In this document: positions 1 to 64,000 of the stretch, piece after piece
Layout of the letters: each line of letters starts with the position of its first letter
Numbering within the stretch: the first letter of the stretch is position 1
Origin: Oikopleura dioica
Lineage: Eukaryota; Animalia; Chordata
Assembly: GCA_907165135.1 (NCBI GenBank)
Contig: OU015569.1
Location: 992,001-1,056,000 of the forward strand
DNA length: 64,000 nt
Reading direction: 5' to 3'
The notes under the pieces: model-generated
Databases searched by the model: none
What the model saw: the letters and a program-made list of their open reading frames with translations, nothing else
What the model was told of the DNA's origin: nothing
Position numbers and translations under genes: made by a program

Positions 1-1305
1 AATCGAAAATTATCTAAAAGGTCAGCAATCGAATTAAGCTATTTATTGACGAATGCTGGACATAGCTCTTTCTCAAGGGCGCTACTCTACCTCTTGAAGG
101 GCTCTTTTACCTAATAACAGAGTTAATAACAGTCGAAAGAAATTGATAATCAACTTCAGCCAAATCGACTTTGCTCGCAACCAGAAACGAAACTATTCAT
201 TAATCCGTTACACGCGAAAACTTTACAAGAGAAAATCAAACTCGAAAAAGTTACAAATCGCGAAAACTGTAATTTGCGCGATAACGCCTCGCCGATTGAG
301 GGTTCGTTAGTTGAGCCACTGGACCGCAGTTTTCGAAAAGTTGATCCACAAAAGGGGCCACTTTTCGTGTCTCTCATCATTTTCGCCCAGCAGTCATTAA
401 TACAGTCATGCGAGGGTAATCTACAGCCGCAGAAGTGCTCACAAGCTCATTCCGTTCCAAATGTGGTCAAATTCACGCGTCTGCCTCCGCCCAAAAACCT
501 CTCATTTCACAATCTTGCAGCTGAGCAGCGATAAAGCAGCGAGCGAGCTCGTTGAGTATAAACGCGCTAAAACGGCACTCTTTCTTCAAAGCGTAGAAAG
601 CTGATTTTCAGCGGGGAGAATTGGATTTTAAATTAAATATTTACCCTTTGTTATCCCTCTGATTATCTGTTGCCCAAGCTTGAGCTCACTTTTATGAAAT
701 GTTCCAAGGACATAAATAAATCTTCTTGCGGTCGCAGCGGATATCGCGAGACCTGTTTAAATTTGGCGGAGCTAATTTTCGCGAAAAAATTGGATAACAA
801 TTGACGGCCCTTTGAAGTTGTCTCTTCCAAAGAAGCTCTAGAATCTCTTGTTATTTTGAGATTCATGAAATTCAAAAAGCAAGAAATTAGTCAAAAAGAG
901 AGAACAAAAATCATCTCTAGAATCTCTAAAAATCACGTGATATTGACATGGGACCGGGCTTTATAAAGAAAGCGCTTTCCGAATTTTCCTCAGTTCGCTT
1001 TTCAGAGTGAATCGGACAAGTCCGACGCCGCAAAAATTTAGGTACGTATTCATGTTGAGTTTGTAGTAAGCTCACTACACACTATTTTAGTAGCTTGTTC
1101 TACAACTGCGTTGAGCAATCCCCTTCTTTGGAGAAAGCCGTGGAAATCCACAGCGCAGTGGATAATTTGTACTTCTTCAAAAAAGAAGATCACTCCTATG
1201 GAACCTGAATAAAATCAATTTTCTCACCCCAATTTAAAATCCAGATTATTGTTTTTTCAAAACTTTAATCTTTTGCTTGTCTCTCTCTTTCCGTTTATTG
1301 CAGGA

Positions 1306-1536
1306 CTGGGCCCGGCAACCTTTGTTAAAAGCCTGAATCAGGGTCTGAAAGAACTGAAATGAAAAGCCGCGTAGCGGCTTTTTTAAAAACAAAGCCGCGA
1401 AGCGGCTTCGCTAATATTACCGTTTTAATCTACTAAATCTTCAGGCGAAGCCGCGCTGCGGCTTCGTTTTTAAAAAAGCCGCGTAGCGGCTTTTACTTCA
1501 GTTCTTTCAGACCCTGACTCAGGTTGCCGAGCCCAG
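1306..1536. mobile_element. hAT-type palindromic MITE (CCTGASTCAGG family)
   Basis: TIRs CTGGGCCCGGCAACC / GGTTGCCGAGCCCAG; exact 8-bp TSD TTGCAGGA at 1298-1305 and 1537-1544; internal GCCGC-NNN-GCGGC hairpins; no ORF. Confidence 0.9.
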
Positions 1537-2099
1537 TTGCAGGATGCAGGTTTATTCGCTTTTGATTCAGTAACTACAGTAGTTGCGGGTTCTGTTTTCT
1601 GCATAAACATGGAGTAGTCTACGAATATGCGCCTGTAATTATCGCCTGTATACAAAGTGTCAGTAAGCAAGCAAGCAGTGAGTTTAGAGCTGCGGCTAAT
1701 GAAATTCGTAGAAAACGCCAAGAGAGGCTTTTCGCATTCTTTCCGGCAAAAGCAACTGTAATACGTGTTTTGACACGGTTTTGTAAATTCGAAACCGCCC
1801 AACGTGAACGCTGGTTAGTTACCATTCTCGGGCGCTAATTTATTTTCCCCAAGCAACAAGTGGCACCACGACAGAACGCGCTGATCCACTCAAAGACATT
1901 CTGTATTATTCTTTTTTATTATGATTCCAGAGCTAACATATTTATAACCAAGTAGTCGCGAAAGAGTGAGCATGTTTCTTTTATTGATCTGATTCGTTCG
2001 TGCCTGGTGGATAATCGCCAAACTTTCCCTATTTCACGTAGTTCAATAACAACTATTTATAATTATTGGATCTAGAATGATAGAACTGTGGTCTGGACT

Positions 2100-2580
2100 A
2101 AACAACCTGTATAGAAAACCTGAGTCAGGGTCAGGAAAGATTGGCTTTTTTAATCGTTCACTTTCAAAATCCTGACTCAGGTTTTTACACAGGTTGCTGA
2201 GCGAAAGAAATTGAATGAAAAGAGGCACCACAGTCTGGGCTCGGCAAACTGTGTAGGACCCCTGAGTCAGGGTCCGAAAGAGCTGAAATGAAAAGCCGCG
2301 TAGTCGCGAATATTAACATTACAATCTATAAAAAAATTCTAGCGAAGCCGCTTTGCGGCTCTGTTTATAAAAAAGCCGCTACGCGGCTTTTCATTTCTGC
2401 TCTTTCAGACCCTGACTCAGGTTTTCTACACAGTTTGCCAAGCCCAGACTGTGGTGCCTCTTTTCATTCAATTTATTTCGCTCAGCAACCTGTGTAAAAA
2501 CCTGAGTTAGGATTTTGAAAGTGAACGATTAAAAAAGCCATCTTTCATGACCCTGACTCAGGTTTTCTACACAGGTTAGC
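2100..2580. mobile_element. Compound palindrome of CCTGASTCAGG-family MITEs
   Basis: Central MITE 2235-2447 flanked by ~135-bp arms that are reverse complements of each other; each arm contains a shorter copy of the same family. Confidence 0.8.
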
Positions 2581-3541
2581 GAGAGGATATCCATAGAAAG
2601 AAGAAATGGATGAACGGGGTCTCCGTGGGCTTGATTTAAAACTACTGCCTTGTGGGCGTCTCTGTAGAGAGGATGGAGGATTGGATTCGTGTGAATGATC
2701 TGTTCGCTGGGCTTTAGCGGCGCGAATTGAGCGATTTAGTGAATTGATGAAAATAAGCGCTAAAGCCCGTGCGTATTCGTCGCAAACGTAGCACCAGAAC
2801 GACAAATCAGATAATGACTGAACGGGCTGATATTCATGACGAGGAACTTCTTTATTTAGCGTTTAGACACCGCGACTACATATACGCGATCGAATCGAAT
2901 TTGACGCGCTTTTTGGATCTTCGAACTTTCAAAGCCCAAGGAATGGCAAATCAAATCAAGCCCTCAAAATCTAATATAGGCGCAGCGATTCGGGCTGCCT
3001 CTAATTTAGAAATGAATGAGCTGTTTTCATAGCCCTTAATATTGGATTATGTTTCGCGGGCTCAAGAAAAACAAACGCGTTCATAATTCCGCCAAATATT
3101 ATTCAACTGAAAAATCTGTTCTTCTTAGCGGAGAGTATTGCCACGTGCTAGATTTGCGATCGTAACGTGCGCGTTTCTGACAAGATAACTTCTATTTTGT
3201 CAGATATCGACAATACGACGTCCGAGTCTACAAGATCTAAATGCGTTACGTGATCGAAAGTGGCCCTTTGATTTCCCCAAAGTGGCCTATTATCGCCGCA
3301 CTCCTCGATTTACGCAATCTATTGCAGTGCATAAGTGCGCCGGCGGTAAATTTTCATTAAAAAGTCAAGAGCCCGCTAACAAGGATTAACAAGCATATTC
3401 GCCAAATTCTCGCCCTCCTGCACATGTCTGTCCAGAAAAAAAAGAGTGAATAAAGAGCCCTTCCAAAGCCACTAGATGGTATTTCTCCATTGAGTGGTCC
3501 ACCATGTGGCGGTTGATGAATCTGTACGCGGTTCTTCCTCG

Positions 3542-3719
3542 GTAGTAGGGGGTTATCATTCGAGCTGCCCCTAACCCTAACCCCCGGAACCCCCTCACGT
3601 AAGGCCTAATGCAGGGGCTTCGCCTCCCAATACCCCCTTAAGAGTTCCCAGACCCTAACCCTAACCACTGGCCCAGATTCTAGAGATATTGGATGGCTCG
3701 AACGATAACCCCTCTCTAC
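3542..3719. mobile_element. Small TIR element with CCCTAA (telomere-type) hexamers
   Basis: Inverted ends AGGGGGTTATCATTCGAGC / GCTCGAACGATAACCCCT; two (CCCTAA)2 blocks; near-identical truncated copy at 61559-61726. Confidence 0.75.
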
Positions 3720-4460
3720 GCCTCCCTCTCTCTCCCTTCTCCTGTAGTTGTTTTTTCATTACTTTAAAGTTGAACCGATCCTGCCGCAGAAGCAATCCCC
3801 ACAAGCTAAGCAAATCCAGTTCTCCTCCTCGTGACCGCTAAAAAAAGAACACTGTGAGATGCAGTAAAATAAGCAAAAGGTGATAACAAAACCAGTCCAG
3901 GGCTGGCCCTCTTTCATCCTTGCGCCCTCACTTCAAATGTCGCCCGTCTATGAGCTCAACCAGATTCGTGAGAATTCACTTTTCTTTTTCCAATTAAGAA
4001 TTTTCATTTAAAAGTTTACATAAATCAGCAATTAATTAATTTAATAGTTCAATTATTTCTGACAGGTCGAGACATAATCCTGGAACTTTAAAATGTGGCG
4101 AAACAAGCAATAAAGTCGACATTTAGACGTGTTATTATCCACTCAAAAGACTTAATTAATTAGCAAATTGGCGCTAGGCTCACTTTAATCATAACACGCA
4201 GAAACGCATGTACGAGCGGAGTTTTTAATGGAGAAAACACAGAAAGCACGCGTTCCTTTCAAAAGCGAAGCCCAAGATGATACTTGAGTAATTGGCTTAG
4301 CATTTCGGAGCATCACAACGTGAACTTGATGAGTCGGCTCTAATCCATTAGCGTGTTCCCGGACAACACTCGTACATCACTCGGGTGAGCTGCGTTCTTT
4401 TTTTAGAGAACGCGCATCTTTTCATTTTTTCAATAGGGGCCCCTCGATTCTAGCTTTAGC

Positions 4461-4720
4461 CAGGGCTCGGCAACCTAAGTAGAAAACCTGAGTCAGGCTC
4501 TGGCGTAGCGGCTTTTTTAAAGCGGCTTCGCAAATAAACCTGGCGACGCCACTTTGCGGCTTCTTTTTTAAAAAAAGCCGCTACGCGGCTTTTCATTTTA
4601 GCTCTTCCTGAGCCTGACTCAGGTTTTCTACTCAGGTTGCCGAGCCCAGGTAACCTGTGTAGCAATCCCTGTATCAGGGTCTGGAACGATCTTTAATGAA
4701 AAGCCGCACAGCGGCTACTA
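4461..4720. mobile_element. CCTGASTCAGG-family MITE (4461-4649) abutting a partial copy
   Basis: TIRs CAGGGCTCGGCAACC / GGTTGCCGAGCCCAG; same internal motifs as 1306-1536; no TSD found; degenerate left-arm copy at 4650-4720. Confidence 0.75.
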
Positions 4721-6289
4721 AAAAAATGAGTCCGCTCTTCGATATAAGAGATTTCTGCTCCGATTAAAATTTATGGCTAAAATTATATTGAAATTATTTT
4801 CTCGCTCCTTGGCCCTTTGAAAGAGCTGTTCAAAGAATGAAAAGATTATTGAAAAACGTGATTCGAAATGATTGCTTTCGAAAGGGCTTTTAGATGATCG
4901 GCGCGTCGATCTGGCAGAAAAGCACTTTTTGAAATGAGTTTTTCTTTTTGGTGGAAGGTCATTTTATTATTGCCAAACAGAAAATTACAACTCGAAGAGC
5001 ATTATTGACAAGAGCGCAAATGGCAGAAGAAGAAACAACAAACGACTCCTTACAAGGCGGCGGCTCGGCACTAGCTTAGACTCTTTGACGGTTATCTAAA
5101 ATTAGAAAATATTTATAAACTGCTGGGCAGCGGAATTGAACAGAAGCCGAGCCCCGGGAAAAGTGTTGTTGCTTCTCATGCAGGCGAAGGATTTTCCCAT
5201 TCTGGAAATTTAAATTTCACTTTTAGCGGAATGGGAGTCACCAGCGCCGTCTTGCGGGGTCCCCGCATAACTGAAAACTGTAATAATGAAACACGTTCTT
5301 GATTAATGAAACATGTATTACCCAAACCGTTATAAAAAATTTATGTATTTTCCAAACATGTACTAACCAAACAAAAAATCAATTTTCGAGTAAATACATG
5401 TTTGGCTAATCAATGTTTTCGAAAATTTTAAACTCGATTTTTCGCCCGAATTTAATTTTTTTTTGAATGGGCCGCGCAGCGGCCCATTCCAAATCGATCC
5501 AGATATCCTGTTTTTACTCGAAATCCCCCTTTTTTACAAATTTCTATTTTCTTATCTACAATATATTTTCCTATTTTTTTTATATAATGGGCGCGGAGCG
5601 CCCAATTTCCAAATTCTGTACGAATTCGAAAATTCTAATTCAAATTAACTACTTTCTAATCCCTACTCTATTTTCCTATTTTCTATATATAATGGGCGCG
5701 GAGCGCCCAATTCCCAAATTCAACAAATTTGAGGGGTCATTATTTCGGTAGCTAGGGGCGGGGCGGGGGAGATTTTACCTACCGACCTTCTGATGAGACC
5801 TATAGGGTTTTTACTGATTTTCCAGAAACCCCTGTATTTGTCCGAAAACCTATATAATATGCGAAATTTATAATGTCATTATTTTGGAAGCTAGGGGTGG
5901 GGCGGGGGAGATTTTACCTACCGACCTTTTGATGACACCTATTGTCTTTTTACTGATTTTCCGGAAACCCCTGTATTTGCCCGAATGTATTTTATATTAT
6001 ATTATACTCAAATTTATAATTTGAAATTGATCATTATCTATCTATGCCATGTACTGGAATTATGGCAGTAATATCTTTTGCGTGTCATGTTTGGCCATTC
6101 AAAAAAAAATTAAAAAGGGAATTTTCATTAATTTGGGCCCAAAAACGTCATTTAATTTATCTGTACGAGCAAAACTATTGATTAGCCAAACATGTAATAG
6201 CCAAAATTCTCGACATTGAAAAAATCAACCCACGACCCCCGGAAAAATTTTTTTTTTTTTTTATTGGAATGCCAAAGATGCTTCTCTAA

Positions 6290-6460
6290 CAAATCTTTGA
6301 CTTCTACCCAACCAATTTCGTCGTCGATCTCAACGGGAAAAATTCGAATGGACGGGAGTCACCCTTCCACCATTCTTGGATGATGCTCGGCTACTGAAAA
6401 CCTTAGCGACTGTTAGTTCCAATTTGACAGAAGATGGAAAAACGGACTTGGAGAGCAAAA
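6290..6460 (+). pseudogene. XRN2: Captured 5'-3' exoribonuclease (XRN2-like) fragment, copy 1
   Basis: Translates (one -1 shift in an A-run) FDFYPTNFVVDLNGK-KFEWTGVTLPPFLDDARLLKTLATVSSNLTEDGK, matching the XRN motif FYPxDFxxDLNGKKxxWQGVxLLPFxDExRL. Confidence 0.75.
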
Positions 6461-6685
6461 GCTTTTTATTATACTATTCATTCCAGATTTCATACATTAA
6501 CTCGAAATTCCCTATTTATAAATTTCAATTTTTCTAATAAACAATATATTTTCCTATTTATGATATATAATGGTCGCGGAGCGACCAATTTTAAATTCTG
6601 TACCAATCTGAACGATTCTAATTTAAATTTCGTATTTTTCTAACCAATTAATATTTTCCTATTTATTATATACAATGGTCGCGGA

Positions 6686-9330
6686 TTGGAGCTCTTCGTC
6701 GACAATCTCCAACCAGACTTCTTGCAAGAGAAGATTCGACCTGTTCGGCCTCAAATGATGCGAGCACTGTGGGACATCATCAATCGCGATGATATCATTC
6801 GATCAAGCAAGGAGAGGGAAAACTGTTGCACAGCAGCATTCTGAATTCTCGGAAAATTCGGTGGTGAGAGCAGGAGCTCGTTGTGAGAAGCCCCTCAATT
6901 GGAATGGGTAGAGTTCAACAAGGCCTTTTCGCAAATCATGGTGATGGAGTTCAACGATGTCAAGATGGAAATTCCTCTTGAAAAATTAATTTACAGTCTT
7001 CACTGAAGACTCTTCAGTTTGAAGATTCTTCGATCTCCGATGTAGCTCGATTCCACATTGAGACGTTGATCCGCCACTTAGTCATTGTTAATTGCGGTTT
7101 TTACGTATCTCCAATGAGTGAGCTTCCGTTGATGAATTATCAGAACAGCAAGATGGTCTACATTGTCGAAGCGATCGTGAATACATTTGAGCTCCAGGAG
7201 TGTAACATCGATGTCATTTCCTCAGCTGTGTTTAGTAAAAGTTGCTTATGAAACTACTACTTTGCTGCTTGAAAATGGAGTCAAAGTCACCAAGCTCCTA
7301 TTTTTCGTCCTCATCGCCCGCGAGCTCCACCAAGTCTGCTACGAGCGTAGCTGGTACATCAAGTCCGCTGCTAGAAACGCCATTGAAAAGCTTCTCGAGT
7401 ACTTCCCCTGACATGGGTCTACGAGCACAGCTTACCATTCTACAAACGATTTTGAGTTGGTCACTCACGCATGTGAATCGCGGTACAATGCGCTTTTGTA
7501 CATTTTGGAAAACGAAGTTTCTTTTTCAGCCGTCGAGCTGACGCATGCTACTCTTTGGAAACTCATCCAGCGCGTTTTTCTTGACAATTCGAAAAACATC
7601 AACCCTCAAGATATAAAGTTGGTCAGAGAATCGCTTCTGAAGGCGATGGTTAATGATATCATTTCTCCTTTCGAAATTGTCCGTGATTTCTCGCAGAAGA
7701 CTCTCCAGCGAATCGCTAAAGAAGCCGGAAAAGACACTTCTGAAATCATTCTTAAAATCGTCGGCAAATATAAAACTATTCTTGAAATTCCACCTTTCCA
7801 GTTTCCGTCAAAAGGAAAACTTGGAAACATGAACTTCAAGGCAATTCCAATCCAGATTGGCATTTTGAACGGTTCTGCCTTTTGCCTCGGCCTGGACCCT
7901 CCTGTATTTGCTTACAGTCCTGAGCCTACTGCTGAATGCCATACCTTCCTTGTCGAAACGTTTAAGATCATGTCCGCCGATGAAAAATATATAAACCGGC
8001 ACTGTTACAAAAAGTGAATGATCAAGAACGAGCATAGCTATGAAAATTCCCTGACTCCGCTCAGAATTGAAGCTATGCGTGTCATGTCCCACTGCTGCAA
8101 CATCAAAAAGCTCAGAGAAGACATCTTCTCCGCACTTTAAAAACATGACGAAGCTGAAAGAAAAGAAAAAGGATGAAGAGCTGATAAAAAGTGCCGAGCT
8201 GTGCTCAGAGTTGCAAATTTGCTGAGCTGAGTGAGCTGAGCTGGCTGAGTGAGCTAAGCAGTCGCTCAGCTCAGCTCAGCTCACTGATTTTCGAAAATGA
8301 ATTTATCTGCTCAGCTCAGCTCAGCTCATACAATTATCACTCAGCTCAGCTCAGCTCAGCTCAGCTCAATTATTCTCGAAAATGATCTGTTCTGCTCAGC
8401 TCAGCTCAGCTCAGAAAAGTATCATTCAGCTCAGCTCAGCTCAGCTCAATGATTTTAACACAATTTTACTACTAAAAACAGTAAAAAAACAGCTCAACCC
8501 AGCTCACTCAGCTCAGCTCAGCTCTAATTGGGGTCTGCTCAGCTCAGCTCAGCTCAACTACCTTAAGAAAAGGTCTGCTCAGCTCAGCTCAGCTCAATGA
8601 CCTCTGAAAATGGCCAGCTCAGCTCAGCTCAGCTGAGTGAGCTCCGAAATAGGCCAGCTCAGCTCAGCTCAGCTCAGAGAATTTCTCACTCAGGGCAGCT
8701 CAGCTCAGCTCAGCAAAAATAAAGCCAAATTTGCAACTCTGGCTGTGCTAAGAATTCTTTCTTGAAAAAACAATGGGGAAGAAAGCGACCGAGATAACGA
8801 TGGATTCCATCCACAGCGAATTGAAGCCGATTCTTGAGAAGATAACGCCAAGATCATGTCCTCGATTTGAAGATATGGATTGTTACGTGATTGAGAGACT
8901 AGCGATTCTCAGTCGATTGTTGCCGAAAACACTCAAGTTGTATGATCGATTTGCGACGCATTTCAGGAAAAAGATCAAATTTAATAGAACAATAGTATTT
9001 CAAGCTGATATTTTAATGATCTTATCTAAGGGAAACCCTAAAGCGCATTGTCGAGACCGTCCATCAAAGTCGTTCGCCTACCGATCTGCTGAAAATGGCC
9101 GTAGCAACTGCGTAAGTCTTCCCACTTGGCTAAAGCTGGTATGGAGATCGAACCAACCCGGCCACTGAGGTAAGAGAAGATGACACGAATGTGTTCAATT
9201 TCTTTTTTAGTGCTCGAGCTGCTTTTTTCATCCCTGGAAGAATTCTTTCGACACCGGAAATGTCTCCAATACCAACTGGTCTAGACAAACACCACAATTC
9301 CGTGTAGGTAGGGATTGAACGCAAATCAGC
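6686..9330 (+). pseudogene. TRRAP: Captured internal fragment of TRRAP/Tra1 (HEAT region), disabled
   Basis: Motifs LELFVDNLQPDFL, MMRALW, ILGKFGG, CYERSWY, LTWVYE, EITMDSIHSELKPIL, VIERLAILSRLLP in TRRAP order; stops, frameshifts and a MITE insertion at 8206-8741; no N- or C-terminus. Confidence 0.8.
8206..8741. mobile_element. hAT-type MITE with (AGCTC)n arrays
   Basis: TIR CAGAGTTGCAAATTT / AAATTTGCAACTCTG; exact 8-bp TSD GCTGTGCT (8198-8205, 8742-8749). Confidence 0.9.
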
Positions 9331-9649
9331 ATCGGGGAACCCAAAATTTTTTTTCAGAACTTATGAAATTAAAAGGGGCTAAAATTGGAATTTGGGCGTT
9401 AAAAACGTGCTAAAAATTTTGAAAATTATTGATAAGCCAAACATGTAATAGCCAAAATTTTCGCGCGTGAAAAAAAAAATCAACCCACGACCCTCGAAAA
9501 AAAAATTTTTTTTTTTGCATTTTATCTAAATTATAATTATCATTTATATTAAAGAGGATATTTAAAGTGCATTTTTGGCCTTAATATACGCGCTTTATTA
9601 CATGAAAAGTATCGGTCGAATGAAAAACGCGATTTTGTGGGATGCCTTT

Positions 9650-12395
9650 GTTAATAAGATGTCTAATCGTCGGTTCAGGCACTACCATCAATACATCACT
9701 GAGTCCGACAATCTTGGCATTTCTTGGTGAAGCATCTTCTGAATGGCCCCAAATTCGTAAAACTATCGTCAAAGACGGATTCATTGGCAGTATTGTCAAT
9801 TTTGACTCTGAGCTGTTTCCAGACAAGACGAGAAAGACTTTGCAATCAAACTTCCTCAATAATCCTGAGTACAGCTTCGAAAAAATCAACAAGGCATCCA
9901 AAGCTTGTGGACCTCTCGTCAAGTGGGCATCCACACACGTTAACTACTCGGACATGTTGAAGAAAGTCGATCCATTGCGTCAAGAACTGAAATCGCTCAT
10001 GAACGAGACCGAGCAAAGTAAAAAAGAGTCAGCGGATATGTGAGCGCTCATCGCTGAACTTCTCACAAAGATCGAGGAGTACAAGAAAGAATTCGCTGCC
10101 TTAAGGATATAGCCTATGAAATTGAACTTTTATAGCGCCTAAATGCGACGTCGGATCATCTTATTTCAAAAATAATCTTATCTAAAAATGTATGAAGAAC
10201 TCGATTCTGGTACTTGTTTAAAAATTTTCATTAGAATTTTTCCCTTTAGAGCGTTTTGAAATCTTACGATCGCGATTTCTCGAAATCTTTACATTAAATC
10301 GGTCGAGTTTTTTTGATAGAAAAGTAATCTAGACCCTTATCTACAATATTGTGGCTTCGGTTTTCTCTTATCCCGACAAAAACCGACTTTAGAGTCATTT
10401 CCATGAGGCTTCCTCAGCGCGCGAATAGTGTAAAAAGCGCTGCGCTGGGTGCTCAATCTCTCGATTCCTCTTTCCCGAGAGAGTCTGCGCGTTTGAAAGT
10501 GCGCTCTGATTGGTTGGACCGAAAAAAGCGCGCATGGAAGAAAAACAGGAGCAAGAAAGAGGAAAACACTAGAATCAAAATTTGGCCCAGTTTGAGAATT
10601 CTTCAGCCACAATATTCTAGTTTAGCATTTTGTCAATGCAGTTATTGGTTTATTTTTAGCGATTTAATGTAAATATTTCGAGAAATCGCGATCGTAAGAT
10701 TTTAAAACGCTCTAAAGAGAAAAATTCTAATGAAAATTTTTAAACAAGTACTAGAATCGAGTTCTGCGTACATTTTGAGATAGGATTGTCTTTGAAATAA
10801 AATGATTCGACGTCGCATTTAGGCGCTATGAAAGTTCAATTTCATAGGCTATATCCTTAATCGCGAAAGCAGAAGCGATCAAGGCTGAGATGCAAAATGT
10901 CGAATCAAAGGTCAATCGATCCGAAGGTCTTCTCGCGAATCTTGGTTCCGAGCGTGAGCGTTGGCAAGAGTCATCAACTAACTTCCAGGCTCAGATGTCC
11001 ACTCTTCCGGGAGATTGTCTTCTCTCCACCGCTTTCGAATCTTACGCTGCTTACTTTGACCAAGAAATGCGAGCCAACCTTGAAAGTGCTAGGGAAGACC
11101 GTCCTCTGGAAGCTGAGATCACATTCCGCGAGACTCTGTCACAGTCAGAATATCTCTCAACCGTGGATAAGCTTGCCAGTTGATGATCTTTGTATTGAAA
11201 ATGCGATCATGTTGGAGCGATACAACCGATATACTCTTATCCGGACAAGCGACTGGCTACATCAAAACGCAATATGCCGACAACAAGATCGTGTCAACTT
11301 CATGTGATTCGGAAACCCTATCCTGGTTCACGATGCAGAATCCTATGATCCGATTCTGAACCCGGTTTTGAACCGCTAAGTTCGCAAATCTGGTGGACGT
11401 GTTTTGATTACCATCGGTGATCAAGACATTGATCTTTCTCCAAACTTCAAGATTTTCCTCGCAACTCGTGATACGACTCATGAATTCTCTGCGTCTCTTT
11501 GCTCGCGTGACACTATGGTCAACTAAGCCGTCACTCGAAGCTCGCTTATGAGCCAGTGCTTGAGCTCCGTTTTACGTGCTGAGAGGCCTGATGTCGACGC
11601 AAAAGAAATGACACGCTTAAGCTTCAAGAAGAATATCAGCTACGAACTCGCCAGCTCGAACAACAGCTTCTTTCGACTCTCAACGATGTCAAAGGAAAAA
11701 TCCTGAACGACGATAAGGTCATCACTGCTCTTAAAACACTCAAGAAGGAGGCTAAGGTAATCGCTCAAAAGGCTTCCGAAACAAAAGATGTAATGAACGA
11801 AATCGAGCGAGAATCTGCTACTTATCAGCCTCTCTCAACCGCCTGCTTGTCCATTTTCTTTATACTTGACTCGCTACATTATATCAACAGGCTTTACCAA
11901 TTCAGCCTCAATTTCTTTGATATTTTCAACTCCGCCATCGCTGATGGGCCTGCGGAAGCTACTGACAAGGCCGAGCGACTGGACAAAATCGTCAAATTCC
12001 TTGTCATGGCTACATATCTGCGAGCTTCTCGATCTTTGCTCCACCAGAATCGTATCTGTCTCGGCCTCCTTCTCGCCAAGATTGAGTTTTTACTTTACCA
12101 AAACAACATCGCGCTGCCAGAACTCAATCATGTCTTACAAAATCAAGACATTCTCGTCAAGCCAAACGAAATCGCCGCTTGTGGATTCGATGATAGCTTC
12201 ACGGAGCAGCAGAAAGAAAATTGCATTCGTCATCAGAGACGAGTGAAGCATTTTGGCAACTTGGATTCGGCAATCTCAAGCAACCTTGCGGCAATCAAAT
12301 CATGGATGAATAATAAGAGTACAGAGCTTCCAAGTCTTTACGACTCGTCTAACGACTCTCCAGTTTGGCAAGCGGCTCACCTTCTTCTACTGTAA
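9650..12395 (+). pseudogene. DYNC1H1: Captured fragment of cytoplasmic dynein 1 heavy chain (stalk to AAA5/AAA6 region), disabled
   Basis: [84 protein letters not shown] are collinear with DYNC1H1; in-frame stops, small deletions and a TTAA MITE insertion. Confidence 0.9.
10105..10856. mobile_element. TTAA-specific MITE with GG termini (Kolobok-like)
   Basis: TTAA at 10101-10104 and 10857-10860; ~195-bp TIRs starting GGATATAGCCTATGAAATTGAAC; removal restores dynein frame EFAALIAKAEAIKAEM. Confidence 0.9.
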
Positions 12396-12719
12396 GCAGA
12401 GCTTCAGTTCAGAGCTCAGAGTTTGAGCACCAATTTCAATACAAAAACCAATTCCAGAATATAGGATTCGTAAACCGGGCGCTCCGCGCCCATTATATAA
12501 AGAAAATAGGAAAATATAAAAGACTAGAAAAAAAGAAGGAAATTTTTCATTAATTTGGGCCCAAAAAAGGTCATTTTTAGTTTATCTTCGAGGCAAATTA
12601 TTGATTAGCCAAACATGTATTAGCCAAAATTTTCGAACTTGAAAAAAAAAATCAACCCACGACCCTCGAAAAAAAAAATTTTTTTTTTTGAATTTTTTTG
12701 GAATTGAATTCCAGAGATG

Positions 12720-13130
12720 CCTTTCATATAAATCGTTAACTTCAACCAAACTGAGTTCGTCGTCGATCTCAAAGGGAAAAATTCGAACGGACGGGAGTCG
12801 CCCTTTTACCATTCTTGGATGATGCTCGGCTACACAGGACCTTAGCGACTGTTTACTCCGATATGACAGAAGATGGAAAGAGAAGAAATGGATTTGAAGA
12901 GGAGAAATTTTTCATTGAAAGAAGGAATAAGATCTATGGAAAGATCAGGGATGGTTAATTGTCTGACAAGAAGGTTTTTTTAGCTGAAAAGGGCGCAGAC
13001 TTTGATTGCAAAAGGAATCAACGGAATCCAAGACATCCTTTTAGTCGATCAAGAGCACTCAGAGCTCAAGCCAATTCGAAAATTCACCATAATTGACTAT
13101 TCGAAGGATCATCCACTTCGAGTAAAACGG
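12720..13130 (+). pseudogene. XRN2: Captured XRN2-like fragment, copy 2 (longer)
   Basis: EFVVDLKGK-KFERTGVALLPFLDDARLHRTLATVYSDMTEDGKRRN resembles XRN2 VALLPFVDERRLRAALEEVYPDLTPEETRRN; direct-orientation homolog of 6290-6460. Confidence 0.75.
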
Positions 13131-13994
13131 GATTTCCGGTTATAAGCGATAATTGCTTCAGGCCAAATAAAAATTGAATATGGATTTCGAGAAAATACAG
13201 GGTTTATGGGAAAATCCGTAAAAACGTTACAGGTCTCAGCAGAAGGTCGGTAGGTAAAATCTCCCCCGCCCCGCCCCTAGCTTCCAAAATAATGACGTTT
13301 AAAATTTCATATATTATATATAGGTTTTCGAGATAATACAGGGTTTTCGGCAAAATCCGTAAAAAGGCTACAGGTCTCATCAGAAGATCGGTAGGTAAAA
13401 TCTCCCCCGCCCCGCCCCTAGCTACCAAAATAATGACGCCTCAAATTTGTTGAATTTGGGAATTGGGCGCTCCGCGCCCATTATATATAGAAAATAGGAA
13501 AATAGAGTAGGGATTAGAAAGTAGTTAATTTGAATTAGAATTTTCGAATTCGTACAGAATTTGAAAATTGGGCGCTCAGCGCCCATTATATAAAAAAAAT
13601 AGGAAAATATGTAGTAGATTAGAAATTAAGAAATTTGAAAATAGGGAATTTCGAATATATACAGAAATCGAGAAGAATTTGGGAATGGCGCGCGAAGCGC
13701 GCCATTCCAAAAAAATTAAAAAGGGAAATTTTCATTAATTTCGGCCCAAAAACGTCATTTAAAATTTCTGTACGAGCCAAATTATTGATTAGCTCGAACT
13801 GTATTTTCCAAACTTTTTTCGAGTAGATACAGAAATTTGGGATAACTGTTTGGGAAATACATGTTTCACTCATCAAGAACGTGTTTCACTATTACAGTTT
13901 GTAGTAATGCGTGGACCCCGTCTTGCTCGTTATTTGCTTGAAGCTCTATGCAAGTTACAGTATTAATTATCGAAGTTGATTTAGCGATTTAGAT

Positions 13995-14412
13995 TAGAGT
14001 TGCCAATTTTGGTTTATTTTTGCTGAGCTGAGCAGAGTAAAAATTTTTTTGAGCTGAGCTGAGCTGGCCTATTTCGGTGGTAACTGAGCTGAGCTGAGCA
14101 GACCTTTTTTTAAGGTAGTTGAGCTGAGCTGAGCGGACCCTAATTAGAGCTGAGCTGTTTTTTACTGTGTTTTTTGTAGAGAAATTGTGTTAAAATCATT
14201 CAGCTGAGCTGAGCTAATTGATAATTGTCTGAGCTGAGCTGAGCGTAGTAGAAAAGATCGTGTTTGAAAATATTTGAGCTGAGCTGAGCTGAGTGAAAAT
14301 AGTCTGAGCAGATCAGATCATTTTCAAAAATCACTGAGCTGAGCTGAGCAGAGCGACTGCTCAGCTCACTCAGTTAGCTCAGCTCACTCCGCTCAACAAA
14401 TTTGCAACTCTG
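13995..14412. mobile_element. hAT-type (AGCTC)n MITE, second copy, opposite orientation
   Basis: TIR TAGAGTTGCCAATTT / AAATTTGCAACTCTG; exact 8-bp TSD ATTTAGAT (13987-13994, 14413-14420). Confidence 0.9.
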
Positions 14413-15220
14413 ATTTAGATTGGTATAATGATTGAGGGCTACAGGATCGTTTTAATCCAAAATGTGGAATAAGATCGAATTTAAGAAAAAAAGCAATTAA
14501 AAAAACAAAAGCAGAGAGTCTCGATTACCCATCCAAAAAAGAACTACAGTGCGACGAGCCACTACAACCCGCAGTTGGCGCAGTTGACGTATACAGAATT
14601 CGCGAAAGGCTTCGAATTCATTTGAATTCAGAATGAAGAGCTCCAAATTCAACCAAAGCAGAAAACATGCAGTTTTTGGATGTTGGACGCTGTGTAAAAA
14701 TTTCACATTTTCTCGTGCAAATTTTTTCGCGCTACACTTATTTTTTCGCTAGATTTTTGTGAATAAAGTTATTATGTTCCGCCGGCTTGAAAACTGTTGA
14801 ATTCGTTTCGCGCCTTGTTCAGGAAGAGGCCTCGAGTTTTGTAAATATCTACTGATAGGCATCAGGACTCACCATTCGCCGCAGACATTATCCGGCTTGA
14901 CTTGCTCGAGTAAGCTCCTTACTTTTACATGCTCTTCTAAATGCTCACAGCTGGCCTGGCTCAAAGCTCAAATCGTAAGTTTATTGATAAAACACTCCTT
15001 TTTAGAAGAAGACGCCACCTGTCCTCATTCCAAAGATCAGAAGAGAGTGCTTCCTAAATTACAATTTGACCTTCCTTTGGCATGACGTAGCCGCTCGCTG
15101 AATCGTCCAGGAAGCCTTGAATTTCTTCGATAGGATTCCTAACATAATTCTGCTGCTGGACTTGACCTCTCAAGCCTCCACAGGGGATTATGTTGAGGTA
15201 CTTACTGAGTTATTTGAGTT

Positions 15221-15420
15221 AATTTGTCGAGGCGAAAAAATAACATGATTTTTTGGTATTATAGACGAAGAGTCTGGACTCTGAAACCTGAGTCAGGATT
15301 TGATAATCAGGAGTATAGCCTATACTATACCTGACTATCAAATCCTGACTCAGGTTTCCGAGTCCGGAATCTTCGTCTATAATTCCAAAAATTCATGTTA
15401 TTTTTTTCGCCTCGACAAAT
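15221..15420. repeat. ~200-bp palindrome containing two CCTGASTCAGG motifs
   Basis: ATTTGTCGAGGCG...CGCCTCGACAAAT arms; no TSD found. Confidence 0.7.
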
Positions 15421-16052
15421 CATAGGAAAAGTTATGCTATGTCTAAATGTAGAATCCCAAATCAAAAGTCGCCATTTTTTCTTTCTTCTTTCAGGTTCTT
15501 CTCCAGAGGTTGGGCGGAGTGGCGACAATCGGATTTCCAAATCGGGAAAAGGAAAATCCTTTTTGAAAAAAGAAAAGAGCGCGGCGCTTCGCCCCCGCCG
15601 CGCACCCGATGACGCATCGGCAAAACTCCAAGAGCCGCTCCCAGCGAATCTCAAGAATCTTAAAAAAGACGAAATCTACACCTATCTCAACCTTTTCGAC
15701 TTAGAGATTATGCTCAGAAGAAACTTATTTCAGAAGAAAAATCATGATTTTTTATTTTTTCGAGATATTTTTCGATTTTAAAAGAGAAACTCTTCATTTT
15801 AAATTTACTACTGTATTTTCCCTCGGAAAAAATGTAATTGAATTAAAATTTTGTGAATATTAGAAAATTCTATTTCAAAATTTTGTTGTATTTGTCATTT
15901 TCATGCAGAAAAAAGTGGAAATGTGTCATTTTTTTGTAAAAATGTTTATAAAAACTAATTTTCTTTCTTTCAGTGCGTTTAAGAGATATTATTTATCAAT
16001 TTTCTTTTTACTTAGACTGTATTTCACTGTATTCACCCTTTTCTTTATTCAG

Positions 16053-16837
16053 ATGGGTGTCGACTCGCGCATGAGGTCCGATGTGGTCCAAGTCTCGCCG
16101 AAGAAGGAGTCGAGAAGCGAGCCAGTCGACAGAGAGAAGACCTGCCCCATGCTGCTCCGAGTTTTCCACTCGAAAGGTATCTTCTGAAGATAAAACAACT
16201 CTTGAAGTTCCAACTTTCGCTGGCTCTGTTTATTTTAATCTTTGTACTTAGGACGACACAACCGGCCAGATGACTTTTCGCGTAATCAAACTCCAGACAA
16301 TGAACTGCAAGGTACCCTACCAGCGATAACCCTAAACAAACGTAAATACTTCAGTCTACACCTGGATGGACGCGACGCTCAAGGAAATCACCAATCTCGT
16401 CCGCGGCGTCAATCCAGAAACGCGCAAGAGAGGAACTGAATTCCACTTTGCCATCGTCTACCAGGTTAGCTAAATCGACGCCCGTTTTCGAAGTATAACC
16501 GTCTTTAGGATACGAGAATGAACCGATATCGAGTGAAGGAAATTGGAAAGACTGTCTCTGGAGGAAAGTCTGGCGATGAGAATCTCTCCCTGCAAGACTC
16601 CAAGTTTCAGATTGGCGACTTTATGGACATAGCAATTAGAGTAAGACCTTTCTGTCTAGGATCGGCAACCTGTCTGAAAAAGCTGAGTCAGGGTTCGGAA
16701 GACCTCTAAAGCTCCTTAAAGACCCTGAGTCAGGATTTCTACGCAGCTTTCGGTGGCGCTAGAATCTAACTGTTCTTCAGGATGGTCGACGAGACGGCCC
16801 AATGCGCGACGAGCGACGGCGATACCGACCGTACTAG
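16053..16837 (+). CDS. SAP18: Sin3-associated protein 18 (5 exons)
   Basis: VDREKTCPMLLRVF, ELQVYTWMDATLKEIT, KFQIGDFMDIAI; four GT-AG introns keep frame; ends RYRPY*. Confidence 0.93.
16660..16745. mobile_element. CCTGASTCAGG-family remnant in SAP18 intron 4
   Basis: CGGCAACCTGT, GCTGAGTCAGG and CCTGAGTCAGG motifs inside the 140-bp intron 16641-16780. Confidence 0.6.
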
Positions 16838-17106
16838 AATTCCAAAACTAGAGAAAGAGAAGACCTTACCGCTGATTAAAAAACTAAACTGAAGAAAAAG
16901 AACAACTGCCCTTCCAACTCAAAAATAATCATTCTTTTGCTCAGAAATCGCCTTCTCTGAATCCTGATCAACTCAAACCTTGTTTAGTGTACCGTACCAG
17001 TAAAAAAAGAATTCATTTTATGCACTTACCTTATTACTTTTTTTTCCAGAAAGTAATGTGATGAAATGATGTGAAGAAAAGGCAAAGAAAGGAAGAAAAG
17101 AAGAAG

Positions 17107-19367
17107 ATGCACGACATCGATGTGGAGAATAACCCGCTGCTTACCGCTGCCAAATCGCAAAATGCGAAAACGGTCGTTTCTTCCGTAGCCCAGAAAAGAC
17201 TTCTCCTGGTCAAATGCTTCACCGCCGTGATTTCCTGTTATCTTGTTTACGGAGTTTGCCACGAGTCCATCACTAGACAGGTACCTTTCTCAATTAGGAA
17301 AAACAGCTTCCTTAGATTTCATCTGATGATGAATCTGAATTGAGTTGCGCAGTCGACTGCTAAAGTTAAATTCCCTAATCGTCTAGGAATTCGGTCATAC
17401 AACCACGCTACATGTAGATTATTAAGGATCAAGGAGAGTCTTTCGCTCAACAACAGTTTCTAGCTCTACGAAGGAGAACGGTTTACGTTCACGCTGTGGC
17501 TGATTTCCGTGCAGACACTGACCAACATGACAGTCGCCTCGATCATTGTACAGCTCTCTTCCCGACCCGGCGAAGTCGATAAGACTCCCTTCAAATACTA
17601 CTTTGCCTGGTTAGATAATGACTTGGGCGGGAGCACTTTTAACCAGAACTTTGTAGCGCGTTATTCTTCTGCGGTGCGATCTTCGGCTCAAACCAAGCTC
17701 TTCAATATCTAAGCTACCCCAGCCAGGTACTAAGTCAAGGCAGCCTCTAAAGCAAAACTCAAACTTGAAACTCCGAGACGCACTCGAGTTTATTTTCATT
17801 CGGTCGACTAAGGAGCGCTTCATACATTACACGAGTAGCAAGTGGCCGCCACACACGTTTTTGATCCCAAGGAGCAATTAACCACTCGCGAATCTTGGAA
17901 TCTCTCCTTCAGAATTAAGTAAAATCACAACTCGCAGATATCTTCAAACTCTGCAGAATTCGTTTCCACGAGTTATAGTTAAAAATACCTCCCCCCTCGC
18001 AGATTAATTGACTTCAAGGGCCACTAAAATTTATATTTATTGATCTCCGACCAATTATTCGTCAATGCGAATATTTCATATATTTTATCAACAATTTCTT
18101 CTCGGTTAATGATGATTGAATACTTTCAAAACAAACCTTTTTCGTTACCAACACAATTATAAATACCGATAATTAAAAGGATTATAATCAATTATAATTG
18201 TTTTGTTAACGAATAAAGCTTGCTTTGGAAGTATTCAATTATCATCAGCCCAGCAGAAATTGTTGATAAAATATACGAAATATTCGCATTGACGAATAAT
18301 TTGGTGAAAAGAAATAATTGCTTCCAAATAATAAGAGTCGAAATTGATTGAAAGAAGTAGGCTAGAAATTTTGCCAATTGAGCATAGTAGGGTCAGACGC
18401 ACGTTTTCTATTTTCGCAGATGTTTTGGTTGATGTTGATTTAATGCGACGTGGTTCAGGTCGTCGGCAAGGCATGCAAACCAATTCCTGTGCTTATCTTG
18501 TCAGGGCTTGTGGGCCGGAAGAGTTACAATTATGTGAAGTACCTCTGCGTTCTTACGTTAGTCTTGGGAATCACCATGTTTCTGTACCACCCGACGGACG
18601 AGACCGTTCAAAAGGTAAGCTTTCCTTCTTTTGTGATTTTTAACTTCGGAGGCGCGCTTGAAAAGTCTTTCCTTTCGACAATACCACTTTCCTCTGAGAA
18701 CCACCTTTTCGTGGCTCGTGAAAGATGTTCACGAAAGATGCGTGGTTTATTTTCTTTTCAAACTGTAGCTCGCTTCTAATCGCGGTCTGACCCTGCGCGC
18801 CTTTATCGAGCCCGTTTATTTTAGCAAGGCGTCGGCCATGGGCTGTTGATCTTCTCGCTTATCTGTGATGGTCTCTGTGGTGGAATGCAGGAAAAGGTAT
18901 ACTGTAAAATTATCAACAAGCGCTCATGCTTTCTTTTTCTCGAAAGGTGCGCTCGAAATTCTGCCCGAACGAGAATCACATGATGCTCTGGACGAACTTG
19001 TGCTCTTTTCTCATTCTGTTTCCGTTTTGCTTCTTGAGTGGCGACTTTTTCGGCGGCAACGCGTTCATTCCGCGCCATCCCGAAATACTCCCGCGCATTC
19101 TAGCGTTTTGCATTTGCTCCGTCGCCGGTCAATACTTCATCTTCCTGACGATCAAGCATTTCGGCCCGCTGACCGTTTCGATCATTACGACCTGCAGGTA
19201 GGAAATGGAAAAATCGACATTTTTGCTCCAAGCTTTCTTTTAGGAAATTCTTCTCCGTCCTGTTTTCTGTTTTGATCTTCGGCAACGTGCTCACCGTTCA
19301 GCAATGGATAGGAGCGATTATCGTGTTCACCGGACTAATTGTTGATATTTATTTCGGCGAACACTGA
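17107..19367 (+). CDS. SLC35B1: Nucleotide-sugar transporter (UDP-galactose transporter-related 1)
   Basis: Multi-exon hydrophobic protein: [65 protein letters not shown]; start codon uncertain. Confidence 0.88.
18050..18306. repeat. AT-rich palindrome (probable old MITE) in SLC35B1 intron
   Basis: CCAATTATTCGTCAATGCGAATATT ... AATATTCGCATTGACGAATAATTTGG arms. Confidence 0.7.
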
Positions 19368-20014
19368 TTGTTGATAATTCAATTCTAACTCACTATAAAT
19401 ATGTTTTTACGAAGAAAGAAGAGAAGTGCCTTTAATATTGAATTCATTGAAGCGCATATTTCGAAAACTACTCTTGCCATATGATCCTTAAGTTTCCCGA
19501 AATTCAATCCAAATCCGATATTTTGCCTTTCAAGATTTTTTTTCAAAATACTGAAAAAAAAACACTTACCACTATTCGTTTCTGTCGAATCTAAAACTGC
19601 CAACTATGCATGATTTCAATATCGTTATCATTTTTATAAATATTTTCCTCCTCCTGATTGAGGCCGCTCACTCAAATTTCATGAGTGGGAGTTCATTTGG
19701 AGCCATTAGGAATTATTTCCTATTTTTATTATTCTATTTTTTTTTGTTTCCTTTTTCTGGAAGTGTTATTGTTCACTAATCTGAAACACTTGCATCACAA
19801 AAAACGCTATTCCTTTCATATCAATACGTACTTTACTATTTAATCATAATAAATGAAGAATAATCAATCTTTGAATGTCGCATTTCCTTAATTTCCGCAG
19901 GTTTCTTAGTAAATATCCCGTGCGATTCACTTTTAATTATCCCAAGCTAGAATTTCTTTTTGGGGCGCCGAACAATCATAGAATGCTAATTTTGAATAAT
20001 TTGTTGTCTAGAGA

Positions 20015-20445
20015 ATGTCACACGCAATCTTGCTCGTTCAGCCGAACAGAAAGCAGGAGTCTCGCAGCTACGCTGGTAAGATAGCCACACTCGAATGCAG
20101 TAGTTAATTTCACTTAGATTTCGAGTCAGTCAACGAAGCTGTGGAGGCAATCTGCAAAATCTACGAAGAGCAGCTCAAGAAGGAGAATGTCACGATGAAA
20201 CAGATCACTTACGATATCAGGTAAGAACAGTTTGTTCTTCCTTCTTTTCTCCTATATATTTAGCCAACTGTTCGACTACATCGACAACCTCTCCGATCTG
20301 TCGATCCTCGTTTACCAAAGAACCTCCATGTCCTATGCTCCCTACAACAAAGTAAACACTACTTTTTTTAACTCAATCTAACTTTCGCTAGGACTGGATC
20401 AAAGAGAAGATTTACATCATGCTGCGAAAGCAAGCGGGCTTATGA
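20015..20445 (+). CDS. ERH: Enhancer of rudimentary homolog (4 exons)
   Basis: MSHAILLVQP...SRSYADFESVNEAVEAICKIYEEQLK...ITYDISQLFDYID...[23 protein letters not shown]; three GT-AG introns. Confidence 0.95.
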
Positions 20446-20699
20446 CACCGCTAGTTCCAAAAAAGCCGACTGTCTCTCTCTCTTTGCATGTAGTCACTCA
20501 CCCCTGAAGACGAGCTACCTTAGAACACTGCTCTAAACCTGCCCTTGTCAAAAAAAGTTTTGAAATTTTCGTCTTTCTTTAATCGGAATCATTTTTCATC
20601 AGGGGCTCCATCCTCCAGAAAGCCTCTTTTCTAAAATGGAAGAAATGGACCGTTTAGTTTCATAAGTTTTTTAAGAACTCGAGGTCGTACCGAAAAGTA

Positions 20700-23548
20700 A
20701 TGGAACAAGATATAAAACAAGAAAATCGCGGTAACAGCGGAGCAAACTTAAAGCGACTAGGCGAAAGCAACCAAAATGAAGAGAGTCCGAAGAAAAAGAA
20801 ACTTGAGCTCTCGAACCTGATTGTGTACGCTAATGATGAACATCGATCCTTGACGATTCAGAAGACGAAGGATTTAAATCCTGAATTCGAAATGGACTTT
20901 TTCGAAACGACGTCAACGAAGATCAAGAACAAATACGGCAATTTTGAGAAGCTTTTCGAGTTTAAAATCGATGGAGTTGTGATTGGAACTGGACGCGGCT
21001 TTGGCAAGAAAGCTGCGAAGCAGGAGTGCATTCAAGATGCAGAGAGAAATCTTCGCAAGATCGGAAAAGTGGTCCCCTTCAATACAAAGCCAAGTGTGCA
21101 CAATAAAAAATCGGCATTCGCAAGGAGGAAAATGGCGATTCCCCTTCCGCTTTCTTCTGTAGTAGAGGTGAAAGAAGAAGAAGTCAAAAAAGAGAATTCA
21201 GAATCCGAGGCTTTCATTGGGCTGGATTTGGAAGACCTTGCTGGGCTAGAATTCTCTCACATCCAAGATGCGCCGATATCGACTAGTTTGTCGAATTTCG
21301 CGCAGCAGAACGGGCTTGAATTCCGAACAGAAGTGTACGAGGTGAAGAAGGAGGGTTCTAAAATGCCGGACTGGGGAGCGCGTGTTCTCTTGAATGGCAC
21401 TGAGATCAGCGCTGCCGTGTCATCTGGTAAAAAAGCGGCCAAAAGTGCGTGTTGGACAAGCGCATTCAGTGTGCTAAGACAACGATGCGATTACGTTGAG
21501 AGAAAAGGAAAACGAGATGGCTACGAAATTGTGTCGAAGGAGTTCAAGAGTCAGGTAATTTGAAAATTCTAGTTTAGAACTTAAAATTAAATTTGAAAAG
21601 AACTTGAATTGGAGTTTTTTCCAATTTACACGGGCTAATTTCCAACACGTTACAAATAATATGTTTGTTTTGATGATTATAGCGAGTAAATACGATGGAA
21701 TATTAAGGCGGAGCCGGAGGTACCAATTGACGAGGCCGGCGAGCACGAAGTGAAGGATACATCTCTTGAATACCAAATTCTTGACGCTCTTGAAGCATCT
21801 CCAGAAAAACCTAAACCGCAGAAGCCCGAATTAAAGCTAGAAGACAAGGTGATTTTCTACAGTGCTGGCCTGCTGGACAAAGATAGTGAACGACAAACAC
21901 TGCCAAATGAGATACGAAGACCTGAGTATCTCCAATTCACGAACGCCAAGACTGAAGCTGCACCTGAAAATAACTTTGTCCCGTTGAGAGAACACAAGGA
22001 CGCTATTATGAGAATAAAAAGACGCCTAAAAGGTGAGTTATCTAATATCAAAGATTCTGATAATTTAGATTTTCACATGTTAGTTATTAATTAATTTAAG
22101 AATTCAGACTTCAAAGCTGGGTCGCCTTATTGCGTCGATCAAGCTGCGCGTCGGGCTGGAATCGATATCGCCAAGGACATGTACACGTGTGGCGGCAATA
22201 TCCTTGCTATTCGTGAGTATCTCAACTCCACTCGACCTCGATTATACCAGGCAACCGAGGACCTCTTCATTACGAAAAAGTCACAATACTGCGTTCTGTC
22301 TATACGCGGCGTCGAATGCGCTTACGGCTTCGGCAAATTCGCCAAGCGAGTTGCTTTCGACAACTTGGAATACTTTCTCCGCGAAAACAGCGAAAATAGG
22401 ATTCACGTCGTTTCTGCTTTGCGTCATAATGGAGTGCGCACGGAACCGCAACTGACGCTTGCGCTCACGCCTGGTGACCGCCAAGTTGGATACATCTTGC
22501 CGGCCAACGACGCAGGAAGAATCGTGACGCCGGACCAGGCTAGATTCGCGGACTTACAGGCACAGCAGTCGAAGCTTAAAGAAAAACATGAAGACGTTAA
22601 ACCTGAAATCAAACTTGAAGACATAACTCTATTCATGCTTGAAGGAATGGATTGTCCGCTGACTATCATCTCCAGAACGGCCAACTTGAACAAGTTCTCG
22701 ATGAAATGGACAGAAGATGAAACTAAGAACGAGAAACAAGGGGGCGGAACATGGCGTGCCACACTTGCGTTTAACACGACAAAGATCGCAGAAGGCGAAG
22801 GGAACTCGAAAAAGAAGCGAAGGCGGATGCTGCTTGTAATGCTTTGAAAGAGATGCTTCAGCGATGCCGCGTACTTGAAGAGAGGAAGAAAGAATATGCA
22901 CACGAAAATGCGCTAGGTAGGTTCTTTCGCCAAGCTCAAAAAGTAAGTATCGCTTCTTGAAGGAATCGAGGAAGTCCAAAATGGAATGATCGACAAAGCG
23001 CAACCGCATCTCGTCAGAATGGCGAAAGCACGAGAGAAACAAGCTAATAAAAACAACAAAGGACTGATGTTAATGCGACTGATGGGCTGGAGCGGCGGTG
23101 GACTTGGAGCGGCCGAAGATGGAATCGAACAGCCCATTGACGTGAGTATTTGTTCATATAACATTTTTCTGAATGTTTTTAAAGCATAATGCAGCACGCT
23201 ACGGTCGGGAAACAACCGGATTGGGAGTTGATGAAGACGGCCGTTGTCAAGGTCTTAAAGAAAAAAATTTTACTAGGATTAAAAATATATCTAGTGACTG
23301 TGGAACAAGCTGATGTTCTCATATCGCGCTATGCGACGTCCCAGATCACCGAGGACTTGAGTTTTTCTAAAGGCCTTCGAAAAGAAGAAAGAAAAGCTAT
23401 ACATATGGCAGTGAGTCGATATGGTCTTCGATCGAGAAGCTATGGAAAGGGCGCCGACAGATATTTGGTTGTCTCGCGAACTGCACAGCAGAAACTCGTG
23501 ATGCTTCAACAGGGATGTATGCTCTCTCAAGCTTCTCTCAAGCAATAA
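20700..23548 (+). CDS. NKRF: NKRF-like protein: several dsRBD-like domains, G-patch, R3H
   Basis: dsRBD KKxAK motifs; G-patch NKGLMLMRLMGWSGGGLG; R3H ERKAIHMAVSRYGLRSRSYGKGADRYLVVSR; one apparent -1 shift at the A-run 22809-22813. Confidence 0.8.
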
Positions 23549-23647
23549 ATATTTATTTTAAACACTGTTTTTCCTTTACCTTGTTCATTTCTGTACATGA
23601 CTGTAAATCCAATACAAATTCTTAATAAAGATCTGCGAAGAGTTTTG

Positions 23648-25374
23648 ATGAATCGTTCGCTTCTCCGGCTAAAAGTCCTTGCCGTGTCTTCCGTCGGGTA
23701 CCTATCATTCGTCCACAGAGAAAACTCACTAAAACAGAATCGTGTAGAAGCGAAGAGCGAAGGCAGCACGAACGTCAAATTCATTTGTCAAAAGTGCGAC
23801 GAGTACTGGCGCATTGTCAACGTGGAGCAGCTCTTCGAATTCATTTCCGCGTACAGCGAGCTTGACGATGCGGGTGTTCAGTGGCGTCTTGCGCGTGCCT
23901 TCCGTGAATATGCACTCAAGTTCCCGTCCGAGGCGAAAAAGCTCATCCCACTTGCATACGAAGCAGCTGCCCGGGCAGTCGAGCTTGAGCCAAACAACTG
24001 GGCGGCGCACAAGTGGATGGGCATTCTTCTCAGCGACTTCGCCGAGCAACAAGGGACCCGAACACTCTTACAAGAGTCGCTCAGGATAAAGAGCACTTTG
24101 AGCGGAGCATATCGCTTCATAACGACTCTACCGCGATGTATTGCCTTGGAATGTGGTATTTCCAGTTTACGGAAGTGAGTTGGTACAAGCGTAAAATCGC
24201 CGCGGCTTATTATCGTGTCGCTGGTACGTCTAGTTGTACTGTCGTTAAAGAAATGACGCATGATCGTAGTACCACAGGCGTCGTACGAGGAAGCCCTTAG
24301 CTGGTTTGAGCGAGCAGAGGAAAATGAGCCCATGTTCTTCGACAAGAATCATTTGATGCTCGCAAAGATTGAGTTCTCAAAACAGACTTAGACAAAAGGC
24401 TTTTTCGACATCCTATGAAAATAGCTATTGAACTCTCAAGATAGTGCTACATCAAACTAGGCCAGAAAGAGAAGGCGCTAAATCACTCTCAAGTTAGTGG
24501 ATTTTTGCGTTCTCTCCTCGAGGAATGTCTTTAGATTGTGACTGACTGGCCAAAAGTAGCCATGACGAGAACGCATTCCAAGAAGCGCTTAAGGGACCTG
24601 GGCGAGCAGCGCGGAGCCGAACTTCACGGGCTCGCAGCTTATCTTAGAAGTGAGATTTTTAAGAATTTCTTTTTGCAAATCATATCTACAAACATTCAGC
24701 TTTCTCTACCTTTTTTCAGAATTTTTCTATCATTACCGGTTGATGAACTAGAGAGAAAAAGAGAAGAGCAACTTCAAAAGGCATCAAGTCCTGCAAACTT
24801 AATTTTATCTTCCTGAAACTAGCACCATTGAAAAGCCCGTTTAATTCTGCACAGATTCCACCTAATGCGCAAATACGGGACAGTACCTATTGGCGATAGA
24901 GGCTAGATAAACAAGATAACTGAGCGCGCACTCAGCGGGAATCATGTCCAGGAAGACCAAAATAGCTTCATCAGAGCGTCCTACTGCGCCGCGACCAGCT
25001 GAGCGCGCTAAGAAACTTTGTTTATTTGGCGTTACTTGGCGATAAGTACGTATTTAGCTTTGCGCATTAGGTGGAATCTGTGCAGAATTAAACGGGCGTT
25101 TCAATGGTGCTAGTTTCAGGAAGATAAAATTTAGTTTGCAGGACTTGATGCCTTTTGAAGTTGCTCTTCTCTTTTTCTCTCTAGTTCATCAACCGGTAAT
25201 GATAGAGAAATTCTGAAAAAAGGTAGAGAAAGCTAAATGTTTGTAGATATGATTTGCAAAAAGAAATTCTTAAAAATCTTACTTCTAAGATAAGCTACGA
25301 GCCCGTGAAGTTTGGCTCCGCGCTGCTCGCCCAGGTCCCTTAAATTCGTCGCGCAATTATCTAGCACTAAATAG
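23648..25374 (+). CDS. RMDN1: Regulator of microtubule dynamics family protein; last exon split by a MITE
   Basis: WRLARA, NWAAHKWMGI, KEHFERSI, YEEALSWFERAE, KNHLMLAK; apparent 1-nt deletions at 24088 and 24552; TTAA element at 24593-25339 inside the terminal exon. Confidence 0.8.
24593..25339. mobile_element. TTAA-specific long-palindrome MITE with GG termini (Kolobok-like)
   Basis: TTAA at 24589-24592 and 25340-25343; ~300-bp TIRs starting GGGACCTGGGCGAGCAGCGCGGAGCC. Confidence 0.9.
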
Positions 25375-25507
25375 CTTCTGAATTATTCTTCTCATTTCTT
25401 TCTGACCACTACGTACCACACTAACAATTCAAGTTGCGAGCTGCTTGTTCAACTATCTGGCTCCAACTATCTTTCATAAATGATAATTAAATGTGTGTCT
25501 GATTGAG

Positions 25508-26425
25508 ATGAATCGGCTGAAATTGATCGAAAAGTACGCTCGGGTATGGAACACTGCTCCTTGGGCAGAGAGGCTAATGTGGAGACAGCAAGAAATGCAT
25601 TACATGTGGAATTCGGAACACGCATACGATGGAGGCGCATTCTACCGCCAAATGTCCAAGTTCACTGAGCGGTAACAAGCACTGATTCGTAATTGCGCGT
25701 ATTAAGTATTTAAAGGTGTAACCCGGAGCGCAAAGAAGACACCTGGGGCCATTACCATCCCGCTACCCAAGAACGAGACGAGAATGGGTCTGAAACATGC
25801 GCCGTGTGTGAACTGCTCTAAAAATATTTCAGATGCCGACTGTTCGAAATGACCAAGAAACTGCCAAATTACGGTGTTGGCCGACTCGTGTACAACGCAT
25901 ACGAGCGCACCAACAACTCGCTTAATTACGAGCGCCTAAACGGAACACTTACTCAATCTGATGGGTCAACAGCGCCGCGAATTCCCGACACTATGTGGGT
26001 ACGTATTTAATCCATTAATTCATTCATAACCGTCCCGATTTAATCAAAATTACACAATAGTAACTATTCTTTAGCTAATCACTCGAGCTTGGTACGACTG
26101 GAATACGCCCAACACTGACCAAGTGACGAAACAGAGCCATCTTGGTAATTTTGGCTACGCATATGGAATAGTCTTTCACTACGGTGAGACCGATGGCCTC
26201 GAACGAGAATTCGTCGATCATAATTTATCCGGCTGGCGTATAGTCCCCCGCGAGTTCGAGGAAAAATACTTGGAAGCCGACTTCGAAGTTCATGTTCCAC
26301 AAGATTCTAGTGACGTTGATGTTCCTCCTGTTATTAAAGAGCGATTATTATTTGAGGAAGCTGTTAAAACGGGCGTGCCTGAAAATCGTCTTTCCGTAGA
26401 CAAATTAAAACTGCACAAAAACTAG
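25508..26425 (+). CDS. MRPS34: Mitochondrial ribosomal protein S34 (mS34)
   Basis: CRLFEMTKKLPNYGVGRLV, GYAYGIVFHYG, GWRIVPREFEE resemble mS34 motifs LPxFGLGRLV, GKAWG, WRLVP; exon boundaries approximate. Confidence 0.7.
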
Positions 26426-26472
26426 ATTCTGTCAATTCCCGAATTATAAATGAAGATGTTTTCTATTCAGAC

Positions 26473-29448
26473 ATGGGGTTGACGACTCAGCACTTAAAAT
26501 ACCACCCGGTGGGTGTTTTTGGGCTTGTTACTTCTGGCCGTTGTCCTCCGGTTTTTATCTCCCCGCGCGTTGTCGCCTGCGCATGTGTCGAAAACGTCTT
26601 GCTCTGGAATGTCGTGACAGGACAGCGTGTTGCGCTGTTACGTGGCGAGACTTCCCCGTCACTCACATTGCCCTTCGACCGGGTAACACCGTGTTGGCTG
26701 TCGGCTATCAGGATGGCAGTGTTGGCATGTTTGATTTGGACAGCGGCGATCGCACCGTCCTTCTTCATGGACATAAAAGGGCAATCCAAACATTGGTCTG
26801 GAATTCTTCTGGGACAAGACTTGCGTCAGGGTCTCTCGATACCGAAATTATTGTTTGGGATGCAGTGGAAGAGTCGGGCTTGTACAGGTTAGGGTTGAGC
26901 AGCTTCAGTTAACTCGAGATTGTTAAATCTGTCTTTCAACCCCTCAAAGACTTCGTGGTCACAAAGAGAAAGTGAACTCAGTTTCATTCTTGAGCAAGCC
27001 TGGAGAAGAAAAAGAGCGTTTTCTCATCTCGGTGAGTTCCGACCGAATGATCAAAATTTGGGACCTGGATACGCAACATTGTCAAGTCTCCAATATTCAT
27101 CACAAAGCACAGATAAACACGATGGTGCTGATGTCTGACTTGGTCATCTGCGCGTCCGATGATGCTACTCTTCGCTTTTTCAAAATCACGTGGCAAAGTG
27201 ATGATGAAAAGCGCTTCGAAGATGGCGCGGAGCTGAAACTTGATTATTTCGGCAGTACGAACAGGAGTGCCACGGACAAAACGACATTTCTGACAGTGTC
27301 GAAAAACTTGCTCGTTGCACACGGACTCAAGAACGTCATCGACATCTGGAAGCTTAATGATGCTGCTGAAGCACGAAAACGACAAAAGAAACGAGTGAAA
27401 AAAGCGAAGCGCAAAATAGAGGCATCGGAAAATGGAGAAGCATCGTCAGAAATAATCGTAAATGAAGATGAAACGATTGAAGATCGACTTGGTAATAATG
27501 TATCGCACAAGTCCGGTGGCAAGCTGCGCGGTCTCTCAGTTATCCACGCTTCAGCGCAAGAAATAAAGATCGTTGCGCAGCACACCTCAAACCAACTTCA
27601 AATGCACTCGTTGAGGAGCGATGTATTCCTCGTCGAGAACCTTGGAAAGCTAACCCTAGCTGGACATCGAGATAGTCCACTAGCCGTCACATTCTCTTCC
27701 GATAACCGTGCTATTCTTACGGGAAGCAACGATTGCGTGAAAGTATGGTCAGTAGAAACATGTAAGCCTGTGAGAACCGTGGAGACTGAACCAGTGACTA
27801 CCGTTGCTTATGTACGGGGCGATAGACAAGCACTTATTGGTACAAAAACTGGAAAGCTTCTTCTAGTTGATATTGCTTCTGCCGATATTCTAGAGGAGAA
27901 GGAAGCGCACGAAGGAGAAATTTGGCAAATAAAATCATCTAAACAGTAAGGAATCTTTTCAGTCCCCCAGTTAATTTAAAAACTTCAGAGATTGGGCTAC
28001 AGTTGGAACAGATGGGCAGATGAAACTGTGGAAATTGGATTTCAAGAAAGACACACTCACGCTCAAGCATACAAAAACCCTTCAGCTGAAAGAAAGCATC
28101 CTTGGAATTGAATTTACCAAGGATAAAAAGTTCATCGCTGTCGCGCTGATCGATAGCACCGTGAAAGTTTTCTACAGAGACACGCTCAAGTTCTGGAACT
28201 CCATGTACGGCCACAGGTAAATCATTCAGCTCCTTGTTAAGTCATTTGCAAATCGAAATTTAAGTTTACCAGTCAATTGTTTGGCCGCTTCGGATGATTC
28301 AACCTTGATGGCGACCGGATCCGCAGATAGAACTGTGAAAATATGGGGCATGGATTTCGCCGACTGCCACAAATCATTTGTCGCTCATGAAAAAGGCGTC
28401 GTCTCGGTTTCATGGGTCGTTGACACTCATCTTTTTTTCTCGATGGGCAAGGATGGTTTTATCAAACAGTGGGATGCGGACGGATTCCGACTTATTCAGA
28501 TTCTTTCCGGACATCAAGATGAGATTAACATGGGTTTGGTGTCCTATAATGGCGATATGGTCTGCTCCGTGGGTAAAGACAAGTCTATCAGACTGTGGGA
28601 ACGAAGCGAAGAGGTCGTCGTTCTTGAAGATGAGGAACGAAAGAGAAGAGAGGAGGAGGCAAAGAATGCGTACCAAAGTGGGGAGCAAGACGCCGACACT
28701 GTCATTCCTGGAGTTAACCCAGATGCGGAAGCGGCAGTCGCACAAATTCACCCTGATCTCGCGGCTAACGCTGCTGAGAGACTTATCGATTCGATCGAAA
28801 TCCATTACCAAGGTCAGTGAAACCACAAGAGCTTTCTTTTCACTAATAATAATTCAGAGAAGGTGAAGAACGAAAACGATGCTAAGCATCCCATTTTGGC
28901 ACAGTTGGCGCTCTCAAGTGTTGATTATGTTATCAAAAGTATTAACGAAATTCATCAGCAGGAGTTGGAATCGGCTCTGCTCCTCCTACCGATGCAGTTT
29001 TTAACCGAATTCATGAAGGTGCGTTCCGAATTCTTATACACGAATATATTTCCGTTGTAGATTTGTTGTGATGGAATAGAGCGACGTAAATCGGTGGAAC
29101 GCTTGTCATATACGCTCGCTGCGGTTGAACGACTGTTTTTTACACAATTGACAGCATCATCGAGATACTCACAGCTTTTGGAAAGGTACAGGATTTATTT
29201 TGACAGTCTTTTCTTATGTACCAAGGTGCCGCAAAGTAACGGAGGACTCGCTTTGTGAGTTGAAAGAAGTTGCCGACTTCAACCACGCTGTTTTGAGTCT
29301 ACTACAGAGCAGGTTGGACGATGCTTCCGAAGAAAAACTCTTCGTAGAGGCCGTCGAGAAGAAAAAGAAAAAAGATAAGCGGCGGAAAAAGCAGTTCTCG
29401 TTGTGTAAACTGATGAGTTGTACTAAAATATCTGCCCCTAGAAATTGA
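26473..29448 (+). CDS. WDR3: WD40-repeat SSU processome protein (UTP12/DIP2)
   Basis: MGLTTQHLKY N-terminus, many WD40 repeats, LMATGSADRTVKIWGMDFADCHKSFVAH, Utp12 C-terminal region; one apparent -1 at the C-run 26654-26657; may end at 29604. Confidence 0.92.
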
Positions 29449-29775
29449 CTTTATTATTTTTAGTATGGGAATTCGGAGAAGGGCGGTTGATCGTACCAAA
29501 CGCGTTCGATATTACAAGATTCAGTCGCAACAGTAATTCTTTAATTAATATAAACTCATTAACAATTTACAGGTCGCCGAAACTGCCAAAAGCTGGCGCT
29601 CTAAGGTAATCACCTGGGCGATTACTGAAGCTGGACTTCAATTATACATTCCTTTTAAGCTTACTGTAAGCTTTATTTATTCGGCTTTAGCTTAAGTCTT
29701 CTGTGCTGTTATTCTCAAGATGAATCGCATTTATTATCAATGAATGGTGTTTATAAGTCGGTATTATCTTTTAGA

Positions 29776-30526
29776 ATGGGCAACGAAAGTTCGAAGAAAG
29801 GCATTCCTCCTCCTGAGAAATCTGGCTATCCTACACAAGGAGGTGCTTCCTATCCCAGTCAAGGAGGTTCTTCGTATCCTTCTCAAGAGAAAAAGTCACC
29901 CCAAGGATATCCAGGAGCCCCTGTTCCACCTGGGCAAGCAGTCCAACCTCCTCACTATCCAAATCAACCGGCTTATCCTCCAGCACCACATCAAGGATAC
30001 CCGCCTTCTGCAGGTGCAAATGCACCACCTCCACCATATGCTCCTCCTGGAGCTCCACAGGTACAGAAAGCAGCGATTTTATATAGAAAACTTACCTTAA
30101 TTTCAGCATTATCCGCCCGTTCCTCATCAAAACCCTGGATATCCACCGGCACAAGGAATGTACCCGCCTCATGGAGCCCCTTCGCCGCAGCATTTTCAAC
30201 AAGGAGGTGTTGGTTATCAGGTCATACCGGGACAGTTTCAGCCTGGACAACAAGTAATCGTCAACGGTAAAAGAATTTGGATCATTTCCTTGTCGTTATT
30301 GAATACATAGGTGGCTTTGATGCGGGTGCACGATTCAATGGAAACGCGTCTATCCCCCCACCACCTCCTGGATGTGCTCCAAACGCAGCTCAGGTAATCT
30401 TGAACTGTTTTTTGTTTCTCACACAGATCTAAGGTGGCCCAGGCGCAAGGTGCAAACGTTCAAATAAGTCAGAAAAAGGATAATTTCGTCACCGGTGGAG
30501 GCGGCGGTGGCTATACCATGTGGTGA
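29776..30526 (+). CDS. DAZAP2: DAZ-associated protein 2-like proline-rich protein
   Basis: P/Y/Q-rich body with PPPY; C-terminus FDAGARF...IPPPPPGCAPNAAQ...QKKDNFVTGGGGGGYTMW* is typical of DAZAP2. Confidence 0.85.
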
Positions 30527-30735
30527 ATGTGACTTCTTTTGTAAATACACTTCCCAATTTATGATACGAACTAAAATGCCTTTTACTCAGTCCATGTCAT
30601 TCAAAAATTAATCATTGACCTCACTTCTTCCCGATCTGTTCCAATTCATTCGTTGTTGTTATTCTTCTACAAATTCCTCTACCCTTCACTTCAGTCTCGC
30701 TAAATTATGGCATGTTATAGAAAGTTACAGACGAA

Positions 30736-31693
30736 ATGCGGACTCGAAGTGCCAATGGCATAAAGCGTGCTGCTTCAAGCATTCCGGCTGCGAACATTCC
30801 GAAAGTCGCCGGAAAGAAACAGAAAATAAAGAAAGCAGATGTTGACGCTGTTATTCCTGAGGCGACTAAGAGCTTCACTCCCGTAGTTCCTCCTCCTACA
30901 GTTCCAACGAATACAAAGAAAGGAGCAAAGAAGACGACTGACATCAGCCCCCGGAGAACTGGGAGGTGCTCTACCGAAACATTCAGGAGATGCGAAGCAA
31001 AGCCGACGCCCCTGTTGACACAATGGGTTGCACCGAGCTGTACTCTGGCAAAGCGACTGCGGTTGAGAAGCGCTTTCAAATTTTGATTTCACTTTTGATG
31101 AGCTCGCAGACTAAAGATGAAGTCAACGCCGGAGCGATGAAGCGACTCAATGAGCACTTCAAATCCTTTAGCGCAGAGGACGCTGCTACAGCGAACGAGT
31201 CACTTCTTTCTGAGCTCATCACTCCAGTTGGATTCCACAAAACCAAATCCAAGAATATCGTCAAAGTTGGCGCAATCTGCCGAGATCAATACGGCGGTGA
31301 TATTCCTGACACAATCGGTAATTCTAAAAGTCAGGCTGGATATTAACGTATTTTTATGTAGAAAATCTCGTCAAGCTTCCGGGTATCGGCCCGAAGATGG
31401 GCTACTTAGCGCTCAGCTGTGCGTGGGGAAAGAACGACGGAATCGGTGTTGACGTTCACGTCCATCGCATTTGCCAGCGTCTCTGCTTCACGAAAAAGCC
31501 AAAGGACCCCGAAGCCACTCGCGCTCAGCTAGAGTCCTGGCTTCCCAAAGACAAGTGGCAAGAAATCAACAAACTCCTTGTCGGCTTCGGGCAGCAAATT
31601 TGCTCCGCCAAGGCGCCTCAATGCTCCAACTGCCTCAACAACGCTATCTGCCCCAAGAATTTCTCTGGAGAGAAAAATTCTCCCAAGAAATAA
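30736..31693 (+). CDS. NTHL1: Endonuclease III-like DNA glycosylase
   Basis: [18 protein letters not shown], Hh[19 protein letters not shown], 4Fe-4S motif [17 protein letters not shown]; apparent -1 at the C-run 30948-30952. Confidence 0.93.
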
Positions 31694-31741
31694 ACGGAAA
31701 AGTCTAGGTCGAGCTGACTTTTATCATTTTTAGAAGGAATA

Positions 31742-32084
31742 ATGGTGAAGGATATCGTCGACCAGGCTATCGCCGCCAATAAGGTGATGGTTTTCTCAAA
31801 GACCTACTGTCCTTTCTGCACCAAGGCCAAGGACGCCCTGAAGAGCGTCGGTGCCTCTTTTGAAGTCATGGAGATTGAAAACCGAAGCGGTAAGATTAGA
31901 TGCATTCTTTGAACAAATTTCCTACTAATTTTTAGACATGGATGCCATCCAGGACTACCTGAAGGAGCTGACTGGCGCTCGATCAGTTCCACGCGTCTTC
32001 GTCAATGGCAAGTTCTACGGCGGTGGGGACGACACCTCCGCTGGTGCTGCCAATGGCGATCTCGCCAAGAAGATTGCCGAATAA
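31742..32084 (+). CDS. GLRX: Dithiol glutaredoxin (2 exons)
   Basis: VMVFSKTYCPFC, ARSVPRVFVNGKFYGGGDD. Confidence 0.9.
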
Positions 32085-32195
32085 GTGTTATTATTGTTTA
32101 GCCAAAAAATTAGCCTGACGTACTACTCGTGCTACAATTAATGTTCTTTTCTTTAAGAAATTGTCTCATCTCTTTCTTCATTTTAGAAACTTCTG

Positions 32196-33146
32196 ATGGT
32201 AATACGCACGTTTCTTCCGTTTGTCGGGTCTGTTTGCGCTGCAAAGGGCCTACAAAAGTACCTTGCTCAGCCGAAGCTGAAAGTCGCAGCAAAAGAAGAG
32301 ACGGAGAAGGCCGACTGGGATTACAACTGGGATCACCGGCATCCTCAGGCCGATTGGACTGACGAAATGAAGGAAAAATACAAAGTGAAGAAGACAAGAC
32401 ATGTGTACTTGATCCGACATGGGCAGTACATGGACGGCGAGAAAGACGCAGATCGCGTGCTCAGCGAGAAAGGTCGCGAGCAAGCTCGCCTCTGCGGGGA
32501 GTACCTGAAGGCTTCTGGAATTAAACCGACACAATTCGTTCATTCTACAATGACCAGAGCGACTGAAACTGCCAATATCATAAACTCGGTGCTGCAAGTC
32601 GATTGCAAAGTTGAGGTAGTCATCAAAAGCTGCGTTCTCTTCCTTGATTTCATTTCTTTCAGAGTTCCGATCTGATCAGAGAAGGTTGCCCTATCGAGCC
32701 CTCTCCTCCACTCAAAGGCTACCCTGAAAAGGTACGAGCTTACAGTACCTCGCTTGAGCGTTACTATTTTTCAGCCATGGACCGAGTACAAAGAATCTGC
32801 AGCTATCGAAGCCGGCTTCCGTAAATTCATTCGCCGTGCCAAGCCTTCTAGCGAGGAGAACGAGGCGGCCGTGATTGTCTGCCACGGAAACGTGATCCGA
32901 TACTTTTTTTGCCGTGGACTTCAGTTGCCTCCATCTGCATGGCTTCATCTCTCAGTTTCGCACTGTTCAGTTACTCAGGAACAGATAAAACACTTCTCTT
33001 ATCTTTTCAAAACAAGAGCTCTTGGAAAGACGTGTTTTATCTCTTACAAGATGCACATGAGACCCAGCGGTACAGTTGGAAGCCGAGCAGTTGGCAACAA
33101 CAGTTTTTTGCCCAGAAAATATGTCACATTCACAAACAGAGAGTAA
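32196..33146 (+). CDS. PGAM5: Mitochondrial Ser/Thr phosphatase PGAM5
   Basis: WDYNWD motif, LIRHGQY, STMTRATET, VCHGNVIRYFFCRGLQLPP; two GT-AG introns plus one GA-AG intron at 32979-33050. Confidence 0.93.
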
Positions 33147-33492
33147 TTAATTCTAGACATTTCTTTCACAATCTCTGCCGCATATATTTCTTTTCAAGTT
33201 CAATAAATACCTATCATTGATAGGCTATCAAGATATAAAATTTTAAAAGGAAAGGGTGGATAACTCTTCTCTTTCTATACTCTTTATTTTATTTCAATCT
33301 TATCATCGAGAATTCAGTCTAAGAACAGTGAAAAGCCCTAAATCCGGTGTTATTTACTGTTATTTAACTTTTCAGTTCATTAAATTCAATAAAAAAGTTT
33401 TGATAAGATTCCAAATTGGTGTTTTTTAATCTTAGAAAATAAACAAAATTTGCTTTCTACTGTCGTCGGACAAAAAAAAAGGGAAAAAGTTT

Positions 33493-33565
33493 TGACCACG
33501 ATGGGACTCGAACCCACAACTTCCTGATTCGAAGTCAGACGCCATATCCATTAGGCCACGCGGCC
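33493..33565 (-). tRNA. tRNA-Arg (anticodon TCG)
   Basis: Reverse strand GGCCGCGTGGCCTAATGGATATGGCGTCTGACTTCGAATCAGGAAGTTGTGGGTTCGAGTCCCATCGTGGTCA folds as a cloverleaf with A/B boxes; T-runs downstream. Confidence 0.95.
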
Positions 33566-34239
33566 GGCCAACACCTGGCCTTTGACGCTCAATTTTATAT
33601 CACAAGTATTATATATTGAACTTTTCTCAAGTAATTTTGCATCTTTTTTTATCAGCATGCAGTGTGCAAATCAGATAGATTGACTTGTCAAAGATGCAGG
33701 GGGAAAGTAATGGAAGGCAGACATGAGAAGTACACAAAGAAACGAAGCCAGTGGCCCCTTTCACAAGTACTCTCGAAGTTAACACCTCCGATCTTCCTTT
33801 TAAACCTGACCGACCCGGGCATCAGAGTCATTCCTTTTTCTTTTCCAAACCCTTTTTTTCTTCAATGCCAGAGCCAGCGAAGCCGCCACGAAAAGGTTCG
33901 TCCAAGAATTGCTCCAAGGAGTCGAGTGAAGCTACGCAGGAAATGGTGACTTTGATGCTACTTTGAGAATAGTAAAGCGGGAAATGAAGCCCGTCGTAAG
34001 GGGACTTGAGATTTGTGATTTTTGTCAAGTAGCATTCGCCACCTAAATTAGCCAGCAGGAGCCGCTTCGCCCTTTCAAAGAGCCCAGCACCGCACCAGTT
34101 TCAGGTAGCGTAACTTTCTCCTCTACCGGGAGTCAAAGTGATTTAAGCATGTCCAGATCCAACAAGTTAGACTCGCCGAAAATGAACAAGAAGAACTTGA
34201 GAGGTATTTGAAAGCCAAAGAGTGTCAAAATAGCTAAAT

Positions 34240-35831
34240 TTTAACCGAGAATTCGACGGAACGGAAAGTGCAAAACAATATGATGTCGGTCTCCTGCGCA
34301 GAGGATCCGTCCGACTGAAGAGAGCATTTAGGTAACGGAAGAAGATATGGTGCCACTGAAAGTCTTCCCTTTTAGCCAGAAGAAAACAGTCCACCTGGAT
34401 GCGCCCGTGTCTGGCTGGTGCAAATTCAAGAGCCTTTTTGGAGTTACCAAGCACGTTTCAACCATTCCAGGTGAGTGGACTTTTTGAAATGAAAGAAATA
34501 TCTTCAAATCATAGGACATTCCGACTACCTCGCCTACCGAACAACATCGCAGCTCAAGAAGATCGAATCCTCTTATTGATACTGACTCTTATTGTGACAC
34601 TCCCTCCGAATTTATCCGAATAAAAATGATGAAATTATCCTCAGCTTTGATTAATTCCATTCGTGAGCATTTGAATAAAGCATGAAAGTTGCTTGGTAAA
34701 TCTCTTTATCTTGATTTCCGCGAGCAAGGAAGACCTCGAGGGTAGACGAGTCGAATCTGCCGCCTCCGTTGATTTCCACGCTGCCGAGCGAGAGTCAGAG
34801 CCTGATTTTTATTTCCCAGAATTGCTCAAGAGAAACCAAAATTGGAGTCACCAAAATGAAGATTTCCCTCGGTAAGACCGGTCAGTTCTTCTTCGAGAAA
34901 GATCATTCGCGTTTTCAGCTCTCATCGCCAGCTCATTTGGCCAAGATCTCGCGACTGCCGGCAATTCATCTGCTACCGAGGCTCCGGTAGTTTCTTATAC
35001 TGAGTAAGAATCAAAGAGTTTTCAACAACTCTAATTGTTCTTTTTTTGCAGGGCCGTTTCTCTCCTCAACGATGGGAGCAACAATGGCACCAGCGCTGTG
35101 CTAAGAAATGGCGAAACAGGTGAAGTCGAGTTACAAGTCAGCTGATTTCAACTTTATTTCAACTTTAGAAGAATGCGTCAAAGGGGCCTGGGGAAAGGAT
35201 TGTTTCAATAACTGCAACTGTGGCGAAAATGGATGCGATAAAAACACGGGCGTTTGCGATGGGGACGTGGGAGTATGCCCTGATCATTACACAGGTATTC
35301 GAGTATCCGAAGAGAACGAGAAAATGGATTCTGAGTTCTAGGGCCGAGATGCGACGAGCCCGTCTGCAACGATTTCTGCGCTGGGCCTGGAAGCATTTGC
35401 GTCGCTCCCCACCGCTGCGTCTGCGCCGGCCACTACACGCAGGGCTCGTATAAGCTTTCTGACGTGAAGGATGCCAGCACCGGCGAACCTTACACTATGT
35501 ACTACTGCTCGTCCAACAGAGGCGACGGCTTGAAAGGTACTCGCAAAAGGAAACAACAGAGGTGGATTTATTTTAGGCGCGTTTGCGTCCCTTTTGATCC
35601 TGATTGTTTCGATATCGCTGTGTGCCTTTGTCCAGACGAACGCGACTGGGCGAGATCGCAGGAAGCAGTACGAGTATATCGCCGAAACGGAGCAGTAGCC
35701 TTTCTTTCTGATCCTTCACCCCAAAATATTATTCTTTTCGCTGGAATACATCACAATAAGCACTTATATTCCTCATTCTGGAGTAATCGCTTTCTGACAG
35801 CAATAAATCAAGTCCAGCGGACGTGTGTTAA
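34240..35831 (+). CDS. Single-pass membrane protein with EGF/laminin-type repeats
   Basis: Spliced exons give CVKGAWGKDCFNNCNCGENGCDKNTGVC...GPRCDEPVC...CVAPHRCVC, then TM AFASLLILIVSISLCAFV and a short tail; 5' exons unresolved. Confidence 0.6.
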
Positions 35832-37616
35832 CGCCGGACGGATCATAAATCGGTGAAAGAAAAAATTTTGTTGAATTTGCTCTCAATCAGTCTCGCTCAA
35901 ATACCCAAATTGAGGCGGTTCCGATTTTTCATTTTGCCTGATCGTGTGACCTCGAAAATTGTCGGCGAGGGGAGGTTGAGTGTTCGCGTGTGTCCAAATC
36001 GTGAGCACTTTTCACAGCTCGGCGCAAATCAACTTTCGCCGCTGATACTCTGCCCGCTATCATAAGGAGGGCTCCTTTGTAGGCCTCGATAAGGCTCTTC
36101 GATTTTTGAGAAAGAGATAGAGGAGGACACTCAGAGATTGATCCAACCCACCCGCCGTACAATATCGACGACACAGACGAACAGGTAAAAAATCCGCAAA
36201 AAGAGCTTTATAATATGAACAGAGAACTGAGCAAATCGATGATCAGCGTGCTAGAAATGCCAGTATCAGAGTCCTGGTAGGTCCATTAATTATCATACTT
36301 CATTACGAACAAGGTTGTCAACACGAAGAGCCCGTGCTCCCTTTGAACTTTTTCTTGAAAAAATCGGCTTTCGGTTTTTGATCTTTTTTATGAGAGGAAG
36401 AACGGCCCGTCCTCATTTTATTTTTTCATTTTTAGAAATAAGCAAAATGATGATAGGAAATAGGCGAATCTCTTTTTACCTTATTTTCCGCGAATTTTTA
36501 GTAAGAGATTGGTAAAGAACCCGAATTAGATACGATTCTTGAGGCAGCGGAAGATTCCGATTATATTTCGGACACTTTCGAGGATGGGTAAGTTTTTGGG
36601 AAGATTTTCTTTATCGGGATTTTCGGAAAAAGCGAACTCTATTTTTACAGTCATTTCTGGATTGTGGCCATCTTCCAACACGCTCTTGCGTAGCTCTGAT
36701 TAGCGCAAAAGCGTTTGTCTGTATTTGGCAAGTGGCAAGCTCTTTTTGGACTGAAACGTAGTTCTGTGAACGAGCCTGCACTCACATTCTCTAAGCACGA
36801 CAGCTCAGCAAAATTTCCACACACCTTTTTTGCGCCTTCAGTAAATGATCCACAGGCGTTGCGATAACACCTAGCAAAGCCTAAATTTGATCCGGAAACG
36901 AGGGATTAGCCGGATTACCAGAGAGGAAAAACGCGAGAAAGTAGTGGAAAGAAGAAGCAGTGAAAAACTAGTGAAATGAAGCAGCAAACGATTTCAGGAA
37001 TGTGGCTCACTCCGTCGACTCTCATTCCAACGCGAATATTTGTTAATGAGAAGCACAGTAAGAGACGAAAGCTACGATGATAAATCCCTCAACGTTCGGT
37101 GCTGCGGCCGGTCCCGGAACAAACAGCGCGAAGGGACTGACAGTCGCACGCGTCGATCGAAAAGGAATCGAGTAATCACCGTTTTTATTGTTGTTCCCAC
37201 GAAATTTTCCCTTGACAGCGCTCGTAAATCCTCCGGGAAGGGACCACTTTCTTTCGCGGAAATGCACTAAGCGCTCATAATCCAGCATTAGGGGTTGACT
37301 TTTGAGTTCTTGGATATTTTTGAATTTGTTTTGTTTGAAAAAACATTTATGACATTCGAAAGTGAGGAAAGTTGCATTAATCGAAGTTCTCCCGAGGACC
37401 GACAGCTAAGGGACGACAGCGATCTTCAGCGAGCTTCATATTCGTACACAGCTAAGAATCGAAGCAGCAGGCCATGGTGGGTGGAGACACCGCTAGTTTA
37501 TTGTCGCTAGGGATGAGAAATTCACTCGTGCTCCTCGTAACGCCGAGAAAATAGTAAAAAAACGAACATTTTCTCATCTAAAGCTGCTGCCAAGAACAGC
37601 TAACGACGGTCACGAC

Positions 37617-39820
37617 CAGGGCTGGTAAATTCGCGTCCTAAAATCTGTCGAAAATTTTTAGTGCACTAAAATTAGTGCGCGAATTTATTTTGTCGAGACT
37701 TTAGTGACTTTCGCGTCTCTTTCGCGTGTGTCTCGAAAAGTGTCGAAAATAAGGGCTGCTGATTGGCCCGCCAATGAGCGCGGACACTTTAATTCGGAAG
37801 AATACGTAAGTTTGAGAATTTCAAACTTCGTTAATATAAGAATTTCAAAAGTTTGGTTTCAATAAAGTGGACTGGGTAATCGAGGGGGTAAATTTTAATA
37901 TAGAGTCAAAAAGACTTTATCAATCGATTTGTTAATTTTCTTTAAAATATAAAGTTACAAATATAGGCTTTATTATATAGCCTATATTATATAGGGAAAA
38001 ATAAAATTCAATCTTTGTTTGTTCTCTCTTTCTGTGCTGGATTTGAATGATAAGCTTCGACTCTTAGCCTAAATTAGCTTTCTTAGGGAGGTCTTCTCCC
38101 TAATTTTTTTATTGAAGGGCCACCCGCAGCTTGTTCTTCCTGCTTTTTCCCTTTCTTTTCAATCTTCTTCTTGTCGTCGCTCGACTAATCTTCGGTGTCC
38201 TCAAAATTCTGCAGCTGGAGCAGCCTTGTGCGAGTTGTTAATATAACAAAATAATATTTATTTCACAATTCATAAGGAGATCTTCTCCCAATTTCATGCT
38301 TACTTTATAATTCAGAAAGCAGATTTACTCCCGATACATTTTACTCTAAAAATTAACACTGCTATATCCTAGAAGACTAAAAAAACTTTGGGAGGAGTTC
38401 TTCATTAGCAGTTATCAAGTAAGCGTGAATTTGGGAGGAGACCTCCCTTCTAAATTATCAAATTAATATGATTCTGTGAATAAAGAATTAAATAAAGATA
38501 CTGAGAAGAGCTCTTGGACCACGAAAGTAGAACGTATCAGTCAAGGCTGCTCCAGCTTCAGAGACTGTTGAGGACAGCGATGAGAAGTTGTCGGACGATG
38601 ACAAGAAGAAGAAAGGCAAAAAATGAAGAAAAGCAGGAAGATCTAGCTGCGGATTTTTGTTATTGACTCTTGTGGGAGAAGACCTCCCCAGAGTTCGAAA
38701 TTTTCTCCCGCGCCCCCAAGATATTTGGATATTCTTTCCCCCGCTCCCTCGAGATTTTCTCGTGATCTTTCTCCCTCCCCCGCTCCCGCCCTAAATTTTC
38801 ATGCCTTCTTCCCGCCCCTTCCCGCGCCGCGAAAACTCAAAAATGCTCCCGCGGGGCTGCGGGAGCAGCGGGGAAGAAGCTTTTAAAGGTCTCAGTCCCG
38901 TTCCTTGGTTTTTAAATTTAAGGGGCTTGACAAAGGTCGGGGAGGTCTGAGTTTATCTATCTCAGTTTCTTCCCCAACCCCACCCACCACCATTCAAATT
39001 GAAAGTTAATATTGTTCATGTTCTTAGCTTTGTTTTGGTTTTTATTTATTTTTTCAATTTTATTTCTCAATTGTCGAATTATCTAAGGGGCCTGACTCAG
39101 GCTTCTTCCTACGTGAAGACCTTTTAAACCAGCTCTCACGTTGACTTTTCTTTCCCGCGGGCTTCCGCGGGAGCAAAAGGAGGGGGAATCCTTCCCGCGC
39201 CCCCGCTCCCGCGCAAATTTTCAGGGAGACCCTCGACTCGCCGGGATTTTCGCCTGACCCTCGACTCGCCGGGAAAAATATGCAGACAGAACCCCGACGA
39301 GTCGAGGGTCACCAACCGTAACCCTATCCCTTATCGATTAGCACAATTCCTCAATAGTTACCCTAAACCCTAACCATAAACCCAAGTTATAACCCCTACT
39401 AAACCATTTCTTGGGGAAACATTTGATAAGAAACGATTAAAATATAAAATATTTAAGCGTTAAAAATGGGTATAGTTGGTGATTCTAGCAATCTCTAGAA
39501 TACCCTCGACTCGCCGGGAAAAAATATGCTCAGTCCCGGCGCAAAATTAACAAAAAAAAATTCATTGAACTTGAAAATTTGTCTTCCATGAAGTTGTCCT
39601 CCGAGAAGAGCGCGCTCATTGGATGATGAAAAAGAGCCTCTTTTTTCGCGTCTTTAGTGCTGATCAGCTCTCGAAAAGTCACTAATTTCCCCAAGAGGAA
39701 AAATTAGTGTCATTTTAGTGCACTAAAGGCGCGAAAGACGCGAAAATGTCTCTAAAATAAAATTAGTGCGCTAATTTTTTTTTCTTCGAGAGAAAATAGT
39801 GCGCTAATTAACCAGCCCTG
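37617..39820. mobile_element. 2.2-kb non-autonomous hAT-type element
   Basis: TIR CAGGGCTGGTAAATTCGCG / GCGCTAATTAACCAGCCCTG; exact 8-bp TSD GTCACGAC (37609-37616, 39821-39828); subterminal TTAGTGCACTAA repeats; no transposase. Confidence 0.88.
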
Positions 39821-40566
39821 GTCACGACGCCAGAAAATCATGCCGAACATGTTGACGCTGATGCTATTGCATTTTCAGTCTCGGCTGCGTCTGACAATGG
39901 TTTGGGTGTTCCGGAACTGGTGAAAATTCTCAATAGACATTTTCAGAGTTTAGTCCGTTTCTGACTTGCATGTCTGAAAAGCCAGTGCGAGGATGTGTAC
40001 TTGATGAGCTGAATCCAGGGTTAGTTGCGCTTGTCTTTAGCAAGATTTCTAGCTATTAACAGGATCGTCAAATGTCGACCAAAGAGGGCACCACCGGCTG
40101 TTCCCGCGCGGCTACCACTGGGAACGCCAACCACTAGCCGCGGCTTCACGGAGACTCTGCGGCTTACTCCGAGCGAAGAGAACTTTCAAGACTTTGAAAA
40201 GCAAGAAATTGAATTGAAGGGATCAGGCTCCTCAAGGACAGTGGGTTGGGCTCGTTCAACTTAGCTTTGTTTAACAATACTAAAAGAGCATTCTAAAAAC
40301 TCAGAAAAAGAGTGCTCCAGAATCTATGTGACGCGCACTCCTCAATGGAAAAATCCCTTGCGAACCTTGCCAAATACAGAAACACCGAATTTTTGAATTT
40401 GGCCAAATTCAACAAGTCAGACGATTTTTTGCAAGCATGTTCGATGAGGTGTTCAAAGCTCGATTTTGATAGGAAATAGCTTCTGCTTCATCACTTTTTT
40501 GAACACTTTATGGCCAAGTTCTTCCTCAAAGATTAATTCTTCAACGGCTAACTCTTCTATTTCCAG

Positions 40567-43500
40567 GCTGATGGAGTGTCAACTATGCGGCAACTTTTCA
40601 ATCGACCAGGTAGGCAATATATGTTCGCTCGTACATTTTGGGTTGCTTGAGTAAATAGCTGTATTTACACAGATGCCTACTCAAATTTAGCAAGCAGTTT
40701 ACTGGCATTAACCACCTTTAGCGCGCACTAATGTGTGGACACTCGTTTTGCCTAGCATGCCTCGAGTGCCGAATGGAGAGTACCAAAGCTGTCCAACCCG
40801 ATAGCGAAAACGAAACGAGAGTAGAATGTGCTCAGTGCGGATTATCGACGAAGCTGTCCCTCTCTGTCAGAGATTTGCCAATGGATCCCCTTATCGCGCT
40901 CTACTCGGCAGTTCCTTCGCAGGTATTTCGAATGAAAATGTGGAAAGATTGAGAACTGAATCTAATGGGTGCATTTTCGGATGTTTTCTAGAGATATGGT
41001 TGTTTACTGATGATACAAGAGTCCTGTTTCTAGGGTCACGTGTCGGGAGCGGTGGCGCAGTTGGTACTGACAACCAATTGCGCCTTCCGCGGATAGTAGG
41101 CCCGAGTGAGTTCGAAACCCCCACTATGCAGTCCTTTACAGTCAGTGCATAGTGGAGGGGTTACTGCCATCAATGACTGCCAGTTATCATCAATACTCGT
41201 ATGCCAGAACTCGCTCTAGAAAAACTGTAAAACACTGATCTGCGCCAGATTCAGTTGAACGGTTCTCTCGATTCCCTTCTCCAATCAATCACCGTCGAGA
41301 GTTTTTACTTTTTTCTCCAGAAATAAAGCTAGAATCTTCAGCATATGAACGACATGACGTTGGACGAGATTGCATTGCCAAACTGCGACATCTGTCCAGA
41401 GAACGTCAGCTCGCGTGGAACTCACAAATGCATCGAATGTTCCGACTGGCTATGCAGCGAATGTGCTCTCTTTCACTGCCGGACAAAACTAACCCGTGGC
41501 CACATGGTCCTCACAATGGAGCAAATCAAGACAGGAAAACACGACGAAGAAATAAGAAGTCGCGCGAAAGTATTTTGTCAAGAGCATCCGTCAGAAGAGA
41601 CGAAACTATTTTGCCTCGACTGTAACAAATCGGTTTGCCAGTTCTGCAGCGGACATCAAAGACACAAGGAAGTCTTCGTCAAAGACGCCATGGCGGAAAA
41701 ACTCGCTGAGTTTGAAACAAGCCTGGCTGATGTTCATCGAAAAGCGGAACTTCTCAGAGCCGAGCTGAAGCACATGACTCGCATTGAAGAGCAGCTAGTT
41801 CTCGAGAAAAATAAAGCTCTGAGAGAATCTCAAACAATTGCTCAAGATGCTCACAGTGCCATCGACAGCTGGCTGGAAAGAATCGTTGCAGAGATAGACT
41901 CGCAGTACAATCACGACCTCGATGATTGCAAGGAGAAGCGAGAGGTTTTGACATCTCGCGATCGTCAATTGCGTCGCTGTGGGGACTTTATTTCGCGCGT
42001 CGTTCAGATCGGGACACCGAACGAAATCATTCAGCTTCAGCGCGCTAGAAATGCGATAGACAGCCTTCTTTCCAACTCAAACATAGATATTCCTTCAAAC
42101 TCGACAATCTACCATGTCAATCATGCAGAAAGACTGATGGATATTGATCTCGGAACATTTGAAGTCGTTCCTCCAGAGATTTCAAACGTCGAGGATTTCT
42201 CTTGCGAGACACCTACTCAACTGAAAACGCAAACCGTCGAACTCAAACGGCCTGACAGCATTCATTCTTCAGGCAGCGATTCTGGAATCACAGAAGAGCC
42301 ACCCCGACTGCCCCCGAAAAACCATCCGAAGTCCGTCCAACTCGTCTCTGCAGCCAAAGCAAGACACACACGAGGTGCTGCATCTCCCACCAAAATCCGC
42401 CAGCCCATCTTGTTCGAACAAGAAACCGTCCCCGGAACCCGTCGCTCCTCTGCCAAAACCTCCGAGCAAAAATGTCAAGCAAATTGTTCTGAAAAATCCT
42501 TCTGTGCGGTTGTTTATGAAACTCGGCGATTTTGAAAAGGACGTCACTCTTGGTTCCTCGCCGCTGATCGAGGTCTCCCGCACTGGGGAAATTTTCCTCC
42601 TTGATCTCCAAAACGCCAAGTTGATTATTTATAATCAGAAGGGCAAACTCTTGCGGCATTTTAAATTTGCCTTGAAAGGAGTTCCCTTCGAGCCCACTTC
42701 CTTCTGTCTTTACGGCGATAAATTGGCTCTAACATATGAGGACTCTTTGGTTCTTGCTTCTCCTATTGACGGCCATATTCTCAAGTAAGAATGAGCAATA
42801 TTATTTTCATTAACTTTTAGACGCGTCGTGGATGGCGGTATCGCTAGACCAACAGCCATTACAAGCTGCTACAAGAAAAAGGAGCTTTTTGTTTTCGACT
42901 CTTCCAATCAAAAAATAACAATTATGACTGAAAATGGGCGATTTTTATCTCAAGTAAGAGAGAAAAACGAGAAAAGTGAAACAAAGCAAAATATTTTTCA
43001 GCTTTCGACTGCACATTCAAACGACACAACCCTACCTCAATGCTCTTGCCTGATTCAGCTGAAAGATGAACTGCTCATGCTCGACTCTGCGAATAACAGT
43101 ATAAAGATATTCACCTCAAAATCGAAAGGCTCTTCGTTCTCCCGCATTCTTCATCCGTCTGGTTTAGATGTTAGTTCTCTTATGGACTATTTTTATTTAC
43201 TATGTTTTTCAGGAAATCAGCGGAATGACCTTGTCCCCCGACAATAATCTGTATATATCGAATTGCTGGACACAAAGCATCCTCAAAGTTGACCAAAACA
43301 CCTCAGAAACCGCCATTCTTGCCGACAGTAAACGAATAAATCTGAAACCCTGAAAACTCTCATTTTAGGAAATTGCGGCCTCGACTTTCCGAAAATCTTC
43401 AGATTTTTTAACGACAGACTCATTGTTGCTGAAGAATTTTCAAGCACCGTGAAAATTTTCGTCGTTGAAGGTATTTTTTTTTGTTTTTTTAGTAGTTGAA

Positions 43501-43792
43501 TATTTGAATTGAATAGAATGCACGGAAGATTCAAAATGCGTCGATGATATCCTCGAAGAAACCGACAAAATATGCTCGAATATGAACAAACAGAGCAAAA
43601 ACACGAACCAAAACAGTAATTTGCCGCCGCATGAAAACATTTTAAAAAAGGCAAATTTTTCGATTATTTGATCGGAAATTTTAATGAAATTTTATTCAGG
43701 GAGACAGCAGTGCAAAGAAGAAAAAGAAAGTTACGTTTCCGGAGAATTTCAACTCGATCTTGAGAAGACACGAGCATGTGATTGAGCTGTAA
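40567..43792 (+). CDS. TRIM-NHL-type E3 ligase (RING, B-box1, B-box2, coiled coil, beta-propeller-like C-terminus)
   Basis: Spliced RING CQLC-x11-CGHSFCLAC...CAQC; B-boxes CDIC...CIECSDWLCSECALFH and CQEH...FCLDCNKSVCQFC; coiled coil; NHL-like repeats at 42500-43470; true start unknown. Confidence 0.8.
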
Positions 43793-43979
43793 AATATGTC
43801 GGAATTTACTCAAGCCTGGTGAGAGTCACCGTGTCGTTCCTGAAATATGTAATATAGTTACTGTTACTTGCCGTCTTGAATAAATAGTTTTACCGAAGAA
43901 GGAAATTTAAACGCGTTGCTATTGGATTTGGCGGAAGTTGGGCCGCCATCCGGAATACTGTCGTAACCGGCCGTCGGCA

Positions 43980-44816
43980 GTGGTGTAGAAATAGAGCTAC
44001 AGTTTGCGTTACCTTCGTGCAAACAAAAAATACGAATAGTACCTCAAGAATCCGTCCGAAGCAGTCTCTTCAGTGAGATTCTCAAGCTGTTGAGTCTTTC
44101 GGTAATCGTCAATAAGAGAGTTTCTCTTCGTGGTTCTTGAATTTCTCCTCGAGCTCTCTGGCTGCTGCATCGAAACCATTGATCCTCGCTGGGAAGAAAA
44201 CCTGCGATTTTGACCCAGCTTTTGTCCAATTTCTTCCATTCGTTGCAAGACTTCGCTTTGCTGCCCAGTTCCGTTGGCAAGTGGAATTTGGGGGAGAGTG
44301 TGAATCGAAGCCCCGTAGTTGGTTGTGCCCTGATTATTTATGTCTTCGTCTTTGCCGACTTCAGGGTCATCTTTGCATCCACAGTAAACGAAGCACTTGG
44401 ATTGTTTTTTATCAAAAATTTTCATAAAAATTTTTCAATTACATTTGAGCAAGTAATAATTGCAGCTCCTTTCATTTTGCTTTCATTGCCGAAAATTTGG
44501 TCGAGACTTCTTTCTCTGCTGTTACATTTTTCGCAGGTTTCTTCACTCTCCGAGTCTTCGTACTTGATATTGCAAATGATGTAGAAGCCGTATGCAAATG
44601 CTATTATTGATGTCGAAATACGCATACAGAGAGCTGCATCATAATATTAAAGAGCAGTTCGACTCTTTTCCTAATATCATCGGCAAAACATAGCAAACAA
44701 GTGTTATTAAAATCGACAATGCGGCCCCCGAAGCCATAGTTTTCTTCTCTTTCTTCTCTTTCTCTCTGTAAAAGACGAGTTGCCGAGAAAGCTATTCGAC
44801 TAAACATACATCTCAT
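43980..44816 (-). CDS. Uncharacterised protein with one hydrophobic segment
   Basis: Adjacent minus-strand ORFs joined by an AT-rich intron-like gap (44378-44424); no family recognised. Confidence 0.3.
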
Positions 44817-45093
44817 AAGGAACTATAAAATTTCCGGACACAAAGCGCGTGTGATTCAGCTGCAAAGAAGCTCGAATTTATTCTGAAATGTCAGATAACT
44901 TGAATCAGCTGCTTCAGCGGTATTGCAAAAGTTTGTAAAGTAAAGTTAAAAAAGGTGATGGCAAGATATGGAAAGAGGTGTGGTCAGATTTGGAATATTC
45001 GTTCGTTTTCTCGGTATTTTAAAACGGTGGTTCTCCTGTCAGATCGATATGAAGAGCCATCATTTGAATCGTCATGAAGTCGGCTTTTATGGT

Positions 45094-47750
45094 TTATTTT
45101 TCAAGTAACATATTAGACGTTTTAGTAGTATAAACCTCTCCTTCTCCGACAGGATCATTATGCTCGACAGCGAACCGTGTTGGGGAATTTGCAGTGCACA
45201 AAGCTTCCAGAATCGCCGACGTCTGATCCATCAGCTCATCACCAGTACTAGCTGTGAACACATTCCCACCTTCGTTGTCAGCAACGGTCATAAGAGTCAT
45301 AAAGTTAACAAAGCCATTGAGACCAAAGCCGACGGCAACCACTTCTACACCAGCATTGGTGATATTTGCAGCGTTTCCTCCAATCGCAGCCGGATCAAAA
45401 GAATCAAATCCATCAGAGACAAAGATCATTACATCTGGAACATCGTCAGTCGTATTCATGGTACTCAACGCAGTTATCAGTCCTTCGTTTATATCAGTAA
45501 GGCCGCCCACCCAATCGATACTATTTACTGCGCTCATGATTTGAAGCTCATTATAATGGCCCATCGGAAGGTCAATGACAGCATCATCTGAGAACGAGCT
45601 TATGGATAATTGAACTTGGTTAACAGTGTCGAACTCGTTTAGTAGAGCTTCGAAAAATGCAAAAGTATCCGCATCTTTGTTCGGATTCGAAGCAATAGTC
45701 CCGGAAACGTCCATAAGCACTGCTAAGTCGAGACGGCCCGTTAACGTAGCTGGGCAGACAACATCGCAGAATTCACCTGCCCATCCTGGCTGACATTGAC
45801 AATCTGAAACAGTGGAATTGATTGCCACACATGTGGAATTATTCAAGCAAGGGGAAGGGACGCATATTGGTGCGATTGTTGTGGTAGGAAGAATGGTCGT
45901 AGTTGAAGTCGTGGTAGTCGTTGTAGTCGTCGTTGTCGTAGTCGTTGTTGTTGTCGTAGTTGTAGTTGTCGTAGTCGTTGTCGTAGTTGTCGTAGTTGTG
46001 GTTGTTGTAGTCGTGCTTGTAGTCGTAGTAGACGTTGTAGTGGTCGTAAAGGTCGTAGTCCTAGTCGTGGTTGTGGTACTTGTTGTCGTTGTAGTGAAAG
46101 TTGTCGTTGTCACAGTTTTTGTTGTAGTTGTCGTTGAAGGACTTGGTGTTGTCGTCGCGGGGGGACCTGGCGGAGCAGTAGTTGAAGGTTCTGTTGGCAC
46201 GGCAGTTGTTGTGTTTGGAGGGTTTGGGGGACCTGTCGTTGATGGTCCGGGTGGCCCTAACGTTGTTGTTCCGGGCGGTCCAGGAGGAGCTGTTGTCGAA
46301 GGCACTGGAGGACCCATTGTTGTTGTTCCGGGAGGTCCTGGTGGAGCTGTAGTTGACGGACCTGGTGGTTGGACGGTTGTTGACCCTGGAGGATTTGGTG
46401 GATCTGTAGTTGTGACAGGAGGGCCTGTCGTTGATGGTCCGGATGGCCCTAACGTCGTTGTTCCGGGCGGTCCAGGAGGAGCTGTTGTCGAAGGCGCTGG
46501 AGGATCCATTGTAGTTGTTCCGGGAGGTCCTGGTGGAGCTGTAGTTGACGTATCAGGTGGTTGGACGGTTGTTGTCCCTGGAGGATTTGATGGAGCTGTA
46601 GTTGTGACAGGAGGGCCTGTCGTTGATGGTCCGGGTGGCCCTAACGTCGTTGTTCCTGGCGGTACAGGAGGAGCTGTTGTTGAAGGCGCTGGAGGACCCA
46701 TTGTTGTTGTTCCGGGAGGATTTGGTGGAGCTGTAGTTGAGACAGGAGGACCCGTCGTTGATGGTCCTGGTGGTCCTAACGTCGTTGTTCCGGGCGGTCC
46801 AGGGGGAGCTGTTGTTGTTGGAGGCATTGGTGGACCAATTGTTGTTGTTATTGGAGGACCTGGTGGAGCTGTAGTTGAAGGTCCTAATGGTCCTGCAGTT
46901 GTTGTTCCAGGAGGATTCGGCGGAGCTGTTGTTGTAGTTCCTGGTGGACCTATTGTAGTCGTTCCAGGCGGACCTGGAGTGGTTGTTGTGGGTCCAGGAG
47001 TTGAAAGAGTTGATGTTGAAAGTGGTCCTCCTGTTGTGGAAGAAATCGGAGGATCAGTTGTTGGCGCAAGAGTAGAGCAGGTCCCGATTGCAGATACTCG
47101 GCCATCACAACATTCCATAAACAACGGATTTAAGGTCTTGCCACCACAACATGTTTTGCTTGACGATGAATATGGAAATCGTGTAGGGTATTCTCCGCAG
47201 CACTGGTCTTTCTTTTCTCTGTCAATATGCCCGATTGGAACACATGATAATTCTCTATTGAATCCAGCCGAGAGCGCATGAGACTGGTCGAATGAAGTGA
47301 TAATTTCGTAGATTCTGTGTATCATTTCTATGTCACAAAGACACTGGTTCTGTTCTTGCACACTATTCTGAGCTTCTTCACAGTAAAACCGCTGCTTATT
47401 ATCGGGAGAATGAAGTCCCAGATCGTAGGTAACGGCGGCGTTCCAATCGACTTGATGATCAATTTGAGCGCAGAGCTCGCATCGGTGCCAGTCACGACAT
47501 ACTTTATCAATAGCAGACTGGGGACGCCCCTTGAGTCCACTGAACGAATTGAAAGTACACCAGCAACCACTTGAAAAGATCTCTTCAATCGAAAACGGTA
47601 AACTAACGAAGGTTTTTTCAACATATCGACTATATCTAAGATTTCTAAGACTTTCTCAAACCAATCTTGTTCCATCTTTTGCAACGTAAATTCGAAGTAT
47701 AGCTTCTGCAAGTTGTTGTCGCGTCTTCGCAGCTCTGAGATCGAATCCGA
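45094..47750 (-). CDS. Secreted mosaic: PLA2-like domain, Pro/Thr mucin repeats, EGF, vWA
   Basis: Frame is open upstream of the listed ORF: SGCWC...GRPQSAIDKVCRDWHRCELC...QCLCD, CCGEYPTRFPY, TTAPPGPPG repeats, poly-Thr, EGF CVPSPCLNNSTC, vWA DLAVLMDVSGTI; 5' end unresolved. Confidence 0.85.
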
Positions 47751-48147
47751 ACGATAACCGAGTTAAAATTCCTATAAAAAGTATTCCTCTCAAAGCATCG
47801 AAGCGAAAAAGCATCTTTGCATTTGCGACTATCTCAAAATATGAAGCAAGGCGACTAGGTAGGGTAGACTCTAATGCCGACCTTAAATAACTTTATCAGT
47901 TATTCAGGAGTAAAACTGAATATTTGAAGTTCAGAGCGATAACTTTGCGCGTCTAGCAAGTTCACGCGCCGAAGATTCTTCGGCAAAAAGGTCAGTTTTA
48001 CAACTTTAAGCATAGAGGTGAAAGTATATCTTGGCAAGTTGCGAGCGTTTGAATAAACGACACTGCCTTTAAAATTACATAAATGTGCGAAGAAACGAAA
48101 GCACTAAAAATCTGCGCGTAAAAAATATTTCGTCAAAAGTAAAAAAA

Positions 48148-48717
48148 ATGAGGCAATTTTTTCGACAATTTTTCTGATGATTGGTCTTTTTCGCGACACT
48201 TCAGTCAAGGCCTCGTTGAAGTTGGATTGTGATGTGGACTCGTGTGTCAGCTGTACAATATTGAACTTTAAAAAGGAAGAGTATGACGAAGGTAAGCTAC
48301 TTTTCGGAAAAACAGAATCAAAAAGAGAGGAAACTTTTGAAGGACTGGCGCTTTTCTGTGACAAGATCCTCGGCTGCTGTTTCGACACTTTTGGCGACAA
48401 GCTGGACAATGTGATCGGCGACTACGAAGGTAAAGTATTTTCTCGAGCCCCCTACGGATAAGTATTTTTAGCACTCAAGCGGAAAGAGCTGACTCCTGAA
48501 ATGAAGAAATATCTACATCAGAAGATGAAAGGGCCGTCTGAGAAAGTCATTGAAGTCAAAGAAGATCAAGGTACTCGTTTTTTTACAAGAAATATTGAGC
48601 CTGAACATACGACGGTATCTAGACGGAAACATTATCTATGGGGTTTACTCAGAAGACGTCGACGAAGAAGAAAACAACAAATTTAAGCTTGGAGCAAAAC
48701 ATGTCGACGAATTATGA
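48148..48717 (+). CDS. Small putative secreted protein with six cysteines
   Basis: Three GT-AG introns keep frame; signal-like MRQFFSTIFLMIGLF needs one extra T in a T-run; Cys pattern C-x4-C-x2-C ... C-x5-CC. Confidence 0.5.
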
Positions 48718-49799
48718 AAATAAAAATTCATTCTAGTGCATTTTAAGCGAAGGATCCTTGGGACCCTCTTACGATTAAATCAGCCTGTTTGTGAAGCATT
48801 CCAGAAATTGCATTTTATCGGTTTGTTCACGATGCGAGCTTCGGTAATTGATATTCGTCCCTGAATGCTTATCTGTTTTCAGCTGCGCATACATAAACTA
48901 TACGCATTTTGGGCAAAGAGTACTTCATGCAATCTTATGTATACAAAAATGTTTACCATCATAATTTTTCATCTCCAAAAAATTCTACGCCAAGAATCCA
49001 CAACACAATGAACAAAGTGTTTCTAAATTTTAGGGAATATTTTTTGCCTATTTTCTACTAAGAACCTAAAATACTGTTGTGCAGGAAGGGCAAGATGACA
49101 TCATATCATTCACGTTAATTATAAAACTAGTGGTGGCTTTAATAATATTTGTCCGGGTCTCATGAGCATAAGAAGATTCCAGACTAGACTTGGGCATATC
49201 TCCAATCGCCAAATTGTCGGAGGCGGAAAAATATTTAGGCTAAGAACACTCTGCTAAGATTTTTTTCTACCAAATCTAGATATAATACTTCTTGAAACTC
49301 TTGTAAGGCCACTCGCCACTAAGTGTGATGGTCTTTTTCTGTATTTCTTATTTTTATTTAGAGTTTCATGAGTTTTCATGAAAAGTTTTCATTTAAAACT
49401 TTATGGCTTTTTTGTACTAGAAAATAATTTTTAGAAAAAAATTATTTTTTTTTTATTTTTTTTATATTTTTTATTCATTTTTTTGGAAAATAAAAGGGAC
49501 AGGTTGGGTTTTCTTTGAGCAAAATAGCAGTAATTCACGATTTCAGGCGATAATTGAACACGTTGTGTGCACGGCGGCCCGTAAAAACAGTGATTGACCC
49601 AGCAGGTCACTTCAGCTAATTCAATTCGCTGACAGTCTGACAGATGCCACTCGCGTGTTTACCATCTAATGCACCATTCGTAAGGCGGTATAAAAGTGTC
49701 TTCTTCTTCGTTTCCAGCGAAATCGGAGCCGCCCAGGCTGGAGATACAAATAAACGTGTGCGGAAAAGAATCCTAATCCAGCTGAGCTCAGTGTTACTT

Positions 49800-51050
49800 T
49801 CAAAGACTTACACAGGAATAATCCTGTAAGCAGAGCAGGAGACCGGATCTTGATTCGCGAAAGCGGAAGAAGTGGCAGGACATCACAAAATCTCTTATCA
49901 GCGAGCGGTACATCTTCTTACAACGGTGCGTATTACGATATTTCCGAAATAACAAATCAAGCAGAAGAAGAAGAACTGTGAAGAAGTTGTAGTTCCCGGG
50001 ATTGGATTCTGCGAGAAGCGGAAAATTGATAAACGAAAAGGCAAGAGGACTTGACTTTACCAAGCGCGTGATTAAAACTGCTCTTTCAATTGCTCTTTTC
50101 AATGCTTTCATTTCTTTATTTTTTTCAGATTTTTTTCTTATTTTAAGAAAGACAGTTTTATGAATCTTTGCTAGTCTCTTACAGTAGACTAGAACTGGCG
50201 CAGTCAAAGATCACGAGATAAAGTTCGGTAAATAAGGCTTTGGATTTTTCGAATATCGGCAACGACTTGATTGTACTGCTTCTTGTACTGGACGAGTGAT
50301 CTTTCTATTCTCCGCTTTTCTTCCCTCACTTTCTTTGCACTTTCTCGTACCGACTTTTTGCTCTCATGCATTTTGCGTCTTTCACTCCTTGTCTTCGGGC
50401 GAAGTTTTTTCATAAGAAAATTAATTGAACGGGAAATTTCCTTTTGGTGTTTTTCTTTTGTCTCGAGTTTGCCGAAGAGATTGTGAAGTTCACCAACATT
50501 TTGAGTGATAACTTCAGAAGACCAGAGCTTCAGTTCTCGAGCATGATTGGAAGAATGCAACTTGTAGACTCGCATAGTTCAGAATAATCGGTTCAAAAGA
50601 TAAATTAATATTGAATTTTAGGGCTCTTGTTCTTTGAATGTTTCCCTTATAAACCCATCTGGCTGATTTTATGCCGCCGAAAACTGTATTTTAGCGCCCT
50701 CTGACCCCAGATTAGATCTATCTAATCTGATTACGATCATTCCTCTCAGCAGGAGACGGAACTATCATTCTTTTTCGTTTTGACATGGACTAGTGTTAAT
50801 GCAAGCTAGGGTAAATTTTATGGAGCTAGAAGATGCACTCATCAATCTCGAGTTTTGTCTAAAAGGAAGAGAGATGGCATTGAACAAGTTGCGCGCGCCA
50901 AAAGTGCGATAATATTAATATACAATTAAATTGATTATCTAAATATTGGCAAGTGTATATGCAACAAAGGGCGGCGCTCATTTCCTTCAAGGAAAGGAAC
51001 GGCTCAAAATGATTGAGAACCTCTTCCGGAGCGCTCAAAGACACAAACAT
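49800..51050 (-). CDS. Uncharacterised basic coiled-coil protein
   Basis: ORF 50204-50575 is K/R/E-rich and heptad-like, with flanking ORFs on the same strand; gene model unresolved. Confidence 0.3.
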
Positions 51051-51454
51051 TATATTATTATAAAACAGATGTCACTTTTTTGACAGTTATTTGACTGCTC
51101 CTCTTGTTGAGATAATGGTGATTTTACAGCCGCCTGATTGATCTCTTACTTTGCCGAAAAAAGAAATTTCTGCAGAAGATGCTTTTCGCGAAGAAAAAAA
51201 AGGACAATTTGTATTTTGGTGCAATTTTTATTTGAAGGAATTCTATAATATCGCGTGTGAGGTCAGATAGGCTACGCTTATAGATAGGGTTGAGCTTTCT
51301 GTAAACATAGAAATGTGTCATTCGCGCTGTCTTTTTCAGCACAAGTAATAATGTCATTATCACGGAAATGTATGTACAGGAAGGAATACGTCAGTTTCAT
51401 TTTGTTTTATACAGGCATGTAAATTTCTTTAAAAGAAAGGGTCGATTTTTCTCG

Positions 51455-54400
51455 TTAGTTTGTGCCGATGCATCGGACATAGTTGCTCATGCATTCTGGT
51501 CGTGGGAGACATCCTCGCCAGACTGAACAGTCTTCTTTTTGAATCTTCTGTTTGTATGGATTGACAGCTTGAACAGCTTGGCCGACCTCTTCTCTCTGTC
51601 TCATTGGTTCCCCGTTAACAAAGGCGACTTCCCAAGCGCTCCAACTAGGATGCTCAGTGGGTGCCGGACGATTCTTATCCGGCCAGTAGGGACCAATCTT
51701 CTTAGTATCTGGATGAACGCATGAGACGACCGTTTGAGCCTGGCAGTAGCCTAAGTAGGAAGTGCAACGAAGCCAGTAGCAGACTTTGTCGCTGGGGATA
51801 AGGCCGGAGAACTGTTGCCCCTTCCAGCCGCATTGGCAGTTGCTATTTACTCTGAATGAAGGCGATAAGAAGTTTTGATACACTCAAGTGTCGCGTCTAA
51901 CACGTTTATCATTCCTTAGTTGCATTACTCAGTATCTCTCAGCTTTTTATCATAATAAAGTACCAACCTGTTAATGTAGGAGTTGCTAGGCGAGGGCTGC
52001 ACGTTGCAGATTGGCGTTGAAGTTCGAAGAATACATCCAGAGCCACAGGTGCGTGTTTGACGGCAGTTTGCGCTCATCTCGAAAATGGCAGATTCATTTT
52101 CTCTAAGATTTCGACCGTTACTACTGCAAGTGCACGGAGTAGGATAGGCTCTTGTTGTTGTGGTTGTTCTTTGAGTTGTTGGTCTGAAAGGATTCATATT
52201 CCATAGCCATCCTAAGGATCCTTGAGTTGTTGTAATTGTTGTGGGAGGTTCAGTGCTTGCTGTAGTGATGGTTGGTCTTTGAGTTGTTGACTTGAAAGGG
52301 TTCATGTTCCAGAACCATGGAGCTAAGGATTCTTGAGTAGTTGTCGTTGCCCTTGTCGTGGTCGTTGCTTTTGTAGTGGTTTTGGTTGTAGATCGTGTCG
52401 TTGGAATTGTTGGCCGAGGTGCTGGTGGCGTGGTTCGCGCTTGTCCTTTAATCAAGGCATTAGACACAAGTTCCATCGTGTCACAGATTGGTGTGAGCTC
52501 TTGGATCTCACATGATTGACGGCAGATAATCACTTGAGAACAAGCCTTGGTTATCTGAATCTGCTCGATTCGACCTTCTCGGATTTTGTCACCACGGCTA
52601 GATATGCAAGTGCATTCAGTTGGAAGATTTTCTTCCTTTGTTGTCGTGCTTTTTGAAGTTGTTGTTGTCGAAGAAGTTGTTGTCGTAACAGTTGTTTTTG
52701 TTGTTGTCGTAGTCGTACTCGTAGTCGTACTCGTAATCGTAGTTGTAGTTGTTGTCGTAGTCGTAGTCGTGGTTGTTGTTGAAGTACTAGTGGTACTTGT
52801 AGTCGTGGTCATAGTTGTAGTCGTACTGGTACTCGTTGTCGTAGGGCTTATCTTGGTAGTTGTTATTCTAGCTGTGGTGACTGTTGTTGTTGATGACATA
52901 GACACGGTGGAAGATGAAATTTTGCTGGTTTCCGATGTTGTCGATACTGTCGTAGTTGTAGGAACTTTGGTTGTAATATTTATGGCGGCAGCCATTAAAC
53001 GTTGGGCTTCGTCAATGATTTGCTCAGAAGAACTTATTTCAATTTTCGTAGTCGTTGTTTTGGTGGTCGTAGAAGTTGATGACGTAGTGGTTGTAGTTGT
53101 TGATGTAGTTGAGCCAGCCTTTGTTGTCGTGGTAGTAGTAACTTTTGTAGTTGTTGTCGTAGTAGTCGTAGTCGTAGTGGTCGTAGCCGTTGTAGTCGTA
53201 GTTGTAGTTGTTGTAGTCGACGTTGTTGTCGTAGTCGTTGTATCCGTTGTAGTCGTTGAAGTCGTAGTAGTCGTAGTTGAAGTAGTTGTCGAAGTCGTAG
53301 TTATGGTTGTAGTAGACGTGGTTGTAGTCGTAGTTTTCGTACTAGTCGTTGTAGTCGTAGTATTCGTGGTTGTCGTAGTCGTGGTTGTAGTCGTTGTAGT
53401 CGTTTTGGTGGCCGTAGCCGTAACTGTTACAGTTGTAGTTGTAGCTTTAGTTGTTTGTTCGTAGGTTCTAGGCCTGTATCCTTCGTATAACTTTCCATTT
53501 CCAGGATCATTTTCGATAATACAATTTGAATTGGCCGGAAAGTCGCAAGTTCCATCGACAGAATTTACATAGGCTCTCCAGGCTGTTCCCGGAGCACATG
53601 TCTTGATAAAAGGAACTCGTTGTTCGTCGCACTGAATAAATTCTTCGCAAGACCAGTGAGCAGGAAGGTGCGGTGCCAGCACTGATGCAGGAATTCTCTC
53701 ACACTCGTCTTGCGCATATGCTTCATTGCTTTTCAGCGGAAGGACGTTTTCCCTGAACTCTCCAACAGTGTTTCCTCCCTCGGAGTATCTCGCGACAATG
53801 TAGAGGTTATCTTCATCAGAATATGCATGCGCCATGCAAACCGCCGTCGTACTCTTCCAAACAATTTGAGTGAAGTGGCCAGTCATTGGCGTGAACATGG
53901 CCATTTGATAAAAGTATCGCGTTCTTTCGTTGTACCAGTTCTTCACGGCATTTTCATAATGCTCATCAGCTTTGCTCGGAACGGTATACCAGACACCATT
54001 CTTAGAAAAGCGATTTGAAAAGGAAACGCGTAAAATTAAATCTTACCTCGCTGCGGCGGATGGGAGTCACTTGGTACAAATTCTCGCCGAGTCCCTTTTG
54101 ACCGAGCGTTTGGTCGTGCTCGAATGTTTCAGTGCTCGCCAAAAGGTTTGCGTGTCTTTGAGCATCAGCACAAAGCGAAGGATCATAGACAAGGTCTGGG
54201 GTGTCAACGTGTCTTCTTCTACGTTCATTATGGCCATCGAGACTGATTCTATTGAGAAGTTCTTGGCATTCTTCGACGCAATCGTAAGAGCTTTCACTCA
54301 AAAGGAATTCAGAGCAAGGATCTGTAAGGCATTCTCGCGATCTTGATTTCATTGGACGCTTGATTGGATACTCAGTGTGTTTTTACTCAAGTAAACTATT

Positions 54401-57095
54401 TTATAATAAATTCTTGATACCAATGATAGCAGGTCTTTGCCCGGGATTTGAAGCTGTTCGCCACGGATGGCGAACAAGTTATCCGGTCAGCCAATCACAA
54501 GACAGGATTCTCTTAGTGGCGGCGTAACCCCGGATTTGAGTCTGCTATCATTGGTATAATAGTTGACCCAAAGAATATCCATTCCTTTTCGCTGCAGGAG
54601 CATTTCGACCACTGTTCCCATTCTGTAAACTCTTCTGCGACAGCTTGTTTCAAAATCACATCTGGTGGTGTCAAAAGCTCCGCTTCCAAAAGAATCGTTT
54701 GATCGTCTGTTTCTTCTTTATTGAGTTTAATTTTCGTTTGATTTTTATCTTCTTCCTTGATTGAGGCAAGAATTTGAATGGTATTCTCTCGCCAGTTGAC
54801 CCACTCCATCTGTTGAAAGATTTCCCTTGTTACCTTGCGCAGCTCGAGTTGGTCAAACTTTGGCTGAAATTATAGTTTTATTACAGGCTAGAAGCGAGGC
54901 TTATCGAACCTCAGTGGTGTAGACAAGGAACTGGAGCTCAAACAAGTTTTCACGCAGCCTGTTAACATCTGGGCCCATGATCCGAGTGTTCTCGCCGAGC
55001 CGAAGTCTCAAGCGCTCATAAGTTTCATCGCGAAGATAACGGATTGGGTCCGAAATCTGGTTACTCTTTATCGTCACATCCAAGTCCATTAAAAACGTCT
55101 GAAAGAAAAATCAGCTCAATTGATAACAATTACGATTTCAAAGATCAAAGATGGAATATCAATTATTCTCAAATTTGGCTCGTGCATTGAAACGTGCGCT
55201 CGCTTTGATTGATCGAGTGCCGATATCTATACTTACGCGAACTTCATTTGGACTCTCGATCAAAATTGGACCCTTGGCTTGTTTTCGCTGTGTTCGCTGT
55301 CGTTTTTGGGTTCGCGTAACGGCCACGCGGGCAAAAGAAGTGTTGTTTTGCGCTAAATTAAAAAAAGTTATTTGCAAAAAAATATTTGCTGTAAAACACA
55401 CCTTTGTCTTTCCACTGGACTTCTTCGATGCTTCCCTTGGGTGCTCGGGTAGGATGGGGTTTCCAGCTTGTCGTCTTTTCGATAAAGGTGCTTTCAGCGT
55501 CTGTTTCTTGTGACTCAGCGGTCGATGTCGATTTTAGTTTGATTTGAATTCCGGAATTTCCACGGTATTTTTTCAGTCTTCGTTCGAGAATATTGTCCAG
55601 CTGCTTTCTCAGATTATTGAGCTGGTCGCAGACGCTTGAATCGTTCATTTCCTCGAAAAGCTCCATTTCGATTCGCAGCTCTTCGTTTTTCATCTCGGTT
55701 TCTTTGACGTGGGACTCGAGAGCTCCGATTTCAGCCTAAAATTTAAATTTTAGAATAAAAATTCAAAAGCGTTCTTTGGAAGGGCTTAAACTTGTAGTGT
55801 GCTCACCTGAAGCGCCTTGATTTGTGCATTCAAGACGTCGGCATCTCGTTCGCCAGCAACAGTATCCACGCACGCGCCAGCAAAGCACTCTTCTTGCTCT
55901 CGATTGCGCCCGCTGCAGAGTTTTTGGTGTCCTCGACAAGCACGCTCGCGCAATCGCAATCCATTACCGCATGTTCGCGAACATCTGGTCCAGCCAGTCC
56001 AAGCGGCCCAGCCTTAATTTTCACTGGGTTAATTTCACAGCCCAAAAAGACGCGATAAGGAACATATTTGCATTGATAAACGGCCAGAACATGCAACATG
56101 TGGATAATTTGTTTAGACCACGTTTACTGACACGAAAATCTGATCCAAGATGTTGATATTAGCCCAGAAATTGCATCAGAAAAGAGTGAGAACCCAAATT
56201 TTCGCCTCTAAATTTGAGGGGTGTCAGGAACCGACTAAAAATCTCGACAAATTTTGCGTGGGCGGCTACATGGCTGCTGATTGGCCGGTTGGCCGAATGC
56301 AGGCTTCTGATTGGTTGAAATTTCCACGCAAAATTTCTCGGGATTTTTTGTCGTTTCCGACACCTCCCCAAATTTTCGGCTAGAATTTCGGGCTTTCCCT
56401 GTACAGTGAAAACTCAAAATTTGCCTTCTCAAAATTTGGCCGGTTTTGGTCGAAATTGACTGATTTTTGAATCTGAAAAAGACTCAAAAATTGGCCGCTT
56501 TTTCAAAAATAAAAAATTTTGTATCAACAATGTGCCAAAATTATGCTATTTATGCTATTTTAAATCATTTCAAATGACAAAATTCTAATAAAAACGACTT
56601 CAAACAAGCTAAATTTGAATAAAATTCATCAAAAATGTGAAAATCATGCCGATTTTCGAATTATACGAAAATTTTCTTTTTTGAAGGAGAAATTTGGCAA
56701 CTCGGCAAAGAACTCAAAATTTGGCCGGTTTTTATGCGAATTCGGATCTGAAAACCGGCCAATTTTTGAGTTTTCACTGTAATTCAATTAATTGACGACA
56801 CTTACCGCACTGAAGCTCGTCTGATCCATCGAGGCAGTCGTAGTATCCGTCACAGACTGCGTCCCGTTTCACGCACTTGCCGTCTTTTACGCATCGGAAA
56901 TCCGCTCTTCCACATTGGCTCGAGTCTAAATCCAAATTGTTACATTCAAAAGGCGCCTTTTTCTGAAGAAGTGAGTGCTGGTCCGCGGCGGATTCGTGAG
57001 GATAAGTTAAATTACCGCCTGCGCCAGGTTGCAACATTGTTCACGTTAAAAGAACCAGTTCGGACAAACAAAAACTGACAGAGGAATGTCCTCAT
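51455..57095 (-). CDS. Large secreted mosaic: LDLa, TSP1, coiled coil, TSP1-like, CAP, chitin-binding type 2, Thr-rich mucin, Cys modules
   Basis: LDLa [20 protein letters not shown] splices in phase 1 to TSP1 [17 protein letters not shown]; CAP motifs [27 protein letters not shown]; six-Cys ChtBD2; long poly-Thr; not every middle junction was traced. Confidence 0.7.
56183..56393. repeat. Palindromic MITE-like repeat in intron
   Basis: ~75-bp inverted arms CCCAAATTTTCG...GCGTGG / CCACGC...AATTTCGGG around two CTGATTGG motifs. Confidence 0.65.
56404..56779. mobile_element. Tc1/mariner-type MITE
   Basis: TA on both sides; TIR CAGTGAAAACTCAAAA / TTTTGAGTTTTCACTG; internal repeats of CTCAAAATTTGGCCGG. 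Confidence 0.8.
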
Positions 57096-57261
57096 TGCGA
57101 GGGTAGCAGGGGACACAAAAATTTACGACTACAATTTTAGAAAAAAGCAGAAAACGCTTCATGCGCTCAAGATGGCACAAGTCTGATCAAAGATCGCTGG
57201 TACTTGAAGAGAGATCCTCTCTCGCCCAAAAATCAAGACCGTCCAGTTTAATCAGTGTGCC

Positions 57262-57986
57262 CTTATCAGTTTCAAGTTGTTCTTCTTTTTGTTACCGACG
57301 GCTGCGTGTGACTCTCAATTACCGAAGAAAAGCACGTGCGACATTAATCTACCCGCTTTAAAAAACGTGAAAAACCTTAATATAATTTTGGCGCAAGCGG
57401 CTTAGCGGTTATAGCTTAAGCGCTTTGTAACGTTCACTGTATCATTATTTTTGTTGGAACGCGCGACTTGAAAAAAGGTTAAAATTGGATAAAACGTGGT
57501 TCCAAAAAGGTCAATGAAGGAAAGAAGCCACTGTACTTTTTAATTATTCAATCCTCGAATAAAAACGAATAATTTTAGTGTTTTTCTCAAAATAATAGGC
57601 ATCTTATCTTATCTTCTTTGAACAACAAACTGATAACTTAGGGTAAACTGAGAATTCAACTCAAGAAAAAGAGAAAAGTTGACGTTTGATAAATCGTGAG
57701 GAGAATCGAAGATCTTATTTGGAAACTTACCGCTAGTCTCTTTGGCGAAGCACCAAATGTCGCCTTTCGCCCCAGAACTGTCAAAGCAGCAGCCTCGCGC
57801 TTCGCAAATCCATTTCTCGATTCCGGGCCAGCCGCACTCGACGCGCTTAGACGCCTCGATGGAACACTCGCCGCTGTCTTCTTTGTCTACAAAACATACT
57901 TTAAAACCCAGCAAAAGGGAAACAAGAGGAATATAAAAAATAACACCAATAGTAATAAAAAATAAAGCATTGAAAAAGAAAGCCAA
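57262..57986 (-). CDS. Trefoil (P-type) domain protein with preceding hydrophobic stretch
   Basis: CSIEASKRVECGWPGIEKWICEARGCCFDSSGAKGDIWCF is a six-Cys trefoil; exon ends at a GTAAGT donor; gene ends uncertain. Confidence 0.7.
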
Positions 57987-58983
57987 AGAAAGTTTTTAAG
58001 AAAGGTACACCCTTAAACTCAAACGCCAGCTGTGTTGATCCCGCCGCAAGAAGTAGTAAGTATGGCAGGCTTCCTTTTCTTTTTGTACAAAAAAATTCTT
58101 GCAGCTGCCTTCTGGGACAATAGAATTAACGCCCGGACGCGGGAAAATGTTGCTAGAACCTTTTCTAGAGCGCTCGTTCGGGGCTTAGGAGGGGTGACTA
58201 TCATTCTCAGCCTCGAAAATACAATTAACCCGTGAAAGAAGAAAGAAGGGCTCGTGCAAACAGTACTGAAGTGGCTCATTTTTGTAGACAACGGATAAGA
58301 AGCTGTAAAAAATAGAAGCACCTGGCGGCTTGATGGATAATTTGAAATTATCAAAAGCCTTGACATAAAAATTAAAAAAATTGAGTTCTACAAAAAAATA
58401 CCCATTGCAATAATTTTGTTGCTTTCTGGATTTTGAGGTCGTCGGATGCTCATTGAGCTCGTGGAGATTGTCTTTTCCGGGAGGTACTTTTTGCCCCGTC
58501 TGTATTCTTTACCTGACAGTAGACCCTTCTTCGACCGCCTTTTCTGTGCTGTGGATATTGAGCAGCATAAAGCTATAAGTGAAAGTTAATTAAAAGTGAT
58601 AGTTTAGAGAGCTAAAATACATTTCCCCTTTGCTATTATCCGTAATTGAGGCATAAATTGACGCCCTTGAAAATAATTGATTCAGGAGGAGAATCAATTT
58701 TTACAACAACAGTAATTCTTCACGTGAGGACTCGCAGGTCTATGCGGTAAGCCATTTGAAAATATTATTTTATCTGGCTGCAGTTTTCAATAGAACACGC
58801 TCCTGCCGAAAGATGTTACACTGGTATTTAGATTGACCGCGGAGGAAAAGAAAACGCCTCGAAATCACGGGCTTCTTATGGTCGACCTTGTCTGGAAAAG
58901 AGAATTCAGAAAGTACTCCGTTTTTTCCGACAAAGATGGATGAATAATATAGTCTTCATTTCTAGCGGAATTTGCTTTTTTTA

Positions 58984-59359
58984 GGAGGTAGATATCAAGA
59001 ATCGCCATTTTCCGTCAGACTTTTCTCCCAAAGTTAAAATAGTAACACCCCTATTTTACTTTGGAAACAAAAACTTTAGGCCTTTCTCTATTTCCTATGG
59101 AAGCTGAAATTTCGAATTTCAAAAAAAAAAATTAGGAAAATTTTTCTTCAAAGATCGCTAATTTTCCTAAAATGGTCATTTTATCATCAAGAAGAGATGC
59201 ATTGCGGCACCTCGAAAGCTCAAGAAATTTAATTTTTTGGCTTCTACAGGAAATAGATAATTGCCAGAAATAAATTTTGAGCAGAAAAAATAAGGGGGTC
59301 ACTAAGTTAAAAATTTGAGAAAACACTGACAGGAAATCCGATTATTGATGTCTACCCCC
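58984..59359. mobile_element. Older TTAA/GG-terminus MITE (Kolobok-like)
   Basis: Degenerate ~75-bp TIRs GGAGGTAGATATC / GATGTCTACCCCC; TTAA on the right, TTTA on the left. Confidence 0.6.
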
Positions 59360-60660
59360 TTAAAGTAAGGATTTCAGAAGGCGTAAAATAAATTTTTAGG
59401 AAACCGTTGTTTGGATAAATTTTTACCTGCATTCAACGGTTGAAGGGGCTATTTAGGAAGTTGTATAATCTCGAGACCAAAATTGTTTTCAAAACGCTCT
59501 ACCAAAGATTCAGCGCTTCAAACCCTCATGGCTCTCCATCAAGGAAAAACAAATCGTGAAGAAAATGTTTCCTTCCGGAACTCATTTTTAACACGCTATT
59601 TACACAACAAAAAATGCATAATTAAAAGTTTGCTTTTCCACTAATTTAGTACTTAAAGTTTTGGCTCAATAGGGGCCCCTCAGATTAATGGCTCTATTTC
59701 TGAACATTCAGTCTTACAGCAAGTTACAGTCAAGATTCAAGATTCTCGGACTCACCTGTTAATAAAACGCTTACGCGCATCTCTGTCTGGTTTTTGAGTC
59801 TGTCGGCGTTTCTCTCTTTTTATACGCTGTCGTTGAGGAGTTAAACGCTCGTGTAATAAAGCACCTTTACCGATTCCGGCAGTTGTTAGTGACCAAGCGT
59901 GCTCCGGTCCCGTGGAAATTGTAAAAAGGGAGAGAAAACGTGTGATCTCTCTCGACAGGGAGATTCACCTGTTCCGACTTCTCTTGCTCGCCGTGGAGCG
60001 CTAATTGTTTTTCTTAAATCCGCGGAGATGCCTCCACCGCCACCAAAAGTCCGACGAAAGCGCTCGCGCGCGCCACCTGAAAGCGCGCGATTAGCGCAAC
60101 TACGCGTTCAACAATACAAGGCATACAATCTAAGCGCAAAATACATTCAAGAGCTTCTAAATGCGCATATTCATCATCCTTCTGCTGAATTAGTAGAAAG
60201 ATTAATTCCTCGAAGAAATCCTTCACTTATCATTTCGAGATCTGATCCGATCACTGAAAGCGCATCCTTCTACTTTCTCGGGTAGAAGATAGTCAAAACC
60301 GGATATGCGACAATGCCAAAAAGAGTAGACTTATTCACCAAGGTATCTTCGGCGGATGATCAAGAGAAGGAGGGTTCGAGTAAATTCAAATCCAGTTCGG
60401 ACAGGAAGCTTAGCCGGAATAAAACGCCTTCTCACATTCACTACTTCTCGCGATTTGCTTTTACATAGTCCGAAAGTCCTTATCAAGCAAGGCAAGGTGC
60501 GTCAAGTCCTTCAGAATTTTTATCAGTCCGCCCGAAAAGGGAAGCGACGCGCCAAACTCACACTCCCTTCATTTCTCCGAGAACTCGATCCTCAATTTTG
60601 CTGCCCTCAATTTTGAACCAAAAACTAAAAATAAACCGAAATGAAATTTATTGAAATCGA

Positions 60661-61414
60661 TCAGTAAAGGGTCAAAATATCTTGTTTCTTGAAAAATCGT
60701 TCACAAATCGGACAGTTGTTTCTTCTCTCCAGCACTTTCTCCAAGCAGGATCGCCCAAACTGGTGACCACAGACAACGATGCACGAATGCAGATGCTCCT
60801 CGCCGTCGTAATTTTCAAGACAGATCTCGCACTTGGGAAGGAGCTCCTCTAGTTCCTCATAACGCTCTCGCTCGAAGGATTGAATAAACTCGAAGCGAGC
60901 ACTTCGTTTCCGAGCTTGGAGATTTCTGATGCCGAGCTGGAGCTTGAGGACGCTCTTTTGGCACTTCGAAGCGTAACCTTGGCAAGCTAGAAATAATCAT
61001 ATAACTGTAAATAACTGTTATGAGGTCGAATTAACCTTCATCTGTAGAGCGAAAATGGACTCGACGATGATTGAAAATTTCCCGTGAAAAAGTTTCGGGG
61101 CCTTTTCAATTTCTTTTTGAATATTTTCGAAAGTGTTTGAGGTATCCCGGAAAATTCCCTCCATTCTTTGCAACTTTACAATGTTCTGCTCAGCTGTCTT
61201 TATTTCCTGTAATGGCTATCAATATTTTCGGCTAATAAAATCCAAAGAAAAATGATGACCGGTCCTGATCCATTTCGTGCATTTCGTAGTAAGCGGTGTA
61301 AGTCATCAGCTCTATTTTTCGCTTGAGATTTCGATCGTCGATCTTCAACTCGGCGAGTTTGTTCAAATCTTCGACGGTGAGTGACGGGATGCCGAGTATT
61401 TTATTCTCTTCCAT
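60661..61414 (-). CDS. Coiled-coil protein with C-terminal RING finger
   Basis: Spliced model ends CEICLENYDGEEHLHSCIVVCGHQFGRSCLEKVLERRNNCPICERFFKKQDILTLY*. Confidence 0.8.
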
Positions 61415-61558
61415 ATCGTTTTTTTGAGACTGGCATCTGACCGAGAATTGGATCGGTTTTATACGCTTGTGGGAATGATAAGACTGTCGCGATTATCCCA
61501 CGATCATCAGATGTTGTTGAACTCACTAATTGTTTAGGAATCAAGAAACAGACAAGAG

Positions 61559-61726
61559 GTAGTAGGGGTTATCATTCGAGCTGCCTCTAACCCAGGGGGC
61601 TACGCCCCCCGGGACCCCCTCTGAGGCCTAAGCCAGGGGGCTTCGCCCCCCCAGACCTCCTTTAGAGTTCCCAGTCCCTAACCCTAACCCTAACTAGCCC
61701 AGATTCTAGAGATATTGGATGGCTCG
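61559..61726. mobile_element. Truncated copy of the CCCTAA-containing element
   Basis: Collinear with 3542-3700; (CCCTAA)3; right inverted end missing. Confidence 0.75.
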
Positions 61727-62627
61727 CAAGAGCTGCTTCTTTGAAAGTACGATTCATCAAGAGTACCTCGCTGCTCCGGAAAGAACTAGACAGCTGTTTG
61801 ATTATCGATTCTCAGTCAGCTCCACAAAGAATGTTCTTGCTGTTTCCGAATTCGAGAAGGAATAATCGCCACGTCGTTTGTTTTAAAAGTCACGGCGGCC
61901 GGACATCAACGCTCCCGAATCACTTTCGTTTTTACTATCTCAAATGGGGAGCGCGCACAATTGGCTTCTAAATGATTTCCGCGAAGAGGGTTGACTCTCA
62001 AAGTCCGTCAATTAAAGGGTGAATATGCTACGTTTTTGCTCTCCGATTGCGCCGGTTTAATTGAGATCGAGAGTCGTGGTTTTTCGCAGTGGTGATTAAA
62101 TACATAATGCGCACTAGTCACTCATTCGAGAATGATTTTTAGAAGTTCTAAATTCTTTAAAATTTGAAGTTCGAGAACGATAAACTTGTTTGAATGGCAG
62201 CTTAGGAAGTAATGACGTCTTTAAAAGCCGGGAACACATAGCGCAAGGCCATTAAAATATCCATCCGCTGCCAGGGGGTTCTATAGAAAAGTAACGCTCT
62301 TGCAGAACTTATGCAAGAGACATATGCAGAATGCAATAATTAATATATTAACCCTGCATTTTTAACATTCTCGGAGAAACAGCTTTGCTACCTCTGTAGG
62401 GCAACAGTTAGTAATAGTCATTATCAGACTGAGATCATGTGAGCCGAATTTGACCTGAAGGGCGGTGAACTCGAGATGATAATTTAATCATAGAAGCACT
62501 CTTTTTTCCGCTCACTTTTTCGATAATTCACGGAGGGGATAGCTACCAGCTCGAAATCATAGAAAAAGGTCACTAAGAATAACCACAAAAATAACTAAAA
62601 GTTTATTTGAATGATGATGCTCATTGC

Positions 62628-63555
62628 TCAGTACATGTTTCCAAGACCAGTACAAGGTTTTCCGCTGGCGAAGAAGTCGTCCACGAATTCTTTGATTTTT
62701 GGATTCTTGTTGATGATGTTTTCGGCTGTCTAGAATCAAAAGAATGTGAGCGAGACCTTAGATTTTTCATACCTTGAAAAGCTTGGGCGTAGCTTTCTCG
62801 AAGTCGTAAGAAAAGTGCTTGTCCTTGGCGAAGATGTAGTACGAGACAACTTGAATGTCGACGAAGGTGAGCGCATCGCCAACGCAGAAGTTTTCGTTGG
62901 TCTGAATGAGGCTCAGCACTTTATCGAAGTCGGCAGTTTTTTCCATCATCATCTTTTTGTAAGTTTCACTCATGACAGCGGCTCGTTTGTCTCTGTTCTC
63001 TGAAGATGTTTAAATTAGAAAAACGTGCCACGTGATCGCGCCAAGTTGCCAGTGAAAACAATCAGAAATCAAGTCAATCATCTACATCTAAACCCTTTAC
63101 CTTGTGTGTTATCGACGAGCTTGAAACTGTTTGGCTCGGTGGGAAATTGAGCGGCCACGGCGCCCATCAGCCCGACGGATACTTTTTGGCGGACATCGCT
63201 GATCGTTTCCAAAAGCATCTCTCCCTTTGCGTCGGTCAATGCGCACTTGCCAATGAGGCCCGCTTTAGTCGCGGCGTATCGCTCAATCGCCTTGGTTTGG
63301 CAGAGGGTGAAACCGTCCACTTCCAAAACTGGAAGCTGGTCAAGAGGAAGCCCGAGACCGGCTTTATCTTCATTCCACGTTTCAAAGGGGACGATCACAT
63401 CTTCAAAGTCGACGTTCGCCAGCTAAAATAGCCATTGTGAAAAAAATGAAACAAAAAAATAAAAAAAAAAGGTTTCGCAAAATTACCTTGAAAAGCAATT
63501 TGACGGTGCCTCCACGGCCGTAGCAGTCGAAATATTTAAAAACCAACTTGCTCAT
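62628..63555 (-). CDS. Glutathione S-transferase, sigma-like (4 exons)
   Basis: MSKLVFKYFDCYGRG, LDQLPVLEVDG, CQTKAIERY, VGDALTFVDI; three GT-AG introns keep frame. Confidence 0.9.
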
Positions 63556-64000
63556 TTTTCCACGCCTCTCTCAACTGGTTGTCAGAAGTGAACTCCGGCA
63601 AAAGTAGGGGAGATAGAACATCCGAACTCGCAAATATTTACTGTCGATAAACATGATGAGTAGACAATGGAAGCTTCGTGAAATCAAGAAAAAAAAGATC
63701 AGAATCAGCATTAGTAGCTATGCATCAGTTTCCTGATGAAAGATTTCGGGAGAACATTCTTAATGTAGAATAATTCCTCACTTGTGGCCGCTCTTCGAGT
63801 AAAAGAAGCCGACCGCAGTTCCAGCCACAAATCAAAGTTCTATAAATTTACAAAAAGAAGCTTACTTCAGCACCAGCAATTACAATTACATCAAATTTGA
63901 TGAAGCTGTTTTCTCACGGGAGAAGGGTTGATTTGTCAACTGCGATTATCACTCGCCGGAGGACACGAGTTTCTCACGAGCTCGATTTGTCTAACTAATC

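Follow-up and report, generated by a model that had tools for sequence, protein, structure and literature searches.

An 8.7-kb TIR element was confirmed in a stretch of the Oikopleura dioica genome on contig OU015569.1 (the window, 64 kb in length, whose position 1 is record position 992,001), and it is a real, dead and unusually large multi-gene Pack-TIR without a transposase. Its cargo comprises ~4.5 kb of coding DNA from three essential genes, TRRAP, the cytoplasmic dynein 1 heavy chain gene DYNC1H1 and XRN2, all on the plus strand, truncated and disabled. The pick-up of host genes by such elements is well known in plants and has been seen at a much smaller scale in animals; the element described here shows that exonic cargo from several genes can reach kilobases in an animal Pack-TIR. 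The assembly, GCA_907165135.1, is taken to be the Okinawa assembly OKI2018_I69, and the OU015569.1 locus presumably belongs to the X-specific region.

For the element boundaries, self-BLAST of the window yielded one inverted arm pair, 5255-5985 versus 13920-13186, with 80.4% identity over 762 columns and arm lengths of 731 and 735 bp. The original prediction of imperfect modular TIRs of ~735 bp is borne out by this alignment, and the termini that it named, GGGGTCC and GGACCCC, are seen at both arm ends. The boundary features are the following.

5249-5255, plus strand: left direct repeat GTCTTGC, with an 8-nt match beginning at 5248
5256-5985, plus strand: left long modular TIR, with a ~100-bp terminal part, a subterminal module, ~105-bp B repeats containing a GC palindrome, and two ~140-bp C repeats
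13186-13919, minus strand: right long modular TIR, from self-alignment to the left arm
13920-13926, plus strand: right direct repeat GTCTTGC

The identity between the arms is uneven, reaching 96-100% at 5579-5778 and falling to 58-88% in the outer 300 bp, while one B repeat is identical between left and right; this patchiness suggests either conversion between the arms or arms of mixed origin. The predicted flank repeat GTCTTGC stands at both sides, but the true match is 8 nt long (CGTCTTGC), so that three TSD readings are possible: exact ones of 7 bp (ends GGGG) and 5 bp (ends CGGGG), and one of 9 bp that has a single mismatch and leaves GGG as the ends. By chance, a perfect 7-mer would be expected in one or another of the five end registers with a probability of ~6e-4. 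The TSD of the element is genuine, and as its length is ambiguous the element is assigned to no superfamily.

Intact genes of larvaceans, taken from metagenomes (L002, L003 and L005), were compared exon by exon to place the TRRAP and dynein fragments; the cargo has the following features.

6276-6470, plus strand: XRN2 fragment copy a (XRN_M), frameshifted and truncated; Pfam and PDB matches
6686-9300 (3' limit approximate), plus strand: TRRAP fragment, human amino acids ~846 to beyond 1357; Pfam and PDB matches
7441-7487, plus strand: 46-bp insertion in TRRAP, missing from two larvacean TRRAP genes
8206-8741, unstranded: hAT-like MITE nested inside the TRRAP coding sequence, with GCTCA arrays, CAG..CTG ends and an 8-bp TSD, GCTGTGCT
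8967-9030, plus strand: retained 64-bp GA-AG intron in TRRAP, whose flanks are contiguous coding sequence in relatives
9170-9210, plus strand: retained 41-bp GT-AG intron in TRRAP, with weaker protein support
9708-12440, plus strand: DYNC1H1 fragment with stops, frameshifts and a ~42-nt deletion; the start may be near 9603
10105-10856, unstranded: MITE nested inside the dynein coding sequence, with ~200-bp TIRs, GG ends and a TTAA TSD
12715-12955, plus strand: XRN2 fragment copy b, with a T-rich acceptor-like TTCCAG just ahead

For TRRAP, the fragment matches Tra1_ring in Pfam and human residues 846-881 and 1186-1357 in PDB, and the exon-by-exon comparison with the intact larvacean genes revealed at least six stops and several frameshifts. 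The 64-bp intron splits a sequence that is unbroken in both relatives (THF-R-ETLK versus THLQEAIK), it and the 41-bp intron each fold with paired ends, and the 46-bp insertion is probably a decayed intron, judging from the larvacean comparison. Introns of O. dioica have a median length of 49 bp, and 11% of them are non-GT/AG (PMC8008620). As TRRAP retains introns, capture occurred at the DNA level. In addition to the nested MITE, a second hAT-like MITE with GCTCA arrays lies at 13995-14412, 75 bp to the right of the element; it has its own 8-bp TSD (ATTTAGAT) and is inverted relative to the nested copy.

The dynein piece matches the Pfam domains MT and AAA_9 and human residues 3323-3429 and 3726-3992 in PDB, probably extending slightly beyond (~4000). 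Compared with the intact larvacean genes it contains about four stops and several frame changes, and it deviates at 12 of the 62 columns that are invariant across four relatives. It is intronless over ~2 kb in which a larvacean relative has four introns. Upstream of the match, an AT-rich stretch and a 54-codon frame occupy 9520-9707, which may be the decayed remains of intron-bearing dynein or else a fourth piece of captured DNA; database searches with 9566-9727 gave no match. A GTAAG at the dynein 3' end was considered as a splice donor and rejected, as the coding similarity appears to run on past it.

The two XRN2 copies have their start point and a 1-bp frameshift in common, yet differ at 26 of 163 sites (16%), a combination that points to a single old capture which has since diverged in two lineages. 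These differences are distributed 13:7:6 by codon position and only one of the 26 is synonymous, from which it follows that the duplicates diverged without purifying selection. Behind copy b, within 12956-13185, an open frame at 12984-13142 is a candidate continuation of XRN2 to ~13140, which the database searches did not identify as XRN2 or as anything else.

The cargo thus described agrees with the predicted disabled plus-strand fragments of three genes, as judged from Pfam and PDB matches, stops and frameshifts, and the predicted lack of a transposase also stands, no transposase domain being present in any frame tested within the element. Three captured genes had been correctly recognized, whereas the second XRN2 copy, three end-like modules, two arm fragments, the introns and the two nested MITEs had been overlooked. 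The common orientation of the cargo was not retained as meaningful, since three independent genes would agree with p = 0.25. An Rfam search gave no match. The cargo is dead, judging from its multiple disabling changes and the unconstrained XRN2 copies, and the element is without evident function, nothing in it pointing to a new gene or to a regulatory role; the suggestion that it could shuffle exons or yield small RNAs against essential genes accordingly found no support. Four single-exon gene models in the public annotation fall inside the cargo and are most likely artefacts. Both nested MITEs would postdate the capture, because the essential parent genes could hardly have tolerated insertions in their coding frames.

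Internally, the cargo pieces alternate with partial copies of the arms, so that the order from left to right is left arm; M1 and XRN2 copy a; two B repeats in left-arm orientation and TRRAP; M2 and dynein; one B repeat in right-arm orientation, M3 and XRN2 copy b; and right arm.

6094-6262, plus strand: end-like module M1, 115 bp resembling the right subterminal region, followed by the variant end CAACCCACGACCC..CG and an A-run/T-run
6482-6685, plus strand: a pair of B repeats oriented as in the left arm, of which the second is interrupted in its palindrome at the TRRAP start
9381-9518, plus strand: end-like module M2, which likewise has the variant end and an A-run/T-run
12460-12690, plus strand: one B repeat oriented as in the right arm, together with end-like module M3, which also has the variant end and an A-run/T-run

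Every cargo start adjoins a partial arm, and three of these arms terminate in the variant end; the TRRAP junction falls within the loop of the B-repeat palindrome. All three modules resemble the right subterminal 115 bp, with the true terminus replaced by the ~35-bp variant end and the A-run/T-run, which may be part of that end or a preferred target. Apart from the modules, the variant end is absent from the 64-kb window, both outer arms included; the similarity of the modules among themselves and with the arms is only 64-82%, and a 9-bp gap in M2 is shared with the left arm alone; M1-M3 were therefore not copied from the element's own arms at one time. Other members of the family were probably the source of the cargo-plus-arm units, and the presence of diverged arm copies inside the element implies a repeated family. 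No TSD is visible around the internal modules. A metagenome scan with a 22-mer of the variant end gave one match, in a bacterial contig only (L008:5977-6005, 29 bp exact), which was judged to be due to chance.

The route by which TIR elements capture genes is still debated, with gap filling, fork switching, end bypass and neighbour fusion as candidates, and most captured pieces keep no trace of it; because a remnant of an arm persists wherever a cargo starts, and because one capture is duplicated, the present element is informative on this question. It is moderately probable that the element is a mosaic non-autonomous cut-and-paste Pack-TIR, derived from several members of one long-TIR family and inserted as a composite. 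Family copies with the variant end would have sat in introns of XRN2 and probably of dynein, and the use of a more distal end, by end bypass or by fusion of neighbouring insertions, would have mobilized downstream exons together with them. The arm-plus-cargo units may then have been joined by template-switching gap repair within subterminal repeats, the composite would have inserted here as a unit with transposase supplied in trans, and decay and the gain of two MITEs would have come later. Evidence for the mosaic origin is provided by the TIR pair with its exact flank repeat (chance ~6e-4), the retained introns, the cargo homology ending in the arms, and the position of junctions in subterminal repeats, including the TRRAP start in the palindrome loop. 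XRN2 copy a also lies between right-arm and left-arm remnants, as expected from the Pack-CACTA fusion model (PMC6379663), and microhomology-based repair has been reported to be active in O. dioica (PMC11067885). Counting against it, TRRAP and dynein lack a clean order of right remnant, cargo and left remnant, so that extra deletions must be assumed, the internal modules show no TSDs of their own, and neither a second copy of the element nor an empty site, a parent locus or a partner transposase was retrieved by the homologue searches or by a metagenome scan with the terminal 25-mer, which had no match. A tentative and rather unlikely extension is that O. dioica harbours a long-TIR family whose variant end with its A-run/T-run is routinely bypassed, leading to iterative one-directional capture of kilobase multi-exon pieces. 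If true, several rounds of capture would be preserved in this one element, and a general route of gene duplication and shuffling would be available in a genome known for extreme rearrangement.

Several other origins were weighed against the mosaic. The main one, possible although doubtful, is in-place gap filling, in which an empty or short element was present first, cargo and family pieces were copied into it during break repair, and the loaded element never moved. This is the usual route for most single-copy animal Pack-TIRs (PMC8277862), and the palindromic B repeats could have served as break sites. When the pieces of dynein, TRRAP and XRN2 were used to search for homologues, only the window's own models and distant larvacean exons were retrieved, and the lack of a second annotated dynein or TRRAP cargo copy among them also fits gap filling, the full-length parent genes being beyond the length limits of the search. 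However, three genes contributed to the cargo, whose size is tenfold the published median of 224 bp, and the repeated module-before-cargo pattern and the common XRN2 junction imply that units already existed elsewhere. It is improbable that two independent arm copies, either solo TIRs or MITEs, flank rearrangement debris by chance without constituting a single element: even though the region is repeat-rich and the arms, only 58-88% alike in their outer 300 bp, look like different subvariants, an exact direct repeat of 7-8 nt lies precisely at both termini, chimeric Galileo copies are typically without matching TSDs (PMC3573991), and every cargo junction is with family sequence.

The remaining explanations deny the capture itself or its DNA-level nature. 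A segmental duplication, which the original prediction had named as an alternative should it extend beyond the TIRs, is contradicted by the cargo homology, which ends inside the arms, and by searches with the larvacean relatives' exons that precede and follow the cargo, which matched nowhere else in the 64 kb. Such a duplication, a mis-assembly, or Nanopore errors in real genes would together be a very improbable explanation; the assembly error rate has been estimated at 1.3% (PMC8008620) and some of the frameshifts are in homopolymers, but the fragments are truncated at both ends and have substitution stops and MITEs in the coding frame, and the differences between the XRN2 copies are substitutions spread across all codon positions. 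RNA-mediated capture, by which retro-copies would have inserted into the element, is least probable of all. The intronless dynein piece would be in line with it, but intron positions vary so widely among larvaceans (L003 versus L005) that this comparison is uninformative, an acceptor-like site precedes the XRN2 start, and TRRAP, with two or three introns retained, does not exhibit the loss of introns that marks retro-copies.

For the surroundings of the element, the public annotation places SAP18, a UAA transporter and ERH to its right. A public model of a 116-aa zf-UBP gene (1981-15083, minus strand) spans the whole element and appears to be a spurious chimera made up of pieces embedded in repeats, for which reason a location of the element inside a real intron was rejected. 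A short zf-UBP-like piece at 2548-2862 (minus strand), weakly nearest to HDAC6 (Pfam E 0.03; PDB E 0.05), has modules of a second family of modular repeats on either side and is possibly another captured fragment.

1304-1525, 2091-2583, 4459-4716, 15235-15406 and 16654-16755: copies of the second modular repeat family

Elsewhere in the window were noted an inverted-repeat element at 24589-25343 with 285-bp arms of 98% complementarity (a young MITE), a 137-bp hairpin at 18037-18317, a few CCCTAA telomere-like units at 3560-3670, a short GC-rich repeat that is also present in inverted form at 39150-39400, and two long Thr/Pro-rich mucin-like open frames (45094-47361 and 51925-53946, minus strand) with 9-, 57- and 192-bp repeats.

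Among known systems, plant multi-TIR Pack-MULEs (PMC3310237) likewise have long TIRs, fragments of several genes and internal solo TIRs without their own TSD, and plant solo-TIR elements are mostly single-copy (PMC3310237); the element described here differs in its three internal end-like modules, each ahead of cargo. It has long TIRs of hundreds of bp, a Mutator trait, whereas MULE TSDs are 8-11 bp (PMC6446971) and a 9-bp TSD is obtained here only with one mismatch. As the TSD length is ambiguous and no transposase is linked, the element is not filed as Mutator. For Pack-CACTA and Pack-TYPE fusion (PMC6379663, PMC8903248), the resemblance lies in direct-orientation arm-plus-cargo repeats within one TIR pair, as in 'BB' elements (PMC8903248). 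However, the termini are not CACTA, and at its 3' ends the cargo is broken off within coding sequence and within subterminal repeats, so that additional repair-type joins are needed.

Galileo of the P superfamily (PMC3573991) and Tm1 of Mutator (PMC3169594) are similar in their long, internally repetitive TIRs, chimeric copies and TIR recruitment, but Tm1 has 9-bp TSDs and short 14-bp repeats; in the parts of these two reports that were consulted, no description of host-exon cargo was found. The 7-bp TSD of Galileo is one of the three readings obtained here. Galileo is defined by a THAP transposase, of which there is none in the present element, whose ends are GGGG or CGGGG. The termini of Galileo, taken to be CA, do not match these. 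The PHIS group (PIF/Harbinger, NuwaI, NuwaII and Spy) was rejected, since its members need a TWA, CWG or C|TNA|G TSD, or none at AAATTT (PMC4482050), and the flank here is TCTTG or GTCTTGC.

It is plausible that the long-TIR family is undescribed. No description of Pack elements in Oikopleura was found in the literature covered, the larvacean TE paper of Naville 2019 lying outside that coverage, and no mention of tunicates was found in the animal Pack-TIR survey (PMC8277862). The element consists of what defines a Pack-TIR structurally, namely TIRs of one element, a TSD and host gene fragments without a transposase, and its proposed nature as a multi-gene, transposase-less Pack-type element with long TIRs is upheld by the arms, the TSD, the three-gene cargo and the frames tested. 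The accompanying statement that gene capture is much less documented in animals holds for multi-gene kilobase cargo, but published animal Pack-TIRs number 370, with captured DNA of 224 bp in the median and 13.4% exonic (PMC8277862). Ssk-FB4 is likewise a modular long-TIR element, but it is intact and expressed whereas the cargo here is dead (PMC8277862). With the animal Pack-TIRs of Tan et al. 2021 (PMC8277862), the present element has in common TIRs around duplicated host DNA, the absence of a transposase, a DNA-level copy and an apparently single-copy state, while its ~4.5 kb of coding DNA, three genes and internal arm modules make it an outlier in cargo size, gene number and the preservation of arm remnants.
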